Virus record (IMG/VR): IMGVR_UViG_3300008114_000018
Reading direction: 5' to 3' (one strand)
Length of the DNA: 64,000 nucleotides
Source of the DNA: an uncultured virus (IMG/VR IMGVR_UViG_3300008114_000018)
Taxonomy: Duplodnaviria > Heunggongvirae > Uroviricota > Caudoviricetes
Shown here: piece after piece, positions 1 through 64,000 of the stretch
Position numbering within the stretch: the stretch's first letter is position 1
Layout: each line of letters opens with the position of its first letter
Translations under genes and position numbers: made by a program
The notes under the pieces: model-generated
The model's database searches: none
Seen by the model: the letters and a program-made list of their open reading frames with translations, nothing else
What the model was told of the DNA's origin: nothing

Positions 1-417
1 CAATCAGGAAACGCAGGTGGAAGTGGTCGTGCTGGAAATGGTGGTATTGGTTTACCAAATCCATTTACTGGAGAATATCTAGCTGGTGGAGGTGGCGGAT
101 CAGGAACGGATAATATTTATGGATTGAGTGGTGCTGGTGGATATGGTGGAGGTGGTGCTGGATATACCGGCAACTACAACGTTGGATCAACAGCCACTCC
201 AGGAACTACCGGTACTGGTGGAGGTGGAGGTGGCCTACATCAAGGAGGCGGAAACCAATATATAACAAACAATGCAGGCAATGGAGGTTCAGGAGTTGTA
301 ATATTGAGGTTCGCCGCTGCTATTACACCCACTACTGTAACAGGTAGTCCTACTATTACAACTGTAGGGAATTACAAAATTTATCGTTGGACCAACAATG
401 GTACAATAGTTTTTTAA
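1..417 (+). CDS. Glycine-rich virion/tail-associated protein, C-terminal part (5' truncated by the window)
   Basis: Frame is open from position 1; GGGGG repeats and a GGSGVVILRF...YKIYRWT C-terminus typical of phage Gly-rich structural proteins. Confidence 0.7.
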   Translation, partial: QSGNAGGSGRAGNGGIGLPNPFTGEYLAGGGGGSGTDNIYGLSGAGGYGGGGAGYTGNYNVGSTATPGTTGTGGGGGGLHQGGGNQYITNNAGNGGSGVVILRFAAAITPTTVTGSPTITTVGNYKIYRWTNNGTIVF

Positions 418-473
418 AATAAAAGTAGTATAAAATAATAATAAGATCCTTAACATAAAGGGGACGTAGCAAG

Positions 474-1253
474 ATGGATCCATTAACGCTATTTGCGTTA
501 GCTAATGGTGCGGTTAAACTTGTAAAGGAAGGATGTAAACTTTACAAGGACATTAAAGGGGCGGCTGGGGATGTTAAAGATGTCCTCAAAGACCTTGACG
601 ACCAATTTCATAACAAATTCAAAGACCGCGCTCCCACGGTAGCAGAAAAAAATCAATTCATACAAGAAAAAAATCGTATCATTGAACTGAATAAACAGTC
701 AGGTGATACTACCAATATATACACAGAAATAGGCCAGCAATTAGGCGCATACTTTGACAACTACTATAAGTGTAAGGCAATATTTGAAGAAGAAGAACGC
801 CGTAGTAAGACTGAAGTTTATCACGGAGAAGATAGCTTAGGTAAACGTGCATTACAACGTGTGCTTCTTAAAAAACAGCTTCAGCACATGGGCGAAGAAC
901 TGCGTGAAATCATGGTGTACAACAGTCCACCAGAACTAGGTGCTTTATGGACTGAAGTAAACGACATGATGGAAAAAGTCGGCAAGGAGCAAGCAGGTGC
1001 TATTGCCATAGAAATGCAACGCAACAGAGAATTGGCTAAGCAGAGAGCCAGACGCAATAAAAGAATAAAGTACAGAATATTGTGTTGGAGTTCAAGTAGT
1101 ATCGCTGTTCTTTATATATGTTGGTTAATGTGGGCGGTAGTGCAGGTGCGCATTGACAAACACCCTGAATTAGGCGTTTGTTTGTTACCCAAAGGTACTG
1201 CCATATATAAATGGTACAATAATTTAAAATGGATAGATTGCGAACCTAAATAA
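474..1253 (+). CDS. Hypothetical protein with coiled-coil region and C-terminal transmembrane helix
   Basis: 259-aa ORF; hydrophobic stretch near residues 203-223. Confidence 0.7.
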   Translation: MDPLTLFALANGAVKLVKEGCKLYKDIKGAAGDVKDVLKDLDDQFHNKFKDRAPTVAEKNQFIQEKNRIIELNKQSGDTTNIYTEIGQQLGAYFDNYYKCKAIFEEEERRSKTEVYHGEDSLGKRALQRVLLKKQLQHMGEELREIMVYNSPPELGALWTEVNDMMEKVGKEQAGAIAIEMQRNRELAKQRARRNKRIKYRILCWSSSSIAVLYICWLMWAVVQVRIDKHPELGVCLLPKGTAIYKWYNNLKWIDCEPK

Positions 1254-1270
1254 TTCAGCTAAATATTTAT

Positions 1271-1870
1271 ATGAAAATCTTTGAAGTTACAGAACCACAG
1301 CGTAGAATGCCCACTCTATATTTGGATATGGATGGCGTACAGGCAGACTTTTTTACTCAATGGGCCAATTGGTGGGGCAGAAAGACAGGCAACCCTGATG
1401 TTAAATGGTATAAGGACATAGGGGACAAGGCACAGAGAGAAATTTCAATTGAAACTATGCAAAAAGAAGGCCCTAACTTTGTATACGAATTTTTTGCTAC
1501 ACTTCCTGTATTATCGGGTGCTAGTGAATTATTGTCATATATAAGACAAAATAATTTACCCTGCACTATACTATCTGCCCCATTAAGATCACCTAAAGAA
1601 GATAAGAGTAAAGCAATTACACAAGCTAGTATTGAGGGTAAAAAGTATTGGCTCGCTCAACACGGCGTAGATTTTCCAGCTATATTTGACGGACAAAAAG
1701 ACAGATATGCTAAAAAAGGTGGTGACCCTAACGTACTAGTTGACGATCATAAGAAGTACATTTCAGCCTGGGACGCAGCTGGTGGCATAGGTATATTGCA
1801 TCGTTGGAATAATGTTGATAATACAATACAAGCATTAAACCAAGTATACAGTCAATTTTTAGCTAAATAA
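1271..1870 (+). CDS. HAD-family 5'(3')-deoxyribonucleotidase-like protein
   Basis: LYLDMDGV motif I and LVDD motif IV; TAAATA just upstream. Confidence 0.8.
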   Translation: MKIFEVTEPQRRMPTLYLDMDGVQADFFTQWANWWGRKTGNPDVKWYKDIGDKAQREISIETMQKEGPNFVYEFFATLPVLSGASELLSYIRQNNLPCTILSAPLRSPKEDKSKAITQASIEGKKYWLAQHGVDFPAIFDGQKDRYAKKGGDPNVLVDDHKKYISAWDAAGGIGILHRWNNVDNTIQALNQVYSQFLAK

Positions 1871-1890
1871 TATATTATTAAAGGCATATT

Positions 1891-2850
1891 ATGGACCGCG
1901 AATTTTTCAGAAAATATCTAGATATTATAAGTGAATCTAGCCCACCTCCTTCTGTGATGGAAGAAATTATTGACATTAACGATAGCTTTGACATAGAGTT
2001 AAATGAACACTTTGTGATAGAAACAGGTGTTGTTGGCTTCACAGAAGATGGTATCGTCATTGAAGCAGATGAAACTATATTAGGATTATTAGAAGTAAAC
2101 GATATTCTAACAGAAGATATAGGATTAGAAGAAACTAAGCCGGGTCTATGGGCTAACATACATGCTAAACGTGAGCGTATCAAACAAGGTTCAGGCGAGA
2201 AAATGCGTAAGCCTGGTAGTAAAGGTGCACCATCTGCACAAAACTTTAGGGATGCTGCTAAAGAAGGTGCAGGTGAGTACATGGACACTAAGCCATATAC
2301 TCCTAACACTAAATCAAGTCCACCTAAAATGGATACAAAGCCAGCAGAAGAAAAACCATTGCAAGGTAATCCAAAAGATTATATTACCAAAGAAGATCAA
2401 GGCATTAGTCAACGTGTAAGAAATGATGCGTTTGCAGAGTTAGACAAAATTAGAAGCGGTGGTACATCTGATTTAGAACAACAGGCTGATACTTTTAGAC
2501 AAAAGGCTCAGGCTGGTCAAGCAGGTAAGTCTACTAAGTGGAGTGAAATGTCTCCAGCACAACAAGAAGAATTACGTAGACAAGGTTTTGGTCCTCAAAA
2601 AACTACTAATGAAGCAGAATATCAAGGTCGTGAAGTTCCATTAGGTAAGCCAATGGCAGGTGATGTTAAGAAATCAAAAGTCTATGTTCGCAAACCAAAC
2701 GGTAAGGTCGTTAAAGTAAACTTCGGTGATAAGAACATGACAATTAAAAAGTCTAATCCCGCACGCCGTAAAAGTTTCAGAGCAAGACACAATTGCGAGA
2801 ATCCAGGACCACGTTGGAAGGCAAGATACTGGTCTTGCAGAGCCTGGTAA
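1891..2850 (+). CDS. Modular hypothetical protein, probably head-associated
   Basis: FFRKYLDIISE N-terminus; blocks GLWANIHAKRERIK and EAEYQGREV...RYWSCRAW resemble conserved T4-like phage hypotheticals. Confidence 0.65.
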   Translation: MDREFFRKYLDIISESSPPPSVMEEIIDINDSFDIELNEHFVIETGVVGFTEDGIVIEADETILGLLEVNDILTEDIGLEETKPGLWANIHAKRERIKQGSGEKMRKPGSKGAPSAQNFRDAAKEGAGEYMDTKPYTPNTKSSPPKMDTKPAEEKPLQGNPKDYITKEDQGISQRVRNDAFAELDKIRSGGTSDLEQQADTFRQKAQAGQAGKSTKWSEMSPAQQEELRRQGFGPQKTTNEAEYQGREVPLGKPMAGDVKKSKVYVRKPNGKVVKVNFGDKNMTIKKSNPARRKSFRARHNCENPGPRWKARYWSCRAW

Positions 2851-2863
2851 ATAGGAAAATATA

Positions 2864-4162
2864 ATGAGTGATTCAAAATTTTTTAGACAATATTTAGATA
2901 TATTAAATGAAGGCCCGCCCGCAGGTGTTGGTCCTAACGCACCAGTTAGACCTGTTGCACCTCAACAACCTGGGCAGCCCGATACCTTTACTAAAATGTT
3001 GCCTGGCATGGGTAACAAAGCTATAAATGCAGGAAAAGGACTAGTAGATCCCTATGCAAAAACTATGGCTAACTTCACACCAGGATCACCATATTATCAG
3101 CAGAATGTAGCCAATAATCCTGCAGTTAAGGCCAAAGTAGATGCATTTATGCAAACTGCTCCTACAGCCGGTCAGTTAGGTGCTAATATTGATGCAACAC
3201 AACAATCATTTAATAAAGCTTTGACACAAAAACCAACTGTCGGTGGTACTAGTGCAGAGTACGAAAAAGCCGCAGTACAAACTGGATTGCCTGCAGTACC
3301 GGCACCCACAACAGAAGAAAGAGATGATGATACAGATGATGGCAAATTAATGAGAAAGTATATGGACTTCTTAGACGAAGCTCCTATACAAGCTGTCAAT
3401 CCTAATGATCCTAATGCTGCTGCGTTTGGTAAAAAAATTAATGCACCAGCTCAAGCTACACCACAAGTTGCAGCTAATACAGGTCCTGCAACTGCTATAA
3501 ATCCTAATGATAAAAATGCTGCTGCATTTGGTAAACAGATTAATGCTCCTGCAGCAAATACACAAACTGCAACTACAACTCAAACACCAACCGCACAACC
3601 AGCAGCACATGTCGTAGACCCAAATCGTAAATATGGCGGTGGCTATGACCCTACCAAAGTGCAATATGCTTCTACAAGTAGTAACCCAACACAACCTAAC
3701 CCAGCGCCAGTTAAACAAAACACTGCTACTTCAGCTAATATGGGTGGTTACGCTCAATCAGCACAACCTAACCCTACACCACCTGCCAAATTAGCAGGTG
3801 GAACTACTAGTCAACAAACCAATAATCAAAGTAGTGGATACACTGCACAAAGTCAAGCACAAAACACTACGGCAGCGACTAATGCAGCAGCGCCAACATT
3901 TACGGGAATGGCAGGAAATACACAACCAACTACTGCACAATCTGGTTTAGCAGGTCAATATGTATCTGCTAATCAACCTCAAGCAGCTACCACAGCAGCT
4001 ACTCAGCCAACATCAGATGTATTAGCTACTCAAGCATTGCAATCGCAAGATCAAGGAGTCGCAGGTACATCAAAGGGTATACCAGCTGCATTTGGTCAAG
4101 TAGCAGAAGATGATGAAGATGATGTTGATCTAAAGAGAATTAGAGAACTGATTAGAAAATAA
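2864..4162 (+). CDS. Low-complexity Ala/Gln/Thr/Pro-rich protein, probable internal head protein
   Basis: FFRQYLDILNE and LMRKYMDFLDE motifs; internal NPND.NAAAFGK.INAPA duplication. Confidence 0.65.
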   Translation: MSDSKFFRQYLDILNEGPPAGVGPNAPVRPVAPQQPGQPDTFTKMLPGMGNKAINAGKGLVDPYAKTMANFTPGSPYYQQNVANNPAVKAKVDAFMQTAPTAGQLGANIDATQQSFNKALTQKPTVGGTSAEYEKAAVQTGLPAVPAPTTEERDDDTDDGKLMRKYMDFLDEAPIQAVNPNDPNAAAFGKKINAPAQATPQVAANTGPATAINPNDKNAAAFGKQINAPAANTQTATTTQTPTAQPAAHVVDPNRKYGGGYDPTKVQYASTSSNPTQPNPAPVKQNTATSANMGGYAQSAQPNPTPPAKLAGGTTSQQTNNQSSGYTAQSQAQNTTAATNAAAPTFTGMAGNTQPTTAQSGLAGQYVSANQPQAATTAATQPTSDVLATQALQSQDQGVAGTSKGIPAAFGQVAEDDEDDVDLKRIRELIRK

Positions 4163-4163
4163 C

Positions 4164-5129
4164 ATGCGAGCAAAAGAATTTATATTTGAAGCAGATAATA
4201 GAACGCCTAGAGAAAAATTTCTAGACCGTGTTATTGGTCCTGAAAGTGGCGGTAAGCTTGGTATACAAAATAAAAGAAGTGGTGCTCAGGGGTTATTTCA
4301 ATTCATGCCGGACACTTGGAAAGGAGTAGTAAAAAAAGCTAAACCAGGTGATCCACATTACGGTATGAGTTTTGATCAAATGAGACATAACGAAAAAGCT
4401 CAAAGGTCTGCAGCCGATCAGATAGCAAGAGAATATCAAACAGCAATCAAGCGACACGGTATGCCTGATACTCCTACAAGTTATTATTTGTTGCATGGTC
4501 ATGGACCTAAAGGTGTAGAAATCTTTAAGAATCCTGATAAGCAACTCAAAGATATTTATCCTGAGTATGTAAGAAATAAAGAAGGAAAGATGGTTAAAAA
4601 TATTGTATACAGACAAAATCCTAACTTTGATCCTAATCAAAGATTAAGGGACGTTGTCGCTAATACTGCTTCTAAAATGGGCGATAAAATTACTGATATG
4701 TATCCTACTACCAGTAAAACACAACTGGCTAAAAATGAGCCTCAACCTGTCAAAGAACCATCTACAATCGATAAGGTAAAGAAAAAAATTACCGATATTG
4801 GAACTAACGTGTTAGGTACCGTAGTAGGAGCTAAAGACGCACGTGCAGGTGAATTGCCGGCAGACACTAAAGCTAAACTACAACAACCAATAGAACCTAA
4901 AATCACAACGCAACAAACAATAGAACCGAAACCTATTAGTCAACAGCAACCAGAACCTAAACCTACACTGCAACAACCACAAACATACAAAGGTGGAATC
5001 GATCTTGATTTATTAAAACCAGAACCAAAAACTTATGGCGCTGGATATGATCCTAGTAAAGTTCAATATGCGTATGTAGATGGTAAACCTAATCCTGCTA
5101 TAAAAAATAAAAACGATTCGGGTAATTAA
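4164..5129 (+). CDS. Lytic transglycosylase (SLT-like) with Pro/Gln-rich tail
   Basis: ESGG...SGAQGLFQFMPDTW lysozyme-like motifs; MRAKEFIFEA N-terminus. Confidence 0.8.
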   Translation: MRAKEFIFEADNRTPREKFLDRVIGPESGGKLGIQNKRSGAQGLFQFMPDTWKGVVKKAKPGDPHYGMSFDQMRHNEKAQRSAADQIAREYQTAIKRHGMPDTPTSYYLLHGHGPKGVEIFKNPDKQLKDIYPEYVRNKEGKMVKNIVYRQNPNFDPNQRLRDVVANTASKMGDKITDMYPTTSKTQLAKNEPQPVKEPSTIDKVKKKITDIGTNVLGTVVGAKDARAGELPADTKAKLQQPIEPKITTQQTIEPKPISQQQPEPKPTLQQPQTYKGGIDLDLLKPEPKTYGAGYDPSKVQYAYVDGKPNPAIKNKNDSGN

Positions 5130-5133
5130 ATGA

Positions 5134-5162
5134 TTGACAACTCTTTACGAATTTTGTAAAAT
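5134..5162 (+). promoter_or_regulatory. Sigma70-type promoter
   Basis: TTGACA-17 nt-TAAAAT immediately before the ATG at 5168. Confidence 0.7.
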
Positions 5163-5167
5163 CATAT

Positions 5168-5353
5168 ATGCCTAGAAAAAAGAAAAATCTACCCAACAAA
5201 ACCTTTGAAGTAGTTACCAAACAAAATGTAAACGGTGATGTAATTTTGCCATTGCCTCCTGAGTTAATTAAAAAATTAAAATGGTCTGATGGTGACAATC
5301 TTGAATTTTGTGTGGGTAAAGATGGCAATTTTATTTTAAGGAAAACTAGCTAA
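5168..5353 (+). CDS. AbrB/MazE-like DNA-binding protein
   Basis: GDVILPLPPELIKKLKWSDGDNLEF swapped-hairpin pattern. Confidence 0.65.
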   Translation: MPRKKKNLPNKTFEVVTKQNVNGDVILPLPPELIKKLKWSDGDNLEFCVGKDGNFILRKTS

Positions 5354-5883
5354 TGGACGATATGAGCAGGAGTCAAATACCAAGTTTAACAAGTTCAGAT
5401 TTAAGCACCATCACATTATCTGATTTAGATACAATTACGATTGATAACACTATAGATACTTTTGATCTATCAGGTTTAGAACCTATCACAATAAATTTAA
5501 GTAATGTAGGTAGTGGTGGGTCAGGATACGCTAACACTTATTCTGGTTCAGGTGGTGCTGGAATATATTCATCACCGACACTTACTGGCAGTTATACAGT
5601 TCCAAGCACAGTATGGGCTACAAATATAGCACAGCCTACTATGACAACAAACAATGGTGTTACAACCATGACACAAGATGTTGAGATAAAAGGCAACTTA
5701 AAAGTTAACGGTAAAGACATAAATGGACTACTCGAAAGAATTGAAGAAAAACTAGCAATATATCAACCTGCACCTGAACTAGAAGAAAAATGGGAAGAAC
5801 TTAGAGAGTTGTCAAGAAGATACAAAGAGTTGGTCGCCGACATTAGAGAAAAAGAAAAGATTTGGGACATACTCAAAAAATAA
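5353..5883 (+). CDS. Hypothetical phage protein
   Basis: 176-aa ORF coupled to the upstream stop; C-terminal coiled coil. Confidence 0.65.
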   Translation: MDDMSRSQIPSLTSSDLSTITLSDLDTITIDNTIDTFDLSGLEPITINLSNVGSGGSGYANTYSGSGGAGIYSSPTLTGSYTVPSTVWATNIAQPTMTTNNGVTTMTQDVEIKGNLKVNGKDINGLLERIEEKLAIYQPAPELEEKWEELRELSRRYKELVADIREKEKIWDILKK

Positions 5884-5945
5884 TTGACAACAAATATGCT
5901 TTGTGATACTATAATAATACATTCAACTACCACAGTGTTATCATT

Positions 5946-6338
5946 ATGACAATGCATCTAGCACATCCTGCTCTGACTACTTTAGGCAAACGCAAGGGCA
6001 AGCAAAAGTTCGCAAGCTCCGAACAGAAGCGCAAGTTGCAATTGTTGCAACAAGACTGGGAACGCAAGCAACAAGAATGGCTCAAGATGAGCAACCCTGC
6101 ACTTGTTAACAAAAAGTCAACACCATCACGTAAGTTACCCAATCTATCAGTTCCAGCCGATCGTAGTACAAAACATATTCCCAGCGTTGACACAGGCATC
6201 AAAGGTGCAGTCAACGTCAAACAACCAATGCAATATACCGGTGACAAGATTATCGGTATCGGCACTATGCACAAGTCCAATGCAGTGCCCATCTTTAATG
6301 ATGAAGCAGCCAAGGACATTAGCAAGATGAGGAGATAA
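5946..6338 (+). CDS. Conserved T4-like phage hypothetical protein
   Basis: C-terminal [21 protein letters not shown] motif; TTGACA-17-TACTAT promoter at 5885. Confidence 0.65.
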
Positions 6339-6348
6339 TTGCAACACG

Positions 6349-6564
6349 ATGGCTAAAGAAGAAGCATTAAAATTAGATGGTAAGGTAACTGATGTATTAC
6401 CTAACGCAATGTTCAGAGTACAATTAGAAACTGGACAAAATGTTATAGGTTACATTTCAGGTAAAATGCGTCAGCATGACATTAAAGTATTGCTCGGCGA
6501 TACAGTTGAATTAGAATTCAGCTTATATGACCTAACTCGCGGTAGAATAACACGCCGTCGATAA
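6349..6564 (+). CDS. infA: Translation initiation factor IF-1
   Basis: [27 protein letters not shown]...ISGKMR...RGRI, full-length IF-1. Confidence 0.95.
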
Positions 6565-6583
6565 TCACACTAAATACTCTACA

Positions 6584-7135
6584 ATGTATGATATTGTAGA
6601 TAGAATAGACGAATCCCGAAGAAAATCAATTGAGTTGGAGCCACTCCGCTATTCCGACTCGGATCTCTCACCTGTAATTTCAAGCAAAACAATTGACTAT
6701 CATTATCATAACCTAGCTAAAGGTTATGCAAAAAGATATAAGAATAAAGAAGGTGATGATGACTTCAATTATGCAGGTGCTTTCTTGCATAATATCTACT
6801 TTGCACAATTTCGCAAACCTCAAGACAGTAATACACCCAACGGTCCTGTATTAAATTTAATAAGAAGAAAGTATGGGTATTGGCGTGACTTTAAAGAAGT
6901 TTTTAAAGAAGAAGCCATGAAGATACAGGGCAGTGGTTGGATATATCTGACCTACACAGGAGAGATAAAAACCATTGTCAATCATGAGGTTCGTAACGAT
7001 ATACTATTACTGATTGACTGGTGGGAACATTCGTATTTTCTTGATTATGGTCCTGATAAGAAAAGTTATCTTGACAATACTTGGAAAATTATTAATTGGG
7101 TACATATCAACACCCGTTGGGGTAAAAACTTATAG
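6584..7135 (+). CDS. Fe/Mn superoxide dismutase
   Basis: Metal ligands present (DYH, LHNIYF, DWWEHSY); GSGW motif. Confidence 0.9.
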   Translation: MYDIVDRIDESRRKSIELEPLRYSDSDLSPVISSKTIDYHYHNLAKGYAKRYKNKEGDDDFNYAGAFLHNIYFAQFRKPQDSNTPNGPVLNLIRRKYGYWRDFKEVFKEEAMKIQGSGWIYLTYTGEIKTIVNHEVRNDILLLIDWWEHSYFLDYGPDKKSYLDNTWKIINWVHINTRWGKNL

Positions 7136-7144
7136 GAAAATGTA

Positions 7145-7474
7145 ATGAATCTTAAAATTTCAGATAGCGTAATAAACAAAGTAAATGAATTAATTGCTGA
7201 AGAACAAAACCCAGATTTAAAACTTAGAGTGTTTGTCCAAGGAGGCGGGTGCAGTGGCTTTCAATATGGGTTCACTTTTGATGAAGTTATGAATGAAGAT
7301 GACTTTGAAATCCAAGCAGGGGAGTTAAAAGTGCTTGTGGATAGCATGTCTGCACAGTATCTCTATGAGGCTGAGATTGACTATACAGAAGATTTGCAGG
7401 GTGCCAGCTTCAAAATCAAGAACCCAAACGCTCAAACGACTTGTGGATGCGGATCTAGCTTTAATCCTTTCTGA
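7145..7474 (+). CDS. erpA: A-type Fe-S cluster carrier
   Basis: [15 protein letters not shown] and TCGCGSSF motifs. Confidence 0.9.
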
Positions 7475-7498
7475 TAAATACTAGATAAGGGGTTATAG

Positions 7499-9637
7499 AT
7501 GGCTATTTCAGGACAAAAACTAGTCAATATAGGGATACAGAATCAAGCAAGCAACAGTGATTCCCTATATACTGCGTTTAATAAAATACAAGATAATTTT
7601 TCCAATCTGTTTGCTAAGGCGAGTCCTTACAATACATTCACAGGTAACATTGGAATCTCTACAGAAACTAATGAAGTTACTGGTACAGTAACAATAACCA
7701 ACACTGGTGTCACAAAAATAACTCCGGGTACCGGTATCACACTAAGTGGTAGCAACGGAGAAGTTGTTGTAAGTGTTTCTGGAAATGTCACAGGTAATCT
7801 AGTAGCTGGTGTAACAAGAGTTGGAGTATTAAGTAACAGTCTTACTGTATCAAACAACCAAATTGTCAGCACTGGTAACATTGAAATTGAAATGCCTAAG
7901 ACAGGCATTACTGCTGGTCAATATACAGCCCCAACTGTTACAGTAGATGAATACGGTCGTATCACAAATATTGCTAATACAATTAGCACGGGAACAGTTA
8001 CAAGTGTAGCGGTAGCTCCAGGTAATGGTATCGCAGTATCAGGTAGTCCAATCACAAGTGATGGTGTTATAACGATTGTTAACACAGGTGTTACACGATT
8101 AACTGCTGGCACAGGTATAACTTTAAGTGGTAGTAATGGTGCGGTTACTATTAGTGCCGGTATCACAAGAGACATAGGAACAGTAACTAGCGTAGGTATT
8201 TCTAGTAATACATTATCAGTTGCAGGTGGTAGAGTAACGACCTCAGGTAATATCATCGTAGAACTACCGGATAACTTAAGTGTTGTTGGTAACATTGATT
8301 CCAGAAATTTAATTTGGGATGAAGGTAACGCTAAAACTATAGCAAATAGTAAGTTTGAATCTACAATAGAAACACAATTAGGTAATGTTGGTACTATTAA
8401 AATTGCAGGTGGTACTAATGGTCAAGTATTGCAAACAGATGGAACTGGAAATCTGACATGGACAACATTACCAACACCTAATATTCCTGCAGCAGTAGTA
8501 GCAGGTGGTAGCAACACACAAATTCAATTTAATAATGGTGGCACGTTTAGCGGGCACTCTGGATTAACTTATAACAGAATCACAGGTAGATTAACAGCTA
8601 CCTCATTGAACGTAAATTCAGATTCAGTAATTACTGGTAACATTACCGTTAATGGTAATAACTCAGTAATCAATACCTTGGCAGTTCTTAATGGCGCTGA
8701 AGTTGATGGGAACGTCACGATAGGTGGTGCGGTAACAGCAAACGCATTAAACATTCTCGGTTCCGGTAGACTTACAGGTAATTTATCAGTTCAAGGATTT
8801 ATATCTGCTACCAAACCAATTACAGGAACAAATAATGCTCAAGTTGCTACAACATCATTTGTAGCAGAAGCAATTAATGTAGTAAACAACCAAAAAGCAA
8901 ATGTAAATAGTCCTGCTTTCAGTGGAGTACCAACAGCGCCTACAGCAAATACAGCAGGTGCCGGCACTACTCAAATTGCTACAACTGAATATGTAAAATC
9001 TGTAGTTAATAATACATTAATAAGCCCAGTAAGTGGATATGTGATTCCAAGTGGTGTTATAGTTATGTGGTCGGGTTCCATTGTAAACATTCCTAGTGGT
9101 TGGAAACTATGTGACGGTACTAATGGTACACCTAACTTACGTGATAGATTTGTATTAGGTGCAGGTGGTGCTTACGCGGTAGGTGCAACAGGTGGAAGTG
9201 CAAATGCTATAGTGCCAAGTCATACACACTCTGCTATTTCTACATTCACTGGATATAACTTACCTACTCATACTCACAACATTACAGACACAGGACATGA
9301 TCACCGCGTGAGAGATCCTGGTCACTATCATGACTTGAAGGGCGATCAAGGTACACAGTTTTATGCAATCAATGATAGAAATAATATCCCTAAAGACACT
9401 GGATCATTTAGAGCGCAGGGCCCTAGCGCAAGTCGTGATGCTCAATATTTACCTTTTACTAGCCCTACCTTTACTGGAATTGGCGTAGATAGAAATGCTA
9501 CAGGAATAACCATAAATGCTGCTAGTGCTGGCACACCAGGAGGTACTGTAGCAACAGTAATAGATTCTACCGGATCTAGTGTATCAAATGCAAATATGCC
9601 ACCGTATTACGCACTCTGCTTTATCATGAAAACCTAA
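7499..9637 (+). CDS. Tail fibre/baseplate fibre protein with C-terminal tail-collar domain
   Basis: IPSGVIVMWSG...GWKLCDGTNGTPNLRDRF collar motif; HTH repeats; NMPPYYALCFIMK end. Confidence 0.85.
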   Translation: MAISGQKLVNIGIQNQASNSDSLYTAFNKIQDNFSNLFAKASPYNTFTGNIGISTETNEVTGTVTITNTGVTKITPGTGITLSGSNGEVVVSVSGNVTGNLVAGVTRVGVLSNSLTVSNNQIVSTGNIEIEMPKTGITAGQYTAPTVTVDEYGRITNIANTISTGTVTSVAVAPGNGIAVSGSPITSDGVITIVNTGVTRLTAGTGITLSGSNGAVTISAGITRDIGTVTSVGISSNTLSVAGGRVTTSGNIIVELPDNLSVVGNIDSRNLIWDEGNAKTIANSKFESTIETQLGNVGTIKIAGGTNGQVLQTDGTGNLTWTTLPTPNIPAAVVAGGSNTQIQFNNGGTFSGHSGLTYNRITGRLTATSLNVNSDSVITGNITVNGNNSVINTLAVLNGAEVDGNVTIGGAVTANALNILGSGRLTGNLSVQGFISATKPITGTNNAQVATTSFVAEAINVVNNQKANVNSPAFSGVPTAPTANTAGAGTTQIATTEYVKSVVNNTLISPVSGYVIPSGVIVMWSGSIVNIPSGWKLCDGTNGTPNLRDRFVLGAGGAYAVGATGGSANAIVPSHTHSAISTFTGYNLPTHTHNITDTGHDHRVRDPGHYHDLKGDQGTQFYAINDRNNIPKDTGSFRAQGPSASRDAQYLPFTSPTFTGIGVDRNATGITINAASAGTPGGTVATVIDSTGSSVSNANMPPYYALCFIMKT

Positions 9638-9694
9638 TTTTTGGTGACTCTTTTTCCCTGTATTTTGATAAATACAGTATAAGGAGTCACTAAA

Positions 9695-12600
9695 ATGGCA
9701 CAACAAATTCCAGTACAAACAATAATAGATCCTAAAACAGATACGGGATTAACCAACTATAATACAACGATTTCCAAGGTTCCTACGAACGCAGCGAACG
9801 TTTTCGTTACCAGTGTTACAAACAACACGACCCAAATTAACACACAGGTGTTCCAAACTCAAACAAACGCTAACGCAGCGGCTGGGGCATCTACTCAAGT
9901 ACAATTTAACGACCGCGGGATACTAGCAGGTAGCCCGGGTTTCACATACAACACTAATACAAGTTCATTAATTGTAACGGGGAACGTCACTACAAGTACG
10001 ATTCGTACTAACACATTGCTATATCAAAATGGCGATCCAATGATGTTTTCGTATTCTAATGCGAATGTAACTAGCTTCTTACCAACATATGGTGGCAATT
10101 TAAGCGCAACGCAAGTAACAGCATTAAACTTTGTGGGTAACGGTGCGTTATTAAGTAATATCACAGGCTCAACTGTTACTGGTACAGTTGCATCTGCTAA
10201 TTATGCGACTGAATCTAACAGAGCTAATACAGTAATGTCAGCTAGTCAGCCAAACATTACTAGTGTTGGCACATTATTAAATCTAACAGTTGAAGGAAGT
10301 GTACAAGCTAACAATATTTCAGCAACAAACTCAATATTTGCTAACAGAATTGCAGGTGATGGTGCCAACATTAGCAATATCACTGGTGCATTTGTTACTG
10401 GAGTAGTTGCTAATGCTAATTACGCTGCATTATCAGGAACAGCAAACACTGTTAGCACTTCTGCTCAACCTAATATTACTAGTGTTGGTATACTAACTGG
10501 ATTACAAGTTGGTGGTAACCTATTAGTAAGCAATGCAGATTTAGGTAACATGGTTTATGCTAACCATTACAGCGGTAATGGTAGTATGCTTAATAATTTA
10601 ACCGGTGCTAATGTAACTGGTGTAGTACCAATGGCAGAAGAATCGAATGTGGCAGTAAACGTTAGTTCAAGTAGCCAGCCAAACATTACAAGTGTTGGTA
10701 CACTAACAAGCTTAACAGTGACAGGTGCAATTACAGGAAGCAATGTAAACTTTGACACAGTTAACGCACAGTTCTTAGTAGGCGATGGCGGTAACATTAC
10801 AGATATTGCTGCAACAGAAATCGTTGGTACAGTTGCTAATGCAACTCATGCCGCAGTAGCAGCAACAGCTAATACAGTAGCTGGTGCTAATGTAACTGGA
10901 ACAGTTGCTAATGCTACACATTCAAATACTTCAGCAGTTGCTTATAGTGTTGCTGGTGCTAACGTTACCGGAACAGTAGCAGATGCAGCACATGCAATCG
11001 TTGCTGATAGTGCTAATAGTGTTGCAGGTGCAGACGTAACTGGTACCGTAGCAAATGCAACCCATGCAATTAGTTCAGATAGTGCAAGTAGTGTTGCTGG
11101 TGCTAACGTTACAGGTCAAGTGTCCAATGCATTAGTTTCTGGCACGGTTTATACAAATGCACAGCCAAACATTACAAGTGTTGGCACATTAACTAGCTTA
11201 TCTGTAACAGGAAATGTAAGCGCAGGTAACATAACAGTATCCGGAGCAATTAGTGCTGCAAGTGTAGCAGGTGATGCTATTAACCTAAGTAATATTCCCG
11301 GTGCTAATGTAGCAGGTACTGTTGCAAATGCAGCATATTCCACAACAGCAGGTGTAGTAAGTATTAGTTCACAACCAAACATCACTAGTGTTGGTACATT
11401 GACAACGGTTGAAGTACTAACATCAGCAAACGTTGGCCAATTAAATGCAAACGGTAATGTATCAGGTAATGTAATAAGTGGTAATTTATTTGTAGGCAGT
11501 GGCGCTAACTTAACAAACATACCAGCAGCAAATATTTCTGGAACTGTAGCCAATGCTACTTATGCTGTTAATGCCAATGCAGCTAATGCATCACTTGTAG
11601 CAGCAACAGTTACAGACAGTAGCCAACCTAACATTACTAGTGTTGGTACTCTAGCAAGTGTTACTGTATCCGGAGTGTCCAACTTTGGTGCAGTAGGAAA
11701 TGTTAAGATTACAGGCGGTGCTAGTGGTCAAGCACTCGTAACAGACGGTGCAGGTAATCTAAGCTTCTCAACCGTCGCTACAGAATCATATGTTACTTCA
11801 GAAATTTCTAATGTGATTAATGGTGCACCTGGTGCACTGAACACATTAAATGAATTAGCAAATGCATTAGCAAATGATGCTAGCTATTCAACCACAATCA
11901 CAAACGCATTAGCTTTAAAAGCCGACAGTTCTAGTTTGGCAACAGTAGCGACTAGTGGTAGTTACAGTGACTTAACAAACAAGCCAACATTATTTGATGG
12001 TGCATATAGTAGTTTAACTGGATCACCAACACTAGCTACAGTAGCAACAAGTGGTAGCTACAATGATTTAAATGACAAACCAAGCATACCTAGCTTAACT
12101 GGCTACGCTACAGAAACTTATGTAACAACCTCATTAACTTGGTCTAACGTAAGTAGTAAGCCAACATTTGCTACAGTTGCAACAAGTGGTGCATATGCAG
12201 ACTTAAGTGGTCTACCAACATTGGGTAATATTGCTAGTGCAAACTTCGATGGTAGTGCAAGTAACGTATTATATGGCAATGGTGTATTCGCTGCTGCGAC
12301 TGGTGGCGGCGGTGGCATCACACTAACCAGCTTAAGTGTATCATCAACTACAGCATCCGGTGGTGGAAGTCTATCATATGACAATACAACGGGCGCATTT
12401 ACATTTGCTCCTGCAAGTATCCCAAGCTTAGCTACAGTAGCAACAAGTGGTAGCTATAGTGACTTAACAAACAAGCCAGCATTGTTTGATGGGGCTTATA
12501 CTAGCTTGACTGGAGCACCAGCATTATTCGACGGTGCGTATTCTAGTTTAACAGGAGCACCTAGCTTAGCTACAGTTGCAACAAGTGGTGCATATAGTGA

Positions 12601-12829
12601 CTTAAGTGGTACCCCAACATTAGCTACAGTAGCAACAAGTGGTAGCTATGATGACTTAAGTGACAAGCCAAGTATACCAAGTATCACTGGTCTATTAAGT
12701 TGGACTACAGCGCCAGCTACCGCAGCTTCAACGGGAACTACGGGTCAGATAGCGTATGATTCAGGATATCTATATGTATGTGTATCTACAGATACTTGGG
12801 TGCGCACTGCATTAAGTACATGGTCGTAA
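9695..12829 (+). CDS. Long repetitive fibre protein
   Basis: QPNITSVG repeats, GANVTGTVANA repeats and LATVATSG.Y.DL repeats; C-terminal GQIAYDSGYLYVC module. Confidence 0.85.
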   Translation: MAQQIPVQTIIDPKTDTGLTNYNTTISKVPTNAANVFVTSVTNNTTQINTQVFQTQTNANAAAGASTQVQFNDRGILAGSPGFTYNTNTSSLIVTGNVTTSTIRTNTLLYQNGDPMMFSYSNANVTSFLPTYGGNLSATQVTALNFVGNGALLSNITGSTVTGTVASANYATESNRANTVMSASQPNITSVGTLLNLTVEGSVQANNISATNSIFANRIAGDGANISNITGAFVTGVVANANYAALSGTANTVSTSAQPNITSVGILTGLQVGGNLLVSNADLGNMVYANHYSGNGSMLNNLTGANVTGVVPMAEESNVAVNVSSSSQPNITSVGTLTSLTVTGAITGSNVNFDTVNAQFLVGDGGNITDIAATEIVGTVANATHAAVAATANTVAGANVTGTVANATHSNTSAVAYSVAGANVTGTVADAAHAIVADSANSVAGADVTGTVANATHAISSDSASSVAGANVTGQVSNALVSGTVYTNAQPNITSVGTLTSLSVTGNVSAGNITVSGAISAASVAGDAINLSNIPGANVAGTVANAAYSTTAGVVSISSQPNITSVGTLTTVEVLTSANVGQLNANGNVSGNVISGNLFVGSGANLTNIPAANISGTVANATYAVNANAANASLVAATVTDSSQPNITSVGTLASVTVSGVSNFGAVGNVKITGGASGQALVTDGAGNLSFSTVATESYVTSEISNVINGAPGALNTLNELANALANDASYSTTITNALALKADSSSLATVATSGSYSDLTNKPTLFDGAYSSLTGSPTLATVATSGSYNDLNDKPSIPSLTGYATETYVTTSLTWSNVSSKPTFATVATSGAYADLSGLPTLGNIASANFDGSASNVLYGNGVFAAATGGGGGITLTSLSVSSTTASGGGSLSYDNTTGAFTFAPASIPSLATVATSGSYSDLTNKPALFDGAYTSLTGAPALFDGAYSSLTGAPSLATVATSGAYSDLSGTPTLATVATSGSYDDLSDKPSIPSITGLLSWTTAPATAASTGTTGQIAYDSGYLYVCVSTDTWVRTALSTWS

Positions 12830-12844
12830 TTTTTAGTACCCATT

Positions 12845-12870
12845 AAAAAAGCCCCGTAAGGGGCTTTTTT
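12845..12870. terminator. Bidirectional rho-independent terminator
   Basis: AAAAAAGCCCC-GTAA-GGGGCTTTTTT between convergent gene blocks. Confidence 0.9.
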
Positions 12871-14231
12871 ATTTTACTTGTTTAAGCATGTGATCAGAAT
12901 ATTTATTGTCACACATTGATATAACATCACTAAACGGCCATTCTAAATAAAACGGACAACCGTTCTCCCACTTACTATTCTTTTTGAAAAACTTAAGTTC
13001 GTTCAAATCCTCACGTTTACTCGGATCAAAATAGCGTCTGCGTTGTGCAAACCTATGTAGTACAGTTATGTGTTCATAACTGTTCATTAACTACGTTCCA
13101 TTTGTGTAGCTTCGGTAATAAGTGCGGTGACTTGATTAAGATCGTTACATAAAATCTTTACACTAGTCCAATCGTCGTTATCATCTCTACCGCTTATTTC
13201 AAAAAGAAAACCATTGTCGTACATGCGGATACTCATATCCTCATCGACTTTGGCTAGTTTATCAGAAATTTTCATTCATACTCCTAAGGAAAGATAGGGG
13301 CAACAAGTGCCCCTGTATACAATTATTCAACCGTTGCAGTTGCTTTGCCGCGGGCTTTGATTGCGTTGAGGCTTGGCTTCGGTGCCTTAGTAGCCTTAAC
13401 TTTAACTTCGCCACTCTTTGCAGTCTTTTCACGATCTGCAAGGCTGTCAGCGATGAGTGCCTGATCGTCAGGGCTCTGAAAATCCTGATGACCTTGTAGA
13501 TACTTGAGTGCATCTACCTTACTCATTGCACTAGGCAATTCCATCAAATCGATGCGAGTTGCACCGCCCTTAGTAAACTGCTTAACACGGCGAATCAAAT
13601 CATCAGTAAAGCGAACCTTACTGTTACCGTTGTGAGTTGTGATACCTGCTACTTTGAACACTTGCTCAGTCATACATAGACCTCTTAAGGTTAGTTAATA
13701 ATAAAATTAAAATGTGTTTATCACACAAGTATAATGATAACACCGATTCTTTTTAATGTCAACAATCGGTGTTACCAAAATCAGATTTAGTTGCCCAAAA
13801 CGTAGGGTTTATTCCAACGACCAATGTTAACATCGATATACCAGCCCACATCAAAATAATCGGTTTGGATATCCGAGTTATCGTGGTTGCCGTCGTTCAT
13901 TGCATGTAGAATTTCACGCAGGAACTGTTTGGCAACACCATCGAAATGTTCATGATACCAAAACGGGTTAACATCGATATAATCTACTGCAGGGCGAAAA
14001 CCACCGTATTGTGCGTAACGTGGGTTGTCAATATTGAAACTATTGTAGTTGCCAATAAAATCAATTGCACCCGACTTGATGGTCAAGCAAAGGGTCATGT
14101 GATTACGGACACTTAGTGAACCCTTAACACCATACTTTTTAAGAATTGCCTTAACGACTGGGGCGATTTTTGCTTTACGTTCCTGAGACATGTATGCCAT
14201 TTGTTGCTCCTTGTTTGTCAGTTAATGTAGC

Positions 14232-14261
14232 TATTATATATCCGAACCGATTTATTGTCAA
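14232..14261 (-). promoter_or_regulatory. Representative phage early promoter TTGACAATAAATC-N11..12-TATAAT
   Basis: The 13-mer GATTTATTGTCAA (+ strand) occurs at 14249, 14475, 15793, 17699, 17916, 20784, 30127 and 38287, each with a TAtAaT-like -10. Confidence 0.85.
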
Positions 14262-15842
14262 CCAAAATTAAATTCTAATACCAAAAGAATTTGTTCGGCC
14301 ACAGTGACGCAAGCTTCCGGGCATTTTAGCAGTAACAGTTTTTGGGGTTTTTTGTGGCTTGCAAATAACTACTTTGTAACCCTCAGTACTTACATATTCA
14401 ACAATTACTTTTTTGTTAACGGTTTTCATAACTAGCCCTTTATCAAGTTAGTAAAGCTATTATATACCCAAACCGATTTATTGTCAAGTTTTGGGCGTGT
14501 TTCTTGAGGGAAACTTTTTGCACCACATACATTTCTCACTTTTATTTCCGTAGAAATATAAGCCCGTATCGGGAAACTTTTGTTTACATGCCTTACATGT
14601 AAACACTTTCATTTCCACTTCTGTTTCTTTTTTAGCAACCTTTTTAGGCGTTACTTTCTTCGCTGGTGTTTCCTTCGCTACTGACTTTTTGGGTAATGGC
14701 ATGTAATCTATCCGCACAGTTTCGAATGTCCTCGCTAAGCTTGCCTACACCAATATTGGATTCGACAAACCTAGCGATATTGTGTAATTCTATAACTGCA
14801 CTTTCATTAGTTGTATCCAACTTCGTAGTCCTCTGGTTCTAGCATATCTGCCTCAAGTACAGCATCCTGATAGGTATTTGCTTCTAGTTGAATTACTTGA
14901 CCATCAGCAAAACATGCCATATAGCCACCTGTTGCAGGATCAGATTCAACACTTACTAGAAAATTTCCCATTACATAGTCCTCTTAATATAGTTGATAAC
15001 AGCCATTGCTTCAGTAAAATCAGTAATGTTATCATCGGTGTTACTTTCAATAACAGCCATTACTTGACGTTTACGATTCAACCCACTGAATGTGACGGTT
15101 GTGTTTAAAACTTTATAATCATTGTCTTTGTACGTACCCATTATTGCTCCTTTGTTTTAACAGTTTCTTTTTTCTCTGGCATCATAGTACTAGTGTACTC
15201 TGCCGATTTCTGTATGTCTTTACCCATGCCTGCAATTGTGTTACAAGCGGTCAAAGAAAACATTGCAATAAATGCTACTATAATTTTCATATCAATCCCA
15301 CTCCTTGTGATCACCTAACTTTTCGTTATAATCATAACCATCCATGTACTCAGTAATTTCTTCCCTAGTAAGTTTAATTACTCTAGTACCATTCCCAGTC
15401 CCTTCGGGGTACCAATGAGGATCACGCGGGCGGCGATAATAACTATCAGCACGACCTCGGTCATACAAACCACCGTGACGGTTACGGTCAAATTGCGGTT
15501 CGTCTTTTAAAATACGAATAACTTTTTCTTTAGTAATTTCCATATTAATCTCCAAGATAGATACCACCTGCTTGACGGCGCTCAAGTTCCCATTGACGGT
15601 GCAAACGCTTGATCAACCATTGGGTAAAATCTTTGACTGCACCAAAATCTTTTACACATACCTTGTGACGCTGGCGAATATCTTTTTCCTGCGCAACATC
15701 AAACCCTAGTGACTTGAACAAAGCTAGTTGTCGTTCTGTTAACATGATTACTCCGTATCAATCAATCAATACCGTTATTATATGCCCAAACGGATTTATT
15801 GTCAACCGTTATCATATTTGCAATAAATGGATAAATATCATT

Positions 15843-16067
15843 ATGACAAGATTACAATTTTATCACTATATAAAGCAATTCATTCTTTATTTTCCTACAC
15901 CGACATCTTTTGTACTAGGAGTGTTATCACTTACCGGTCCAAGTTATATATGTGGGCAACATGGATACGAAATGTCCTTAATGTGGTTTTTAATGAGTTT
16001 AGCACATAGTAAAGTATACATTGATTTTGTAGAGCAATACTTTTGCCCAAACAAACATAAACATTAA
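15843..16067 (+). CDS. Small membrane protein on the opposite strand to its neighbours
   Basis: ATG at 15843 after ATAAATA; two hydrophobic stretches. Confidence 0.5.
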   Translation: MTRLQFYHYIKQFILYFPTPTSFVLGVLSLTGPSYICGQHGYEMSLMWFLMSLAHSKVYIDFVEQYFCPNKHKH

Positions 16068-17924
16068 TTACCTAGATAGCATCTTAGCTAGGTAGTTGTG
16101 TATCTCAGCCATTTCCTCATGATCCACATAAAAATCAGTCAATGGATCGTAATACTTGCCCTCTTTTGGATCGTAGTACAATACACGACCATCTGAGTAG
16201 AAGAAAGGACCCTCTAGACCTTTGCGGGGCTGCCAGCGATTATCACGCTCGTTTAAGATTTTGTATGCCATATTATTTGTAGGTTTTAACGTCCCAGATA
16301 AGAAACAAACCAATGCCTAACCAAAATAGACCCGTCATTACATTACCTAATGCAATGTTTACAAGCCCACTCATTACGTTTAGATATCCAATTGAATATC
16401 CAATTATAGCACGGTGCTTCCAAAACCAATCTACAATTTTCGTTTTCATCATTCCACCCCAAAATGTTTTTTAACATCATCAACACAACGGCGAACTTCC
16501 CAGTCCTCACGATTTAGGTCGCCCATAAATCGTCTGTTCAATACACCAATACAATCCTTGACAATCAGATCCGCAAACTTAAGTATGGCAGTGCGGTCGT
16601 ACTCATCCATCTCATCCCAACAGCCTTGTGCTGTTAGTCCGGCTTCGTACATAAGGTCATCAAATTTATTTGTCATAGTTTAGTTTTAATACTTTGAATA
16701 ACTTCCTCTGCCTCATCGGTAGTTTCAACTTGATCGATTATTGCAAGCTTCATCATTTCAATGAGGCTATAACAATCACGTTGGTCTTGTTTAGGCAGTG
16801 TAGATATAAAACTTTCAACACCTTCCATTGTTTCAATAGCCCACATGATATCACATAATGCAGCTTGCTTTTCTGTTAAGCCTTCTAGTTCGAATAACAT
16901 TTAGCCTCCGTATATCAGTAATGCTACTATAAAACCGGCTACAAAAGCAAGCATTAAGTTGACCATTTTGTCGCCAGTTTCAGGACTTGGTGTAGGAATA
17001 GCATCGATAAAATTTTCTAAAAATCTTTTCATATTAAAGCCCCCAATAGCAATTACACAAAAAATCTGCGGTTTCGTTATCATACAAATAACTTAAAGTT
17101 TTCCATACAGAATCTTCAACATTATTGTATTCGCGGAAACCCGTGTAAAGATTTTTAAAATACATTTCATCCCCACGGGCTTCGGTATATCTTTCGGCTC
17201 GTTTTAAGAATTCTAGTGTGTACATTTTTATTCCTCTTATACCATCTGTAAGGGGTTACGGCGACGCAAGTGTGCGAGTGCCTGCTCTTTGCTATCAAAC
17301 CTTCCTGAGATCGGGGTTTGATGACGACCACGCACAATGTACCATCCGTTCAGTAATTTATTGAATACGATTTTCATAATTACATACTCCAGTAAGTTTC
17401 GCTGGACGGGCTGCAATAGTAAGGAGTGTCGTAACGCTCCTGAAACTCTTTACCATTCATCATGTTTTTGCGGGTGATATAAGTTTCAAAAACTTCAACA
17501 ATAAAACCCAACTTACGCTTGCCTTCAGCAACCGCTTGGATGTAATCTTTGGTGCTAGGAGCAAAATCTTGTTTTGCATACAAGCGGCGACCTTCTTTGG
17601 TACGCTTGTCAGACTTGTAAATCTCAAGAGTGTATTCGGTAAGCTTCGACATTTACTTCTCCTTATCAGTGACTATAACGATAGTATATCGCCAGTTGGA
17701 TTTATTGTCAAGTTTCGGGTGAATATTTTTTGTGTTTTTGTTGTCTTTTATACAACATTTTGCTTTTGACAACTTTGGGTTTGAATGGGAGGTCGTTATC
17801 AAAAAGAACACGGTGTGCCCTAGTTTTGATGGGTGTTACAAAAGTGACAACTTCTCGTTTCATGATAGTAAAATAATAACATCTATTTATGATACCATCA
17901 TTATAATACTAATTGGATTTATTG

Positions 17925-18224
17925 TCAACCAATTGCAAACTGTACTTGTTTTACACTTTTGACAACAAAACTTCTCCAGCCCATTGCTTCAACATCATAC
18001 ACGGCTATTGAGTTTTCGGGAGTTGCTTTGGGCTTTCTGTTCTCGTTAACTACAGTAGGAGGGAGTAGCATTGGATCAAGTGTGCATTTCATCACCCGTT
18101 CAGTGCCATCTTTTTTCATAAAGGTGACAGTAACGGTTGTTTCTTTTAGCACACCTGATATCCAAGTTTTGAAGGTACTCCACTCAACGTCTGTCCATGA
18201 ACTTGCTGGCGTAACATTATTCAT
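17925..18224 (-). CDS. WYL/Sm-like SH3 barrel protein
   Basis: VTF.KKDGTER.M.CT...VYDVE..GWRSF pattern. Confidence 0.7.
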   Translation of the reverse strand: MNNVTPASSWTDVEWSTFKTWISGVLKETTVTVTFMKKDGTERVMKCTLDPMLLPPTVVNENRKPKATPENSIAVYDVEAMGWRSFVVKSVKQVQFAIG

Positions 18225-18532
18225 TGCTCAACTCCAATTTCTTCACAGGCTTCGTTGACTTTAAACATATCGTCAAAGAATCTATATCCATCTTCTAACA
18301 GTCTGCGAGTATAAAATTTATTAAAGAAAAATGCCAGCATTATTTGTACAGGCAACCAAGTTAATGTAACTACTCCAAATATCCATATGGCAAAGTGTAC
18401 CAATGCCATTGAATAGTGGCCTCTGAGCAGAGGTACCCAGAAGCCAAAAAATAAATAGGTCCAACTGAACCCATAATAACCACGCTTTACAATACCCGTA
18501 GTAGGGTGACGCATTCTAATTGATTTTGCCAT
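18221..18532 (-). CDS. DUF2628/HrgC-like membrane protein
   Basis: GFSWTYLFFGFWVPLLRG...NKFY..RLLEDGY pattern. Confidence 0.55.
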   Translation of the reverse strand: MAKSIRMRHPTTGIVKRGYYGFSWTYLFFGFWVPLLRGHYSMALVHFAIWIFGVVTLTWLPVQIMLAFFFNKFYTRRLLEDGYRFFDDMFKVNEACEEIGVEQ

Positions 18533-18969
18533 TATTCTTTCATAGGTGTAAAAAATGCGGTCTTAATTTTTTCAGGTGTCCATGACTTTAAGTAGTCATT
18601 GTCACTATAACAAAGTTTGACTGCTTCTTCCTCTGAAATAACACGATGACTAGATATTGTCTCGCCCAAATGTAGTTGACTGAATTCTTTTGCTTCTTCC
18701 ATAGTTACAGTATCAAGTGCCCATTCTGCTTTACCAATTGGTACTTCTATACAGTATCTATGCCTGAACATTTGAACAGTTTCAACCAAGACCCACTCTG
18801 TATTTACACTTTTTTCAATTTTTGAGAGGATTACGGTTCCGTCTTCTTCAATGTCCCATTTAAGTTCATCACCCTCTTTCCAGTTAAGGTCTTGGATCAT
18901 TTGATCAGGGAGCTGAACAACGGCGTCACCATCTTCGTTTGTAAATACTTCAAGTTGTCCGAATTTCAT
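18532..18969 (-). CDS. AbrB-like domain protein with C-terminal extension
   Basis: GDAVVQLPDQMIQDLNWKEGDELKW; similar to ORF 5168-5353. Confidence 0.6.
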   Translation of the reverse strand: MKFGQLEVFTNEDGDAVVQLPDQMIQDLNWKEGDELKWDIEEDGTVILSKIEKSVNTEWVLVETVQMFRHRYCIEVPIGKAEWALDTVTMEEAKEFSQLHLGETISSHRVISEEEAVKLCYSDNDYLKSWTPEKIKTAFFTPMKE

Positions 18970-20446
18970 TTTATATATTCCTCTGCGTATCTTAAGGCTA
19001 ATTCATAGTTCTCAAAATTACTCACAAAACTATGACCCATATCATTAGTGACAACGACAAAGAATTTCTTGTCATTTTCTTTGAACAAAATACTACGCTT
19101 ATTGCTCGTCTGGAATATCTGTAGTGGTTTCATAATCGTATAAACTTTGCTTCCAATCAGCTCCTACATAATATTCAAGTAATATTTCCATTGCTTTTTT
19201 ATAGCGTTTGTTTGCCTTTAAATCTTCTTTTTGATAGGGCTTCAAATTTTCTTTACTATCTTTTAAATTTCTAATATCACTCTTTAGATTTTTGTAATCC
19301 TGAATCATAACACTACGAAAAATGCTATCTACTGCATCACTGGTAAGTTCAACCTTCAACATTGTCATCTCCTTCTAGTTGGATTTCATTAAGTTCTTGT
19401 TTAATTTTGGCATAGCGTTCTTCACGTTCTTTTTCTTCTTTAATTCCATGCTCAGTCAATTCTACATCACTTTCGCAATAAGGACAAATCTTTCGGGGGT
19501 CATCAATCTCATTGCCCTCTTTATCTTCCCAAGACCATTGTGCATCATAGCTTTGTCCATTCCATTTACACTTAGTACATTTATGTGTAGGTTCTGGTGG
19601 GGGAGGTTCGTGATGCCAGCTATCCTCATCTCCGTACTCGTATGTAATTTCATATCCGCCTTTGCGGTCTGTCCACCAATCATCATATTGGCGTTCCCAC
19701 TCTAACTCTACATCATTATTCCAGGCGTCTTGTATAATTGATTCTATATCGGCTTCACCTGATTCTACTTCTTGCCAAAGTTTTTCTAGTTCATCTTCAT
19801 CATAATCTGGATAAATTTCTTCTAGTGTATCCTTTGTAAATTCAATTGCAAATTGACTATCAACTTGATGCCATTCATGTTTAACTAGAGTTACCATATT
19901 TTTCCTTTAGGCTGTGAACCATTCATCTTGGTCTTGTGTTATAAGTGTTTCTGCTCCATCATACTCATCAATACGAAACTTTGTACCTTCGGGTACCCAG
20001 TATATGCCCAATCCTTCAACGCCACCGAAATAATGATCGTCACCATAAAACTTTTCGCAATGTGCTAAAATTCTATCATGTGGCCAGTCAAGTTCAATCA
20101 TTTTGACAACATCAGGATCAAACAACAATTCGGGAATGTGATGCCATGAATACCATCCAGCACCAAACCCTGCTGATACTAATACAGCAACTTTTCCATC
20201 TCTTATTAACTTGTTCATTTTATTGTTTTTTCAACCTCGCACACTTAGCCTTGACTTCAATAGGTGTGTTATCTAATTTTTCTGCTAATTCACAATCATA
20301 GGTTACGCTATATTTTTCAATATCGTTTAATCTTAACCAACTATAAACACCGAAACCGAAAAATAGTAGCCATGAAACTACCAAGGCACAAGTGGTAAGG
20401 AACAACTGCATTTGTAATCTACGCATAATGCTATTGTACTATAATT

Positions 20447-20761
20447 TTATTTAAAAGTATTGAGTTTTGGGCAATATTGTTTGAGTAATTCTAGTTCACG
20501 CTGGTGCGCTTCTGCTTTACCGCGCACAATTTCAACAACACCATAATTGAATGCACTAGTACCATGCTTGCGAATACTATTATACAATGCCCAATCTTTG
20601 TTTTCAGCAAATGCTCGTTGGACATGCTTGCGTATGCGTACATGTAGTGATTTTTTGACCGTACTATTCTTATTTGTAATACCAATGTACTGCTCGTTTG
20701 TTGCAGTATTAGTAATTACATAAATGATATGATTACGATCTGATCTGCGTTTTCTAGTCAT
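20447..20761 (-). CDS. GIY-YIG nuclease family protein
   Basis: IIYVITN...QYIGIT motif, conserved R and E, C-terminal LN. Confidence 0.75.
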   Translation of the reverse strand: MTRKRRSDRNHIIYVITNTATNEQYIGITNKNSTVKKSLHVRIRKHVQRAFAENKDWALYNSIRKHGTSAFNYGVVEIVRGKAEAHQRELELLKQYCPKLNTFK

Positions 20762-20776
20762 GCCAACATTATAGCA

Positions 20777-21247
20777 CTAACCGGATTTATTGTCAAGTTT
20801 GGCTAAATGTTTCTTATTTGCTAACTCTAGGGCTTCTGTTAACAATTTGTTAACACGGTTATCTACATCTATTTCCCACGGGCAATTTTTGTACTCGTCA
20901 TAATCAATCTGATCTGGAGGCTTATTGTAGTATGGTATTCCACGCCAATAATATACACCTTGCTTAATTTCTAGTAGCTTGGTGTGTCTTTGGTTAACAT
21001 GTATCAATTCATGTACTAGGATAGTAGGAATTTCATTTGCCTGAAGTGTACTGTTTATGCCAATTCTATAATAAATGTTTTTGTCAACACCACCGTAAAC
21101 TTCATTTGGTAAATCGTATAAACAAATTTCTAGTGAATTGGGTAATTCGATGAGGGTAGAAACTGCATCAACAATACTTGTGATAACAGTTTCTATGAGA
21201 TGGGTTTTGTGAGTATTTCTGTAATAGAACTTTACTTGTGTTGCCAC
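20777..21247 (-). CDS. Putative zinc metallopeptidase
   Basis: HELIH (HExxH) and downstream PWE. Confidence 0.7.
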   Translation of the reverse strand: MATQVKFYYRNTHKTHLIETVITSIVDAVSTLIELPNSLEICLYDLPNEVYGGVDKNIYYRIGINSTLQANEIPTILVHELIHVNQRHTKLLEIKQGVYYWRGIPYYNKPPDQIDYDEYKNCPWEIDVDNRVNKLLTEALELANKKHLAKLDNKSG

Positions 21248-21573
21248 TAGTGCAAGGTCCTGTTGTTTACAAAATCAACATATTGTTCTACTTGCTCTAC
21301 TAGGTCTTCCTTACTATAACCTAATTGTGCAAGTAGTGGGAGAACTTCTATAAACAACCCAAATGTGGCAGTTCCGTATATGTAGTTTTCATCTTCATTG
21401 CCATAATCAAAATCTTGTATTAATGGCATGATAGTATTTTCTATAAACTCACTAGCTTTTTTACCGCTTTCTTCATACTGCCAATCTTCATATGCTTCTT
21501 CTTCTATTTCTTGTATTACATCATTGGCTTTTGTCATGTTAGTCTTTCATAAGAATTACTACTATATATCTAT

Positions 21574-22464
21574 TTAGACTGAACCGTAATTATGTATGGT
21601 TTTCATTGATTTTTCTATAAGATAGCTTCTTTCCTTACTGGACCTTGCACCAAGTATGACCACATTGAAAAGTTTATTTTCTGAGTTTACTAGCATTGTT
21701 ATACAAAATCCAGCAGCGTTTGTAAAGCCTGTTTTGATAGTCACTATGCCCTCTTTACCGAACATAGTACTTGTAGGTCTAGCACGAATTTTATAAGTTT
21801 TCTTGCCCTTCGTTGCAGTTACGGTTACGTTTTCCATACTTGCTGCTTCACGAAAGATTGTATAATAACTCGCTGCTTTAGTGAGTTGAGTTATGTCTGT
21901 CAGTGTACTTCTATTATTGGCGTCAAGCCCAGTTGGTTCATAAAAAACTGTATTGTGCATGCCGAGTTCTCTAGCATTCTTATTCATCTCATATATGAAT
22001 GCGTCGAACCCGCCTGGATAATTTTGTGCCAATGTCATTGCTGCCAAATTATCACTATGTACTAAACTTAGTTTAACTAAATCTATTCTGGTAAGTTGCA
22101 TACCTTTAGATAATCTAGTATGATTACCTAAACTACTTTGCACTGTGATAACTTCATTTAGATTTTGATTATTTTTAACTACAGTGTATACCGTCATTAA
22201 TTTACTAATGCTGGCAATACTTGATCTGGCATAATTATCTTGGTTACCTTGTACAATAGAATTATCAGTTAGGTTAACTAATAATACATTTGCGGTAGTG
22301 TTGATGTACTTTGGCTGTTGCAATTTTGGTTTGCGTTTTGCCTTTTTGTACACAGATTTATGCACATATTGCTTTTTCTTTACTGGCTTGCGAACTTCTT
22401 TCGCATCGATAGCCGTACTAAAAGCCAATAATAGTGTTGTTAATATTAAAAAAATCTTCTTCAT
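21574..22464 (-). CDS. Peptidase S11 D-Ala-D-Ala carboxy/endopeptidase (PBP7-like)
   Basis: Signal peptide; ASISK (SxxK), SDN and KTG catalytic motifs. Confidence 0.9.
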   Translation of the reverse strand: MKKIFLILTTLLLAFSTAIDAKEVRKPVKKKQYVHKSVYKKAKRKPKLQQPKYINTTANVLLVNLTDNSIVQGNQDNYARSSIASISKLMTVYTVVKNNQNLNEVITVQSSLGNHTRLSKGMQLTRIDLVKLSLVHSDNLAAMTLAQNYPGGFDAFIYEMNKNARELGMHNTVFYEPTGLDANNRSTLTDITQLTKAASYYTIFREAASMENVTVTATKGKKTYKIRARPTSTMFGKEGIVTIKTGFTNAAGFCITMLVNSENKLFNVVILGARSSKERSYLIEKSMKTIHNYGSV

Positions 22465-22717
22465 AGAGTATTTGTCACTATCAAACCCTTATTATAAACG
22501 CATTTTTTACGCATGTCAAACATAAAGGTTTGGTAAAAATATAAATGTTCCGTTGTAATTGTTTAGTGTGTAGGGTTACTGTATTATTACATTCAGTTGC
22601 GCAGAAGAAACAAACAATTACAAACGAAAAAAGGTGTTCTGAAGTACTATATGTACTATAGCTGATGAACCATACAGTAATACTGTCTTAAGTACTATTA
22701 TAATATAAGGATTCACC

Positions 22718-23425
22718 GTGATTAACTTTACAAAGCCCGTTCATTTATATTTTACCCGTGAAGAAGATTTAGAAGAACTATGCACAACAGAAGAACTCAT
22801 ACAGAAGATTGATTCTATGTCTCGACAAGTAATCATGTGTACCAGCTGGTCAGAATTACCTGATAAGCTAAAACTTAATCCACTGTCTATTTGTTTTAAC
22901 TATAGAGAACTAGCACACAGTTCAGCAATGGAAATAGTAAACATGGTTAAAACAATGAGCAAATTAGTTAATTTGCCCTACGAAATAAAACTATCTGTTG
23001 ATGTTGGAAAAGACACCCCCTACAACACAATTAAATTATTACAAAAAAGTGATATTTTAGGAATAATACCTCGTCCTTCTGACTTTGGTTGGGATGAGTG
23101 CTTGAAAGGTGCGAATGCTTTATGGTCAAACATCCCTTACTGGCCTAAACACATACTTGAAAAATTGCCAGGTAATAAGTTAAAAAATACAAATTTACAA
23201 GCGGTCTCAAATCATATTAAATTGACAGCTCGACAACAACAAATTTATTCGTTAGTTTCAACAAGAGGCGCAAGCAATAAAGTTATTGCTAAAACCCTAA
23301 ACATCAGTGAAAGCACAGTTAAGCTTCATGTAAGTGCAATACTCAAAAAATACGGTGTTCGTAATCGTACACAATTAGCAGTATTTGCAGGTAATCATGG
23401 ACTAGTAAAAGCTAGACTTCAGTAG
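22718..23425 (+). CDS. LuxR/NarL-family HTH regulator with divergent N-terminal domain
   Basis: LTARQQQIY...SNKVIAKTLNISESTVKLHVSAILKKYGVRNRTQL. Confidence 0.9.
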   Translation: MINFTKPVHLYFTREEDLEELCTTEELIQKIDSMSRQVIMCTSWSELPDKLKLNPLSICFNYRELAHSSAMEIVNMVKTMSKLVNLPYEIKLSVDVGKDTPYNTIKLLQKSDILGIIPRPSDFGWDECLKGANALWSNIPYWPKHILEKLPGNKLKNTNLQAVSNHIKLTARQQQIYSLVSTRGASNKVIAKTLNISESTVKLHVSAILKKYGVRNRTQLAVFAGNHGLVKARLQ

Positions 23426-23474
23426 TAAATCTATAGTACTGCCCAAAACAACATTCTATTCTTTAAATATTTTT

Positions 23475-23509
23475 ACAGCGAGTGAAAGGTTCATTCGCTG
23501 TAGTTTTTT
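23475..23509 (+). terminator. Hairpin plus T-run after the LuxR gene
   Basis: ACAGCGAGTGAA-AGG-TTCATTCGCTGT followed by AGTTTTTT. Confidence 0.6.
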
Positions 23510-23536
23510 CATTTTAATTAGAATAGGAATAATAAA

Positions 23537-24142
23537 ATGGCAATTGAAGATATGGTAAATGATGTTCGTTTTGAACAACAAGCTCAAGCCTCTGAAATTA
23601 TCAAAGAGGGATTAAAAGAATCTTACAACACCCAAGGAGCAATTAAAGACTCTCGTTTTGATTTAAATGCTCGTATAGGTAGCTTAGGCGACCTGGTAGA
23701 TAACCGCTTCTTTGATGTTGGTCGTGATACGCAAGATATTCGTGCGCAAATCATCTCAGCACAACAAGCAATGGTAACAGGGTTTTTAGGTTCTCAGAAA
23801 GATGCTGAAATCAATGCACTTAGAACACAAGTTGAACTATCTAAGCAAACAACTTATCTAAGCGATAAGATTGATGCTGGTAATGCAAAAACCCAAGACT
23901 TAATCAATGCATTAAGACAAGCCGACCAAGATCGTTATTTAATAGAGCGCAACACTGAATTAGTTGCTGCACTAGATGATAATCGTTTTTGGAGACATCG
24001 TTGGGACGATGGTCAATGGCAATCATTGAACACACGCCTACAGGCTTTTCAAAGTGATTTAGCTGATACTCGTCAGGGTATGGTTAACTTTGGTACAATG
24101 GCAGGTGTTGGTCAATCATCAACACAAAATCAGGTTCGCTAA
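23537..24142 (+). CDS. Hypothetical helical protein
   Basis: 201-aa ORF with SD; followed by hairpin AAGGGCAG-GCAA-CTGCCCTT. Confidence 0.7.
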
Positions 24143-24185
24143 TTATACCTGTAAGGGCAGGCAACTGCCCTTCTTTGTACATACT

Positions 24186-24746
24186 ATGAATCCTCTAGAC
24201 AGAAAACTAATAGAAATTTATAATTATCTTCATAGATTACAATCTGAAGATTATATGTACGCCATACAGGCATTACAATACGCTGAAAACTATAATACTA
24301 ATGGGAGCGATATAATAAATGTCGAATCAAACATTCCCGGACCCCCAGGGCCACCAGGACCTCAAGGACCTCAAGGACCGAGTGGACCACCTGGAGAACA
24401 AGGCCCTAAAGGTGAACCAGGACCTCCAGGACCTATTGGCCCACCTGGAGAGTGTGCTTGCAAATGCAAGGCAATTTTGGTATCGCAAGACTATGTTGCT
24501 ACATTGGATGATAATTATATTGGTGTTAATAGTACTGGACCGGTTACTATCACACTTCCCGCAAATTGTACAGATTGCTGCCAAATTACTGTGAAAGCAG
24601 AAATGGGACCGCCACTAGGAAATCGTAAAATAACAATCAACACAATCGATGAAGCCACTATAGACGGAGATGACGATTACGTAATGAGTATTCCATACGA
24701 ATCTGTTCAATTAATCTGTAGGGGTGGAAACTGGCACATAATATAA
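24186..24746 (+). CDS. Collagen-like protein with C-terminal fibre-type domain
   Basis: 13 consecutive G-X-Y triplets, then CACKC; ATG at 24186 preferred over the TTG at 24090. Confidence 0.8.
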
Positions 24747-24757
24747 AGGAGCTAAAA

Positions 24758-24985
24758 ATGGATTATTATAGTTATTACAAATACACAAGACCACATGATT
24801 ATGATTACTATGGATATCGTAGATACCCATATAGATATTACCCAATACATAGACCGTATCCATATTACTACGGAGGATATGGAGGCATCTATGGTAGTAA
24901 CATATCAAGCATAAATCAAAGTTTAATAAATTCTGGTTCGATGAGCAATGTTTATCAAAATGCTTTAATAAATCAATTAAGATAA
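24758..24985 (+). CDS. Small Tyr-rich protein
   Basis: AAGGAG SD; N-terminal half is dominated by Tyr, Pro, Arg and Gly. Confidence 0.7.
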   Translation: MDYYSYYKYTRPHDYDYYGYRRYPYRYYPIHRPYPYYYGGYGGIYGSNISSINQSLINSGSMSNVYQNALINQLR

Positions 24986-25000
24986 AAAAGGATAACAAGA

Positions 25001-25738
25001 ATGTCATACCTTTCAAACCCAACAAGTAAAACAGAATATGGTGTAGTACAAGTAGGTGATTTCATTAATGTACTTGATGGTATCATTTCATTAGAGCAAG
25101 ACTTAGGCCCTAATGCTAATGTTACATTCAACAACGCTAATGTAACCAATCAATTAACTACACTAAACGCTAATGTAACAAACAATTTATATGCAGCAGG
25201 AAATTTAGTTTTAACTGCCGTAGACCCTAATGCAGGAGATGGCATCAACATTTCTAATGTAGGTACTAATGGCTACACTTCATTCTTTACCGTAACTAAC
25301 ACAGGTGTACTAAGCCTGGCAAACGGTGCAGGTATATCAACATCAAGCGGTAACGGTAATGTAACTATAACTAACACCGGTGTGTTAAGTTTAACAGCAG
25401 GTCCTGGTATTAGTTTAACAGGAGCTACTGGTAATATTACTATATCTGCGACTGGAGCAGACCTAATTAGTGTACTAGGTGTTACTGGTAACTACACTGC
25501 TACACTCAATGACGAATACATCGGGGTGTACAGTGCTGCAGCCGTTACTATCACACTACCAACAGGAGTCAACGGTCGTGTGTACTACATCAAAGATGAA
25601 TATGGACAAGGTAGCGGTAAGATAACTATTCAACCACAAGCTGGTGAAAAGGTTGATAATAAAACTAATTACGTTATCAGTGTGCCTAACCAAAGTGTCA
25701 ATGTGGTGTTTCGTGCTGGATCTTGGTGGATAATTTAA
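25001..25738 (+). CDS. Fibre-like protein; C-terminal domain paralogous to 24186-24746
   Basis: NTGVLSL.AG.GIS repeats; shared YIGV...VTITLP...KITI...W.II domain. Confidence 0.75.
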   Translation: MSYLSNPTSKTEYGVVQVGDFINVLDGIISLEQDLGPNANVTFNNANVTNQLTTLNANVTNNLYAAGNLVLTAVDPNAGDGINISNVGTNGYTSFFTVTNTGVLSLANGAGISTSSGNGNVTITNTGVLSLTAGPGISLTGATGNITISATGADLISVLGVTGNYTATLNDEYIGVYSAAAVTITLPTGVNGRVYYIKDEYGQGSGKITIQPQAGEKVDNKTNYVISVPNQSVNVVFRAGSWWII

Positions 25739-25750
25739 TTGAGGTTATAA

Positions 25751-26233
25751 ATGTCACTTTTAAGTAATTTAACTCCCATGACGAAAGAAAGACTAGAATT
25801 GTTAAGAATGGCAAAAGAAATGCTTTTCAATGAATACATTGACAGAAAAGCACAACTTCATAATACATGGTTAACAGAGGCAGATGTTGCTTGGAAAACA
25901 AGAAGGGTAAGAATTCCTTACCCCGCATTTCCTCCCTACCCTGACAACGAAATAATTATTGCTAAAGCAATACAATTAGAAAGATTTTTGAGTAGTCAGG
26001 AAAAAGAAGAAACACCTGTCGAAAATAAACAACCAGAAGTTCAGGTGCAAGTGGAAACAGTTGAACCTAAAATAATAGAAACCAAAACAGTTGAAGAAGT
26101 AAAAGAAGAAAAGGTTTCTAGTATAGTACCAACTATATTAGAAGAAAATGCGTATTTCAAGAATGGAGAAGATTCTAAAGAAATATTAGCTGATAAACCA
26201 AGTTTGTTACCAAACTGGTTCGCAAGAAAATAA
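25751..26233 (+). CDS. Hypothetical phage protein
   Basis: RLELLRMAKEML...YP...II.KA..L..F N-terminal domain; acidic tail. Confidence 0.65.
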   Translation: MSLLSNLTPMTKERLELLRMAKEMLFNEYIDRKAQLHNTWLTEADVAWKTRRVRIPYPAFPPYPDNEIIIAKAIQLERFLSSQEKEETPVENKQPEVQVQVETVEPKIIETKTVEEVKEEKVSSIVPTILEENAYFKNGEDSKEILADKPSLLPNWFARK

Positions 26234-26242
26234 GGAGATAAC

Positions 26243-26410
26243 ATGTACAAAAAAATCACACATTATATTATAGAAGAACATTTTGACGGTGCTAACGCAA
26301 TTGTAGACAAAATGTTTGCCGAAACAGGTAACAATGTCGCTAATACGACAGTCACAACGACAACTACCACAACGGAAACACCGGAGGAAGGCCTAAAAAA
26401 AAGTTCATAG
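26243..26410 (+). CDS. 55-aa Thr-rich ORF (absent from the track)
   Basis: AAGGAG SD, MYKKITHYIIEEHFDG...TTTTTTTETPEEGLKKSS; ends just after an A8 run. Confidence 0.75.
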   Translation: MYKKITHYIIEEHFDGANAIVDKMFAETGNNVANTTVTTTTTTTETPEEGLKKSS

Positions 26411-27129
26411 TAAAGCCTAGTCTTCCGGATGATAGAGATCATATTTACGTACCTATTGGTGGAACTATTCCTGATAGGTTTACTATTAAAAATTTTGATA
26501 GTCCCGTAGACAACCAATGGGAACTAGGTAGTTGTAGTGCAAATGCTTTAGTCAATGCATATGAAAATCTAGTTAATCAATTACATCCAACTAAAGCCGA
26601 AGAGTTAAGTAGGCTTTTTGTTTATTACAATACAAGGGCACTTCACGAAAATGTTACGGTTGACAGTGGTGCCTATCTTAGAGATACAGTCAAAGCTGTT
26701 GAATCATACGGCATATGTACAGAAGATTATTGGCCATACACTCCTTATAGGTTTGATCAAAAGCCAAGCACGACTGCATATAATGATGCTAGACAAAGAA
26801 AACTGAAAAATTATAAAAGAGTATCAACTGTTGATTCTGTTATAGATGCATTGGCTCATAAAAAACCTGTAGTATTTGGTACAACAATATACGGTGATTT
26901 TTTAAATCTTAATAGTTATAGTTCAACACTTGTAGAACCTACAACTAATGACATTAGTTTAGGTGGTCACGCTATGTGTTTTGTAGCATATGATAAACCT
27001 AATAAATTATTTAAAGCTAAAAATAGTTTTGGAAAACGATGGGGAGATGAGGGATATTGTTATATACCTTTTGACTATATAACAAACTACGGATATGATA
27101 TGTGGGTGTTTGACTTAGATATGATGTAG
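26401..27129 (+). CDS. Papain-like C1A cysteine peptidase, open frame with no canonical start before the catalytic Cys
   Basis: Frame open 26344-27129; NQWELGSCSA, GGHAM and KNSFG catalytic motifs; first ATG/GTG/TTG is at 26851. Confidence 0.85.
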   Translation, partial: KFIVKPSLPDDRDHIYVPIGGTIPDRFTIKNFDSPVDNQWELGSCSANALVNAYENLVNQLHPTKAEELSRLFVYYNTRALHENVTVDSGAYLRDTVKAVESYGICTEDYWPYTPYRFDQKPSTTAYNDARQRKLKNYKRVSTVDSVIDALAHKKPVVFGTTIYGDFLNLNSYSSTLVEPTTNDISLGGHAMCFVAYDKPNKLFKAKNSFGKRWGDEGYCYIPFDYITNYGYDMWVFDLDMM

Positions 27130-27130
27130 T

Positions 27131-27207
27131 TGGTCGGAGTACGAGGATTCGAACCTCGGACCCCCTGCTCCCAAAGCAGGTGCACTACCAGGCTGTGCTA
27201 TACTCCG
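27131..27207 (-). tRNA. tRNA-Pro(TGG)
   Basis: Cloverleaf, TTCGAAT T-loop, encoded CCA. Confidence 0.95.
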
Positions 27208-27211
27208 AAAC

Positions 27212-27285
27212 TGGTTGCGGGACCCGGAATCGAACCAGGAACTGGAGCTTATGAGACTCCCGAGATGCCGTTTCTCTATCCCGCG
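27212..27285 (-). tRNA. Initiator tRNA-fMet(CAT)
   Basis: CGCGGG 5' end with C1:A72 mismatch; CAT anticodon. Confidence 0.9.
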
Positions 27286-27292
27286 TCTGTTA

Positions 27293-27565
27293 TTAACCTG
27301 TTCTATGAATGATGTGAAAACCAAACTGAGTTTGCACAGGCTCACTTACTTGTCCTATTTCTAATGCGTAAGTAGCATCTTCAAAGGGCTTAACCATTTG
27401 ACCTTTACCAAACAAACCTAAATCACCACCATTCTGTCCACTAGGACATCTTGAAACTTGTTTTGCCATAGTTGCGAAATCAGCAGCTTGGCTTAGTAGT
27501 TGACTCTTTATCATGTTTGCTTGTTCTAAATTTTCTACTAAAATATGACTTGCACGAACTTGCAT
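27293..27565 (-). CDS. ppiC: Parvulin peptidyl-prolyl isomerase
   Basis: ASHILV...CPSGQNGGDLG.F..GQMVKPFE...TQFGFHII. Confidence 0.92.
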   Translation of the reverse strand: MQVRASHILVENLEQANMIKSQLLSQAADFATMAKQVSRCPSGQNGGDLGLFGKGQMVKPFEDATYALEIGQVSEPVQTQFGFHIIHRTG

Positions 27566-27584
27566 AATTTATCCTTGTATGTTA

Positions 27585-27780
27585 GTGTAAGGCTACTCGC
27601 TCCCACAAGCCCCTTACTGAGTTGTTGCCCTGTCCACTACATTTCTCTTTTGGTAAGGTGTAGTTCCAACCTACGACTTTTCTGGCACCCATGTAAGCGG
27701 GTTCTGAGGCAGATCGTATGCGCCCTGGCTTTCTGGTTTGCCAACCACCCCCATTTCATAACGCAGATGGGACTACGGGA
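27585..27780 (-). ncRNA. Structured ~200-nt ncRNA candidate, copy 1
   Basis: GC-rich multi-hairpin sequence directly 3' of tRNA-Cys; shares a 17-mer and stem order with 37834-38053. Confidence 0.7.
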
Positions 27781-27784
27781 TACT

Positions 27785-27862
27785 TGGAGCAACGGGTGAG
27801 ATTCGAACTCACGGCTTTAGGGTTTTGCAGACCCTTGCATTGGGCCTCTCTGCCACCGTTGC
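27785..27862 (-). tRNA. tRNA-Cys(GCA)
   Basis: Cloverleaf with CCA. Confidence 0.92.
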
Positions 27863-28076
27863 ATTATTTCAATAGTTCAATCAACCTTTGCTTTGATTCT
27901 TCTGTCAAGAATAATTCACACTTTACCTGATCGTGTGGGAACTTTGCAACGTCCCAATGTGTATAGATTCTTAACACTTGAAAATTACTTGGGGTATCAC
28001 AATTCTGTAACTCTGCATATGTTTTAAATCCATCATTCTCATTCAACAAAATTTTCATTGTAATATCCTTATTGTT

Positions 28077-28150
28077 TGGCGTCCCGGCAGGGATTTGAAC
28101 CCCGACCAACGGTTTTGGAGACCGGTATGCTGCCGTTACACTACCGAGAC
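28077..28150 (-). tRNA. tRNA-Trp(CCA)
   Basis: Cloverleaf with CCA. Confidence 0.92.
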
Positions 28151-28158
28151 ATTATACT

Positions 28159-28362
28159 TTACTTGTACTTACTAAGATACTCTTTTGGGTTTATTAAACC
28201 CTGTTCGATTTCATTTAATGCAGTTACTACAGGTTTATCTTTGGTGACTATTTTAGGGGCATGTCCTGAACGTAATTCACGCACCCTAGCACTAGCGATT
28301 AAAACTAAATCATATAAGCCACCTGCTTTTTTTGCTGCTACTTCTGATGTTCTACCTTTCAT
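28159..28362 (-). CDS. rpoZ: RNA polymerase omega subunit homolog
   Basis: YDLVLIASARVREL..GH.P....KDKPVVTALNEIEQG. Confidence 0.85.
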   Translation of the reverse strand: MKGRTSEVAAKKAGGLYDLVLIASARVRELRSGHAPKIVTKDKPVVTALNEIEQGLINPKEYLSKYK

Positions 28363-28381
28363 ATTACTTCCTTATGATGTT

Positions 28382-28456
28382 TGGTAGGGGATAACGGGGT
28401 CGAACCATTGACCTTCGCCTTGTAAGGGCGCTGCTCTACCACTGAGCTAATCCCCT
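28382..28456 (-). tRNA. tRNA-Val(TAC)
   Basis: Cloverleaf with CCA. Confidence 0.93.
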
Positions 28457-28731
28457 AGTATTTTTTATTAGGTACGAAATTCTCTATCGGTTGATAGATA
28501 TTTAAGTGAAGTGATTAAAAATTAATCTGAGACTTTTTCAATTCTTACGGACAAATCTTCTTGGGTCAAGAATTTGCTTGGTAGAGTATTGTTATCTCTT
28601 TCAGCAATGATTCCGTCAGTGACAGACTTAGGATTATATCTTTCCTGACCTGTTAAGTCCATAGACTTGTAAAAAATTTCGTTAATGTAGACATTGATTT
28701 TCATATAACTATTTATCACTTTACATTAAAA

Positions 28732-28814
28732 TGGTGCGCATAGAGGGACTCGAACCCCCACCCGTTGAGACCAGAACCTAAATCTGGCGCGTCTACCAAT
28801 TTCGCCATATGCGC
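28732..28814 (-). tRNA. tRNA-Leu(TAG)
   Basis: Long variable arm, CCA. Confidence 0.93.
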
Positions 28815-28822
28815 ATAATACT

Positions 28823-28906
28823 TGGTGCCCAGAGCCGGACTCGAACCGGCACGCCTTGCAGCGAGGGATTTTAAGTCCCTTGTGTCTACCATTTCACCAC
28901 CTGGGC
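28823..28906 (-). tRNA. tRNA-Leu(TAA)
   Basis: Long variable arm, CCA. Confidence 0.93.
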
Positions 28907-28915
28907 ATTCTAACT

Positions 28916-28990
28916 TGGAGCGGGTGACAGGGATCGAACCTGCGACGAACAGCTTGGAAGGCTGACACTCTACCACTGAGTTACACCCGC
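28916..28990 (-). tRNA. tRNA-Gly(TCC)
   Basis: Cloverleaf with CCA. Confidence 0.95.
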
Positions 28991-28999
28991 ATTACATCT

Positions 29000-29076
29000 T
29001 GGTGCCTCCGAAGGGACTCGAACCCCTAACCAACGGATTATGAGTCCGCTGCTCTGACCGATTGAGCTACAGAGGC
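29000..29076 (-). tRNA. tRNA with CAT anticodon (Ile2 or Met)
   Basis: Cloverleaf; amino-acid identity cannot be settled by eye. Confidence 0.88.
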
Positions 29077-29383
29077 AATTTAATTTGTTTTTAAAGAACG
29101 ATTTCAATATGTGTATTATACTGCTAAAAACTTTATTTGTCAACAGTTAAACAAAATCATCTGACCCAAAATACTCTGCTACTTTTTCTCTTGCTTCTTT
29201 TCTATTCAGTGCAGGAATCTTTACTGTAGCAATATTATTTTTTATTTTGATGTTAAAAGGAACTATACCATTTGGTGTCCAGTTATCTTCAACACGAACC
29301 TTAACAGTAAATTCTTTAAGGTTCATTAATCTTTCAATTACTTGTTGCGTTAAATCTGATGGACTTTGCATAGTTAAGTTAAA

Positions 29384-29458
29384 TGGTGCTGGCAGTAGGA
29401 ATCGAACCCACAACCTACTGATTACAAATCAGTTGCTCTACCGTTGAGCCATGCCAGC
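29384..29458 (-). tRNA. tRNA-Thr(TGT)
   Basis: Cloverleaf with CCA. Confidence 0.93.
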
Positions 29459-29650
29459 GTATTCTGTATTACTTAGTCCTACTTGCAATCGCACGTTGAA
29501 TTTTCATACGATGCTTTGGTCTACATGTTTCAAGCATTTTGGTAAGTTGTTCTACATTAAGTGGACCTAATTTAGTCTTACCTGTTTTTGTTTTCATTGG
29601 ATCACGTTTAAAATCTTTTTTTGCACTCATATATCCTCACATAAAAAACT

Positions 29651-29726
29651 TGGCTCCGGTGGTAGGGCACGATCCTACGACATACGGATTAACAGTCCGC
29701 CGTTCTACCAACTGAACTACACCGGA
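29651..29726 (-). tRNA. tRNA-Asn(GTT)
   Basis: Cloverleaf; atypical T-loop ATCGTGC. Confidence 0.88.
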
Positions 29727-29755
29727 ATTGACTCTATTCTAACAGTTAAAATTCT

Positions 29756-29849
29756 TGGCGAAGAGTATTGGATTCGAACCAATGATCCGGCTTTTGACCA
29801 GATGCCTTCTTAGCAGGAAGGTGCCTTCGACCAACTCGGCCAACTCTCC
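29756..29849 (-). tRNA. tRNA-Ser(GCT)
   Basis: Long variable arm, GCCA end. Confidence 0.92.
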
Positions 29850-30452
29850 TTAAAACTTAATACTTCTCTGTAATCTTTTCTATTCTATCAAAACTTTGTT
29901 TCAATGTCAATTCATATCTAACCTGATTAAGGTTAATTGCATAAATTATATAGACACCATAAACAAACAATGCACCTAATATAGTCCAGCCAATTTGCTC
30001 ACTATCAAGTGTTAGTAAAAAAGCAATTAGCAAAGGAGCAACTGTTGCTAATACAACCATTATTAATGTTCTTTTTAGTGCAATTAATTTTTCATTCATA
30101 ACAATTCCTTATTGTATATCAAACAGGATTTATTGTCAACTGTTTTCTTTGTTGTCATCTTTGTAAAACTTTTCCTGTTTATGTTTCTTTTCTTGCAACG
30201 TTTCTTCACCGAAAAACTTTCGAGGATTACCGCACATATAACACTTTGGATCTCCGCAATTAAAAATCTTTGTTTTGTGGCTACGATGTGGTTGCGTCAT
30301 AAACGGCATTTTGCTCATAGCAGAACTAAGCTTGTGATATCCATAATTCTTAGCTAATTGTAACTGTCTTTTTATCTTTGTTGCTTTTTGATGGAGTCTC
30401 TCACTGTGTCTAATTTTATCTGATTCATCTGACATACACCCTCCTTAACATT

Positions 30453-30543
30453 TGGCGGAAGCGGACGGAGTCGAACCCTCAAGGGCCTATTAAGCCTCAA
30501 CTGTTTTCAAGACAGGTACCATCGCCAATTGGTTTGCGCTTCC
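30453..30543 (-). tRNA. tRNA-Ser(TGA)
   Basis: GGAAGCG/CGCTTCC acceptor, long variable arm; 5' half overlaps the HNH ORF. Confidence 0.88.
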
Positions 30544-30982
30544 TTTTGTTTCTTGATTTATAAGTTGGTAATTGGGAATCACAATTACTACAAACAAATC
30601 TTAAATTTTCTATCCTATTATCATTGTTTATGCCGTTTATGTGATCTAGTATTAATGTCATTGGCTTACCTTGCCACATTGGTTCTATACCACAAATACC
30701 ACAAACATAATCAATTAATTTTTTTGCTTTTATCCTTGCTTTAACACTATGTCTAGAATAACTAGAATTTTCACAAAACACAACATCATCTGGGTATTTT
30801 TGATCGTAATGTTCGGGTCTGCCTGTTTTTAATCCTAAGTTCCATGGTTTAGCACCTTTTTTTCTACCTGCATTTGGTGAATGAAAATGCTTTATTTTGT
30901 TAGGATTATTAACACACGACATTTCATGTGCTTTTAGTGAACCTTTGTTTTTAATTTCTCTTTGACAATATGTGCAATTCAT
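30497..30982 (-). mobile_element. Free-standing HNH homing endonuclease
   Basis: CGIC...LILDHINGINNDNRIENLRFVCSNCDS; N-terminal CxxC-H zinc finger. Confidence 0.85.
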
Positions 30983-31040
30983 AATAGTATCCTCTACTAT
31001 TATTTATGCTTTAACGCAAAAAATCGTCAAATAGCTGCGT

Positions 31041-31280
31041 TTAGCCATTCTTCCTTTTTATTATCATTGCTACATATGTTCCTGTAAATGCACCTAATAA
31101 TGCAGGTATCAACATCAAATTATCGTTAACAAAGCTTATTAGAGCTATACTATATATTAACATAACGATTGATGCAAGTGTACTGGCAACCAAAGGCTTA
31201 TCTTCGGCAATAGCTTTTATATAATAGGTATTCACTATATCGGTAAAAAATACAGCAAAAAATGTGATGATATATGACAT
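31041..31280 (-). CDS. Small membrane protein
   Basis: Three hydrophobic segments; LGAFTGTY. Confidence 0.65.
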   Translation of the reverse strand: MSYIITFFAVFFTDIVNTYYIKAIAEDKPLVASTLASIVMLIYSIALISFVNDNLMLIPALLGAFTGTYVAMIIKRKNG

Positions 31281-31356
31281 TGGGTTAGTCCTGCAGGAAT
31301 CGAACCTGCATCATTGCAATCGGAATGCAGTATCTTATCCATTAGACGAAGGACTA
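31281..31356 (-). tRNA. tRNA-Arg(CCG), slightly atypical 3' end
   Basis: TAGTCCT/AGGACTA acceptor followed by ACCCA; TTCGATT T-loop. Confidence 0.8.
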
Positions 31357-31360
31357 AAAT

Positions 31361-31434
31361 TGGAGCGGGTAGCGAGAATCGAACTCGCAAATAATCCTTG
31401 GCAAGGATTCAGGTTACCTTTACATCATACCCGC
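31361..31434 (-). tRNA. tRNA-Gly(GCC)
   Basis: Cloverleaf with CCA. Confidence 0.92.
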
Positions 31435-31442
31435 TTGAAACC

Positions 31443-33353
31443 TTAATTAGTTTCTTTTACTTCTGCGTCTACTACATTAGGATCACCTTCTGCTTTTTGT
31501 GCGTTTGGATCACCTTCTGGCATTTCTTTATTGCGCTTTTCTGCTTCATATGTAATAGTTTTGCGATATAGTTCACCGAGTTCTTCAGTGGCTTTGTCCA
31601 TATCTTCTTTACTATCACCTTTAGCAACTTCTTTGTATTTACTAATACTATCAAGCATTGAAGTTTTTTCTTCTTCAGGAATATAGCCTTCAAGATTTTC
31701 AATTTGCTTTTCAAGCATACCAATTTGATTATCCAAACTGTTACGTGCTTGTACAAGTTCTACAACCTTTTTATCTTCCTCAGCATTTAACTCAGCGTCT
31801 TTGACCATTTGTTCAATTTCTTGTTCAGATAATCCAGAACTTGCTTTGATAGTAATTTGCTTTTCTTTGTTAGTTTTCTTGTCAAGAGCCTTAACTGATA
31901 GTATACCATTTGCGTCAATGTCAAATGTTACTTCAATCTGTGGCATGCCTCTTGGTGCAGGATCAATGCCCTCTAGTGTAAACTCACCTAGTCCTTTGTT
32001 ACCTACAACAATTTCACGTTCACCTTGGAAAACTTTAATTGTAACAGCAGGCTGATTATCGTCTGCTGTACTAAAAGTTTGGCTTGCCTTTGTAGGAATC
32101 GTTGTATTCTTTTTGATAAGTTTAGTCATAACACCACCTAGTGTTTCAATACCTAAACTTAAAGGTGTAACATCCAACAACAGAACATCAGTGCGATCAC
32201 CACCTAAGACTTGACCTTGAAGTGCAGCACCAACTGCAACTGCTTCATCAGGGTTTACATCTTTACGAGGTGCCTTACCAAAAAACTTTTCTACTGCTTC
32301 TTGTACTCTTGGCATGCGAGTCATACCACCAACAAGAATCACTTCATCAATATCACTGATACTTACACCAGCGTCTTTGATTGCAACTTCACAAGGCTTA
32401 ATGCTACGTTGAATTAACTCTTCAACCAAACCTTCTAATTTAGCACGTGTGATTTTAACGTTAAGATGCTTTGGTCCTGTTGCATCAGCAGTGATATAAG
32501 GTAAGCTTACATCAGTCTGTGTTGAACTTGATAGTTCAATCTTAGCACGTTCTGCTGCATCTTTAAGTCTTTGTAATGCTAATACATCTTTAGTTAAATC
32601 TACACCACTTTCTTTTTTGAACTCATCAACTAGATGATCCATAATTCTTTGGTCAAAATCTTCACCACCTAAAAATGTATCACCGTTAGTTGATAATACT
32701 TCAAATTGTTTTTCACCTTCGACATTAGCAATATCAATAATACTAATGTCAAATGTTCCACCACCTAAGTCATAGACAGCAATTTTTCGGTCCTTCTTGT
32801 CCTGTTTGTCTACACCGTAAGCTAATGCTGCCGCTGTAGGTTCGTTAATAATACGCAATACTTCCAGACCCGCAATGCGTCCTGCGTCTTTAGTTGCTTG
32901 TCTTTGACTATCATTAAAATATGCTGGAACTGTAATAACAGCCTTTGTGACTTCTTCACCTAAGAAATCTTCTGCTGTCTTTTTCATTTTACGCAAAACT
33001 TCAGCACTGATTTGTGGAGGTGCTAGTTTCTTGTCATTCACTTCTACCCAAGCATCACCGTTATCTGCTTCTACAATCTTATATGGCATTAGATCGATAT
33101 CTTTTTGGACTGCTTGTTCTTTGAATTTGCGCCCAATCAATCTCTTTGATGCATACACCGTGTTCTTTGGATTAGTAACAGCTTGACGCTTAGCTGGCGC
33201 GCCAACAACGATTTCACCGTCCTGCATGTAGGCGATAATGCTTGGGGTAGTTCTTGCACCCTCGCTGTTCTCTAATACTTTTGGATTTTTGCCATCTATG
33301 ATAGCAACGCATGAATTGGTAGTACCTAGGTCAATACCTATAATCTTTGACAT
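31443..33353 (-). CDS. dnaK: Hsp70 chaperone DnaK
   Basis: [32 protein letters not shown]; full length. Confidence 0.98.
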
Positions 33354-33408
33354 GTTATTTCTCCTTTAATAAGCAAGATTACTTCAGTGCCCGATAGGCG
33401 CAACTGAG
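33354..33408 (-). promoter_or_regulatory. ROSE-like RNA thermometer in the dnaK leader
   Basis: UCUUGCUU pairs with AAGGAGA (the SD) around a bulged G; upstream hairpin CAGTTGC...GCACTG. Confidence 0.6.
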
Positions 33409-33451
33409 ATATGTATTTATACATTATTTTTACTAAAAATACAAATATATT

Positions 33452-33526
33452 TGGTAGCAGGAGAGGGATTCGAACCCCCGATAGCTTCCGTATGAAGGAA
33501 GTGCATTACCTCTTTGCTATCCTGCC
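33452..33526 (-). tRNA. tRNA-Met(CAT), elongator-like
   Basis: Cloverleaf; TTCATAC anticodon loop. Confidence 0.88.
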
Positions 33527-33774
33527 ATATACTTTCGTACATTTATTTGTTACAAGTAACAAATATATAACTTTATATGGAAATAGAATTTATTTCATTA
33601 TACAAACTCGGAGTAGGATGCATCCTAGTGAGGTATGAAGATATTATAACAATGGAGTACACTCCACTAGGATATACTCGTATTGAATTTGGGTACGGCG
33701 AACATCTTATTGTTGAAGAAGATATAATTTGTATAATGAAAAAAATTCAAGCAGCTAAAACGCTAAGTGAATAA

Positions 33775-33850
33775 TGGTGCCGCCTGTTGGTTACGCTCCA
33801 ACCTATCCGGCTCTTCAAACCGGCGCTTTCACTAGATTAGCTTAAGCGGC
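33775..33850 (-). tRNA. tRNA-Phe(GAA)
   Basis: All stems form; atypical T-loop AGCGTAA and D-loop. Confidence 0.8.
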
Positions 33851-33852
33851 AT

Positions 33853-33929
33853 TGGGGTGAAGGACGGGACTCGAACCCGCAACCACTGGATCCACAATCC
33901 AGGGCTCTACCAATTGAGCTACCAACACC
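33853..33929 (-). tRNA. tRNA-His(GTG)
   Basis: G-1 with C73; two U.U pairs in the acceptor stem. Confidence 0.9.
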
Positions 33930-34136
33930 ATTGATTATGTTGCACGCCATTCTACACGACCATACTGGTCTATATGTGCAATACTTTGCATACGTTTGAC
34001 TTCAACATATTCACGTTTCTCAGTAATAATTTCACCACCACGTTGTACTAATTCATTTACTTTAATCTTTGCTACAGAATTAATAGGTTCAAATTTTTTA
34101 AACTTGATCTCCATTTTACACCTCCGATTTATAAAT

Positions 34137-34238
34137 ATGTAGTGTAGCGGTTAATCTAGCACACAAGGATGCCAACGTAAAGAGTTTTCTAGATTTCCTC
34201 TATACCTAGTCGAAGGCCAAATTGTCGCTACACTACAT
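34137..34238 (-). ncRNA. ~100-nt element closed by a 13-bp terminal stem
   Basis: ATGTAGTGTAGCG/CGCTACACTACAT perfect inverted repeat; internal AATCTAG/CTAGATT helix. Confidence 0.55.
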
Positions 34239-34811
34239 CACAGGTCCATTACCATTTTTAAAACCAACAGTACCGCCTTCTTCTACAATACGTTTGATAA
34301 CTTCTTCAAACAATATAGGGCGATAATCTGTTTGTTCTACACAAACACAATGATATCTTGGGTCGATTTTATATTCACCGAAAATTTCTGCTTTAACTCT
34401 CTGATAATGCAGATGTCCATGAATATTAGTACCGAACCTTGCGAGACTATCTGTATGAATAGGAATATGACTTAATATCATTCCATTCATTACATGATAG
34501 CCACGAATATCTCTAAAGTATTCAGTGTATTCTTCTAATCTAAAAATGTCGTGGTTACCCTTAATAAGAACCTTATCTCCATTAAGCCTTGCTAGAGTTT
34601 TAAGTGCTTTACGATTAATCACAACATCACCGAGATGGTAAACTTTATCGTTTGGACGAACGGTTTCGTTCCAACGTTTTACCATTTCTTCATCCATCTC
34701 ATCTGGGTCATCCCAGGGTCTGAGTTTAGTTCCATCATCACGAAGGAACTTACAAACGCCAGCATGACCAAAATGCGTATCAGAAACCAAAAAGTTTGCT
34801 GGCATAGTCAC
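34233..34811 (-). CDS. Calcineurin-like metallophosphoesterase
   Basis: SDTH, GDVV, GNHD, SHIP, HGHLH motifs. Confidence 0.92.
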   Translation of the reverse strand: MTMPANFLVSDTHFGHAGVCKFLRDDGTKLRPWDDPDEMDEEMVKRWNETVRPNDKVYHLGDVVINRKALKTLARLNGDKVLIKGNHDIFRLEEYTEYFRDIRGYHVMNGMILSHIPIHTDSLARFGTNIHGHLHYQRVKAEIFGEYKIDPRYHCVCVEQTDYRPILFEEVIKRIVEEGGTVGFKNGNGPVM

Positions 34812-34856
34812 TCCTTAAATAAAAAAATTATAACACAAAAACAATTTACTGTCAAT

Positions 34857-34933
34857 TGGCACCCCAGGAAGGATTCGAACCTCCGACTCCTGCGTTCGTA
34901 GCACAGTACTCTAGTCCACTGAGTTACTGGGGC
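34857..34933 (-). tRNA. tRNA-Arg(ACG)
   Basis: Cloverleaf with CCA. Confidence 0.92.
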
Positions 34934-34942
34934 ATATATTGA

Positions 34943-35018
34943 TGGTGGGGGCTATGGGAATCGAACCCATTTAATCTACTATGTCATAGTAGCGACTAGC
35001 CATTCATACCTAGCCCCT
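34943..35018 (-). tRNA. Atypical tRNA-like RNA with GAC (Val) at the anticodon position
   Basis: Good T-arm and ACCA end, but A1.C72 mismatch, no proper D-stem and an anticodon arm able to pair down to a 3-nt loop. Confidence 0.6.
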
Positions 35019-35092
35019 CGCCGACCCGGGGTTTCCCTCCTTGCAGTCGGTGAAGTATTTATTGCCCAACACCATTAAAAATAAATACAAAA

Positions 35093-35794
35093 ATGCATAT
35101 ACATATATTTGGTCACAGCATTTGTGCCAGAGCAGGTTGGAAACATGACAAACCCGAACCTGATCTATTTGTTGATAGATTAATTAAAAAATATAATATA
35201 CCTAAATCAAACTATCACGCTGTTAATCAAGGCAGTGAAGAAAGAATATTATATTTTTTAAAAAAAGTTAAAAAGATTGACTTGGCGATAATCTTCCATG
35301 GCACTCCGCAACATTTCTTTTGTCCTGCGTGGTCTAGTGATTTTCATTTAGTAGACCAAGACAAATATTGGGAAAATGATTACCCCAGAGATTTGTATTA
35401 CATGCCTGAAATACTAAAAGATAAACCAAAAGAACCTAATCCTGATATAATATTAGATAAGAAAAATTATCAAAAATCATATGAAAATTTTGTAAAACAC
35501 TTTTATACACCTGAATTAAATCGCAATAGACACTATGGCGCATTAATTCAAATTGATCAATATTTAAATCACAAAAAAATACATGCAATTCATTGTGTAC
35601 TAAAAAACACATTACCAACTTGGTTCGAGTTTAGTAATGGTATAGTAGACAATGAACTTGCAGAGTTGCAAAAACAAAACAGTAAGTTCTATACCGGACC
35701 TCAAAACAGCGGCAATTTAATCAGTGAAGAAGGTAATATCTACATTGCTAACAAACTTACTGATTACATAGAACAATTAACTGGCTGGGGATGA
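35093..35794 (+). CDS. SGNH-like hypothetical protein inserted antisense in the tRNA array
   Basis: IHIFGHS N-terminus and C-terminal EEGN..IA; ATAAATA just upstream. Confidence 0.6.
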   Translation: MHIHIFGHSICARAGWKHDKPEPDLFVDRLIKKYNIPKSNYHAVNQGSEERILYFLKKVKKIDLAIIFHGTPQHFFCPAWSSDFHLVDQDKYWENDYPRDLYYMPEILKDKPKEPNPDIILDKKNYQKSYENFVKHFYTPELNRNRHYGALIQIDQYLNHKKIHAIHCVLKNTLPTWFEFSNGIVDNELAELQKQNSKFYTGPQNSGNLISEEGNIYIANKLTDYIEQLTGWG

Positions 35795-35857
35795 TGGACT
35801 CGAACCACCGAATGTCGGAATCAAAATCCGATGCCTTACCAACTTGGCGAATCCCCA
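35782..35857 (-). tRNA. tRNA-Gln(TTG)
   Basis: Cloverleaf with CCA. Confidence 0.93.
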
Positions 35858-36078
35858 ATTAACTTGGTATTACTTTTGGTATATACGGTACATTTCTAGG
35901 ACCATGTCTTTGCTCAAATAACATACGTGCTTCCTGTAAATCTTTAGCATAGACACGATCTTTAATATCACCTTGCGGTGTTCTTACTGTAGTTTCATAC
36001 ATTGGCATAACAAACTCCTTAGAGGTAAGAAAAGGTAGCTAAGCTACCCTTTTCATTATGTTGATTGAAAATCACTGA

Positions 36079-36150
36079 TTAGCGATTTGCAATGTACATA
36101 GTGATTTCAAAACCAAAACGCATATCAGTTGCACTAGGTGTTGTCCACAT
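36079..36150 (-). CDS. pqqA: PQQ precursor peptide (absent from the track)
   Basis: MWTTPSATDMRFGFEITMYIANR with ExxxY core; GGAG SD upstream; terminator-like hairpin at ~36030-36054. Confidence 0.92.
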   Translation of the reverse strand: MWTTPSATDMRFGFEITMYIANR

Positions 36151-36358
36151 GTTACTCTCCTTTGAATTTAAAATACATGTACTGCACATGTATTTAAGAG
36201 ATTGTACAACACAAAAATGGTACTGTCTATACGCATAGTATTGAACGATAGCTAGTGAAAATCATTAAACTTACCATATAGAAACACATTCCTGGATTGT
36301 CGTAAAACCCTCCATAGCCCCGAGCGCCATTATTTTTATATTCGAATGTGTTTTTATA

Positions 36359-36434
36359 TGGTAGGGGCACAGAGATTCGAACTCTGGACACACGGATTAA
36401 AAGTCCGCTGCTCTACCTACTGAGCTATACCCCC
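36359..36434 (-). tRNA. tRNA-Lys(TTT)
   Basis: Cloverleaf with CCA. Confidence 0.93.
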
Positions 36435-36729
36435 ATCATCTTTCGAGGTTTGTCGCTTTCCTTATTCATCTTTATCACCTTTATTTCTCATGCTTCTTGT
36501 TTTAGCACTTCTTTCTGAGGATTTGACTGCCTCACGAATGAAATGTCTTTCACGTTCCTTATTAAAACTAAGGATCGCAATAGCCTTTTCTGCTTTCTTT
36601 ATTTTTACTGCCTTTGGATCGTAACCCATATTAATCTCCTATTTAAAATTTCTATCAATTAATGCTAACAACCAAATAACTCCGATAATAACTGCCATTG
36701 CCCCATTGTAGTTCTCCTTATAGTTATAT

Positions 36730-36813
36730 TGGTGGGGTGTACTGGGATCGAACCAGTCATGTCAAAGACGGCGGATTTACAGTCCACTGCATCACCATTG
36801 ATGCTTCCACCCC
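36730..36813 (-). tRNA. tRNA-Tyr(GTA)
   Basis: Long variable arm, CCA. Confidence 0.92.
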
Positions 36814-36819
36814 ATTTAA

Positions 36820-37021
36820 TGCTCTGACAGACCTCGGAGGTAATTATACCGCATCAAGCACCGAGTAGTCTCAGTACCATCACACACGGCCTCCACCCTC
36901 TCCACGACAGGTCCCGTTCTCGCATTGCCAGCGCACTTTCGGTTTAAAGTGTACCACCCGTAGTTGTCATACTACTTCTCATCGTGCGGGTCACACTATC
37001 TGCTGACTAAGCAGAACGTTC
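36820..37021 (-). ncRNA. Structured ~200-nt ncRNA candidate between tRNA-Asp and tRNA-Tyr
   Basis: GC-rich, no plausible ORF, several hairpins. Confidence 0.6.
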
Positions 37022-37098
37022 TGGCGACACCAAGGGGGTTCGAACCCCTGACCTCCGCCGTGACAGGGCGGCATTCTAACCAGCTGAACTATGGTGCC
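37022..37098 (-). tRNA. tRNA-Asp(GTC)
   Basis: Cloverleaf with CCA. Confidence 0.95.
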
Positions 37099-37249
37099 AT
37101 TGTTCTACACTCTGCTACTAACTTACTTTTTACAATTGTTAATCTTTTATTCCAAACATACTCTGCATCTCTACATTCTTTTTCTGTGGCATACTTTGAG
37201 TATTGGGTATAGTTGTCAGGAAACTGTAACCAAAATACTAAAATCCAAG

Positions 37250-37714
37250 TCATCTCACACCCAAATAATGTTTGTTTACATAGCTTTGTATTGCTTGATG
37301 ACTTACATTACTGATATGCACGCCTGGAGCAACATTACGCCTACCTGAACTATCAAAGTAATTTCTTGTTTCTATACCATAGACACCATAGTTAACCTGT
37401 GCTGTATGATATGCACCAATTGTAACAATAGAGTAGGGCTTATGTTTTACGTTTTTTAAAACATGTTTAATGCTTTCTGCACCCTTACTATACCCATATA
37501 ACTGATACTGTTTATTATTTCTATTAATAAACTTTACTGCTAAATGTGCTTGATTCCAACTATATGTCATTGCACATGCATTCTGCTTTTTTGCATATTG
37601 ATTAAAGGCACGACTATCAAATAAATCATTGATACCTTTGAAACCAATAACGAACTTGTCACAGGCAAAACTGTTCTGTGTTACAAGTAATAAAATAAAA
37701 AATAATGTTCTCAT
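37250..37714 (-). CDS. Secreted alpha/beta-hydrolase-like protein
   Basis: Signal peptide; LYGYSKGA (GxSxG) nucleophile elbow. Confidence 0.6.
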   Translation of the reverse strand: MRTLFFILLLVTQNSFACDKFVIGFKGINDLFDSRAFNQYAKKQNACAMTYSWNQAHLAVKFINRNNKQYQLYGYSKGAESIKHVLKNVKHKPYSIVTIGAYHTAQVNYGVYGIETRNYFDSSGRRNVAPGVHISNVSHQAIQSYVNKHYLGVR

Positions 37715-37833
37715 ATTAGTTTTGTAGCCTATACTATATGCCTAACTCAACAGCTTTACACGTGTTTACTGTTTATTGTTTCGGTTACATAACGCCTGCG
37801 CCAGCCTCTGTGCTTACAGGCTACAAAATTAAT

Positions 37834-38053
37834 ATGCTTAGGCCACGCTTTTCCACGGTCGCCCCCAAGCTGGAGTTGTTGCCCTGTCCGAACACTAAAG
37901 GACCTTTGCCGCGTAGTGTCCACGCTGCTATGTTGTCTGAAACACCGGAGACACCACATCGAAATGCAGAGTCTATGTTTCGCTAAAGGTGCCATAGCCA
38001 CCTGGACTTTATCGTATTACCAAACGCTACTTTCAGGAAAGTAGTAACCGGAA
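37834..38053 (-). ncRNA. Structured ~220-nt ncRNA candidate, copy 2
   Basis: Shares a 17-mer and stem order with 27585-27780. Confidence 0.7.
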
Positions 38054-38303
38054 TCTTGCTTCTTTGATTCGGCGAGCTGTCCTACTTCAAGCAGGCTCAC
38101 ACTGGTCGCCCTGAGGTGAAGCACCTCAGTTACTCTAGATTAATATTAATGCTAACAAGGACAGGCCTATTACATGATACCGAAGGCATTACTGTATCAA
38201 ACCCTTGCTAAACTCTTTTCAGAGACAGAACGCACATTTTCTGTTTTGTTTTTAATCTTCATTTGCCGCTAGTATAACAGCAAATCGATTTATTGTCAAA
38301 CTT

Positions 38304-38380
38304 TGGTGCCTGCTCTTGGAATCGAACCAAGCACCCCCGCGTTATCAACACGGTGCTCTAACCGAATGAGCTAAGCAGGC
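38304..38380 (-). tRNA. tRNA-Ile(GAT)
   Basis: Cloverleaf with CCA. Confidence 0.93.
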
Positions 38381-38384
38381 AAAC

Positions 38385-38460
38385 TGGCACACCCAACCGG
38401 ATTCGAACCGGTGTATTCACCGTGAAAGGGTGATGTCCTAGGCCTCTAGACGATGGGTGC
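38385..38460 (-). tRNA. tRNA-Glu(TTC)
   Basis: Cloverleaf with CCA. Confidence 0.93.
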
Positions 38461-38532
38461 GTAAAACTGTTAAAGAACTAAAAATAATTCAGACATTTTA
38501 TCTCGTTTTGGATTTAATGTCAAGTTGTTGTT

Positions 38533-38608
38533 TGGTGGAGGTGACAGGGATCGAACCTGCGACCTACGGCTTGCAAAGCCGCCGCTCTCCCAACTGAGCT
38601 ACACCCCC
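38533..38608 (-). tRNA. tRNA-Ala(TGC)
   Basis: Cloverleaf, G3.U70, CCA. Confidence 0.95.
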
Positions 38609-38618
38609 AAATTAAATC

Positions 38619-38695
38619 TGGCCTGACCAGAGGGATTCGAACCCCCGACTTACTGCTTAGAAGGCAGTTACTCTATCCAACTGAGTTATGGTCAG
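38619..38695 (-). tRNA. tRNA-Arg(TCT)
   Basis: Cloverleaf with CCA. Confidence 0.93.
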
Positions 38696-38729
38696 AAAGT
38701 AATGATTGTACTATAACTGCGATTATTTG

Positions 38730-39635
38730 TCAAGCCTGAAGAATTGTATATTTGTCAATTTTCATTTTATCAATTTGTTCCAATATTTTTGTTGCTAAAA
38801 TTGCATTAGTTTCAGCGGTTAAGTGTATTGGACTTACTCCCCAACGGTGTCGAGGATCCATATAAACAAATTGATCGTCAAGTTCTACTACTGGTAAATC
38901 GCTTCCATGCTTTCTTTTAAAATGCTGAACCATAACATCTAACCAACGTAATACATAAGGTCCATTTTTAGGATCATTCATGAATCTGTAGTTGTGATAG
39001 AATGGTATGTTTTCTTTTAGATTTATTGTGTACGGAACAATTTTTTGCTTGCTAATGTAACACTTTGATGCTAGTTTTGTTTTGACTAAAATAATTCTGT
39101 CCTGAAACAGTTGTTTCATCTGTACAGCAAAATCAACTAACAACTCCTTTGTTCTACCCATTACTTCTTCGGTATCAAAATCAAAATAACATTGTGTTTT
39201 ACTAATAATATCTTTGTTTACCCAATCCACATCTAACAATTTGTGAAACTGGGGAACCAAACTAAAACATTCATTTTTAGTAATAAACCTTGTGTAAAGT
39301 TCATTGCTAAAATTGATCACCATAATGTCTGTAGAAACTACATTTTCTTTTAGAAATTTATAGTAAGGAAATTTTGTTAATTCAACATAAGCCTGATCAT
39401 ACAAAAAACTTTCATGAGGATGCTCAGGGTATTGCTCTTTCATATAGGTAAACATACGCTCAGCCATACTACTAGGCTGAGCGTACAGTGACATTAAACT
39501 TGTACCATGTGGAGGATACTTGTTTATTAAAACATTCCCACCTGCTAGGTCATATCTTCTAATTACACTTGGACTATGTAATGAATCCCATAAATCACAT
39601 GCACCAAAGTGAAAAATTCTAGGTCTTAAAATCAT
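38730..39635 (-). CDS. Hypothetical protein, possibly SGNH-like
   Basis: FHFGACD N-terminus; DPRHRWGVSPIH C-terminus. Confidence 0.55.
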   Translation of the reverse strand: MILRPRIFHFGACDLWDSLHSPSVIRRYDLAGGNVLINKYPPHGTSLMSLYAQPSSMAERMFTYMKEQYPEHPHESFLYDQAYVELTKFPYYKFLKENVVSTDIMVINFSNELYTRFITKNECFSLVPQFHKLLDVDWVNKDIISKTQCYFDFDTEEVMGRTKELLVDFAVQMKQLFQDRIILVKTKLASKCYISKQKIVPYTINLKENIPFYHNYRFMNDPKNGPYVLRWLDVMVQHFKRKHGSDLPVVELDDQFVYMDPRHRWGVSPIHLTAETNAILATKILEQIDKMKIDKYTILQA

Positions 39636-40189
39636 GTAAGAATTCTACTATGTTTCGGAACCCCGCTTAATAAGTATTCCATTTGATCCGCAAGAATGTT
39701 TCTATTTTGCAAAATCATACTTTCAAAGTGATTAGGTTCATAAGGCACATAAAGTAGTTCCATTCTTGCTTCTTTAAGTGTCTTATTATCTTTTTTGTTA
39801 TTACACGAAACACATGCAGTAACAACATTCATCCATGTATTTACTCCACCTCTACTTTTGGGTAGGATGTGATCTCGGCTTAAATGATTACTGTTAGAGA
39901 AATGCCCTCCGCAGTATGCACATACATGACGGTCACGTCCAAACAATGTTTTGTTTGTCAATGCAACTTTGCCGTGTTTAGCCGGATCGAACCCATGTCC
40001 TTTGATTGCAATGATACTAGGAGTTTCAATGTAACTCAAACGTCCGTCATTCTGAATTCCACCATGAAACTTTGCAACAACTTCACCTAGCGACCATGCA
40101 ACCATATCTTTTGCAAAATATGTGATTGCATTTTCGTGCGAAATCCATTGTCTAGGGATTCCGCCGATGTCCAACGCTAGTACCGACAT
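39632..40189 (-). CDS. HNH endonuclease (McrA/HNH_5 type)
   Basis: RD.HVCAYCG...SRDHILPKSRGG..W.NVVTAC..CN..K. Confidence 0.9.
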   Translation of the reverse strand: MSVLALDIGGIPRQWISHENAITYFAKDMVAWSLGEVVAKFHGGIQNDGRLSYIETPSIIAIKGHGFDPAKHGKVALTNKTLFGRDRHVCAYCGGHFSNSNHLSRDHILPKSRGGVNTWMNVVTACVSCNNKKDNKTLKEARMELLYVPYEPNHFESMILQNRNILADQMEYLLSGVPKHSRILT

Positions 40190-40220
40190 GATTTTCTCCT
40201 TAAAAGTTAAATGTATTTAG

Positions 40221-40461
40221 ACACTTTCAAATATAGTACTCATCCTCTTACATTCGGAGTGTAATGATGTTTCCTCTATGTCAAAAAGTGTATGGTAAAG
40301 CAAACTGATCCTATGTCATCGGTCATAGGGTTACACATGTTCATCAATTTGCTTTATCATTCCCGTTTTACTCTGCTGTTACCGCCAGCACTTTCATCAG
40401 GGGCTCCGCCCGTTCGCAGCATGTTTACAGTGCGCTGCTGAGACCTCGTTTCTCTCACACC
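40221..40461 (-). ncRNA. Three abutting structured elements downstream of a promoter
   Basis: Stem-closed units at 40221-40291 and 40292-40360, and a multi-stem unit at 40361-40461. Confidence 0.55.
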
Positions 40462-40469
40462 TAAACGTG

Positions 40470-40619
40470 TTAAGATTCTAACACGGTATTGTCTTTATTG
40501 TCAACCTTTTCGCTAAAACCATAGAATTCTCTAATCCTTTCAAACTTTTCAGTTATCAATTTGTTAAGTTGTTCTTCTGATAATATATGGTTGTCAATAT
40601 TATCTTTTTGATAATTCAT
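40470..40619 (-). CDS. 49-aa ORF directly after the attenuator terminator (absent from the track)
   Basis: GGAG SD; MNYQKDNIDNHILSEEQLNKLI... Confidence 0.55.
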   Translation of the reverse strand: MNYQKDNIDNHILSEEQLNKLITEKFERIREFYGFSEKVDNKDNTVLES

Positions 40620-40636
40620 TTTTTTCTCCATATAAC

Positions 40637-40877
40637 AAAAAACCCTGGGACTTTTTCAGTACCAGGGTTTAGATAATCTTACTATGAAACTTTACTTACC
40701 TAAACCCCCCAAGCCCTCAATAATATTGCGATCACTTGTTAAGGCATAAAACCCTACAGGTGACCAAACCATTAGTGTTGGCTGATTAAAGGATATATGT
40801 TTACAAGTTAAGTTTCTCATAGTAAATCTATTTAGTCCTGATGATAATATTGTACTATTTATCGCATTAAAATGCAA
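40637..40877 (-). promoter_or_regulatory. Putative leader-peptide transcription attenuator
   Basis: TTGCAT-17-TACAAT promoter, 42-codon ORF 40820-40692, 12-bp antiterminator pairing, U-tailed terminator 40637-40670. Confidence 0.7.
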
Positions 40878-41368
40878 GTTTTCATTTGCCCATTAATTCT
40901 TTTTAAAACTAGAACACATCATCTCAAAATCCTGTTGTCTGGACTGGATTTGACTATATGACGCTTTTGGGTTTCGTTCTCTGTACGAAGTTTTTTCTTT
41001 TTCAATACATTCGTTGTATGGATCGGAGCATCCCGCCAATGACATTAAAATTAACAATCCAATTAATATTGCTTGTAACATAATTTCTCCTACTCAATTA
41101 CCCATGGCCTAAAAGTTGTGTCTATTTTAATAGGCTTTTTGGGCTTCTCATGATTATTTATGACAACAACTTCGGGAATTTCATTGTTATAAAGTACAGA
41201 AAAACCAGTAAACTGATTGTCCTTAATGTTTGCTGTTATTTTCTGTACAGTTTTGCCAGTTTTATCTTCTACGTATTGTTTTAATATACCTTCAACTAGT
41301 TCCTTTGTGAGGGTGGAAGTACTCTCAATGACTATATCATCCATATATTTCTCCGTTATTAAGTGTAC

Positions 41369-41554
41369 TTATTCGCTAGAAATTTTGCCCCAATTAAATT
41401 TCAACCACAGTCTTTCATGTATGTAATGTGCTATGGTCATAAAGATGTTTATAACTATTGCTCCACTTAGTCCTGTCCATATTGCAGTAACCAATGTAGC
41501 TACGATTCTCCAAGTTATTGCTCTAATGATTGTTCTTTTGTGTGTTTCTGTCAT
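41369..41554 (-). CDS. DUF2061-like membrane protein
   Basis: ETHKRT..RA.TWR...Y.HER.W....WG. Confidence 0.75.
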   Translation of the reverse strand: MTETHKRTIIRAITWRIVATLVTAIWTGLSGAIVINIFMTIAHYIHERLWLKFNWGKISSE

Positions 41555-41568
41555 TGTATCTCCAAAAT

Positions 41569-41587
41569 AAAAGCCCCTTTCGGGGCT
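41569..41587 (-). terminator. Rho-independent terminator after ahpD
   Basis: AGCCCC-GAAA-GGGGCTTTT on the - strand. Confidence 0.8.
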
Positions 41588-41590
41588 ATG

Positions 41591-42109
41591 TTAATTACTC
41601 AATAACCTTGCTACAGAGGTCATAACCGCTGCTATTCGCCCTATATCTCGTAATTGTTCTACTGTATATCCTTCTTTTTTAAGTGTTTCATAATGTGCCT
41701 TAACACAAAAATGACACTTACCTACTATACTTGCTGCAAGACTATATGCCTCAAATCTTGCTTTGGTTGTACCACCATGCGTTGCAATCGCATTCATACG
41801 CAACTGTGCTGGCAAACCTTTTAATTGTTCATCATCTGCCATTTCAACATATGGATACCATACATTGTTTTGTGCCATAATACTAGCTGCTGTTAGTGCT
41901 GCATCAGCCTCTTTACGATCACTTAATTGGCTGTGAACCCATGTCCAAAATTTTGAATTGCCAGTTGCAAATGCTGCTGCAAGTGCCACTGCCTCTGCTT
42001 CTTCAACTGGTAACGTACTACGTTTAATTACTGCATCTATGTTTAGTTTTGTATCCTTAGCGTATTCAGGAATACTTTGTTCTTTTAATGCGTCTACCCA
42101 TGCTGTCAT
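41591..42109 (-). CDS. ahpD: Alkyl hydroperoxide reductase AhpD
   Basis: IPEYAKDTKLN...CHFCVKAH (CxxC...H). Confidence 0.92.
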   Translation of the reverse strand: MTAWVDALKEQSIPEYAKDTKLNIDAVIKRSTLPVEEAEAVALAAAFATGNSKFWTWVHSQLSDRKEADAALTAASIMAQNNVWYPYVEMADDEQLKGLPAQLRMNAIATHGGTTKARFEAYSLAASIVGKCHFCVKAHYETLKKEGYTVEQLRDIGRIAAVMTSVARLLSN

Positions 42110-42501
42110 TTTGTTAAAACTCCTAGTTGTCTATATCCTTTATATGTAGGATGGACCTTATCGGGAGATAGTTCAGGAATAATAATAAAAGTATCACCAA
42201 AATGTCTAGCAATTTTTTTAACCAACTCTTGTTTCTCTGGTTTAATTGCAGGTACTATCCAAAATACTTGATCTGAATTAACATGAGTTCTTAATGCGAC
42301 CAATTCTATTTCAGTGTTTAAGTTTTTAAAATCATTACTCCCTAAACTAATAATTGTAGTTTTGGCAGGCTTGATTTTTTTAACATATGCATCATTCCAG
42401 TCTTTGCTATTGATACCACTCTGAGCATAAGCCACGCACTCAGTACGTACTTGGCTTATACCCTTTGCTATGCTATCTCCTAAGATAAGGCACTCTATCA
42501 T
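42106..42501 (-). CDS. SGNH/GDSL hydrolase
   Basis: GDSI, GSND and DKVHP blocks. Confidence 0.85.
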   Translation of the reverse strand: MIECLILGDSIAKGISQVRTECVAYAQSGINSKDWNDAYVKKIKPAKTTIISLGSNDFKNLNTEIELVALRTHVNSDQVFWIVPAIKPEKQELVKKIARHFGDTFIIIPELSPDKVHPTYKGYRQLGVLTK

Positions 42502-43034
42502 TATAGTGTCTCGCCACCAACTGAACGGTTACATGCACATAATTCACCTGTTTGTAGTGCATCTAGTACACGCAATGTTTCTTCTGGGCTACGACCAACA
42601 TTTAGGTTATTAACAGTAACGTGTTGGATTACATTGTCTGGATCAACAATAAATGTTGCACGGAGTGCTGCACCTGCAGGGGCGTAGAAAATGCCAAGCT
42701 GATTGATTAAGCTTAGTTCACCGCGCTGTGTATCTGCAAATTGTACATGTGTAATTTTTGCTAGATCAGGGTGTGCTTTCTGCCATGCTAATTTGCAGAA
42801 TTCATTGTCTGTTGAACCAGTCAATAATACTGCATCACGGTCTTTGAAATCATTTGCCAACTTATCGTATGCTACGATTTCTGTTGGGCAAACAAATGTG
42901 AAATCTTTTGGGTAGTAAACGATAACTTTCCATTTACCTTCAAAACTTGTGTCGGTAATGTCAAAAAACTGATCACTACCTGGGTTGACGCCGGTTACGG
43001 CAAATTTTTCAATGGTATCACCAACTGTTTTCAT
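42501..43034 (-). CDS. ahpC: Peroxiredoxin AhpC
   Basis: YPKDFTFVCPTE. Confidence 0.95.
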   Translation of the reverse strand: MKTVGDTIEKFAVTGVNPGSDQFFDITDTSFEGKWKVIVYYPKDFTFVCPTEIVAYDKLANDFKDRDAVLLTGSTDNEFCKLAWQKAHPDLAKITHVQFADTQRGELSLINQLGIFYAPAGAALRATFIVDPDNVIQHVTVNNLNVGRSPEETLRVLDALQTGELCACNRSVGGETL

Positions 43035-43141
43035 TTGTGTCTCCTTATGTGTGAATGAAATTATAATAAGCTATCTATTATAATCTAGTTATTTAGCTTT
43101 TTTAAATAGTTTGGGTAAATACTTTTCGATTAAATACATAG

Positions 43142-44722
43142 ATGAGTGGATTAGCGTTTAACCCAAATGCATATGATATCGTGTTTTTAAGCTACGATGA
43201 ACCAAACGCCGACGAAAACTATCAGCATTTACTCTCAATAAAACCCAAAGCAAAACGTGTGCATTGTGTCAAGGGTAGTGACGCAGCGCATAAAGCCTGT
43301 GCGGAGTTAGCTACTACAGATAGAGTTGTAATTGTAGACGGTGATAACAAAGTTCTACCATCATTATTCAAACGTAATGTTTGGATAAAGCAAGGATATT
43401 TTGACTGGGATGATAAAGTTTTTAGCTATAGTAGTCTAAACTCAATCAATGGCACAAGTTATGGAAACGGTGGCGTTAAGTGTTGGCCCGTGGAAAAAAT
43501 TTTGGCTATGCGAACTCACGAAATCAGTGAGGATGAAAATGTAAGTGTAGATTTTGATTTTGATAGTTATCTACAATTGAACACTATCGGCAGTCATACT
43601 GTCGTTAATAGTAATCCATTACAAGCATGGCGTGCAGGATTCCGTGATGCAGTGAAGTTATTCATGAGTGGCAATGGTACGTTTGATGACGTAGATTGGC
43701 GCAATATGGATAGATTGTATAGTTGGATGCATATAGGTGCTGATGTTGAGAATGGATTATGGGCATGTTATGGTGCAAGATTAGGATGCTATTTGATACA
43801 GCGTGGTTATGACCATCATGAATTGTGCGATTTTGATAGATTAAATGATACATTTAAAATGTATTACGCAGCATCACACAATAACTTAGAAAAGGCATGC
43901 AATAATTTATCTATATTGCTTAATCATAGATATGTAGGTAAGGTGTTCAGTCCTGAACAAAGTATTGAATACAAAGAAAATATTAAACCACCTGTTCGTA
44001 GTCCTGAACATTTTGTAGCAGGGAATAAAGATCCTGAGTATGACATAGTTTTTATAAGTTATGATGAATCAAATGCTGATGAGAATTATGAAAAATTATT
44101 ATGTAGGTTTCCTAGAGCAAAAAGAGTACATGGAGTAAAAGGTATACACAATGCACACAAAGAGGCTGCATTGTTATGTTCTACTGATTACTTTTGGGTA
44201 GTAGATGCAGACGCAGAGATAGTAGATAGTTTTAATTTTGATTATGTTGTACCTTTCTTTGACTTAGCAAGAGTTAGAGTATGGCGTTGTAAGAATCCTA
44301 TCAATGATCTTGTATATGGATACGGTGGTGTTAAGTTGTTACCTAGATGTTTAGTAAATAAAATGGATGTTAACACTACTGATATGACAAGTAGCATAAG
44401 CAAACATTATGAACCAGTGCAAGAGTTAAGCAACATCACAAAATTTAACACTGATCCATTTACTACATGGCGCAGTGCATTTAGAGAATGTGTTAAGTTA
44501 AGTAGTCAAACTATTCAAGGGCAGGTATCACAAGAAACATTAGAAAGATTAGACATTTGGTGCAGTGTAGGTATAGATAAAGAATATGGCAAGTATGCTA
44601 TTCAAGGTGCCAAACAAGGTAGAGAATACGGTTTAGAAAACAAAAATAATAATGAAGCATTAAGAAAGATTAATGATTATAGTTGGTTAAAAGAATTATA
44701 TGAAAGAACAGTTAGCGTTTAG
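43142..44722 (+). CDS. Two-domain glycosyltransferase-like (GT-A) protein
   Basis: Tandem YDIVF.SYDE.NADENY...DxD (VDGD/VDAD)...GGVK...WR..FR. Confidence 0.7.
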   Translation: MSGLAFNPNAYDIVFLSYDEPNADENYQHLLSIKPKAKRVHCVKGSDAAHKACAELATTDRVVIVDGDNKVLPSLFKRNVWIKQGYFDWDDKVFSYSSLNSINGTSYGNGGVKCWPVEKILAMRTHEISEDENVSVDFDFDSYLQLNTIGSHTVVNSNPLQAWRAGFRDAVKLFMSGNGTFDDVDWRNMDRLYSWMHIGADVENGLWACYGARLGCYLIQRGYDHHELCDFDRLNDTFKMYYAASHNNLEKACNNLSILLNHRYVGKVFSPEQSIEYKENIKPPVRSPEHFVAGNKDPEYDIVFISYDESNADENYEKLLCRFPRAKRVHGVKGIHNAHKEAALLCSTDYFWVVDADAEIVDSFNFDYVVPFFDLARVRVWRCKNPINDLVYGYGGVKLLPRCLVNKMDVNTTDMTSSISKHYEPVQELSNITKFNTDPFTTWRSAFRECVKLSSQTIQGQVSQETLERLDIWCSVGIDKEYGKYAIQGAKQGREYGLENKNNNEALRKINDYSWLKELYERTVSV

Positions 44723-45695
44723 CGATATACCTTTCAATGACATTGTTAGATTTGGTCAGGCAACTATGCTTGATGACACACTGTTTTCTATAAGTTGGAT
44801 ATTAGGAAGATTTTGTAACTATAAATGCAGTTATTGTTGGCCATACGCAAGAAATGATACACCAGATCATCAAGAACTAGAAACATATTTAAAAACAATA
44901 GATGAAATAAAAAGACAAGCCAGACAAAATGGCTTCAATAAATTTCATTGGTCATTCAGTGGCGGCGAACCAACAGCGTATAAACATTTACTTGAATTAG
45001 TAAAGCATGTTGATGATGGACCTGGTACTCCATATCAAAGCATCCACATGACTACTAACTTAAGTCCTAGTAGGCGTTGGTGGAAAAATTATGCTGAGAT
45101 AACTAGCATGTTACAAAGGCGTAGTATCACTGCAAGCTTTCATGATGAGTTCGCAAAAGAAATTGAGTTTGGTGATAAGATATTACAATTAACCGAAGAT
45201 GATGTATTCGTAACTATTAATCAAGTTATGGTTCCGTCAAAGTTTTATGAGTTATACGAAAGATTGTGTCGTTTTGCAGCACGTGGAATTAATGTCACAC
45301 TCAAGCCACAAAGCGATCCTACAGCTAGTTTTGTAGTTGACGGATACAGTGAAGATATGATAAAATTAATGCGTGATGGCTTCCCTCAACATGCAAAAAA
45401 TCAAGAAGTAATGCAAGTAAAACTTATTGATAAAGATAATAAAGTTTGGTATATGGATCAAGCAGAAAGATTTAATGCGTTTGGTTTCAACAAATTTAAA
45501 GATTGGATGTGTAATTCAGGGTATCAAGGTTTAGTTATTAGAGAGAATGAAGTAAAACGAAGCTATAGTTGTAGAGATGAAATATTAGGGACATTAGACG
45601 GTGGATTTAAATTATTTGATAGTCCTAAAATATGTATCACAGACAGTTGTGTGAGTTCCGCAGATAGTAAATTACCAAAATGCAAATCGATTTAG
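44700..45695 (+). CDS. Radical SAM protein
   Basis: CNYKCSYC, SGGEP, C-terminal Cys cluster. Confidence 0.9.
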   Translation: MKEQLAFSDIPFNDIVRFGQATMLDDTLFSISWILGRFCNYKCSYCWPYARNDTPDHQELETYLKTIDEIKRQARQNGFNKFHWSFSGGEPTAYKHLLELVKHVDDGPGTPYQSIHMTTNLSPSRRWWKNYAEITSMLQRRSITASFHDEFAKEIEFGDKILQLTEDDVFVTINQVMVPSKFYELYERLCRFAARGINVTLKPQSDPTASFVVDGYSEDMIKLMRDGFPQHAKNQEVMQVKLIDKDNKVWYMDQAERFNAFGFNKFKDWMCNSGYQGLVIRENEVKRSYSCRDEILGTLDGGFKLFDSPKICITDSCVSSADSKLPKCKSI

Positions 45696-46270
45696 AACAC
45701 ATATTATTTTGGATGGATGCTATTCGCAATAGCGAAGATCCTAAACGCACTTTAGAAAGTTTCTGGAAAGGTCAGATCAAAAGCAAAGCCTGGCTGATAA
45801 GAGAAATGGGTGTGTTTATAGGTAAGCCAGTTACTATAGATATATTTGGTGGCTGGAACGGAGTGCTTGCTAGTATGTTGTTTCATGCTGCATATCCTGT
45901 AAAGTCTATTCGTAGTATTGACATTGATCCAAAATGCGAAGAAACTGCTAATACGATGAATAAGATTGAGCATATGGCGGGTAGATTTGTAGCAGTTACA
46001 GAGGATATGTGTGATTCTATTAGTGAGGCAGATGTAGTAATCAATACTAGTTGCGAACATATTTCTCAAGACCAGTACAAAAGTTGGCTAAATAGATTAC
46101 CTGCCAAAAGTTTGATTGTACTGCAAAGTAACAATTACCAAATAGATGAGCATGTACGGATAGCTAACACACTAGATGAATTCATTGAACAATCAGAATT
46201 AAATGTTTCATTTTCTGGTGAGTTAGAGTTACCATTGTACAAAAGATTTATGATTATAGGGAGAAAATAG
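45680..46270 (+). CDS. Class I SAM-dependent methyltransferase
   Basis: IFGGWNG, SIDID, INTSCEH. Confidence 0.75.
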   Translation: MQIDLEHILFWMDAIRNSEDPKRTLESFWKGQIKSKAWLIREMGVFIGKPVTIDIFGGWNGVLASMLFHAAYPVKSIRSIDIDPKCEETANTMNKIEHMAGRFVAVTEDMCDSISEADVVINTSCEHISQDQYKSWLNRLPAKSLIVLQSNNYQIDEHVRIANTLDEFIEQSELNVSFSGELELPLYKRFMIIGRK

Positions 46271-46803
46271 TGCTAAAAAAGGTTCACTTAGATTTTGACT
46301 TTAGTAAACTATTGTCAGCGGATTATACTCAGCACTGCGGTAGCTGTATTAAACATCAGGTTCATGAATTGAATGATATACATGAGCAATATGGTGGCTT
46401 CCCTGAATCATACTCGTTTGAAAATACTAAGATACATCAACTATGGTGGGATGATACACAAATAGATTATAAAGAATTGGGTGAGAAGTTAGGTATGGAA
46501 GTAATCACAGTGAGTACAATCATGCAGCCACCTGGTTGTACTGTGCCATTACACCGTGATACTTTTTATCAAATCAATACACGTTATCCAGATAGAAAAG
46601 AATTAAAAGTTCGTGCAAACATATATCTAGAGGACTATAAAATAGGTCAATTCATTCAATACCAAGAAAACAATGGCTATACAACTAGTGTAGATTGGGT
46701 AACAGGTGATGGCTTCATTTGGGATAGCGAAGTTTTACATTTAAGCACCAACGGTGGTATGCAAAACAAATATACAATGCAAGTGTCAGGATTTTTATTG
46801 TGA
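46270..46803 (+). CDS. 2OG-Fe(II) oxygenase-like protein
   Basis: PG..VP.HRD...H facial-triad pattern. Confidence 0.7.
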   Translation: MLKKVHLDFDFSKLLSADYTQHCGSCIKHQVHELNDIHEQYGGFPESYSFENTKIHQLWWDDTQIDYKELGEKLGMEVITVSTIMQPPGCTVPLHRDTFYQINTRYPDRKELKVRANIYLEDYKIGQFIQYQENNGYTTSVDWVTGDGFIWDSEVLHLSTNGGMQNKYTMQVSGFLL

Positions 46804-47831
46804 GATATCCAAGAAATTATACAAGCATTCACATAGAGTTAACAGACAAGTGTCAAGCAAGTTGTCCAATGTGCGCACGTAACTACAATGGTGGTGCTGA
46901 AAGACCCTTTGTTGGTCAATCAGAGATTACACTAGAAGATTTTAAACGTTGGGTAGATGTTGAGATATTAGAAAATTTATATTATTTTTACGCTTGTGGT
47001 AATTACGGAGATCCTATTATCGCTAAAGATTGTTTAGAAATTTTTAGATATGTTAGGGAAAATAGTGACACACGGTTGAGCATCCATACTAACGGTGGTG
47101 CAAGAAATACTAAATGGTGGCATGATTTAGCTGATGCAATGCGTGGCGATCATGAAGTTACATTTGGAATAGATGGATTTGCAGATAGTCATGTACTATA
47201 TCGTAGAGGAACTGATTATAATAAAATTATCGACAACGCAAAGGCATTTATTGATAACGGTGGATATGCTACAGTAGATACACTTATCTTCAAACACAAT
47301 GAAGATGAAGCTAAGGCATTCGAAGAAGAAATGCTACGTATAGGATTTAAATCTGTAAACTTCAAATCTACCCAACGTTTCTATGATATGGATAAGTTTC
47401 CTGTACAGGATACTAAAGGTAACTTAGAATATTATCTTGAACCTCCAACTAAAGAACCATTTAAAAGGATGAACTTCTTAAAGTTAGAAGATATTAGCAA
47501 AGATATTTCTATTTGGGAGAACATCGTTGCTACTACTAACGTTGATCCTAAATGTATGAATAAGAATGAAATTTATATTGATAGCAGAGGCAATGTACTG
47601 CCCTGTTGTTGGGTAGGTTCAGATATGCTTGAAGAACCGTTAGACGTAAGTTTAACTATTCATAATCTTAGAAACAAATTAGTAGATAACACAAAAGAAC
47701 ATTTTGGTAAGTTTACAGGTCTTAATTTAAATGACTTGCCATTAGATTATATTTTAGAAAGTGAAGCTTGGGCACTATTACATGATAAAGATATTAAGCC
47801 ATGGATATGTACTAAGAATTGTTCAGCATGA
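46800..47831 (+). CDS. Radical SAM/SPASM-Twitch protein
   Basis: CQASCPMC; C...YID..G.V.PCC. Confidence 0.9.
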   Translation: MRYPRNYTSIHIELTDKCQASCPMCARNYNGGAERPFVGQSEITLEDFKRWVDVEILENLYYFYACGNYGDPIIAKDCLEIFRYVRENSDTRLSIHTNGGARNTKWWHDLADAMRGDHEVTFGIDGFADSHVLYRRGTDYNKIIDNAKAFIDNGGYATVDTLIFKHNEDEAKAFEEEMLRIGFKSVNFKSTQRFYDMDKFPVQDTKGNLEYYLEPPTKEPFKRMNFLKLEDISKDISIWENIVATTNVDPKCMNKNEIYIDSRGNVLPCCWVGSDMLEEPLDVSLTIHNLRNKLVDNTKEHFGKFTGLNLNDLPLDYILESEAWALLHDKDIKPWICTKNCSA

Positions 47832-49081
47832 TTAATTTATTCTACGACAATTTAATTACAGGAAATGGTTCAAGTGAAATTGATAATCCAGTTCGCCCCA
47901 CAATTAGCATTACACACCATTTAACTCAGTTGGGCGTAGAATTCACAACTCATCAAATCAATTCAGAAACCAAACTAGACCACAATCAAACTAATTTATA
48001 CGTTATTGAATTAATGTATGGGAATAAGATTGATGAGATATTTAAAAATTTAAGTGAGCAGGCACTAACATTTTTACGCAATGACATAAAGCTATTAGTT
48101 TATTTTCCATATGAGGGTTTTGAACTCAAATTATACGAAAATTGGTTTTATAAATTACACAAAGGGTTTATAAACCATAATATCACTTGCAAAAAATACT
48201 TTGTATTTAATAACTTGTATATGGAAGACCATTACAAGCATTTTTTATTAGAAAATACGATAGGTGAACAGTTTCAATTCAACAACGTGTTCGGGTTCCC
48301 CTATTTTCAATTCGAATACTATCACACAGTAAAAGAACAAGTTGAAGAAGGACTTCCACAAGTTAAAGTAGAAAACCTTTTTAACAAAGATAAAGATTAT
48401 TTGTGCTTAAATTCTAAAATAAGAGCCCATAGAGTGTTTTTAGTAAGTGAGTTGGAACGTAGAGAAATAGAAAAAAATTGTTATCTAAGTATGATGGGTA
48501 GCACATTTAAGTACGACGAAACTACAATAGAATTTGCCAAAAATGTATTATCGCAATACATGAAAAACTCCGAGATGGTTAGTCAACCAATGATTGATGG
48601 GGTGCGTAAATACGTTGATGATTGGAAAGAACGACTTTTAGATAGTGATGCTAATAACTTAAACGACAGAGTATTAGATCCAAAATACTATGAGTCAAGT
48701 TTCTTCAGTATAGTAAGCGAAACTGGAATGAGTCATCATTTAAGATTGACTGAAAAGCCATTCAGAGCGATAGTAAACTATCACCCATATATTATTGTGG
48801 GATGTAACGGTACTTTAGAATATCTAAAGTCATTAGGTTTTGAAACTTTCCCTGAATTGTTTGATGAAAGTTATGATAATGAACCAGATATGGCTAAACG
48901 ATTATTAATGGTAATTAATGAGGTAGAAAAGTTTGTCAATCTTACATTCGACGAAAAAATGTCGAGATATAGAATGGTACACGATAAAGTATTACACAAC
49001 AGAGAAGTATTTTTTAATAAAGTCGCAGTTGATACTATTAATGACTTTAAAAAGATTTTTGAGTATATAAAAAATGACTGA
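47828..49081 (+). CDS. Putative glycosyltransferase (GT-B, fucosyltransferase-like C-terminus)
   Basis: SIVSET...LTEK..RAI....PYIIVG...LKSLGFETF..FDESYD. Confidence 0.55.
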   Translation: MINLFYDNLITGNGSSEIDNPVRPTISITHHLTQLGVEFTTHQINSETKLDHNQTNLYVIELMYGNKIDEIFKNLSEQALTFLRNDIKLLVYFPYEGFELKLYENWFYKLHKGFINHNITCKKYFVFNNLYMEDHYKHFLLENTIGEQFQFNNVFGFPYFQFEYYHTVKEQVEEGLPQVKVENLFNKDKDYLCLNSKIRAHRVFLVSELERREIEKNCYLSMMGSTFKYDETTIEFAKNVLSQYMKNSEMVSQPMIDGVRKYVDDWKERLLDSDANNLNDRVLDPKYYESSFFSIVSETGMSHHLRLTEKPFRAIVNYHPYIIVGCNGTLEYLKSLGFETFPELFDESYDNEPDMAKRLLMVINEVEKFVNLTFDEKMSRYRMVHDKVLHNREVFFNKVAVDTINDFKKIFEYIKND

Positions 49082-50486
49082 ACAATTTTGGAAAACACAC
49101 AACAGCCCTAAACTGGCTGAACTACAGACAAACATAGAGCAACTAGCCGGTACAGATACATTCTGTGTATTACCTTGGATACACTTTGCTACTAGACCAA
49201 ATGGCGATATGAGATTATGCTGCTCTGCTAATGCAAGCGGTGCAGGACTAGATCATACAGTTGGATTAGTAAAAAACGAAACAGGAAAGCCTGCTAACTT
49301 TGGTAAAGAAACTCCATTAAGTGCATGGAACAATGACTACATGAAAAGTGTACGCACAACTATGCTACGGAATGAAATACCTAGTAGTTGCAGTAAGTGC
49401 TTTGAAGAAGAAGGTAAAGGTGTAGTCAGTAAGCGTATGTGGGAAAGCAACACATGGATGGCTGATGGTTTAGATATACCTGAACTCGTAAGACAAACAC
49501 AAGAAGATGGCACTATACCTGACAAACTTGTTTACTTAGACTTGCGTTTAGGTCATACGTGTAATCTTAAATGTATTATGTGTAGCCCACATGATAGTAG
49601 TAAATGGGTACAAGATTACAAAAAAGTGTTTCCTATACTACAAAGTGAGGTAGTTAAATCACAAATTGCATGGGAGCAATCAGAGTTTAATAATCAATGG
49701 TATGAGAATCCATCGTTCTGGGAACAGATGTTTGAGCAGATTCCTAATCTCAAACAAGTGTACTTTGCAGGTGGTGAACCACTAATGATCAAAGAACACA
49801 AAATGTTTTTAGAAGAAATCATACGCAGAGGATATGCTGATAAGATATTAATTCGTTACAACAGTAATGGATTGTTATTAGATCAGGATACAATTGATTT
49901 ATGGAAACAGTTTAAGAAAGTTAAATTCGCAGTAAGTATTGATGACATTGGAGATAGAAATTACTTCATACGTTATCCAGCAGATTGGGCCACACTTGAA
50001 AAGAACATGCACATTCTAGATCAGACACCTAGCAACATTCATGTGAGTATCGCAACTGCTATTCAAATACTTAATATTAAAACGTTACCTGAACTAGCAA
50101 AGTGGAAGATTAATCAAGGATTCAAAAAGATTAATTTAGAAAATGTATACGACGGTGTACAAGCAGGTGGCGGTATATTCAATATGCATTTGCTCTATAT
50201 ACCAACATTCTTAAGTTGTAGACTATTGCCTGAAGAAGATAAACGTGAAGTTCGTAAGATATACGGTGAGTTTGCTACATGGCTACATGAGAATTATAGA
50301 CAAGATGAAGATTTTTGGAAGATAAATCCATATGGCTGGAAGCGTTGGCAAGCTATACTAGACTTTATGGATGCAGAAGATCATACGCATTTATTACCAG
50401 ACTTTAAAGAATACATTCACAAAATGGATAATATTCGTGGCACTGACTTTAAACAAATATTCCCTGGATTAGCACACTTACTATGA
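49074..50486 (+). CDS. Radical SAM protein with N-terminal SPASM/Twitch-like domain
   Basis: FCVLPW...RLCC...CSKC, then CNLKCIMC and FAGGEP. Confidence 0.9.
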   Translation: MTEQFWKTHNSPKLAELQTNIEQLAGTDTFCVLPWIHFATRPNGDMRLCCSANASGAGLDHTVGLVKNETGKPANFGKETPLSAWNNDYMKSVRTTMLRNEIPSSCSKCFEEEGKGVVSKRMWESNTWMADGLDIPELVRQTQEDGTIPDKLVYLDLRLGHTCNLKCIMCSPHDSSKWVQDYKKVFPILQSEVVKSQIAWEQSEFNNQWYENPSFWEQMFEQIPNLKQVYFAGGEPLMIKEHKMFLEEIIRRGYADKILIRYNSNGLLLDQDTIDLWKQFKKVKFAVSIDDIGDRNYFIRYPADWATLEKNMHILDQTPSNIHVSIATAIQILNIKTLPELAKWKINQGFKKINLENVYDGVQAGGGIFNMHLLYIPTFLSCRLLPEEDKREVRKIYGEFATWLHENYRQDEDFWKINPYGWKRWQAILDFMDAEDHTHLLPDFKEYIHKMDNIRGTDFKQIFPGLAHLL

Positions 50487-51490
50487 AAAAGATCATTAAG
50501 ATAATAAACGTACAAGAAAACAATGTACTGGACATACGCTTTTGGCCTACGGATATATGTAATTATGATTGCAGTTATTGCTTTCCAAATAGTAAAGATG
50601 CCATATATAGATATCCAAAAAATGTTGACACCGTAGTCAGAAACTTTAGAAAACTTTTTAATGTTTACAATGAAAAGTTTGGTAAAGACACATTCTATAT
50701 TAACTTAGTAGGTGGTGGTGAACCAACACTATGGCCTCAGTTCAGTTATTTTTGTGAACACATTAAGAAAGAACACAATGTAAGACTACAAGTTACTACA
50801 AATGGTAGCAGAACACTACGTTGGTGGGAAGAAAATATACAGTACCTAGATAAAGTTGTGTTAAGTTGCCACAATGAATTTGTAGATTTAGAAAATTTTA
50901 TTAATGTTGCGGATTATGTGTATGAGCAAGGCAAAGTTATAAATGCACTTGTTCTTATGGATGCGCCTAACTTTGATAAGTGTGTAAACATAGTAGAAAC
51001 TATGAAGTCTACTAGCAAACATCCATGGCTGATTGAAGTAAAAACTGTTGTAGATAGTCCTGGACACGATGTTGGTTCGTACACAGAAGAACAATTAAAA
51101 TATATGCGTATGGGACTTAAGAGAATACCAGATGGAGAGTGGATACTTAAGCACATGGATCAATTAGTTCCATTCAAAAGCATTGGAATGTTTGATGATG
51201 GTTCTGTAAAGCCATTTAAACCTGATGACTATATTAGTCAACAAATAAACAATTTTTACAATTGGAAATGTAACGTGTCAATTGAAAATCTTGTTATCAG
51301 CTATGATGGTAAAGTAACCGGTAGCTGTCAGGAAGAAGTATTCACTAATACGAATCTTAATATGTTTAGTGAAAACTTTGAAGAAGAATTCAATAGTGAG
51401 GCACTTGCACTGAAACCAATTATATGTCCTAGATTACACTGTGGATGTACGCCAGATACGCATATCACTAAAGAGAAGGTGCAAACTTAG
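50483..51490 (+). CDS. Radical SAM protein
   Basis: CNYDCSYC, GGGEP. Confidence 0.9.
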   Translation: MKKIIKIINVQENNVLDIRFWPTDICNYDCSYCFPNSKDAIYRYPKNVDTVVRNFRKLFNVYNEKFGKDTFYINLVGGGEPTLWPQFSYFCEHIKKEHNVRLQVTTNGSRTLRWWEENIQYLDKVVLSCHNEFVDLENFINVADYVYEQGKVINALVLMDAPNFDKCVNIVETMKSTSKHPWLIEVKTVVDSPGHDVGSYTEEQLKYMRMGLKRIPDGEWILKHMDQLVPFKSIGMFDDGSVKPFKPDDYISQQINNFYNWKCNVSIENLVISYDGKVTGSCQEEVFTNTNLNMFSENFEEEFNSEALALKPIICPRLHCGCTPDTHITKEKVQT

Positions 51491-52355
51491 TAATAGGAAT
51501 GTCAGCCGCACATGTGCAGAACTCTCTTGTACATGTGATAGGCTCTTTGGGTATATCAAAAGTACCATTGTAGATATTACCCAAACTACCGCCTACTCTG
51601 CAAGTCGCACGATGTACTTCACCATCCCAGTTAATCATCAAGCTTTCTAATCCTATATTACAAGTCCAATCTTTGAACTTGTTGAGGTGTAATTTAATAA
51701 TTTCATTAGCATGATACTTGTGTTCATCATCTACAACGGTGTTAGGTTGCGTTTTAGCCTCGTACCCTTTTATCCAATCTAAATCATTCTGATCGTATTT
51801 CATATCATCAAACAAATCATGATCACCTTCAGTCCAACGAACACGACGGATGATATGATGAACTCCGTGCTGCTGTAGTATATCAACTGCTTCTCTAACA
51901 TCTTTCATTAGGTCTTGATGAGCCATTACATGTACGACAGTAGTTCTAAACTTGCTTACTTCAACAATTGTTTTTAGTACTCTTCTCCAATCATATTCAA
52001 AGTGTAAACTGAAAACAAATTGATCGGCTTTTTGTTGTAGATACCATGAGTAAGGTCTAGTACCATTTGTAGTAACGCTTACCCATTCTACTTTATTATC
52101 TTTTGCATGTTTAATTATTTCTTCAAAGTTGGGATGTACTGTTGGTTCACCACCCGTAAAACTTAACCTAATAGGTCTACCTATATCAAGTAATTTATTA
52201 ATAGAACGTTTAATTATTTCAATATCAGTATGTGGACTGGTGTTGTCATGTATAACCGCAGGACAATAACTACAATCGTAATTGCACCGCTTACCTAAAT
52301 TCCATTCTACTTTAATAGAATTTTGATGCGACCATCTGCTAGTAACTTTAAACAT
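51468..52355 (-). CDS. Radical SAM protein
   Basis: CNYDCSYC, TGGEP, C-terminal C..FCTCAAD. Confidence 0.9.
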   Translation of the reverse strand: MFKVTSRWSHQNSIKVEWNLGKRCNYDCSYCPAVIHDNTSPHTDIEIIKRSINKLLDIGRPIRLSFTGGEPTVHPNFEEIIKHAKDNKVEWVSVTTNGTRPYSWYLQQKADQFVFSLHFEYDWRRVLKTIVEVSKFRTTVVHVMAHQDLMKDVREAVDILQQHGVHHIIRRVRWTEGDHDLFDDMKYDQNDLDWIKGYEAKTQPNTVVDDEHKYHANEIIKLHLNKFKDWTCNIGLESLMINWDGEVHRATCRVGGSLGNIYNGTFDIPKEPITCTREFCTCAADIPITKFAPSL

Positions 52356-53622
52356 ATGGTGCGAACTCTTTAATTACGCTTTCTAGAGGACCTTGATTTC
52401 TTGTTTTATCTAATCTACGATTGAATTCTACAAACTCTGACCATAAATTATGTTGATCTCTAGCTTCCAAATAGTTTATATTATCTCTTATCTGTTGTCT
52501 AGTTATTCTTTCTAACAAAGGATGCTTTTTAATATTTTCAAATGTCCACAATCTTTTTTCAACAGATTCTAATCTATCTATAGCTAACTCTTTTAACTCA
52601 GTAGGCAATACCTGAGCAGATAAACAATTAGGATAACTGACTCTATGACTGTAGAATACAATATTCATTTCATTGATAAAGTAATCTATACATTCTGCTG
52701 CTTGTAATATGTTACCTGCTTGTGCAGTGAATGCGCCAACTATTCTACTAATGTTAGGTAGTGTTTGCATCTCTTTAATGTTCTTCTCTACCTCAGCAAA
52801 GTTGCTATTGCTTCTAATATAGTTGTAAACATCATGTATGCCGTCTAAGCTAACATTGACTGCGATACTCTTAAAGTGTGGCCAATAATCATGTATCGTT
52901 CTATTCTTGCTGATGCCTAATGTTGTTCCGTTAGTAGCATACTTCAACTCCATGTTCTTACCATATGGCTTTAGCATATCTAATATCTTATAATGCTGTG
53001 GATCCATTAATGGCTCGCCACCTGCAAACTCAACACGACGGAAATGTGGTATTAGTTTTTCAAAGCTGTTCCACCAATTCTCTGTATCGTCAAATGGGCC
53101 TATATATTGTCCGGGCTTGTCAACAAGTTTTGCTACAGTTGGTACAAGATAATTATTTTCTTTTTCATAGAATGGTTTTACTTCATTCCAATCTTGCCAA
53201 CTTGTACTATCAAGTGGGTTACACATTCTACACTTAAGATTACATAGATTATTCAATTTGATTTCCATTGTAGGGAACTCAAATGGCATTGAGTAATCAT
53301 CATTTAAATTGTCTAGTGCGTTTGGGTATAAATTAATTCTAGCTTCTGGTATAACACCATTGATGTGTCGTTGTCTTAAACTCTCTACACCTTGATCTTC
53401 TAAATCAAAGCAAGGCTTACAAACATCAGGTCTTTCACCATTCAATATTTGTTGTCTCACTTTTTTCATTTCATCGTTGTTCCACGCTGATTCTAAACTT
53501 TCGTTCTGAATCCAACCTATGGGTAGACTACGACAACAAATTTTTATCGCACCATCTTCTCTAGTAGCAAGCCCTGTAAAGGGATGCATACAAAATGTTT
53601 TACTTTGATTGTTCAACTGCAT
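52348..53622 (-). CDS. Radical SAM protein with N-terminal SPASM/Twitch-like domain
   Basis: FCMHPF...KICC...CKPC, then CNLKCRMC; MQLNN start preferred over the longer ORF from 53682. Confidence 0.88.
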   Translation of the reverse strand: MQLNNQSKTFCMHPFTGLATREDGAIKICCRSLPIGWIQNESLESAWNNDEMKKVRQQILNGERPDVCKPCFDLEDQGVESLRQRHINGVIPEARINLYPNALDNLNDDYSMPFEFPTMEIKLNNLCNLKCRMCNPLDSTSWQDWNEVKPFYEKENNYLVPTVAKLVDKPGQYIGPFDDTENWWNSFEKLIPHFRRVEFAGGEPLMDPQHYKILDMLKPYGKNMELKYATNGTTLGISKNRTIHDYWPHFKSIAVNVSLDGIHDVYNYIRSNSNFAEVEKNIKEMQTLPNISRIVGAFTAQAGNILQAAECIDYFINEMNIVFYSHRVSYPNCLSAQVLPTELKELAIDRLESVEKRLWTFENIKKHPLLERITRQQIRDNINYLEARDQHNLWSEFVEFNRRLDKTRNQGPLESVIKEFAPYV

Positions 53623-54379
53623 ACTCTCTTTCTTTGCACCAAAAGCATTCACCGCATACAGGAACATGTTGACCCCGCACATAGGTTTTGTAGTCTAACT
53701 CTGGAAACTCGCCCTCACAACTTCTGGTTAAATTAAATAATCTCATTATTCCTAATATTCTATATTGTAACACAACCCATGACTTATCTATGAATCTAAA
53801 GGGATGACATGCCAATATATCTAAATGGTTCATTACCATTAATCTAAAATTTTCTTCATTTGGTTCAACATCTCTTGCTGATAAGCTATAATCATGCAAA
53901 TTTACTTCTGGGTTTTTAGTTACCGCGTTAAAATATGCGTCAACCTTATTGTGAAAACTTACATACTCAGCCCATGCTCGTAATTCCATTGTATCACCAC
54001 TGACTGTTTTACCATATTCATCAGTCAAGTTCTGACCACTAAAGCCATGTTCTAATTCAGGTGGTACGAAATTTTCATGTATAGTAAAATGTATTTCTGG
54101 GAAATGTTTTTCAAAGTAATCAACAACAATATCTCTTACAGGACCTTGCCAAGGTCTAGTTTTCCAACATCTTATATTACATACTAAGTGTATGTCAATT
54201 TTGGCTTTTGTATCTAGTATTTTCTTGCATAGTAAATAGAGCAATAATGCTGAATCAGCACCACCGCTTAATGCTAAACTGATTCTGCGCCATCTAGGGT
54301 CAAATGGTATAATTAATCCATTAAAGTTATCTACAGGTCCTGTATAATTTTTGTAGAGTTCATTGATTTTTTCTAACAT
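53600..54379 (-). CDS. PP-loop ATPase (QueC-like adenine nucleotide alpha hydrolase)
   Basis: LSGGADS; TRSC...CGECFWCKER. Confidence 0.75.
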   Translation of the reverse strand: MLEKINELYKNYTGPVDNFNGLIIPFDPRWRRISLALSGGADSALLLYLLCKKILDTKAKIDIHLVCNIRCWKTRPWQGPVRDIVVDYFEKHFPEIHFTIHENFVPPELEHGFSGQNLTDEYGKTVSGDTMELRAWAEYVSFHNKVDAYFNAVTKNPEVNLHDYSLSARDVEPNEENFRLMVMNHLDILACHPFRFIDKSWVVLQYRILGIMRLFNLTRSCEGEFPELDYKTYVRGQHVPVCGECFWCKEREYAVEQSK

Positions 54380-54407
54380 AACAAGCTATTTATAACTAAA
54401 TACCTGT

Positions 54408-55082
54408 ATGATCAATAAAACAGAATGGTATATTCCTAGTGAGTTACTAGAAGAAGCGATAGGCACACTCCCAAATATAGACTATAGACTAACACTAAAC
54501 GAACCTACGGGTAGATTCTTTTATGACAAATGGAAAGTAAAAGAAGAATTTGTAGGTACAGTTTGGGAAGAAATACTTAACTCATTGCCATACGAAAAGG
54601 GTGAGGCAAGATTAATTAAATTAGAACCAGGTACTACATATATGTCACATGCTGATTTAGATGATCGTTGGCATATGTCATTAACTGGTAACCAAAGCTA
54701 TCTCATTAATTTGTCAGATGACATTATGTATAAATTAGATATTGATGGTTATTGGCATAGTATGAATGCAGGAAAACTACATGTAGCCGCTAACTTTGGT
54801 GAGATACCAAGAGTACAATTAGTTGTAAGACAATTACTAAAACAACCTAAATATACATCAGATTTTGTTCAATTAAAAATAATTCCAGCTATAGAAAGAT
54901 TTGATAGTAGGTACCAATTTGATAAAACAATTAGTCCATGGTTAAATCAACATATTAAGACAGGTGATATCAGCGATTTATCAGTAGAGAATGGAATCGT
55001 TAGTATGAAACTATTTGATGGTTTTCTGATTAAATTAAATGAAATTGTGAAACCTTATTTTAAGGTAGTTCTTTCCAACTAG
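54408..55082 (+). CDS. AspH-like 2OG-Fe(II) oxygenase
   Basis: ARLIKL.PG..Y.SHAD...H.A.NFG...R.QLV. Confidence 0.7.
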   Translation: MINKTEWYIPSELLEEAIGTLPNIDYRLTLNEPTGRFFYDKWKVKEEFVGTVWEEILNSLPYEKGEARLIKLEPGTTYMSHADLDDRWHMSLTGNQSYLINLSDDIMYKLDIDGYWHSMNAGKLHVAANFGEIPRVQLVVRQLLKQPKYTSDFVQLKIIPAIERFDSRYQFDKTISPWLNQHIKTGDISDLSVENGIVSMKLFDGFLIKLNEIVKPYFKVVLSN

Positions 55083-55629
55083 GGTATTTACTTAAACTCT
55101 CGTAAAACTTGTCAGGGAATATCTGCCATACAGTCTGATCTATTCCCCTATAGAATACATCTTTGACTTTCTTAGCGATACCCATTTCTTGCAAAGTAGG
55201 AAAGTAAACTTTATGTACTAAACTTTGTTTACCTACTTTACTATCATTACTTGTAGCATATAACCTGTCCGTATCAGCCCACTCAATACACTGTGGCATA
55301 TAATACTGATCTGTAACATGTTGATGCGTTTGTATTCTTTTATAAGGACTTATTAATCCTTTTTCCAATGCTGTAATCTCAGGAAACACACAAACTCTAC
55401 TTAGTATCCTATAACTACCATCGCCCATAACATCGTCAAATGTATGTGCTGCTACTGATCCAACTGCTTTATCATCTTGATATAGTACCCAAACATTCCA
55501 TCGTTCTTCTTTGCGGAAGCAATCAACCATAACATGTTGACTGCTATTGTTTAGAAAGCCTTTACTTTCAGCAGTTCTATAAAAATCATTAAGATTGAGC
55601 TTAGGATCCCATTCTACAAGTTTAAGCAT
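55060..55629 (-). CDS. Putative GNAT-fold acyltransferase
   Basis: WVLY....VGSVAAH...RILSR.CV pattern; weak call. Confidence 0.45.
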   Translation of the reverse strand: MLKLVEWDPKLNLNDFYRTAESKGFLNNSSQHVMVDCFRKEERWNVWVLYQDDKAVGSVAAHTFDDVMGDGSYRILSRVCVFPEITALEKGLISPYKRIQTHQHVTDQYYMPQCIEWADTDRLYATSNDSKVGKQSLVHKVYFPTLQEMGIAKKVKDVFYRGIDQTVWQIFPDKFYESLSKYPSWKELP

Positions 55630-56311
55630 ATATCTCTTTAGCCTTGTTTATAAAATCTATAGGATAGTTGTTACTAAAACTATCAAAGCATAATATCTGT
55701 GCTTTTTGTAGGGGTGTAGGTTCGTCCCAACTTATACCTTTACTTTCACTGTATTTTTGTAACTCTAGTCTACGGTTACTACTAATATGACTTAGTACAT
55801 CACTTATCTTTATTGTTTCTTCATCACCGCTGTATGTGAAAAAATAATTGATGCTTTTTAATTTACCATCAACAATAAAGTAACTACTAGGATGCATACT
55901 AAATTTATATAAGTTTAAACTTCTGTGTGCTTTGATTATCTCTAGCATTTGTTCTTGCCAGTCGGGTAATATATTATTATAGTTTTCTTCCAAACAGCCT
56001 GATTGTTCCCAAAAATCATCACCATCTACTTCTAAGTAAATCTTCTTATTAATTAAATCTATTTCTCTAATATTAGGAACTAAATCAGGAAACTCTTTAC
56101 TCATAAGATAAATGTATTGTAGTTCTCTATCCCACTTCTCTTGCATCTTTTCGGGATCAACGACTTCATTCATACCCTTATGATAGTCTGTATCATTGTG
56201 ATACCATTTTACAAATGTTTTCTTGTCATCAGACATTAAACTTGTATAGATTAAATTATTTCTGCACTGACCAATACCAGGCACATTATTGTAATAGTAA
56301 GAATAGCTCAT
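55622..56311 (-). CDS. Kinase-like fold protein
   Basis: FVK...W.RELQY...P....D....KIYLE...HPSSYF..DG.LK.I. Confidence 0.45.
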   Translation of the reverse strand: MSYSYYYNNVPGIGQCRNNLIYTSLMSDDKKTFVKWYHNDTDYHKGMNEVVDPEKMQEKWDRELQYIYLMSKEFPDLVPNIREIDLINKKIYLEVDGDDFWEQSGCLEENYNNILPDWQEQMLEIIKAHRSLNLYKFSMHPSSYFIVDGKLKSINYFFTYSGDEETIKISDVLSHISSNRRLELQKYSESKGISWDEPTPLQKAQILCFDSFSNNYPIDFINKAKEIYA

Positions 56312-56347
56312 ATAAATACTTATAATTCAAAATAGGGAACCAAAAAA

Positions 56348-57157
56348 ATGATCAGAGGTATCGGTGGCAGACCATATGTAAACTTAGATGAATTTATTGA
56401 TATTGAAAAATTTAAAAGTTTACATCCAGAAATAATGCATGGATTTGCTACAGCAAGACAATTCGCTAAAGAAGGCACTTGGATGAAGCCAGGCTTTGAT
56501 ACTGCAAAAGGCAGTTATCAATATTTTTGGAAACCTATTTACAAAGCAGTTGAAGAATATCTAGCATTACCCGATGACGATCCAATTAAAGTAGGTGGTT
56601 GGGATTTATATACAAGCATTAAAGATCATCATACTAGAAATATATTCACACGATATTTAAAAATGGCAATGGGTGCATATGACCCATACATTTATTATTT
56701 CTTATGGGAAGAAGGTAGTTGGGACGATAGAACTGCACCTAGAAAATTAACAGAAGAAGCTGTACACTTTCCTAATGTTGTGCAATGGATTGAAAGCATG
56801 GTAGGAACAGTCTTTGAAGATGTGGGTAGAGTTATTTTCTTTCATTGTGAAGCAGATGGCATACCTTTTGAACACAGAGACCTAGATGCCAAGAACGGCG
56901 TTATGGATGAAAACATGTATAGCCCACATAGAAATGAATTCATACATCTAAGAGCAAACACAAAGAAAGGATTCTATGTATGGGATCCTGATGCTAAAAA
57001 CAAATATTTCTTAAACTGTCACGCAGCTTGGTGGAACGACCAAGACTGGCATGGTGGCGAAAGAATAATGGAACAGAGTTATAGTTTACGAATAGACGGA
57101 AAGTTTACTGAGGATTTTAGAAAACAGATTGGTGTTGATCACTTAGAATACTATTGA
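56348..57157 (+). CDS. 2OG-Fe(II) oxygenase-like protein
   Basis: EHRD...WHG...SLRIDG. Confidence 0.6.
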   Translation: MIRGIGGRPYVNLDEFIDIEKFKSLHPEIMHGFATARQFAKEGTWMKPGFDTAKGSYQYFWKPIYKAVEEYLALPDDDPIKVGGWDLYTSIKDHHTRNIFTRYLKMAMGAYDPYIYYFLWEEGSWDDRTAPRKLTEEAVHFPNVVQWIESMVGTVFEDVGRVIFFHCEADGIPFEHRDLDAKNGVMDENMYSPHRNEFIHLRANTKKGFYVWDPDAKNKYFLNCHAAWWNDQDWHGGERIMEQSYSLRIDGKFTEDFRKQIGVDHLEYY

Positions 57158-57760
57158 TTTAGCTTCTTCTAACACTGTTTCTATTTTGTCGCTACCTGTA
57201 ATTCTTTTTATTTCATTGATTGTTTTTTCAGTTAATTTAACTTTGTATTCAATCTGATGAATTTTAGGGTGTTGTAGCCAAAATTCAATACTATCTATAA
57301 TATCTTTGTAGGTAATGCTGTAATCACTATCAATTCTAGCAGGACTATGATCACTGAGTGTTGATTCAGCAAATGCTATTTTTAATAGCAAGATATTAGC
57401 GATTCGTTCATCATCAATTATACCAATTTTTCTACTAGTTTCTTCTAATTCTAATTTATTAATTATATTTTTTCTACCTAATACTTCTTCATAATCTGTA
57501 ACAGCACTGCCCATAACAACAATATTAGGTGTAATAGTTGATGCCTTAATTAATAAATCTATTTGACTTGATAAGCCATCAAATGCGTTATTGATGAATA
57601 AATCTGCTGTCATTACATGATCTAATATTTTATCAATATCAGCTTTTATATCGTAGCCGTTACTACGTGATAATCCTATTACTTCATGTCCGACATTCTC
57701 AAAATAATCGTAACATGCTTTACCTATACCCTTTGTGTGTCCTGTAATTACTATTTTCAT
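57143..57760 (-). CDS. Short-chain dehydrogenase/reductase (atypical)
   Basis: ITGHTKGIG, FINNA. Confidence 0.8.
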   Translation of the reverse strand: MKIVITGHTKGIGKACYDYFENVGHEVIGLSRSNGYDIKADIDKILDHVMTADLFINNAFDGLSSQIDLLIKASTITPNIVVMGSAVTDYEEVLGRKNIINKLELEETSRKIGIIDDERIANILLLKIAFAESTLSDHSPARIDSDYSITYKDIIDSIEFWLQHPKIHQIEYKVKLTEKTINEIKRITGSDKIETVLEEAKSIVF

Positions 57761-58293
57761 TCGTATGCCAAATAATTAAATTGATATTTTACTGTGTATC
57801 CGAAGTTAGCACTACCATGCCAATCTTTGTAACTATGCCAACGATACACATCCCCTTGTTGCCCACCTACTATGGCATAGTTACTGACTACTGCAACTTG
57901 CCCAGTTCCATCTTTGTTGATTCTTGCTGTATATCTCACTAATGAGCCTTTGTTTTCATACTCATCCGCAAAATCATCTATGTCCCAATGCCATGGTGCA
58001 GTACAACCAGGATTGATTCTGCTTATCCATGCTCTTGCATAATTAGTATTACCTACAAACTCTCCAAATAGCTTATCTATATTTGAATCATAATCTTTGT
58101 TTGGATAGTAATTAATCCACTCTGCACTTTCTTTTAGATAGTTACTGTCGATTGATAGTTGTTTAATTTTTATAAACTCAGGGTGATCCCAATCCCAACG
58201 TGGTAGTGCAACACCTGGTTTGTTTTCTATACTGTTGATGACTTCATCCCAGTTGATTATATTACTACAATTTCCTATGTGGGTTGGACTCAT
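57757..58293 (-). CDS. 2OG-Fe(II) oxygenase-like protein
   Basis: ISRINPGCTAPWHWD...WHGSANFG. Confidence 0.7.
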   Translation of the reverse strand: MSPTHIGNCSNIINWDEVINSIENKPGVALPRWDWDHPEFIKIKQLSIDSNYLKESAEWINYYPNKDYDSNIDKLFGEFVGNTNYARAWISRINPGCTAPWHWDIDDFADEYENKGSLVRYTARINKDGTGQVAVVSNYAIVGGQQGDVYRWHSYKDWHGSANFGYTVKYQFNYLAYE

Positions 58294-58913
58294 AGAATTT
58301 CAGTAAGCATAACACCCCATTCAGTGATATGCTTTTTAACGCCTTGTTCGTAAAACACAGTAAGGTCTACATTGTCACCGAATGTACTTTCAAGCCAACG
58401 GTCTTGACTTTTTTGACCTATTACATGTTTCAATATATGCACGGGGACAGTTGCTTGCGCTTTGTCAACGCAAGCATACATATCAAAGGTATGTAATGTA
58501 TTATCTTTGATATAAAAACTATGCGGTTGTATAGTAAGTTTAATAAAATTATTTGATTCTAAATCTTGTATAATTTGTTTTAATTGTGATTTCCAATCTA
58601 TACAATGATCTTCTAAAGCACGATTGGTAAACAATACATTGTTACAAGATTCTGTAAATTCTATAAAAATTTTCTTAGTTGAAGTATCAACATGTTTAAC
58701 TACTGGTGCCCAAGAATAATTTTTAAATTGCTCTAAGTATTTTAATTCACGATCCCAATAAAATGAATTATCAAAATCTATTCTAGCATTTCCGTAATCC
58801 ATGCATAATGTGCCACTATCTTTATCTAACAATGGCACATATACATGATTAGTATAACTGGGTACATCAAAATCTAATCTAAAAACTTCTTCCCAATTAT
58901 CTGTGTTATACAT
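58290..58913 (-). CDS. Kinase-like fold protein, paralog of 55622-56311
   Basis: WDRELKY...P....D....KIFIE...DWK.QL..II...PHSFY. Confidence 0.45.
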   Translation of the reverse strand: MYNTDNWEEVFRLDFDVPSYTNHVYVPLLDKDSGTLCMDYGNARIDFDNSFYWDRELKYLEQFKNYSWAPVVKHVDTSTKKIFIEFTESCNNVLFTNRALEDHCIDWKSQLKQIIQDLESNNFIKLTIQPHSFYIKDNTLHTFDMYACVDKAQATVPVHILKHVIGQKSQDRWLESTFGDNVDLTVFYEQGVKKHITEWGVMLTEIL

Positions 58914-59046
58914 TATTTCTCCGTTTTAGAAATCATTGCTCTGATTTTTGTTTCAAGCATTTTAGCCCAAAATGGTTGTGGGAAGTTCCAACCTATAAAT
59001 GCTCCTACTAATATCCATAAAAGTGTATCTAACATAATATAGCTCC

Positions 59047-59430
59047 TTATTGTAAGTTATGTTTTTGTTTATAATCGTTCACTGCTGCTTTGATAGCATC
59101 CTCCGCCAGTATTGAACAGTGAATTTTGACTGGCGGTAAAGCCAACTCCTCTGCAATTTCCGTGTTCTTAATTTCTGTAGCTTCCGTAAGTGTTTTGCCT
59201 TTAAGCCATGTCGTGACCAACGACGAACTAGCAATCGCCGAACCACACCCATAGGTTTTGAATTTTGCATCGGTGATAGTTTCATTTTCTACCTTTATCT
59301 GAAGTTGTAGGACGTCTCCGCAAGCCGGGGCTCCAACTAAGCCTGTTCCTACACTAGGATCATTTTTATCTAACTTACCTACATTTCTAGGATTTTCATA
59401 ATGATCTAATACTTGACCTGAATATGCCAT
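59047..59430 (-). CDS. iscU: Fe-S cluster scaffold IscU
   Basis: GAPACGD, YGCGSA, LPPVKIHC. Confidence 0.97.
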   Translation of the reverse strand: MAYSGQVLDHYENPRNVGKLDKNDPSVGTGLVGAPACGDVLQLQIKVENETITDAKFKTYGCGSAIASSSLVTTWLKGKTLTEATEIKNTEIAEELALPPVKIHCSILAEDAIKAAVNDYKQKHNLQ

Positions 59431-59949
59431 TTAAAACGTTCCTTCCTTTGTTTCTACAACTAACCAACCTAATTTAAATAAATCTTCTTTTACTTCATCA
59501 GTGACTTCACCTTCACCAACATAATGTTTAGTTAAGTCACCATCATCGTGACGTATGCCACTACAGTACCAATCCATGTAATCACCTTCTCCAGTAAGGT
59601 CAGCGACAATGCCGCCTGCATAACGCCAACTGCAAGTCCATACTTCATCTTTTAAAATAGGCATAACATCATTGCGTTGGAACTCATTATTGCATAATGC
59701 TGCGTAAATATTTTGTGCGTAGGCTCTATTTTTGCATTTTTCTACGATAAGTTCACTACTACGCAAATCGTATTCTAAGTTATTCTTTTGCCATTCTGGA
59801 TCATTCTCTAAAGCCATTTTATCTGCTTCAAAGTTAATGTAAAAGTCTGCTAGTTTTTCCTTCATATCATCTTCATAGGTATCAGGAATTCTAGCAATTC
59901 TATTTTGTAGAGTTTGCTCTCTGTGTTTACTTATAGCTAACTTCTTCAT
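59431..59949 (-). CDS. Conserved phage hypothetical protein
   Basis: YAQNIYAALCNN...CSWRYAGGIVAD...DYMDWYCSG. Confidence 0.65.
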   Translation of the reverse strand: MKKLAISKHREQTLQNRIARIPDTYEDDMKEKLADFYINFEADKMALENDPEWQKNNLEYDLRSSELIVEKCKNRAYAQNIYAALCNNEFQRNDVMPILKDEVWTCSWRYAGGIVADLTGEGDYMDWYCSGIRHDDGDLTKHYVGEGEVTDEVKEDLFKLGWLVVETKEGTF

Positions 59950-60364
59950 TGTTGACTTCTATCCAAGTATGATCACCTAAATATTGCACCTGTGTTATAT
60001 ACTCATAACTATCAGGTACCCCTGTTGTCCAATCATTCGGTCCCATTGGTATAAGAATATTTTTCTGTATCTTGTTATCAAATGCTAACCAATATGTTTT
60101 ACCGTGAAACAATTGAAATTTATATTCCGCAGCATGTACCATATCGGTTATATCAAGTCTGCGCTTTAACTGCTCTGCTTGTTTTTGTAATACAGTAACA
60201 AGCTCCATAATTCTGTTGTATTCTTGCTGAGCATACATTCTTGCTGTATTCAGCATTAAATCTTTTTGTTGTTTTACTGGGACAAGCTCAAACTTCGGAG
60301 CCCCAATATCCATAGGATATGTTAGGCTATGATGTTTATCGGGGTCCGAAGGTTTTAGTCTCAT
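59927..60364 (-). CDS. DUF2452-like protein
   Basis: YP.DIGAPKF...VH.AEY.F....GKTYWL...P.DW; MRLKP start preferred. Confidence 0.55.
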   Translation of the reverse strand: MRLKPSDPDKHHSLTYPMDIGAPKFELVPVKQQKDLMLNTARMYAQQEYNRIMELVTVLQKQAEQLKRRLDITDMVHAAEYKFQLFHGKTYWLAFDNKIQKNILIPMGPNDWTTGVPDSYEYITQVQYLGDHTWIEVNNEEVSYK

Positions 60365-60592
60365 TGTCTGTAACAAATAACGTGAAGTATTCCGCCTAGT
60401 GAAACAAAGGCTACCCACGTATTTAGTGTGTATGGTATAGCAAGACTTGGGAACAATGTGTTAATTGCCCAAATGCCTACTATTGGACTAAGAATAAAAA
60501 AGCCCAATATTAATAACATAGTAACTACAGTGCCCAAAAGCGGACCAAACATTGCTCTTGTTCTTACTGCGTTTCTTTTCATACTAATACCT

Positions 60593-61267
60593 TTAAGCAT
60601 CTTTCACCCCCTTTACTTGATTAGGTTTTTTACTACGATGTTTTTCGTAGAAAATATGGTTTCCAATTTTCACTACCTTTCTATAAGGCCACATCGGATT
60701 TACCCATAAATTATGAAAGAATAAAACTGTGCTTGGCACTACGTCTTTATATGAATCATATGCTAGTACATTATATGCAATTCTTTCACTTTGTTTGTAT
60801 CTTGGATCGTTGACATTCAATGGTCTTCTATCACTTTCACATACCCAACTAAATTGGCACAATTTTACCTTTTTATGACCTTCATCATCAATATATGGAT
60901 CATCGTCCACTGGCATTAACTTTGTGCTAACTTGATAAACCACTGAGCAAGGATTAGCTGCGAATCCATGTGCTACACGATTCATTACTACCCTAGCAAC
61001 TGCTTGTTTGCCCTTTTCAGACTCACTGCCTGCTTCATAAAAAATATTTGTAGCCAAACATTTTAGTTGCTTTGCATCAACATATTTTGGTTTAACCGGT
61101 ACTTGTACGACCTCTTCTTCTTCAGCAAGAATTTCAGGAATAACAAGCAACGTTTCTCTATTAATAATTAAAAACATACCCAAAAATAAGACGCCGAGGG
61201 TAGTTAAAAACTTCTTAATACTAATAATACGTAGGTTTGGTAGGTAACTCATAAATCTCCTTTCCAC
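60593..61267 (-). CDS. SleB-like cell wall hydrolase (Hydrolase_2)
   Basis: CLA.NIFYEAGSE...AVARVVMNRV...CQFSW...IGNHIFY. Confidence 0.9.
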   Translation of the reverse strand: MERRFMSYLPNLRIISIKKFLTTLGVLFLGMFLIINRETLLVIPEILAEEEEVVQVPVKPKYVDAKQLKCLATNIFYEAGSESEKGKQAVARVVMNRVAHGFAANPCSVVYQVSTKLMPVDDDPYIDDEGHKKVKLCQFSWVCESDRRPLNVNDPRYKQSERIAYNVLAYDSYKDVVPSTVLFFHNLWVNPMWPYRKVVKIGNHIFYEKHRSKKPNQVKGVKDA

Positions 61268-61325
61268 CCATAGTATACACTACAAGCTTAAAAAAAACAA
61301 GAATTTTGGATATAACTTAACTAAG

Positions 61326-63545
61326 TTATAAATTCTCTAAGTCGTCCCAACAATCACAGTTACAGTCTATAACCTCTTGAGCCGCTGCTTCTACTGTGTT
61401 GATATGGACAATTACATTTGAAGATATATCAAATATATCTAAATTTGAAGGGATAAGCGAAGTTTCGTTAGATCCTGCGAAACTACCTGGTTCCAATGCT
61501 GCACCTGTAACCTTTGGTACACTTAAATTCCCTGAGGGCACAATTGGTTTATCGTCTGGTACATCATTATCCAGAACACCTCCTGCTAACCCTAACCTTT
61601 TTGCGTTGCGTGCCTCTCGCATCGCCGCAATTATACTTTTTCCTCCTATAGTTGTGTCGCTTATTTTCTCAAGTGTGGCTGCAGCCATTCCATACCCGGT
61701 ATCTTCAGCATAATTATCTAAATTCTCAGCAAATGAGTACAAGTCTAATTGATTTGCACTGTCATTCGCCGTTATAAAGCTATTTCTAGCATTTATCTCT
61801 ATAACTAATTGTGAACCTAAATTTCTCCACAATGTATTTAACTCTTGTGCTAAGGCTGACTTAGCGTTTCTTATATTTGTTATCTCTGTGTTTGCCTGTG
61901 TAATTAAAGTAGTCAAAACACTGTCGTTGTTTCTTGCTACATTTAATTCTGTAACCATGTTTGTATAAATTTGCTTTAACGTAGATGTTTGTAATTCCAA
62001 AACCAATGCATTTATTCTTGCAATCTTATAAGGTATTCCACTCATTGAACCAAAAAAGTCGTTGAATATATAACTACCGTCAACTCCACTTCCTTTAGCA
62101 ACGTTCTGTATGATTGAATTTACGTATGCAGGATCGTTTGGTGTTGTTGTACCATTTATACCTGTTATGTCGCTAATTGATTCCATGTTAGTCACAACCT
62201 GCGCAAACTTTTCAATATCCATTGTAGTGATGTTTTTAATTTGTAGCATACTACGTTTGAATGCGTCATTTGCAACTGCTATGTTTTCTGGTAAAATAAC
62301 TTTTAAATCTGTGCCATAATCTTTATTTAATAAAGCACCGTTAGTTCCCTTACCAGAAAATATAAATTGATATATCTTACTGTTCGCTCTTGCTGTTGTA
62401 GTATTATAGATTGGAGTAGTTAATGAATTTCTACTGACTGGAAATAATTTAGCAACATCAAGTAAATCAACTAAACTATTTAAATTTTGTGTTTGAGTAT
62501 TGAGTGGTATTAGTACCTCATTTAATTCTTCACCCATAACTAATTTAAATGCCTCATAGATTTTCTTTTCTTGTTCTATAGTAGGATTAACTGTTTCTTG
62601 AGTTAGGTCTAAAATTTCCTCTGTGGTTAATCCAGCTGAGACTAAAGCAATGTTTACTGATTCAGTAATAGCATTGTTCTCTTGTAATGTAATCAATAAA
62701 CTATATGGACTACCAAAACTATCTAATTTCTTTAAATCTAATGCTTTACCTAATCTTATTAAGTCTTGACCAAAAGACAAAGTAGCTAATGACACGCCGG
62801 TAACATCACCAGTAATCAAATCATTCATGTTGCTGTAAGTGCCATTAAGAAAGCCAACTGAGTTAGTTATGCTATTGATAGTTTTATTCAACTGCTTAAT
62901 CATACCATTAGCTTGTGTAAAGCTTGATATAAAATGAGGATAAGTGCCTCTATAATAATAAAACTCTTTACTCGCTTGTAAAGCTAAAATTCTTAAAAAG
63001 CCATAACTAGAACCTTCATCAGTAAATATTTCTACTTTACTTCCTTTAGGCGGAGATACAGTAAAACTCAAAAGATTATTATTTACATTATATGTTGATG
63101 TAGCTTGTGTTACGCCATCTATCTTGACTGTATAAGGTGATCTTCCTGTACTAGGAGTTATTGTATTATTAGTTGGTGCTAGATGATTAAATCTGAAAAC
63201 ATTTTGTTCGCCTAATAGCAACCAGCTATCATAGAAAAAAGGATTGTATGAAATCGTAAACGTATCTGGTGGGCTATTACCCAATGCAGGTATTGTAGTT
63301 GAACCAATAGAAATTAAATTATTATAAACACTTTGACTTACATTACCGCCTATCTTAGTCCATGCCAATCTTATTGCATCAGACAACGAATTACTAGTAG
63401 CGAACCCACCTTTCACGTAATGGTTAGGTGAGTTACTCACACCAGCACCGTCAGTGATACCAGGATTAATTCTAAATCCTTCGTTTTTTATTAATCCTGT
63501 TACTGCGTTGATGCTTAGGGGAGTATGTTTACCTTGAAGGCTCAT
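61326..63545 (-). CDS. Large structural protein, probably baseplate-associated
   Basis: ~740 aa, directly downstream of PAAR; CNCDCW C-terminus. Confidence 0.55.
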   Translation of the reverse strand: MSLQGKHTPLSINAVTGLIKNEGFRINPGITDGAGVSNSPNHYVKGGFATSNSLSDAIRLAWTKIGGNVSQSVYNNLISIGSTTIPALGNSPPDTFTISYNPFFYDSWLLLGEQNVFRFNHLAPTNNTITPSTGRSPYTVKIDGVTQATSTYNVNNNLLSFTVSPPKGSKVEIFTDEGSSYGFLRILALQASKEFYYYRGTYPHFISSFTQANGMIKQLNKTINSITNSVGFLNGTYSNMNDLITGDVTGVSLATLSFGQDLIRLGKALDLKKLDSFGSPYSLLITLQENNAITESVNIALVSAGLTTEEILDLTQETVNPTIEQEKKIYEAFKLVMGEELNEVLIPLNTQTQNLNSLVDLLDVAKLFPVSRNSLTTPIYNTTTARANSKIYQFIFSGKGTNGALLNKDYGTDLKVILPENIAVANDAFKRSMLQIKNITTMDIEKFAQVVTNMESISDITGINGTTTPNDPAYVNSIIQNVAKGSGVDGSYIFNDFFGSMSGIPYKIARINALVLELQTSTLKQIYTNMVTELNVARNNDSVLTTLITQANTEITNIRNAKSALAQELNTLWRNLGSQLVIEINARNSFITANDSANQLDLYSFAENLDNYAEDTGYGMAAATLEKISDTTIGGKSIIAAMREARNAKRLGLAGGVLDNDVPDDKPIVPSGNLSVPKVTGAALEPGSFAGSNETSLIPSNLDIFDISSNVIVHINTVEAAAQEVIDCNCDCWDDLENL

Positions 63546-63823
63546 GGGCAAAAGACGTTTGGACTTCCAGTAACAATGCTATGACCGCAACTGTTACCTG
63601 ATCCAACACGTAAGACTGGACAATTCTCTGCAAACACAGTTGGGCTACCATCTGTGGTTGTTGCTGCTGCATGTGGGGGATGTGGTTTTCCAAAGGGTGC
63701 GTGTGGTGTTATCTGACTTACATGTAATCCTACAGGAATTCCATTGGCAAAAACTGTGCCGGCTCCACGCATAATGGCTCCACCCGGTTGATCTGTATCT
63801 CCTTTTCTGCTTAGTTGTGGCAT
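63542..63823 (-). CDS. PAAR spike-tip protein (T4 gp5.4-like)
   Basis: RKGD...TVFANG.PV...H...GSPTVF...R.G...CGH.IVTGSPNVF. Confidence 0.9.
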   Translation of the reverse strand: MPQLSRKGDTDQPGGAIMRGAGTVFANGIPVGLHVSQITPHAPFGKPHPPHAAATTTDGSPTVFAENCPVLRVGSGNSCGHSIVTGSPNVFCP

Positions 63824-63845
63824 AACACCTCTCTAACTATTTACC

Positions 63846-64000
63846 TAATATTTTACTTACAATCTATTACCCAAGTACTATCTTTTTCTCAGGGACTTTA
63901 ATCCCTGTAGTAGCTTCTATATACTTAACTTTAACTTGCTCGTTAGTATCTCCAACGACAGCAATGCTATTAGTATTTAGTCTAAATTTACCCTCCATAT
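63846..64000 (-). CDS. Hypothetical protein, C-terminal part (5' end outside the window)
   Basis: Open frame containing ...EQVKVKYIEATTGIKVPEKKIVLGN...; exact stop approximate. Confidence 0.45.

What the first reader, a model, noticed from the sequence alone, without database searches (positions are those of the whole stretch)
27585..38053. Two diverged copies of a ~200-nt structured RNA inside the tRNA array
Seen: 27585-27780 and 37834-38053 share the exact 17-mer GAGTTGTTGCCCTGTCC (27619-27635 and 37873-37889; RNA GGACAGGGCAACAACUC). They also share the same order of parts on the - strand: 5' UCCCG/UUCCG, a hairpin, UUGG(C/U)AA...AAAG(U)CCAGG, a variable domain, a hairpin, the 17-mer and a 3' hairpin. 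Stems differ in sequence but keep pairing (GUAAGG/CCUUAC versus GCUUGGG/CCUAAGC). The 5' end complements the 3' hairpin loop with a compensatory change (UCCCG:UGGGA versus UUCCG:UGGAA), suggesting a long-range pseudoknot, although GGGA could instead be a GNRA tetraloop. Inference: a paralogous ncRNA family with an invariant core, possibly a ribozyme, a protein decoy or a ligand binder. I cannot assign it to a named family.
Basis: partly seen in the sequence, partly recalled or inferred. Interest (0 to 1): 0.8.

Follow-up and report, generated by a model that had tools for sequence, protein, structure and literature searches.

The report
Knotted RNA family among phage tRNAs
Two related non-coding RNA genes of about 200 bases sit among this uncultured freshwater phage's tRNA genes; they belong to an uncatalogued, heavily pseudoknotted RNA family with an almost invariant 17-base core, and its job is unknown.

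Summary
Copy 1 (window 27585-27783, minus strand, 199 nt) and copy 2 (37834-38056, minus strand, 223 nt) share the exact 17-mer GGACAGGGCAACAACUC. They are diverged paralogues of one RNA family. I collected 33 distinct members from viral and metagenome contigs, plus 3 divergent second copies, falling into four subtypes (A, B, C, D). Copy 1 is type A and copy 2 is type B. The A+B pair recurs in 5 contig lineages.

Shared architecture:
- The first four bases pair with the apical loop of the 3' hairpin (129 of 132 cells canonical; four different complementary combinations).
- Several H-type pseudoknots follow.
- The single-stranded 17-mer comes next.
- The 3' hairpin carries an invariant GG/URG internal loop.

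Covariation is strong in every alignment: 87-97% of cells paired against 27-52% in slid controls. Rfam 15, phage GenBank records, T4 rnaC/rnaD and 156 proteobacterial genomes gave no match. All 25 loci scanned have tRNAs on the same strand, and 18 lie inside arrays of 8 or more. RNA-library contigs match both copies exactly.

Function is unknown. My best guess is a nuclease-resistant RNA cut out of the tRNA precursor, whose invariant core binds a conserved partner.

The parts
27585..27783 (-). Copy 1, type A RNA, 199 nt. It starts 2 nt after tRNA-Cys (27785-27862). The ppiC start codon follows about 20 nt after its end.
   Evidence: Boundaries from the type A alignment of 10 members. tRNA. PpiC domain. 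R1 model match at 27585-27647, 69.4 bits.
27777..27780 (-). Copy 1, 5' strand UCCC of the long-range pseudoknot (PKa). It pairs with GGGA at 27601-27604.
   Evidence: (helix 1: 97.5% paired, 2 of 4 pairs covary).
27750..27776 (-). Copy 1, pseudoknot PK1: S1 GUAG/CUGC (27773-27776 with 27763-27766) and S2 CCCAU/AUGGG (27767-27771 with 27750-27754).
   Evidence: helices 2 and 3.
27725..27749 (-). Copy 1, pseudoknot PK2: S1 GGU/ACC (27747-27749 with 27735-27737) and S2 UUGGC/GCCAG (27740-27744 with 27725-27729).
   Evidence: helices 4 and 5; 3 pairs in each change on both sides.
27687..27724 (-). Copy 1, hairpins P5 (GGC/GCC, 27722-27724 with 27708-27710) and P6 (ACCC/GGGU, 27699-27702 with 27687-27690).
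   Evidence: helices 6 and 7.
27636..27672 (-). Copy 1, pseudoknot PK3: S1 AGGU/ACCU (27669-27672 with 27656-27659) and S2 ACUAC/GUAGU (27660-27664 with 27636-27640). Its 3' strand abuts the 17-mer.
   Evidence: helices 8 and 9. The MAFFT register is imperfect here: 68-77% of cells paired.
27619..27635 (-). Copy 1, invariant 17-mer GGACAGGGCAACAACUC. It is predicted to be single-stranded or held in tertiary contacts.
   Evidence: invariant in 32 of 33 members; 1 member has A3G. One search found no consistent internal partner.
27587..27617 (-). Copy 1, 3' hairpin P7. Outer stem GUAAGG/CCUUAC (27612-27617 with 27587-27592). Internal loop GG (27610-27611) against UAG (27593-27595). Inner stem CUUGU/GCGAG (27605-27609 with 27596-27600). 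Loop GGGA (27601-27604).
   Evidence: (helices 10 and 11: 96-97% paired).
37834..38056 (-). Copy 2, type B RNA, 223 nt. It lies downstream of tRNA-Ile (38304-38380) and a promoter-like site, and upstream of a 154-aa ORF and tRNA-Asp.
   Evidence: Boundaries from the type B/C alignment of 15 members. R1 match at 37835-37901, 62.4 bits. tRNAs.
38048..38053 (-). Copy 2, 5' strand UUCCGG of PKa. UUCC pairs with GGAA (37851-37854) and GG pairs with CC (37857-37858).
   Evidence: helix 1: 95.6% paired, nearly invariant within type B/C; covaries between types.
38013..38044 (-). Copy 2, hairpins P1 CUACUUU/AAAGUAG (38038-38044 with 38027-38033) and P2 CGU/ACG (38024-38026 with 38013-38015).
   Evidence: helices 2 and 3.
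37927..38002 (-). Copy 2, pseudoknot PK2: S1 GGUG/CACC (37999-38002 with 37988-37991) and S2 GCUAUG/CAUAGC (37993-37998 with 37927-37932). It encloses the variable hairpin P3 GAAACA/UGUUUC (37976-37981 with 37939-37944), which is reduced to a short hairpin (31 alignment columns shorter) in the short members.
   Evidence: helix 5: 96.7% paired, 4 of 6 pairs change on both sides; helix 6. Searches show the length difference.
37890..37925 (-). Copy 2, pseudoknot PK3: S1 GCG/CGC (37923-37925 with 37911-37913) and S2 GGACACUA/UAGUGUUC (37914-37921 with 37890-37897). Its 3' strand abuts the 17-mer.
   Evidence: helices 7 and 8. All 8 positions pair in 8 of the 11 type B members (the outer positions fail in the other 3). 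Type C uses another register.
37873..37889 (-). Copy 2, invariant 17-mer GGACAGGGCAACAACUC.
37836..37870 (-). Copy 2, 3' hairpin P7. Outer stem GCUUGGG/CCUAAGC (37864-37870 with 37836-37842). Internal loop GG (37862-37863) against UGG (37843-37845). Inner stem CG/CG (37860-37861 with 37846-37847). The apical loop holds the PKa partner.
   Evidence: (helices 10 and 11).
38271..38299 (-). Promoter-like site TTGACA-17-TATACT with an upstream TG. It lies about 208 nt upstream of copy 2 and is a possible start of the precursor that carries copy 2.
   Evidence: 11 of 12 consensus matches. RNA-library contigs cross the 5' boundary of copy 2 (records 8 and 23). A consensus match only, not shown to be active.

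Best explanation
Both stretches are genes for members of an uncatalogued family of compact phage non-coding RNAs, 190-225 nt long and rich in pseudoknots. Copy 1 is type A and copy 2 is type B.

Shown here:
- The family exists. There are 33 distinct sequences plus 3 divergent second copies.
- Its fold is conserved through compensatory changes.
- It lies on the tRNA strand in phage tRNA arrays.
- Types A and B co-occur in 5 contig lineages.

Inferred, step 1: the RNA is transcribed with the tRNAs, or from its own promoter placed just upstream. Host tRNA-processing nucleases then free it. 3' trimming of the upstream tRNA sets its 5' end, and RNase P cleavage of the downstream tRNA, where there is one, sets its 3' end.

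Inferred, step 2: the 5' end is tucked into the loop of the 3' hairpin and the 3' end lies in a stem. Both ends are therefore hidden from end-dependent nucleases, and the RNA accumulates as a stable species.

Inferred, step 3 (weakest): the nearly invariant single-stranded 17-mer, together with the invariant GG/URG internal loop of the 3' hairpin, is the working surface. It binds a highly conserved partner in trans, most plausibly a component of the host or phage tRNA/translation machinery, either as an RNP subunit or as a decoy. The fast-evolving pseudoknot scaffold only presents this surface.

My odds:
- Real structured RNA family: about 0.97.
- Released from tRNA precursors as a stable RNA: about 0.7.
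- Core is a binding platform for a trans partner rather than a catalyst, a ligand pocket or an assembly interface: about 0.4.
For: Family:
- The exact 17-mer finds 27 viral contig loci, and all 27 carry the homologous 3' hairpin.
- 17 more loci came from metagenome contigs.
- Together these give 33 non-redundant sequences.

Fold:
- Type A: 86.7% of cells paired against 36-48% when partners are slid; 27 of 49 pairs change on both sides against 4-12.
- Type B/C: 87.4% against 36-44%; 15 of 51 against 2-11.
- Type D: 97.0% against 33-52%; 12 of 37 against 0-3.
- Shared 3' module over all 33: 87.9% against 27-44%.
- In all four counts, 0 of 500 shuffles reached the observed covariation score.

End-locking pseudoknot: 129 of 132 cells are canonical over 33 members. 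The combinations are UUCC:GGAA (13), UCCC:GGGA (12), CCUC:GAGG (3) and CCCC:GGGG (2).

Context:
- In 25 of 25 loci scanned the tRNAs lie on the RNA's strand, and 18 of 25 hold 8-26 tRNAs within 8 kb.
- In the members that directly follow a tRNA (most type A, half of type D), the RNA starts 1-5 nt after its encoded CCA. Several members are followed within about 10-15 nt by the next tRNA.
- Members without an upstream tRNA have a consensus promoter that puts the start within 0-15 nt of the 5' strand (L232, L006, L011; read by eye).

Expression hint: contigs from RNA libraries match with no differences inside copy 1 (27616-27768, run X16) and inside copy 2 (37843-38016, run X18). A further one has 1 difference (37903-38118, run X15).

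Core: the 17-mer has no consistent internal pairing partner in any type. It varies at only 5 positions over 36 copies.

Not coding: no reading frame through the 17-mer is open with a start codon across members.
Against: - No transcript ends were seen. The RNA-library data are assembled contigs, which cannot show ends, strand or level, and such libraries can hold DNA. Two of these contigs cross the 5' boundary of copy 2, so at least a longer precursor exists.
- Single-sequence folding energies are no better than shuffles: z +0.38 for copy 1 and -0.41 for copy 2. This is expected for a pseudoknotted RNA, but it gives no support.
- No partner protein was found. The only neighbour shared widely, a phrog_547 phosphoesterase, is in 8 of 16 loci and is a common phage gene.
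- Type C members sit about 2 kb from only 1-3 tRNAs, so processing with tRNAs cannot be universal.
- The MAFFT alignments put some helices out of register, so per-helix figures for PK3 and P5 are low (68-78%).
- The structures were drawn by me from these same sequences, which favours the observed values over the slid controls.
Confidence: 0.45

Rival explanations
1. Self-assembling RNA-only particle. The 5' strand of one molecule pairs with the 3' hairpin loop of the next (head to tail), or other loops kiss. The RNA would then work as a homo-oligomer, as ROOL and GOLLD do.
For: Covariation cannot tell pairing within one molecule from pairing between identical molecules. In phages that hold both A and B, each type's 5' strand matches its own loop and not the other's: UCCC:GGGA against UUCC:GGAA in the window, and CCUC:GAGG against UUCC:GGAA in L256/L255. 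ROOL and GOLLD are phage RNAs often near tRNA islands, and they form nanocages (passages of PMC12286853).
Against: The RNA is 3-4 times smaller than ROOL or GOLLD. A 4-bp contact is weak for assembly. Nothing here tests oligomerisation.
Confidence: 0.12
2. Ribozyme. The invariant 17-mer and the GG/URG loop form an active site. It either cleaves the RNA itself at its 5' edge, which would free the upstream tRNA's 3' end, or it acts on tRNA precursors.
For: A core kept invariant inside a scaffold that changes freely is typical of ribozymes. Most type A and half of the type D members start 1-5 nt after a tRNA CCA. A metallophosphoesterase, which could in principle remove cyclic phosphates, sits in 8 of 16 loci; its role is my speculation.
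Against: No Rfam ribozyme family matches at E<=10. Members with their own promoter, or far from tRNAs, need no 5' cleavage (L232, L006, L011, type C). No conserved cleavage-site context was identified.
Confidence: 0.1
3. Base-pairing regulator. The exposed 17-mer pairs with a conserved host or phage RNA.
For: The 17-mer appears unpaired within the RNA, and it is conserved far beyond what structure alone needs.
Against: The window holds no enriched complementary site. Complementary 9-mers number 3 against 4.4 expected, 8-mers 16 against 19.5, and there is none of 10 or more. The one 8-nt match, to the anticodon arm of tRNA-Asp, is at chance level and lies largely in a stem.
Confidence: 0.08
4. 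Cis-acting leader or riboswitch that controls the gene downstream (ppiC after copy 1, the 154-aa ORF after copy 2).
For: Several type A members are followed about 10-25 nt later by a ribosome-binding site and a start codon (copy 1, L004, L008, L026, L277). Invariant cores are typical of aptamers.
Against: The downstream element is not consistent. It is a tRNA in L003, L009, L015, L017, L027 and L334b, a promoter in L011, L213 and L253, and unrelated ORFs elsewhere. No alternative expression-platform pairing was seen.
Confidence: 0.05
5. Extremely reduced copy of a housekeeping RNA (RNase P RNA or tmRNA) captured from the host, like the phage's rpoZ, dnaK and ppiC genes.
For: The array is interspersed with host-like housekeeping genes: RpoZ at 28159-28362, DnaK and PpiC. 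Type A has stretches that resemble, from my memory of the E. coli sequence, the RNase P CR-I and CR-V strands. tmRNA is also rich in pseudoknots.
Against: No RNase P or tmRNA model of Rfam matches either copy at E<=10 or 14 other members at E<=1. ARAGORN calls no tmRNA in the window or in 25 loci. The RNase P-like letters occur in type A only, where they take part in other helices that covary (PK2 S2 and P5). There is no T-arm or CCA end. Possible tag frames are inconsistent. No true match to the 3' module model was found in the 156 proteobacterial genomes searched.
Confidence: 0.03
6. Small protein-coding genes rather than RNA genes.
For: Short ORFs overlap both copies (27582-27692, 36 aa; 37756-38001, 81 aa). 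BLASTP grouped ORFs that overlap type B RNAs in 7 loci.
Against: The frame that is open through the invariant 17-mer differs between members, and many have no start codon in it. Substitutions keep base pairs, not residues. The length difference in P3 spans 31 alignment columns, which is not a multiple of three.
Confidence: 0.01

Closest known systems
Phage T4 small stable RNAs, species 1 (rnaC, 139 nt) and species 2 (rnaD, 119 nt)
   Same: They are stable RNAs of unknown function encoded in a phage tRNA gene cluster, directly beside tRNA genes on the same strand (record annotation). From general knowledge, they are presumably freed by tRNA processing.
   Different: There is no sequence or module similarity. 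The 3' module model scores at most 4.6 bits on the T4 region, and blastn of both copies against 50,697 phage records finds nothing. Read by eye, the T4 RNAs are shorter and rnaC ends in a tRNA-like T-arm. The present family has no T-arm, several pseudoknots and a 5'-end:3'-loop lock.
GOLLD and ROOL RNAs (Rfam families; cryo-EM nanocages, PMC12286853)
   Same: They are phage or prophage RNAs, often near tRNA islands, with multiple pseudoknots and unknown function. [quoted passage not shown] That parallels the invariant 3' module and variable body seen here.
   Different: Neither family matches in Rfam, at gathering scores or at E<=10. The size here is 190-225 nt; GOLLD members often exceed 800 nt, and ROOL is about 500-600 nt by my recollection. 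No oligomer evidence exists for this family.
tmRNA (SsrA)
   Same: Sometimes carried by large phages that also carry many tRNA genes (from general knowledge), rich in H-type pseudoknots, with the two ends brought together.
   Different: There is no tRNA-like domain, no CCA end and no consistent tag reading frame. Neither ARAGORN nor Rfam calls one.
Other uncatalogued pseudoknotted RNAs of phage tRNA arrays noted earlier in this scan (e1-5403650, e1-5408741, e1-5785797)
   Same: These earlier AI notes describe RNAs of about 190-220 nt with several pseudoknots in tRNA arrays of uncultured phages. They share short words with copy 2 (87 of 87, 8 of 87 and 7 of 87), so they are the same family or close kin.
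   Different: They are unpublished machine notes, not independent evidence. I did not see their sequences or alignments.

Membership tests
   Both copies match model R1 over its full length: 69.4 and 62.4 bits, E about 1e-18 and 1e-16. Alignment A5.
   Copy 1 UCCC:GGGA and copy 2 UUCC:GGAA. Family-wide, 129 of 132 cells are canonical.
   Copy 1 ACUAC/GUAGU and copy 2 GGACACUA/UAGUGUUC. The register varies between subtypes.
tRNA (RF00005) | Cloverleaf recognised by ARAGORN or the Rfam tRNA model | tested here: not met
   There is no call at 27585-27783 or 37834-38056. Searches at E<=10 gave no tRNA match inside either copy.
tmRNA | tRNA-like domain with a T-arm and CCA end | tested here: not met
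   No ARAGORN tmRNA in the window or in 25 loci. No Rfam match. The 3' ends read ...ACAC or ...GCAA.
tmRNA | Conserved tag reading frame with a resume codon and an in-frame stop | tested here: not met
   Frames through the 17-mer give stops and lengths that differ between members.
Bacterial/archaeal RNase P RNA | P4 helix formed by the conserved CR-I and CR-V strands; match to the Rfam RNase P models | tested here: not met
   No RNase P model matches at E<=10 or at E<=1 in 14 other members. The CR-I/CR-V-like letters (a resemblance recalled from memory) occur in type A only and are used in other helices that covary.
Bacterial/archaeal RNase P RNA | Cleavage of pre-tRNA 5' leaders | not testable with these tools
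   Needs a biochemical assay.
GOLLD / ROOL | Match to the Rfam covariance models | tested here: not met
   no match.
GOLLD / ROOL | Phage-borne and near tRNA genes | tested here: met
GOLLD / ROOL | Homo-oligomeric nanocage | not testable with these tools
   Needs native gels or cryo-EM.
T4 species 1 / species 2 RNAs | Sequence or module homology | tested here: not met
   R1 scored with filters off on the T4 region 69800-71800: best 4.6 bits. blastn found no match.
T4 species 1 / species 2 RNAs | Stable RNA encoded within a phage tRNA cluster | tested here: inconclusive
   The location is met. Stability and discrete ends are not shown; only RNA-library contigs exist.
Riboswitch / cis-regulatory leader | A constant position upstream of a regulated gene, with an expression platform | tested here: not met
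   The downstream neighbour is a tRNA, a promoter or an unrelated ORF, depending on the member.

The most novel reading that the evidence does not exclude
The family is a phage-encoded RNA machine that acts on tRNAs. Its invariant 17-mer and GG/URG loop would form an active or recognition site. That site would either process the phage's own dense tRNA precursors, or capture a host tRNA-directed enzyme such as an anticodon nuclease or a maturation factor. Types A and B would be two non-redundant subunits or specificities that phages keep together.
Probability: 0.15. Interest if true: 0.9.

Novelty: new variant of a known kind. Interest (0 to 1): 0.72.

Why it matters
Large phages carry tRNA arrays whose biology is only partly understood. 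The few other RNAs known to live in them (T4 species 1 and 2, GOLLD, ROOL) still have no function.

This family adds a compact and strongly supported class:
- a lock between the 5' end and the 3' hairpin loop;
- at least three pseudoknots;
- a 17-base core that stays fixed while the scaffold turns over;
- two paralogues kept together in several phage lineages.

That pattern points to a specific molecular job tied to a highly conserved partner. At about 200 nt the RNA is small enough for probing, crystallography or cryo-EM, pull-downs and ribozyme assays. It could therefore make the open question of what non-tRNA RNAs in phage tRNA arrays do directly testable.

Tried and rejected
Database searches that found nothing:
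- Rfam at gathering scores over the whole window gave only tRNAs.
- Rfam at E<=10 on both copies gave one chance match, Prion_pknot at 14.9 bits and E 2.4, and otherwise nothing.
- Rfam at E<=1 on 14 other members gave only matches outside the RNA bodies: tRNA genes, chance matches on their opposite strand, and two weak chance matches in flanking DNA.
- blastn 'distant' of both copies against phage GenBank records gave no match. The window's own record may be hidden there.

Pattern scans:
- A degenerate viral scan gave 59 loci, of which 29 are true (27 already known plus L043 and L080). The other 30 are chance hits that read as protein-coding sequence.
- In genome contigs, 0 of 120 rows are true members. 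Most of those I read are coding stretches with a G-Q-G-N-N-S-like motif.
- Absence from bacterial genomes is therefore not shown by that scan.

Model R1 on whole genomes: 0 of 5 genomes matched. Of 151 further genomes, 1 had a hit of 25.1 bits, which is a GC-rich stretch that reads as coding. The family was not found in the genomes searched, which is not proof of absence.

Other negatives:
- Single-sequence folding z-scores are not significant.
- A search for antisense targets of the 17-mer in the window stayed at chance level.
- A search for an internal partner of the 17-mer found none that is consistent.
- A 6-nt complementarity between the type A P5 loop (CAUACG) and type B P2 (CGUAUG) was dropped. 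It is mismatched in the window's own pair, absent in L334, and within chance for two 200-nt RNAs.
- The tmRNA tag idea was dropped after reading all three frames.

Reads: stretches of the window without RNA-contig cover are not interpreted.

Literature:
- Three full-text searches found no paper describing this RNA (I saw listings and abstracts only).
- Fremin et al. 2023 (PMC10690425; I read passages) predicted 8,495 candidate RNAs from IMG/VR and may include it.
- Six contig numbers gave 0 hits in that paper's searchable supplements, but three files could not be searched. Prior listing there cannot be excluded.

Full report
**Setting.** The window looks like part of a large uncultured phage.
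- ARAGORN finds 24 tRNA genes, all on the minus strand, between 27131 and 38695. Rfam adds three weaker tRNA matches and nothing else.
- Host-like housekeeping genes are interspersed: a PpiC-type rotamase (27293-27565), RpoZ (28159-28362) and DnaK (31443-33353). There are also HNH endonucleases.
- The DnaK is 65-71% identical to proteobacterial DnaK sequences present in 'phage' records.
- A 432-aa ORF of unknown function (2864-4162) has no relative in 50,697 phage records.

**The observation.**
- The 17-mer GGACAGGGCAACAACTC occurs twice, at 27619-27635 and 37873-37889 on the minus strand. There is no third site even with 3 mismatches (0.09 expected).
- Read as RNA, copy 1 begins 2 nt after tRNA-Cys and ends about 20 nt before the ppiC start codon.
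- Copy 2 lies between tRNA-Ile and a 154-aa ORF.

**A family, not a coincidence.**
- An exact scan of 2.9 million viral contigs for the 17-mer gave 27 loci. In all 27 the 17-mer is followed by the same kind of hairpin (GGGC...GURGC), with stems that differ in sequence but still pair.
- A looser pattern added one further true member, found as two loci. Its remaining 30 of 59 loci were chance hits that read as protein-coding sequence.
- A metagenome scan added 17 true loci among 118 rows.
- A scan of bacterial and archaeal genomes gave 0 true members among 120 rows.
- After removing duplicates there are 33 distinct sequences of 190-225 nt.
- They fall into four subtypes:
  - A: 10 sequences, including copy 1.
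  - B: 11 sequences, including copy 2.
  - C: 4 sequences.
  - D: 8 sequences.

**Architecture.** All subtypes share these parts, in order:
1. Four bases at the 5' end that pair with the apical loop of the 3' hairpin.
2. A 5' pseudoknot. In types B and C this is a hairpin that looks like a degenerate form of it.
3. A variable middle with further pseudoknots and hairpins.
4. A pseudoknot whose 3' strand abuts the 17-mer.
5. The 17-mer.
6. A 3' hairpin made of an outer stem, an invariant internal loop (GG opposite U-R-G), an inner stem and the loop.

The helices of both window copies were checked base by base.

**Covariation.** I drew the structures, with crossing helices, on MAFFT alignments and counted pairs.

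| Alignment | Members | Cells paired | Slid controls | Pairs changed on both sides | Slid controls |
|---|---|---|---|---|---|
| Type A | 10 | 86.7% | 36-48% | 27 of 49 | 4-12 |
| Type B/C | 15 | 87.4% | 36-44% | 15 of 51 | 2-11 |
| Type D | 8 | 97.0% | 33-52% | 12 of 37 | 0-3 |
| Shared 3' module | 33 | 87.9% | 27-44% | 6 of 8 | 1-4 |

- In all four counts, 0 of 500 column shuffles reached the observed covariation score.
- The end-locking pseudoknot is canonical in 129 of 132 cells. It appears as UUCC:GGAA (13), UCCC:GGGA (12), CCUC:GAGG (3) and CCCC:GGGG (2). The remaining 3 members carry one mismatch.
- Caveat 1: I derived the structures from these same sequences.
- Caveat 2: MAFFT misplaces some helices (PK3 and P5 score 68-78%).
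- Caveat 3: the sequences are related to one another.
- Single-sequence minimum-free-energy folding gives no support (z +0.38 and -0.41). That is unsurprising for a fold dominated by crossing helices.

**Not a known family.**
- Rfam 15 has no match to either copy at E<=10, apart from one chance match at 14.9 bits. It has no match to the RNA bodies of 14 other members at E<=1.
- Phage GenBank records give no blastn match.
- A covariance model of the shared 3' module (R1) scores at most 4.6 bits on the T4 region that holds rnaC and rnaD.
- R1 finds no true match in 156 proteobacterial genomes. Its one hit, at 25.1 bits, is a GC-rich stretch that reads as coding.
- ARAGORN calls no tmRNA in the window or in 25 loci.
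- Type A has letters that, from memory, resemble the RNase P CR-I and CR-V strands. They are absent from the other types and are used in other helices that covary, so I give this no weight.
- No reading frame through the 17-mer is conserved, so the stretches are not small protein genes or tmRNA tags.
- Three literature searches found no description. A bulk catalogue of IMG/VR candidate RNAs (PMC10690425) could include it; its searchable supplements did not list six of the contigs, but three files could not be searched.

**Context.**
- With 8-kb flanks, all 25 loci scanned have tRNAs on the RNA's strand. Of these, 18 hold 8-26 tRNAs. The type C loci and one type B locus (L335) have only 1-3 tRNAs within 8 kb.
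- In the members that directly follow a tRNA (most type A, half of type D), the RNA starts 1-5 nt after its encoded CCA. The identity of that tRNA varies: Cys, Met, Thr, Asp, His, Trp, Asn, Gly.
- Several members are followed within about 10-15 nt by another tRNA.
- Members without an upstream tRNA have consensus promoters that would start transcription 0-15 nt before the 5' strand (L232, L006, L011; read by eye).
- Near copy 1 no promoter-like or terminator-like site is found.
- About 208 nt upstream of copy 2 there is a strong promoter-like site.

**Two paralogues per phage.**
- R1 found three further, more divergent copies, each with one or two changes in the 17-mer.
- Types A and B therefore occur together in 5 contig lineages: the window, L255/L256, L345, L332 and L334. 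In 4 of the 5, B lies upstream of A.
- Gene order around them is shared between the window and L340/L328.
- Each type's 5' strand matches its own loop and not the other's.

**Expression.**
- Of 24 runs listed, 6 are RNA libraries holding 6-9% of the sampled words.
- I laid four of them. They contain contigs identical to 27616-27768 (inside copy 1) and to 37843-38016 (inside copy 2). One contig with a single difference spans 37903-38118 and crosses the 5' boundary of copy 2.
- Contigs cannot show ends, strand or level, and DNA can contaminate such libraries. This is only a hint of transcription.

**Interpretation.**
- What is shown: a real, conserved, multiply pseudoknotted RNA family of phage tRNA arrays, with an almost invariant and apparently unpaired 17-mer and an invariant internal loop.
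- What I infer: release by tRNA-processing nucleases, stability from hidden ends, and a core that binds a conserved partner.
- The window contains no enriched antisense target, and no consistent protein neighbour was found. A phrog_547 phosphoesterase is in 8 of 16 loci.
- The rivals cannot be separated with these tools. They are an RNA-only homo-oligomer in the manner of ROOL and GOLLD, a ribozyme, a base-pairing regulator, a cis leader, and a reduced housekeeping RNA.

**Earlier notes of this scan.** Other windows were reported to hold the same or closely related RNAs. One note (e1-5403650) describes the stretch upstream of a copy-2 twin as separate small folded cassettes. That fits the hairpins and promoter I see at 38057-38299 and the lack of conservation of that leader in other lineages. 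I did not test it further.

Noticed in passing
window 38057-38299 (minus strand): Between a strong promoter-like site (38299-38271) and copy 2 lies a leader of about 208 nt with several hairpins, for example CUGAGGUG-CUU-CACCUCAG at about 38111-38129. It is not conserved upstream of type B copies in other lineages. RNA-library contigs run from it into copy 2.
   Followed up: partly
window 33778-33850, 30456-30543, 34946-35018 (minus strand): Rfam's tRNA model matches three further stretches (43.2, 31.9 and 29.7 bits) that ARAGORN does not call. They may be extra or degenerate tRNA genes in the array.
   Followed up: no
window 28159-28362, 27293-27565, 31443-33353 (minus strand): Host-like housekeeping genes are embedded among the tRNAs: the RNA polymerase omega subunit (Rpb6/RpoZ domain), a PpiC-type prolyl isomerase and a full-length DnaK.
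   Followed up: partly
window 6584-7474, 41591-43034, 44700-53682, 59047-59430: A rich set of auxiliary genes: Fe/Mn superoxide dismutase, an IscA-like Fe-S assembly protein, NifU, AhpC/TSA peroxiredoxin, a CMD-family protein and six radical SAM proteins, two of them with SPASM domains.
   Followed up: no
window 34233-34811 (minus strand); L327 9225-9788; L331 1970-2572 and others: A metallophosphoesterase of about 190 aa (phrog_547; weak similarity to PdeM) sits inside the tRNA arrays of 8 of the 16 RNA-bearing loci compared.
   Followed up: partly
window 38733-38705 and 38523-38495 (minus strand): Two more near-consensus sigma-70-type promoter-like sites (11 of 12 matches each) lie inside the tRNA array. 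This suggests several transcription units rather than one long precursor.
   Followed up: no
L005 181-251 (= L329 about 2553-2623): A tRNA directly upstream of a type D member is missed by ARAGORN but scores 29.8 bits with Rfam. By eye its anticodon loop reads GUU (Asn), and Asn is missing from ARAGORN's list for that array.
   Followed up: partly
Genome-contig loci L087-L206, e.g. L095, L186, L098: The core letters CAGGGCAACAACTC recur in many bacterial coding regions, where they encode a G-Q-G-N-N-S-like motif. Short-pattern scans for this RNA are therefore swamped by coding hits.
   Followed up: partly
window 20447-20761, 30497-30982, 39632-40189 (minus strand): GIY-YIG and HNH endonuclease genes lie in and beside the array. 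They are probably homing endonucleases that may shuffle its cassettes.
   Followed up: no

Follow-up and report, generated by a model that had tools for sequence, protein, structure and literature searches.

On the minus strand of a 64,000-nt stretch of DNA from an uncultured virus (IMG/VR record IMGVR_UViG_3300008114_000018; the whole stretch is referred to here as the window), a promoter, a short open reading frame (ORF) and an intrinsic terminator precede a block that comprises a conserved non-coding RNA (ncRNA), an HNH gene and tRNA genes. This arrangement raises the question of whether transcription into the block depends on the ribosomes that translate the ORF. We consider it fairly probable that the element is a ribosome-dependent transcription attenuator heading a phage ncRNA/tRNA transcription unit, and the phage probably tunes its ncRNA/tRNA block to how well ribosomes work. 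The attenuator architecture is well supported by the sequence comparisons described here, and it is from this architecture that we infer the function.

The leader unit in the window

The promoter of the unit, TTGCAT-17-TACAAT, is of the sigma-70 type (40849..40877, minus strand; −35 hexamer 40877–40872, −10 hexamer 40854–40849) and is recognized from the sequence together with the promoters of relatives; its spacing predicts a transcription start at ~40842. The leader ORF comprises 42 codons (40692..40820, minus strand; ATG at 40820, TAA at 40694–40692) and encodes the peptide exactly as quoted in an earlier reading of the DNA letters (the sequence-only reading). Alignment of the peptide family, whose members span 40–63 aa, places an invariant Trp at codon 19, an invariant Asp at codon 30 and a near-invariant Arg at codon 31, the Asp-Arg codons occupying 40733–40728. 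The longest frame, of 61 aa, begins at the TTG of the −35 hexamer; stop codons close this extension in relatives, and the leader start is therefore assigned to ATG 40820. No Shine-Dalgarno sequence was found at a working distance from the start of the window leader ORF, the AGGA present being 15 nt from the AUG.

Segment 2, which supplies the 5′ strand of the antiterminator (40696..40707, minus strand; GGGTTTAGGTAA), overlies the last codons of the ORF, and the stop codon begins 1 nt later. Its partner, segment 3, is the 3′ strand of the antiterminator (40665..40676, minus strand; TTATCTAAACCC), the last six bases of which are also the start of the terminator 5′ arm. Segments 2 and 3 form a duplex of 12 bp with one G.U pair in the window, with a predicted energy of −15.3 kcal/mol; dinucleotide shuffles of the upstream 165 nt have a mean of −7.4 kcal/mol, and 2 of 2000 are as good. 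The terminator (40637..40670, minus strand) consists of a 9+3-bp hairpin (40670–40640, −16.6 kcal/mol), with a lower stem AAACCCTGG / CCAGGGTTT, an upper stem ACT/AGT and a GAAAA loop, followed by six T residues to 40637. The promoter, 42-codon ORF, U-tailed terminator and 12-bp pairing that the sequence-only reading had described are thus all present where it placed them. A consensus scan lists neither the promoter nor the terminator; the former is missed because its −35 hexamer matches at 3/6 positions and the latter because its stem carries an internal mismatch. No second copy (paralogue) of the element was found elsewhere in the window.

A further, long-range helix is specific to the window's clade. 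Its 5′ arm (40806..40831, minus strand) covers the AUG and the first codons and is predicted to act as an anti-antiterminator, and its 3′ arm, located by folding (40674..40693, minus strand), lies in the antiterminator loop and overlaps segment 3 by a few bases. The fold of the whole window transcript (−66.4 kcal/mol, z −4.85) includes this helix, with the AUG region paired to the spacer after the stop, adjoining the terminator.

Conservation of the antiterminator pairing

Scanning viral and metagenome contigs for the neighbouring small proteins and for the leader peptide recovered relatives within the window's clade. A profile scan of prokaryote genome contigs with the peptide alignment gave 0 loci, and blastn of 1.1 kb of the window against 50,697 phage records gave no match. 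The window corresponds to a metagenome contig of 366,837 bp, and the element is found in a group of giant lake phages. One record (G001) is useless for comparison because it is 100% identical to the window across the region. Scanning with a 16-nt pattern returned 119 loci, 13 of them true relatives, among which L086 is a new variant. The clade as analyzed comprises 11 distinct variants over 290 nt.

The clade promoter is TTGACA-17-TATAAT or TATACT in 10 of the 11 variants, and the window copy is therefore a weakened version of a real promoter. A leader frame of 40–42 codons is kept in all 11, with one in-frame 3-nt deletion. Three variants have lost 2 nt from the G-run that immediately precedes segment 2, and the shifted frame ends at a TAA inside segment 2, changing the peptide tail from GGLGK to GFR or GVR; these variants keep segment 2, so it is maintained as nucleotides while the peptide tail changes. 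The helix proposed in the sequence-only reading holds up in related phages, since segments 2 and 3 pair in 11/11 clade variants and covary in diverged clades. Within the clade, the terminal A-U pair is missing from two variants, a 1-nt deletion affects the pairing in one, and the sole internal change is from G.U to A-U. The lower stem of the terminator likewise pairs in 11/11, the upper stem shows compensatory changes in the aligned variants, and the top of the hairpin is inverted in L049. The long-range helix is present in the minimum-energy folds of 9/9 clade transcripts, and its core is paired in 11/11 variants at 7 positions; taken alone it is weakly above chance (93/2000 shuffles). RNAalifold finds one pair with a double change within the clade, where the sequences are 89% identical.

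At the protein level, a crude pN/pS for the leader in this clade is 0.57, no improvement on one wrong frame (0.55); the neighbouring 49-aa gene has 0.44. The chance of an open frame of 41 codons is ~0.046 and that of its staying open through at least 52 substitutions ~0.069; the combined chance is ~0.001 from the window's clade alone.

More distant relatives retain the layout. Among five related virus records searched with the element, a terminator-like match occurs in G006 only, which has the same layout in a different sequence: a promoter, a 34-codon ORF, a terminator and, 23 nt later, a GC-rich ncRNA. Its stop codon sits inside a stretch complementary to the terminator 5′ flank. A 17-nt invariant piece of the ncRNA, used as a probe, identified 48 loci, 27 with the ncRNA, and a peptide alignment of the new forms identified 15 further loci. 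The resulting comparative set holds 25 distinct DNA variants, 8 from the window's clade and 17 others. An ORF of 34–54 codons is open in 25/25, and the terminator 5′ arm lies 20–35 nt after the stop in 25/25 (for L212 and L233 after correction of the automatic terminator call), the terminators (hairpin plus T-tract) ranging from −12.8 to −16.7 kcal/mol.

We tested the antiterminator pairing in 13 representatives (the window and loci L218, L189, L187, L238, L212, L204, L179, L180, L230, L232, L233 and L237) by matching a 16-nt interval, made up of the 8 nt upstream of the terminator and the first 8 nt of its arm, against the ORF and spacer. Native duplexes have a mean energy of −16.1 kcal/mol, versus −12.5 kcal/mol (SD 2.6) for partners swapped between phages. 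Five representatives (the window, L218, L189, L180 and L232) pair best with their own partner among all 13, and these include the three most diverged terminators. At most two foreign partners are better than the native one in 11/13, many of the foreign partners being close kin with the same GGGUUC-type arm; the exceptions are L212, with 9 better foreign partners, and L179, with 4. At most 6 per 1000 shuffles of the upstream region match the native energy in 10/13 representatives (the window 2; L218, L189, L232 and L233 0 each; L187 and L230 1 each; L180 4; L204 and L237 6 each), and the pairing is weak by this measure in L212 (89), L238 (31) and L179 (21).

Segment 2 covaries with the terminator 5′ arm between phages: GGGUUUAGGUAA faces UUAUCUAAACCC in the window, GGUCUUAGUUAG faces UUAACUAAGGCC in L189, GGGUCUUAGAAUA faces UAUUCAAAGACCC in L218 and GGGUUCUUAGAGG faces UUUUUAAGAACCC in L233. 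The position of the stop is also constrained, falling within −7 to +15 nt of the segment 2 3′ end in 13/13 representatives. The stop begins 1 nt after this end in the window, the corresponding distances being −7 in L218, −2 in L189, 7 in L204, 11 in L187 and L238, 12 in L232 and L233, 13 in L230, and 15 in L212, L179, L180 and L237. The terminator/antiterminator architecture that the sequence-only reading recognized in a single locus, with the stop placed on the antiterminator 5′ strand, is therefore conserved and covaries in distant relatives.

Ribosome position and the downstream genes

In the proposed attenuator, a strong host-type promoter would drive a short translated ORF whose segment 2 can pair with segment 3. 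Should segment 2 be free when the polymerase makes segment 3, the antiterminator would form and transcription would read through to the small ORF, the ncRNA and the tRNAs. A leading ribosome at the end of the ORF would cover segment 2, the terminator would form and transcription would stop; fast translation would therefore shut the unit, and slow or failing translation would open it. The mRNA of most relatives would begin at or next to the AUG, with the antiterminator as the default fold. In the window's clade, a leader of ~22 nt and the first codons would pair with the post-stop spacer as a trp-like anti-antiterminator, so that the naked RNA would terminate.

The predicted transcript starts bear on this scheme. 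Outside the window's clade the promoters are TTGACA-17-TATAAT or TATACT, and the −10 hexamer ends 6–10 nt before the ATG in 17/17 variants. With the usual promoter spacing, such a position should set the 5′ end of the mRNA at or beside the AUG, and the mRNA looks leaderless in all 17 of these variants, which would remove the objection that a Shine-Dalgarno sequence is absent. In the window's clade the gap from the −10 hexamer to the ATG is 28–29 nt, and the 5′ leader of ~22 nt is modelled as supplying the 5′ arm of the long-range helix.

The effect of ribosome position was modelled with an equilibrium partition function for the RNA cut just before the terminator 3′ arm, the ribosome being represented by a 28-nt mask from −12 to +15 around the P site; the model is thermodynamic and ignores kinetics. 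For naked leaderless RNA the antiterminator probability is 0.74–0.99 in 10/12 representatives (0.41 in L212 and 0.46 in L179), and it reaches 0 when the ribosomal P site has moved beyond the codon that follows the SDR motif. The Asp-Arg pair is, in this model, the last ribosome position that leaves segment 2 free. For the window variant the probability is 0.00 for naked RNA, 0.4–0.5 with a ribosome on codons 1–8, 0.2 at codon 9 and 0.00 at codon 30. Naked transcripts of the window's clade have values below 0.25 in 7/11, and of at least 0.88 in 9/11 when the 22-nt leader is removed. In some clades the stop lies 11–15 nt beyond segment 2, which then stays unmasked by a model ribosome placed precisely on the stop; in these clades, a block at the stop would rest on the steric argument that the helix cannot close around a bound ribosome.

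These results qualify two claims of the sequence-only reading. The trp/his-type logic stands with respect to the shared antiterminator strand and the placement of the stop, but most relatives look leaderless, and folding does not reveal a trp-type 1:2 hairpin in them. The proposal that a stalled ribosome allows read-through agrees with the folding of the window insofar as a ribosome on codons 1–9 frees the antiterminator, but a stall in mid-ORF does not.

The first gene after the terminator in the window encodes a 49-aa protein and is an optional member of the module (40470..40619, minus strand; GGAG at 40629–40626, ATG at 40619). Relatives place the start at the second ATG, so this ORF has 49 codons rather than 53; no promoter lies between it and the terminator. 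The conserved ncRNA that follows (~40468–40230, its 3′ end being approximate) has its own promoter in the window, TTGACA-18-TAGAAT at 40504–40475 (promoter and ncRNA together 40230..40504, minus strand), and the consensus scan lists further downstream TTGACA promoters at 38733, 38523 and 38299; the sequence-only reading had named all of these four but the one at 38523. A search with Rfam 15 (E at most 1) of 18 kb of the window and nine related loci gave tRNAs and chance matches only. Contigs from four RNA runs (38600–42200) cover the HNH gene and the 49-aa ORF, none extends over the leader, and they are uninformative on expression.

In 6 of 15 loci the conserved 5′ motif of the ncRNA lies 23–31 nt after the T-tract; an ORF of ~50 aa related to that of the window intervenes in the other nine, with a gap of 192–220 nt. 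Genes for tRNAs occur at most ~350 nt after the ncRNA motif in 8/9 loci scanned, and also upstream of it in five of them; in the ninth, the locus of the window itself, the HNH gene and a 301-aa ORF intervene. These positions bear out the assignment of the module to the ncRNA/tRNA block. No sigma-70-like promoter was found between terminator and ncRNA in 4/4 abutting loci scanned. In L218 no promoter other than that of the leader was found as far as the end of the ncRNA and three tRNA genes; L187 and L189 each have a promoter-like site (10-of-12 match) inside the ncRNA, and in L233 such a site follows the ncRNA. Downstream units may have promoters of their own at other loci besides the window. 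That a promoterless conserved RNA gene stands directly behind a strong promoter and a strong terminator argues that the terminator is conditional, and the ncRNA is the ancestral target of the proposed attenuator. For the window, the caveat in the sequence-only reading that control may be partial is right: the 49-aa ORF comes next, and separate TTGACA promoters serve the ncRNA and tRNA units. Here the attenuator would directly gate the 49-aa ORF only, and read-through would add to the ncRNA, HNH and tRNA units.

The leader peptide and rival explanations

A search of 5.8 billion clusters with the leader profile identified 58 cluster proteins (E at most 0.001) of 40–88 residues, 55 of them 40–61 residues long. 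None has been given a name other than “hypothetical”, and some are encoded on contigs of 306–374 kb. A profile built from the window's clade only, run against 1.84 billion representatives, recovered its own cluster and one repetitive spurious match only. The consensus of 52 aligned clusters, M(M)QNT..HSLK.QQP.LG..AYWS..A....NSDRTPEI..GV.EGDGYA, contains the motifs HSLK, QQP.LG, AYWS and NSDRTPE, and the QP...W...DR pattern noted from the window proves to be the family signature (58 clusters, 52 aligned). Trp and Asp are invariant, and His, Gln, Leu, Tyr, Ser, Arg and Glu are present in at least 90% of the 52; the invariant Trp lies 10–14 residues before the conserved Asp-Arg pair. Identity of the peptide between clades is 21–36%, the Trp being invariant throughout the alignment, and conservation across clades is at the amino-acid level rather than the nucleotide level. 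The conserved Ser is encoded by both serine codon families (TCA 6, TCT 8, AGT 2), the Asp by GAT (16) and GAC (7), and the Arg by CGC (19) and CGT (4). This synonymous variation at conserved residues implies that selection acts on the peptide.

As the sequence-only reading had observed for the window, the leader has no run of a single amino acid, and no run of any single residue was found in the aligned family peptides. Searches of Pfam, NCBIfam, PHROGs and PADLOC gave 0 families for the leader peptide and three small neighbours, and an ESM Atlas search with the leader peptide gave a best score of 0.78 and no lead. AlphaFold2 predicts neither secondary structure nor a fold (pLDDT 52 with 11 sequences, 58 with 52). 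Conservation along the whole peptide goes beyond the need of a plain attenuator or a general translation sensor and fits a trans-acting micro-protein; it can be read either as a programmed pause at the Asp-Arg codons or as a trans-acting function of the peptide.

The first of these readings, that the leader is a sequence-specific nascent-chain pausing peptide gating read-through into the ncRNA and tRNA genes on a specific cue, is tentative and, in our view, unlikely. The ~30 residues from HSLK to NSDRTPE would fill the ribosomal exit tunnel, and the ribosome would be held at the Asp-Arg codons, the last position to leave the antiterminator strand free. A cue would relieve or strengthen the pause, and read-through into the ncRNA and tRNA genes would respond. 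The cue could be a small molecule, or the availability of certain charged tRNAs once host tRNAs are cleaved or decay.

The conservation of the peptide also bears on an alternative in which the unit is a conventional gene for a small protein, its terminator leaks and the ORF encodes a trans-acting micro-protein. The terminator would then end the upstream operon, with some read-through feeding the next genes, and the segment 2/segment 3 pairing would tune basal termination or mRNA stability without a ribosome. Full-length conservation in the 52 aligned clusters and synonymous codons at conserved residues agree with this alternative, as do the independent promoters downstream in the window and the lack, in the consensus scan, of a terminator between an upstream 62-aa gene and the leader unit. 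We nevertheless regard it as unlikely, as it leaves unexplained the stop position (in segment 2 or at most 15 nt after it in 13/13), the covariation of segment 2 with the terminator, and the strong promoter and terminator 23–31 nt before a promoterless ncRNA; the lack of a predicted fold with 52 sequences (pLDDT 58) is weak evidence in the same direction.

Two further alternatives give the RNA, rather than its translation, the main role. In one, which we judge improbable, a protein, small RNA, tRNA or metabolite would choose between the folds of an RNA switch, with translation of the ORF secondary. The ends of the window clade's RNA do pair into a closing helix that encloses a 48-nt core of almost invariant sequence, in a riboswitch-like layout whose P1 helix has a 3′ strand overlapping the antiterminator, and the window RNA body is more stable than shuffles (z −3.4). 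The closing helix is, however, missing in the leaderless majority; z-scores of the RNA body without the terminator vary from −3.4 to +0.3 across the clade; and where the core varies, the predicted internal helices are disrupted instead of being maintained. Conservation across clades in amino acids rather than nucleotides and the absence of an Rfam family match also count against a switch. In the other, the ~200 nt from promoter to terminator would be a non-coding small RNA acting in trans, with the frame incidental. The unit is a self-contained promoter-terminator unit, its AUG is sequestered in the full-length fold and it has no Shine-Dalgarno sequence, but the frame is open in 25/25 variants at 21–36% peptide identity between clades, the combined chance of an open frame is ~0.001 in the window's clade alone, and conserved residues use synonymous codons, all of which make a non-coding RNA very improbable.

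Other candidates were rejected on more direct grounds. The long hairpin recalls a 6S-like RNA, but there is no Rfam match and the structure is not conserved (z −3.4 to +0.3). Against a type I toxin, the peptide lacks hydrophobic character, and no antisense promoter was evident. A second promoter, TTGCAT-16-TACTAT, lies over the ATG in 6/8 clade variants; it would start transcription inside the ORF and is absent from the window.

Known attenuators and implications

In enterobacteria, the leader-peptide attenuators that control transcription of amino-acid operons (trpL, hisL, pheL, thrL, leuL and ilvL) share with the proposed phage attenuator a short ORF close to the promoter, an antiterminator with one strand in common with the intrinsic terminator, and a stop placed so that a terminating ribosome covers the antiterminator 5′ strand. 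The window's clade additionally resembles them in having an upstream strand that sequesters segment 2, with naked RNA predicted to terminate. In contrast, the phage leader has no codon run and encodes a conserved peptide (34–54 residues in the analyzed DNA variants); most members look leaderless and lack a 1:2 hairpin, so that naked RNA is predicted to read through; and the device sits before phage ncRNA and tRNA genes rather than before genes for biosynthetic enzymes. TnaC and SecM are nascent-chain arrest peptides, of which TnaC works through Rho rather than an intrinsic terminator; the distance from Trp to Asp-Arg in the phage leader resembles the Trp-to-stall-site spacing of these peptides, and it is by spacing alone that they are set beside it.

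Leaderless polycysteine short ORFs of mycobacteria are reported to act as cysteine-responsive attenuators (bioRxiv 10.1101/834739). Like the phage leader they are leaderless short first cistrons that set the expression of the following genes; they are bacterial and carry a cysteine run, and we do not claim mechanistic identity. Ribosome-mediated attenuation that responds to antibiotics is reported upstream of ABCF and other resistance genes (PMC8546547, PMC12421871). There too a slowed ribosome on the leader frees an antiterminator, so that the signal is the translational state and not a single amino acid, although the stall in those systems is drug induced and at specific leader codons, whereas the phage leader has no known inducer. 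In Sinorhizobium, the leader peptide peTrpL and the terminated RNA rnTrpL of trpL reportedly act in trans (PMC7298713, PMC6614838). This trpL is a precedent for an attenuator whose peptide and terminated RNA both have functions of their own, which could explain the strong conservation of the phage peptide; no trans target is known for the phage leader. Among the titles and abstract openings listed in searches of open-access text, neither a phage leader-peptide attenuator nor one before tRNA genes was found.

Three conserved, unnamed elements, the peptide family (58 clusters), an ncRNA family without an Rfam match and a ~50-aa protein, accompany one another in contigs from lake phages, up to ~370 kb long. 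Many large phages carry tRNA arrays, the regulation of which is largely unknown. If the proposed mechanism is true, a translation-coupled attenuator would constitute a feedback loop in which lagging ribosomes lead to more tRNA and associated ncRNA, and, if the peptide does arrest the ribosome, it would be a phage-encoded sensor coupling the state of host translation to the phage tRNA supply. Such an attenuator would give a testable handle on why phages carry tRNAs.

Conserved Elements 3′ of the Leader Terminator

On the 3′ side of the leader module, a conserved phage ncRNA (window 40230–40468, − strand) is found at the head of the tRNA arrays, and is also present at related phage loci (L218, L187, L189, L212, L204, L179, L180, L230, L232, L233, L234, and L237). 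Its invariant blocks, AACGAGG, AA(C/T)GGGCGG, and (G)ATGAAA, are followed on their 3′ side by a hairpin whose 5-bp stem carries a GCGGTAA loop, and then by AGTA; a search of Rfam gave no match for this RNA. Within the ncRNA promoter (TTGACA-18-TAGAAT, 40504–40475, − strand), the −10 hexamer is overlapped by an inverted repeat with 7-bp arms, CGTGTTAGAATCTTAACACG (40466–40485), which looks like a candidate operator for a dimeric repressor.

A gene for a 49-aa protein (40470–40619, − strand) lies 3′ of the leader terminator. The protein had no match among known families; it is a member of a small, conserved family characterized by L(T/S)xEQxxKLIxxK(L/F)(D/E)R, which is present at 9 of 15 loci (the window, L179, L180, L188, L204, L230, L232, L234, and L237) and absent from the other six.

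Leader Sequence Features

The start of segment 2, the antiterminator 5′ strand, carries in the ORF frame the −1 slippery heptamer pattern G_GGU_UUA (40701–40707, − strand). The −1 frame at this site stops after two further codons, and its tail, GFR, is the one encoded by window-clade relatives with a 2-nt deletion just before segment 2; the heptamer pattern is probably incidental. The terminator hairpins of L049 (86–117) and its close relative L032 differ at the top, where one sequence exactly matches the reverse complement of the other (ACTTTTTGAGT in L049 versus ACTCAAAAAGT in L032), a difference that looks like a hairpin-loop inversion.

Neighboring Genes

The tRNA block comprises 24 tRNA genes identified by ARAGORN (27131–38695, − strand), with three extra tRNA-like matches from Rfam (30457–30543, 33778–33850, and 36733–36813). 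Among the tRNA genes are HNH genes (30500–30982 and 39632–40189), and inside the block is a gene for a 636-aa DnaK (Hsp70) homologue (31446–33353, − strand) with ~67% identity to proteobacterial-type DnaK from phage records. Upstream of the leader, an operon encoding an AhpC/TSA peroxiredoxin, a short GDSL-like ORF, and an AhpD-like CMD protein (41591–43034, − strand) ends at a bidirectional terminator (41572–41587). Seven clustered ORFs with radical-SAM family matches (44700–53682) are adjoined by a 526-aa ORF (43142–44722), for which a glycosyltransferase match was weak and sub-threshold.

A Recurrent Box Preceding Start Codons

At least nine window ORFs (42–526 aa), all lacking a Shine-Dalgarno sequence, are preceded by the box NTAAATAN, with the ATG 4–7 nt after it (e.g. 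at 1259, 6570, 35081, 43130, and 54396 on the + strand and 54393, 28716, and 40835 on the − strand), as against ~0.3 such cases expected by chance, a rough estimate from base composition. The box also occurs, with a longer gap, 5′ of two tail-fibre genes (7474 and 9668, + strand), and in the relatives' leader promoters, where it falls within the spacer. The window also contains a sigma-like gene (22718–23422). The box may serve as a promoter or start signal of a phage-specific (late-type) kind.
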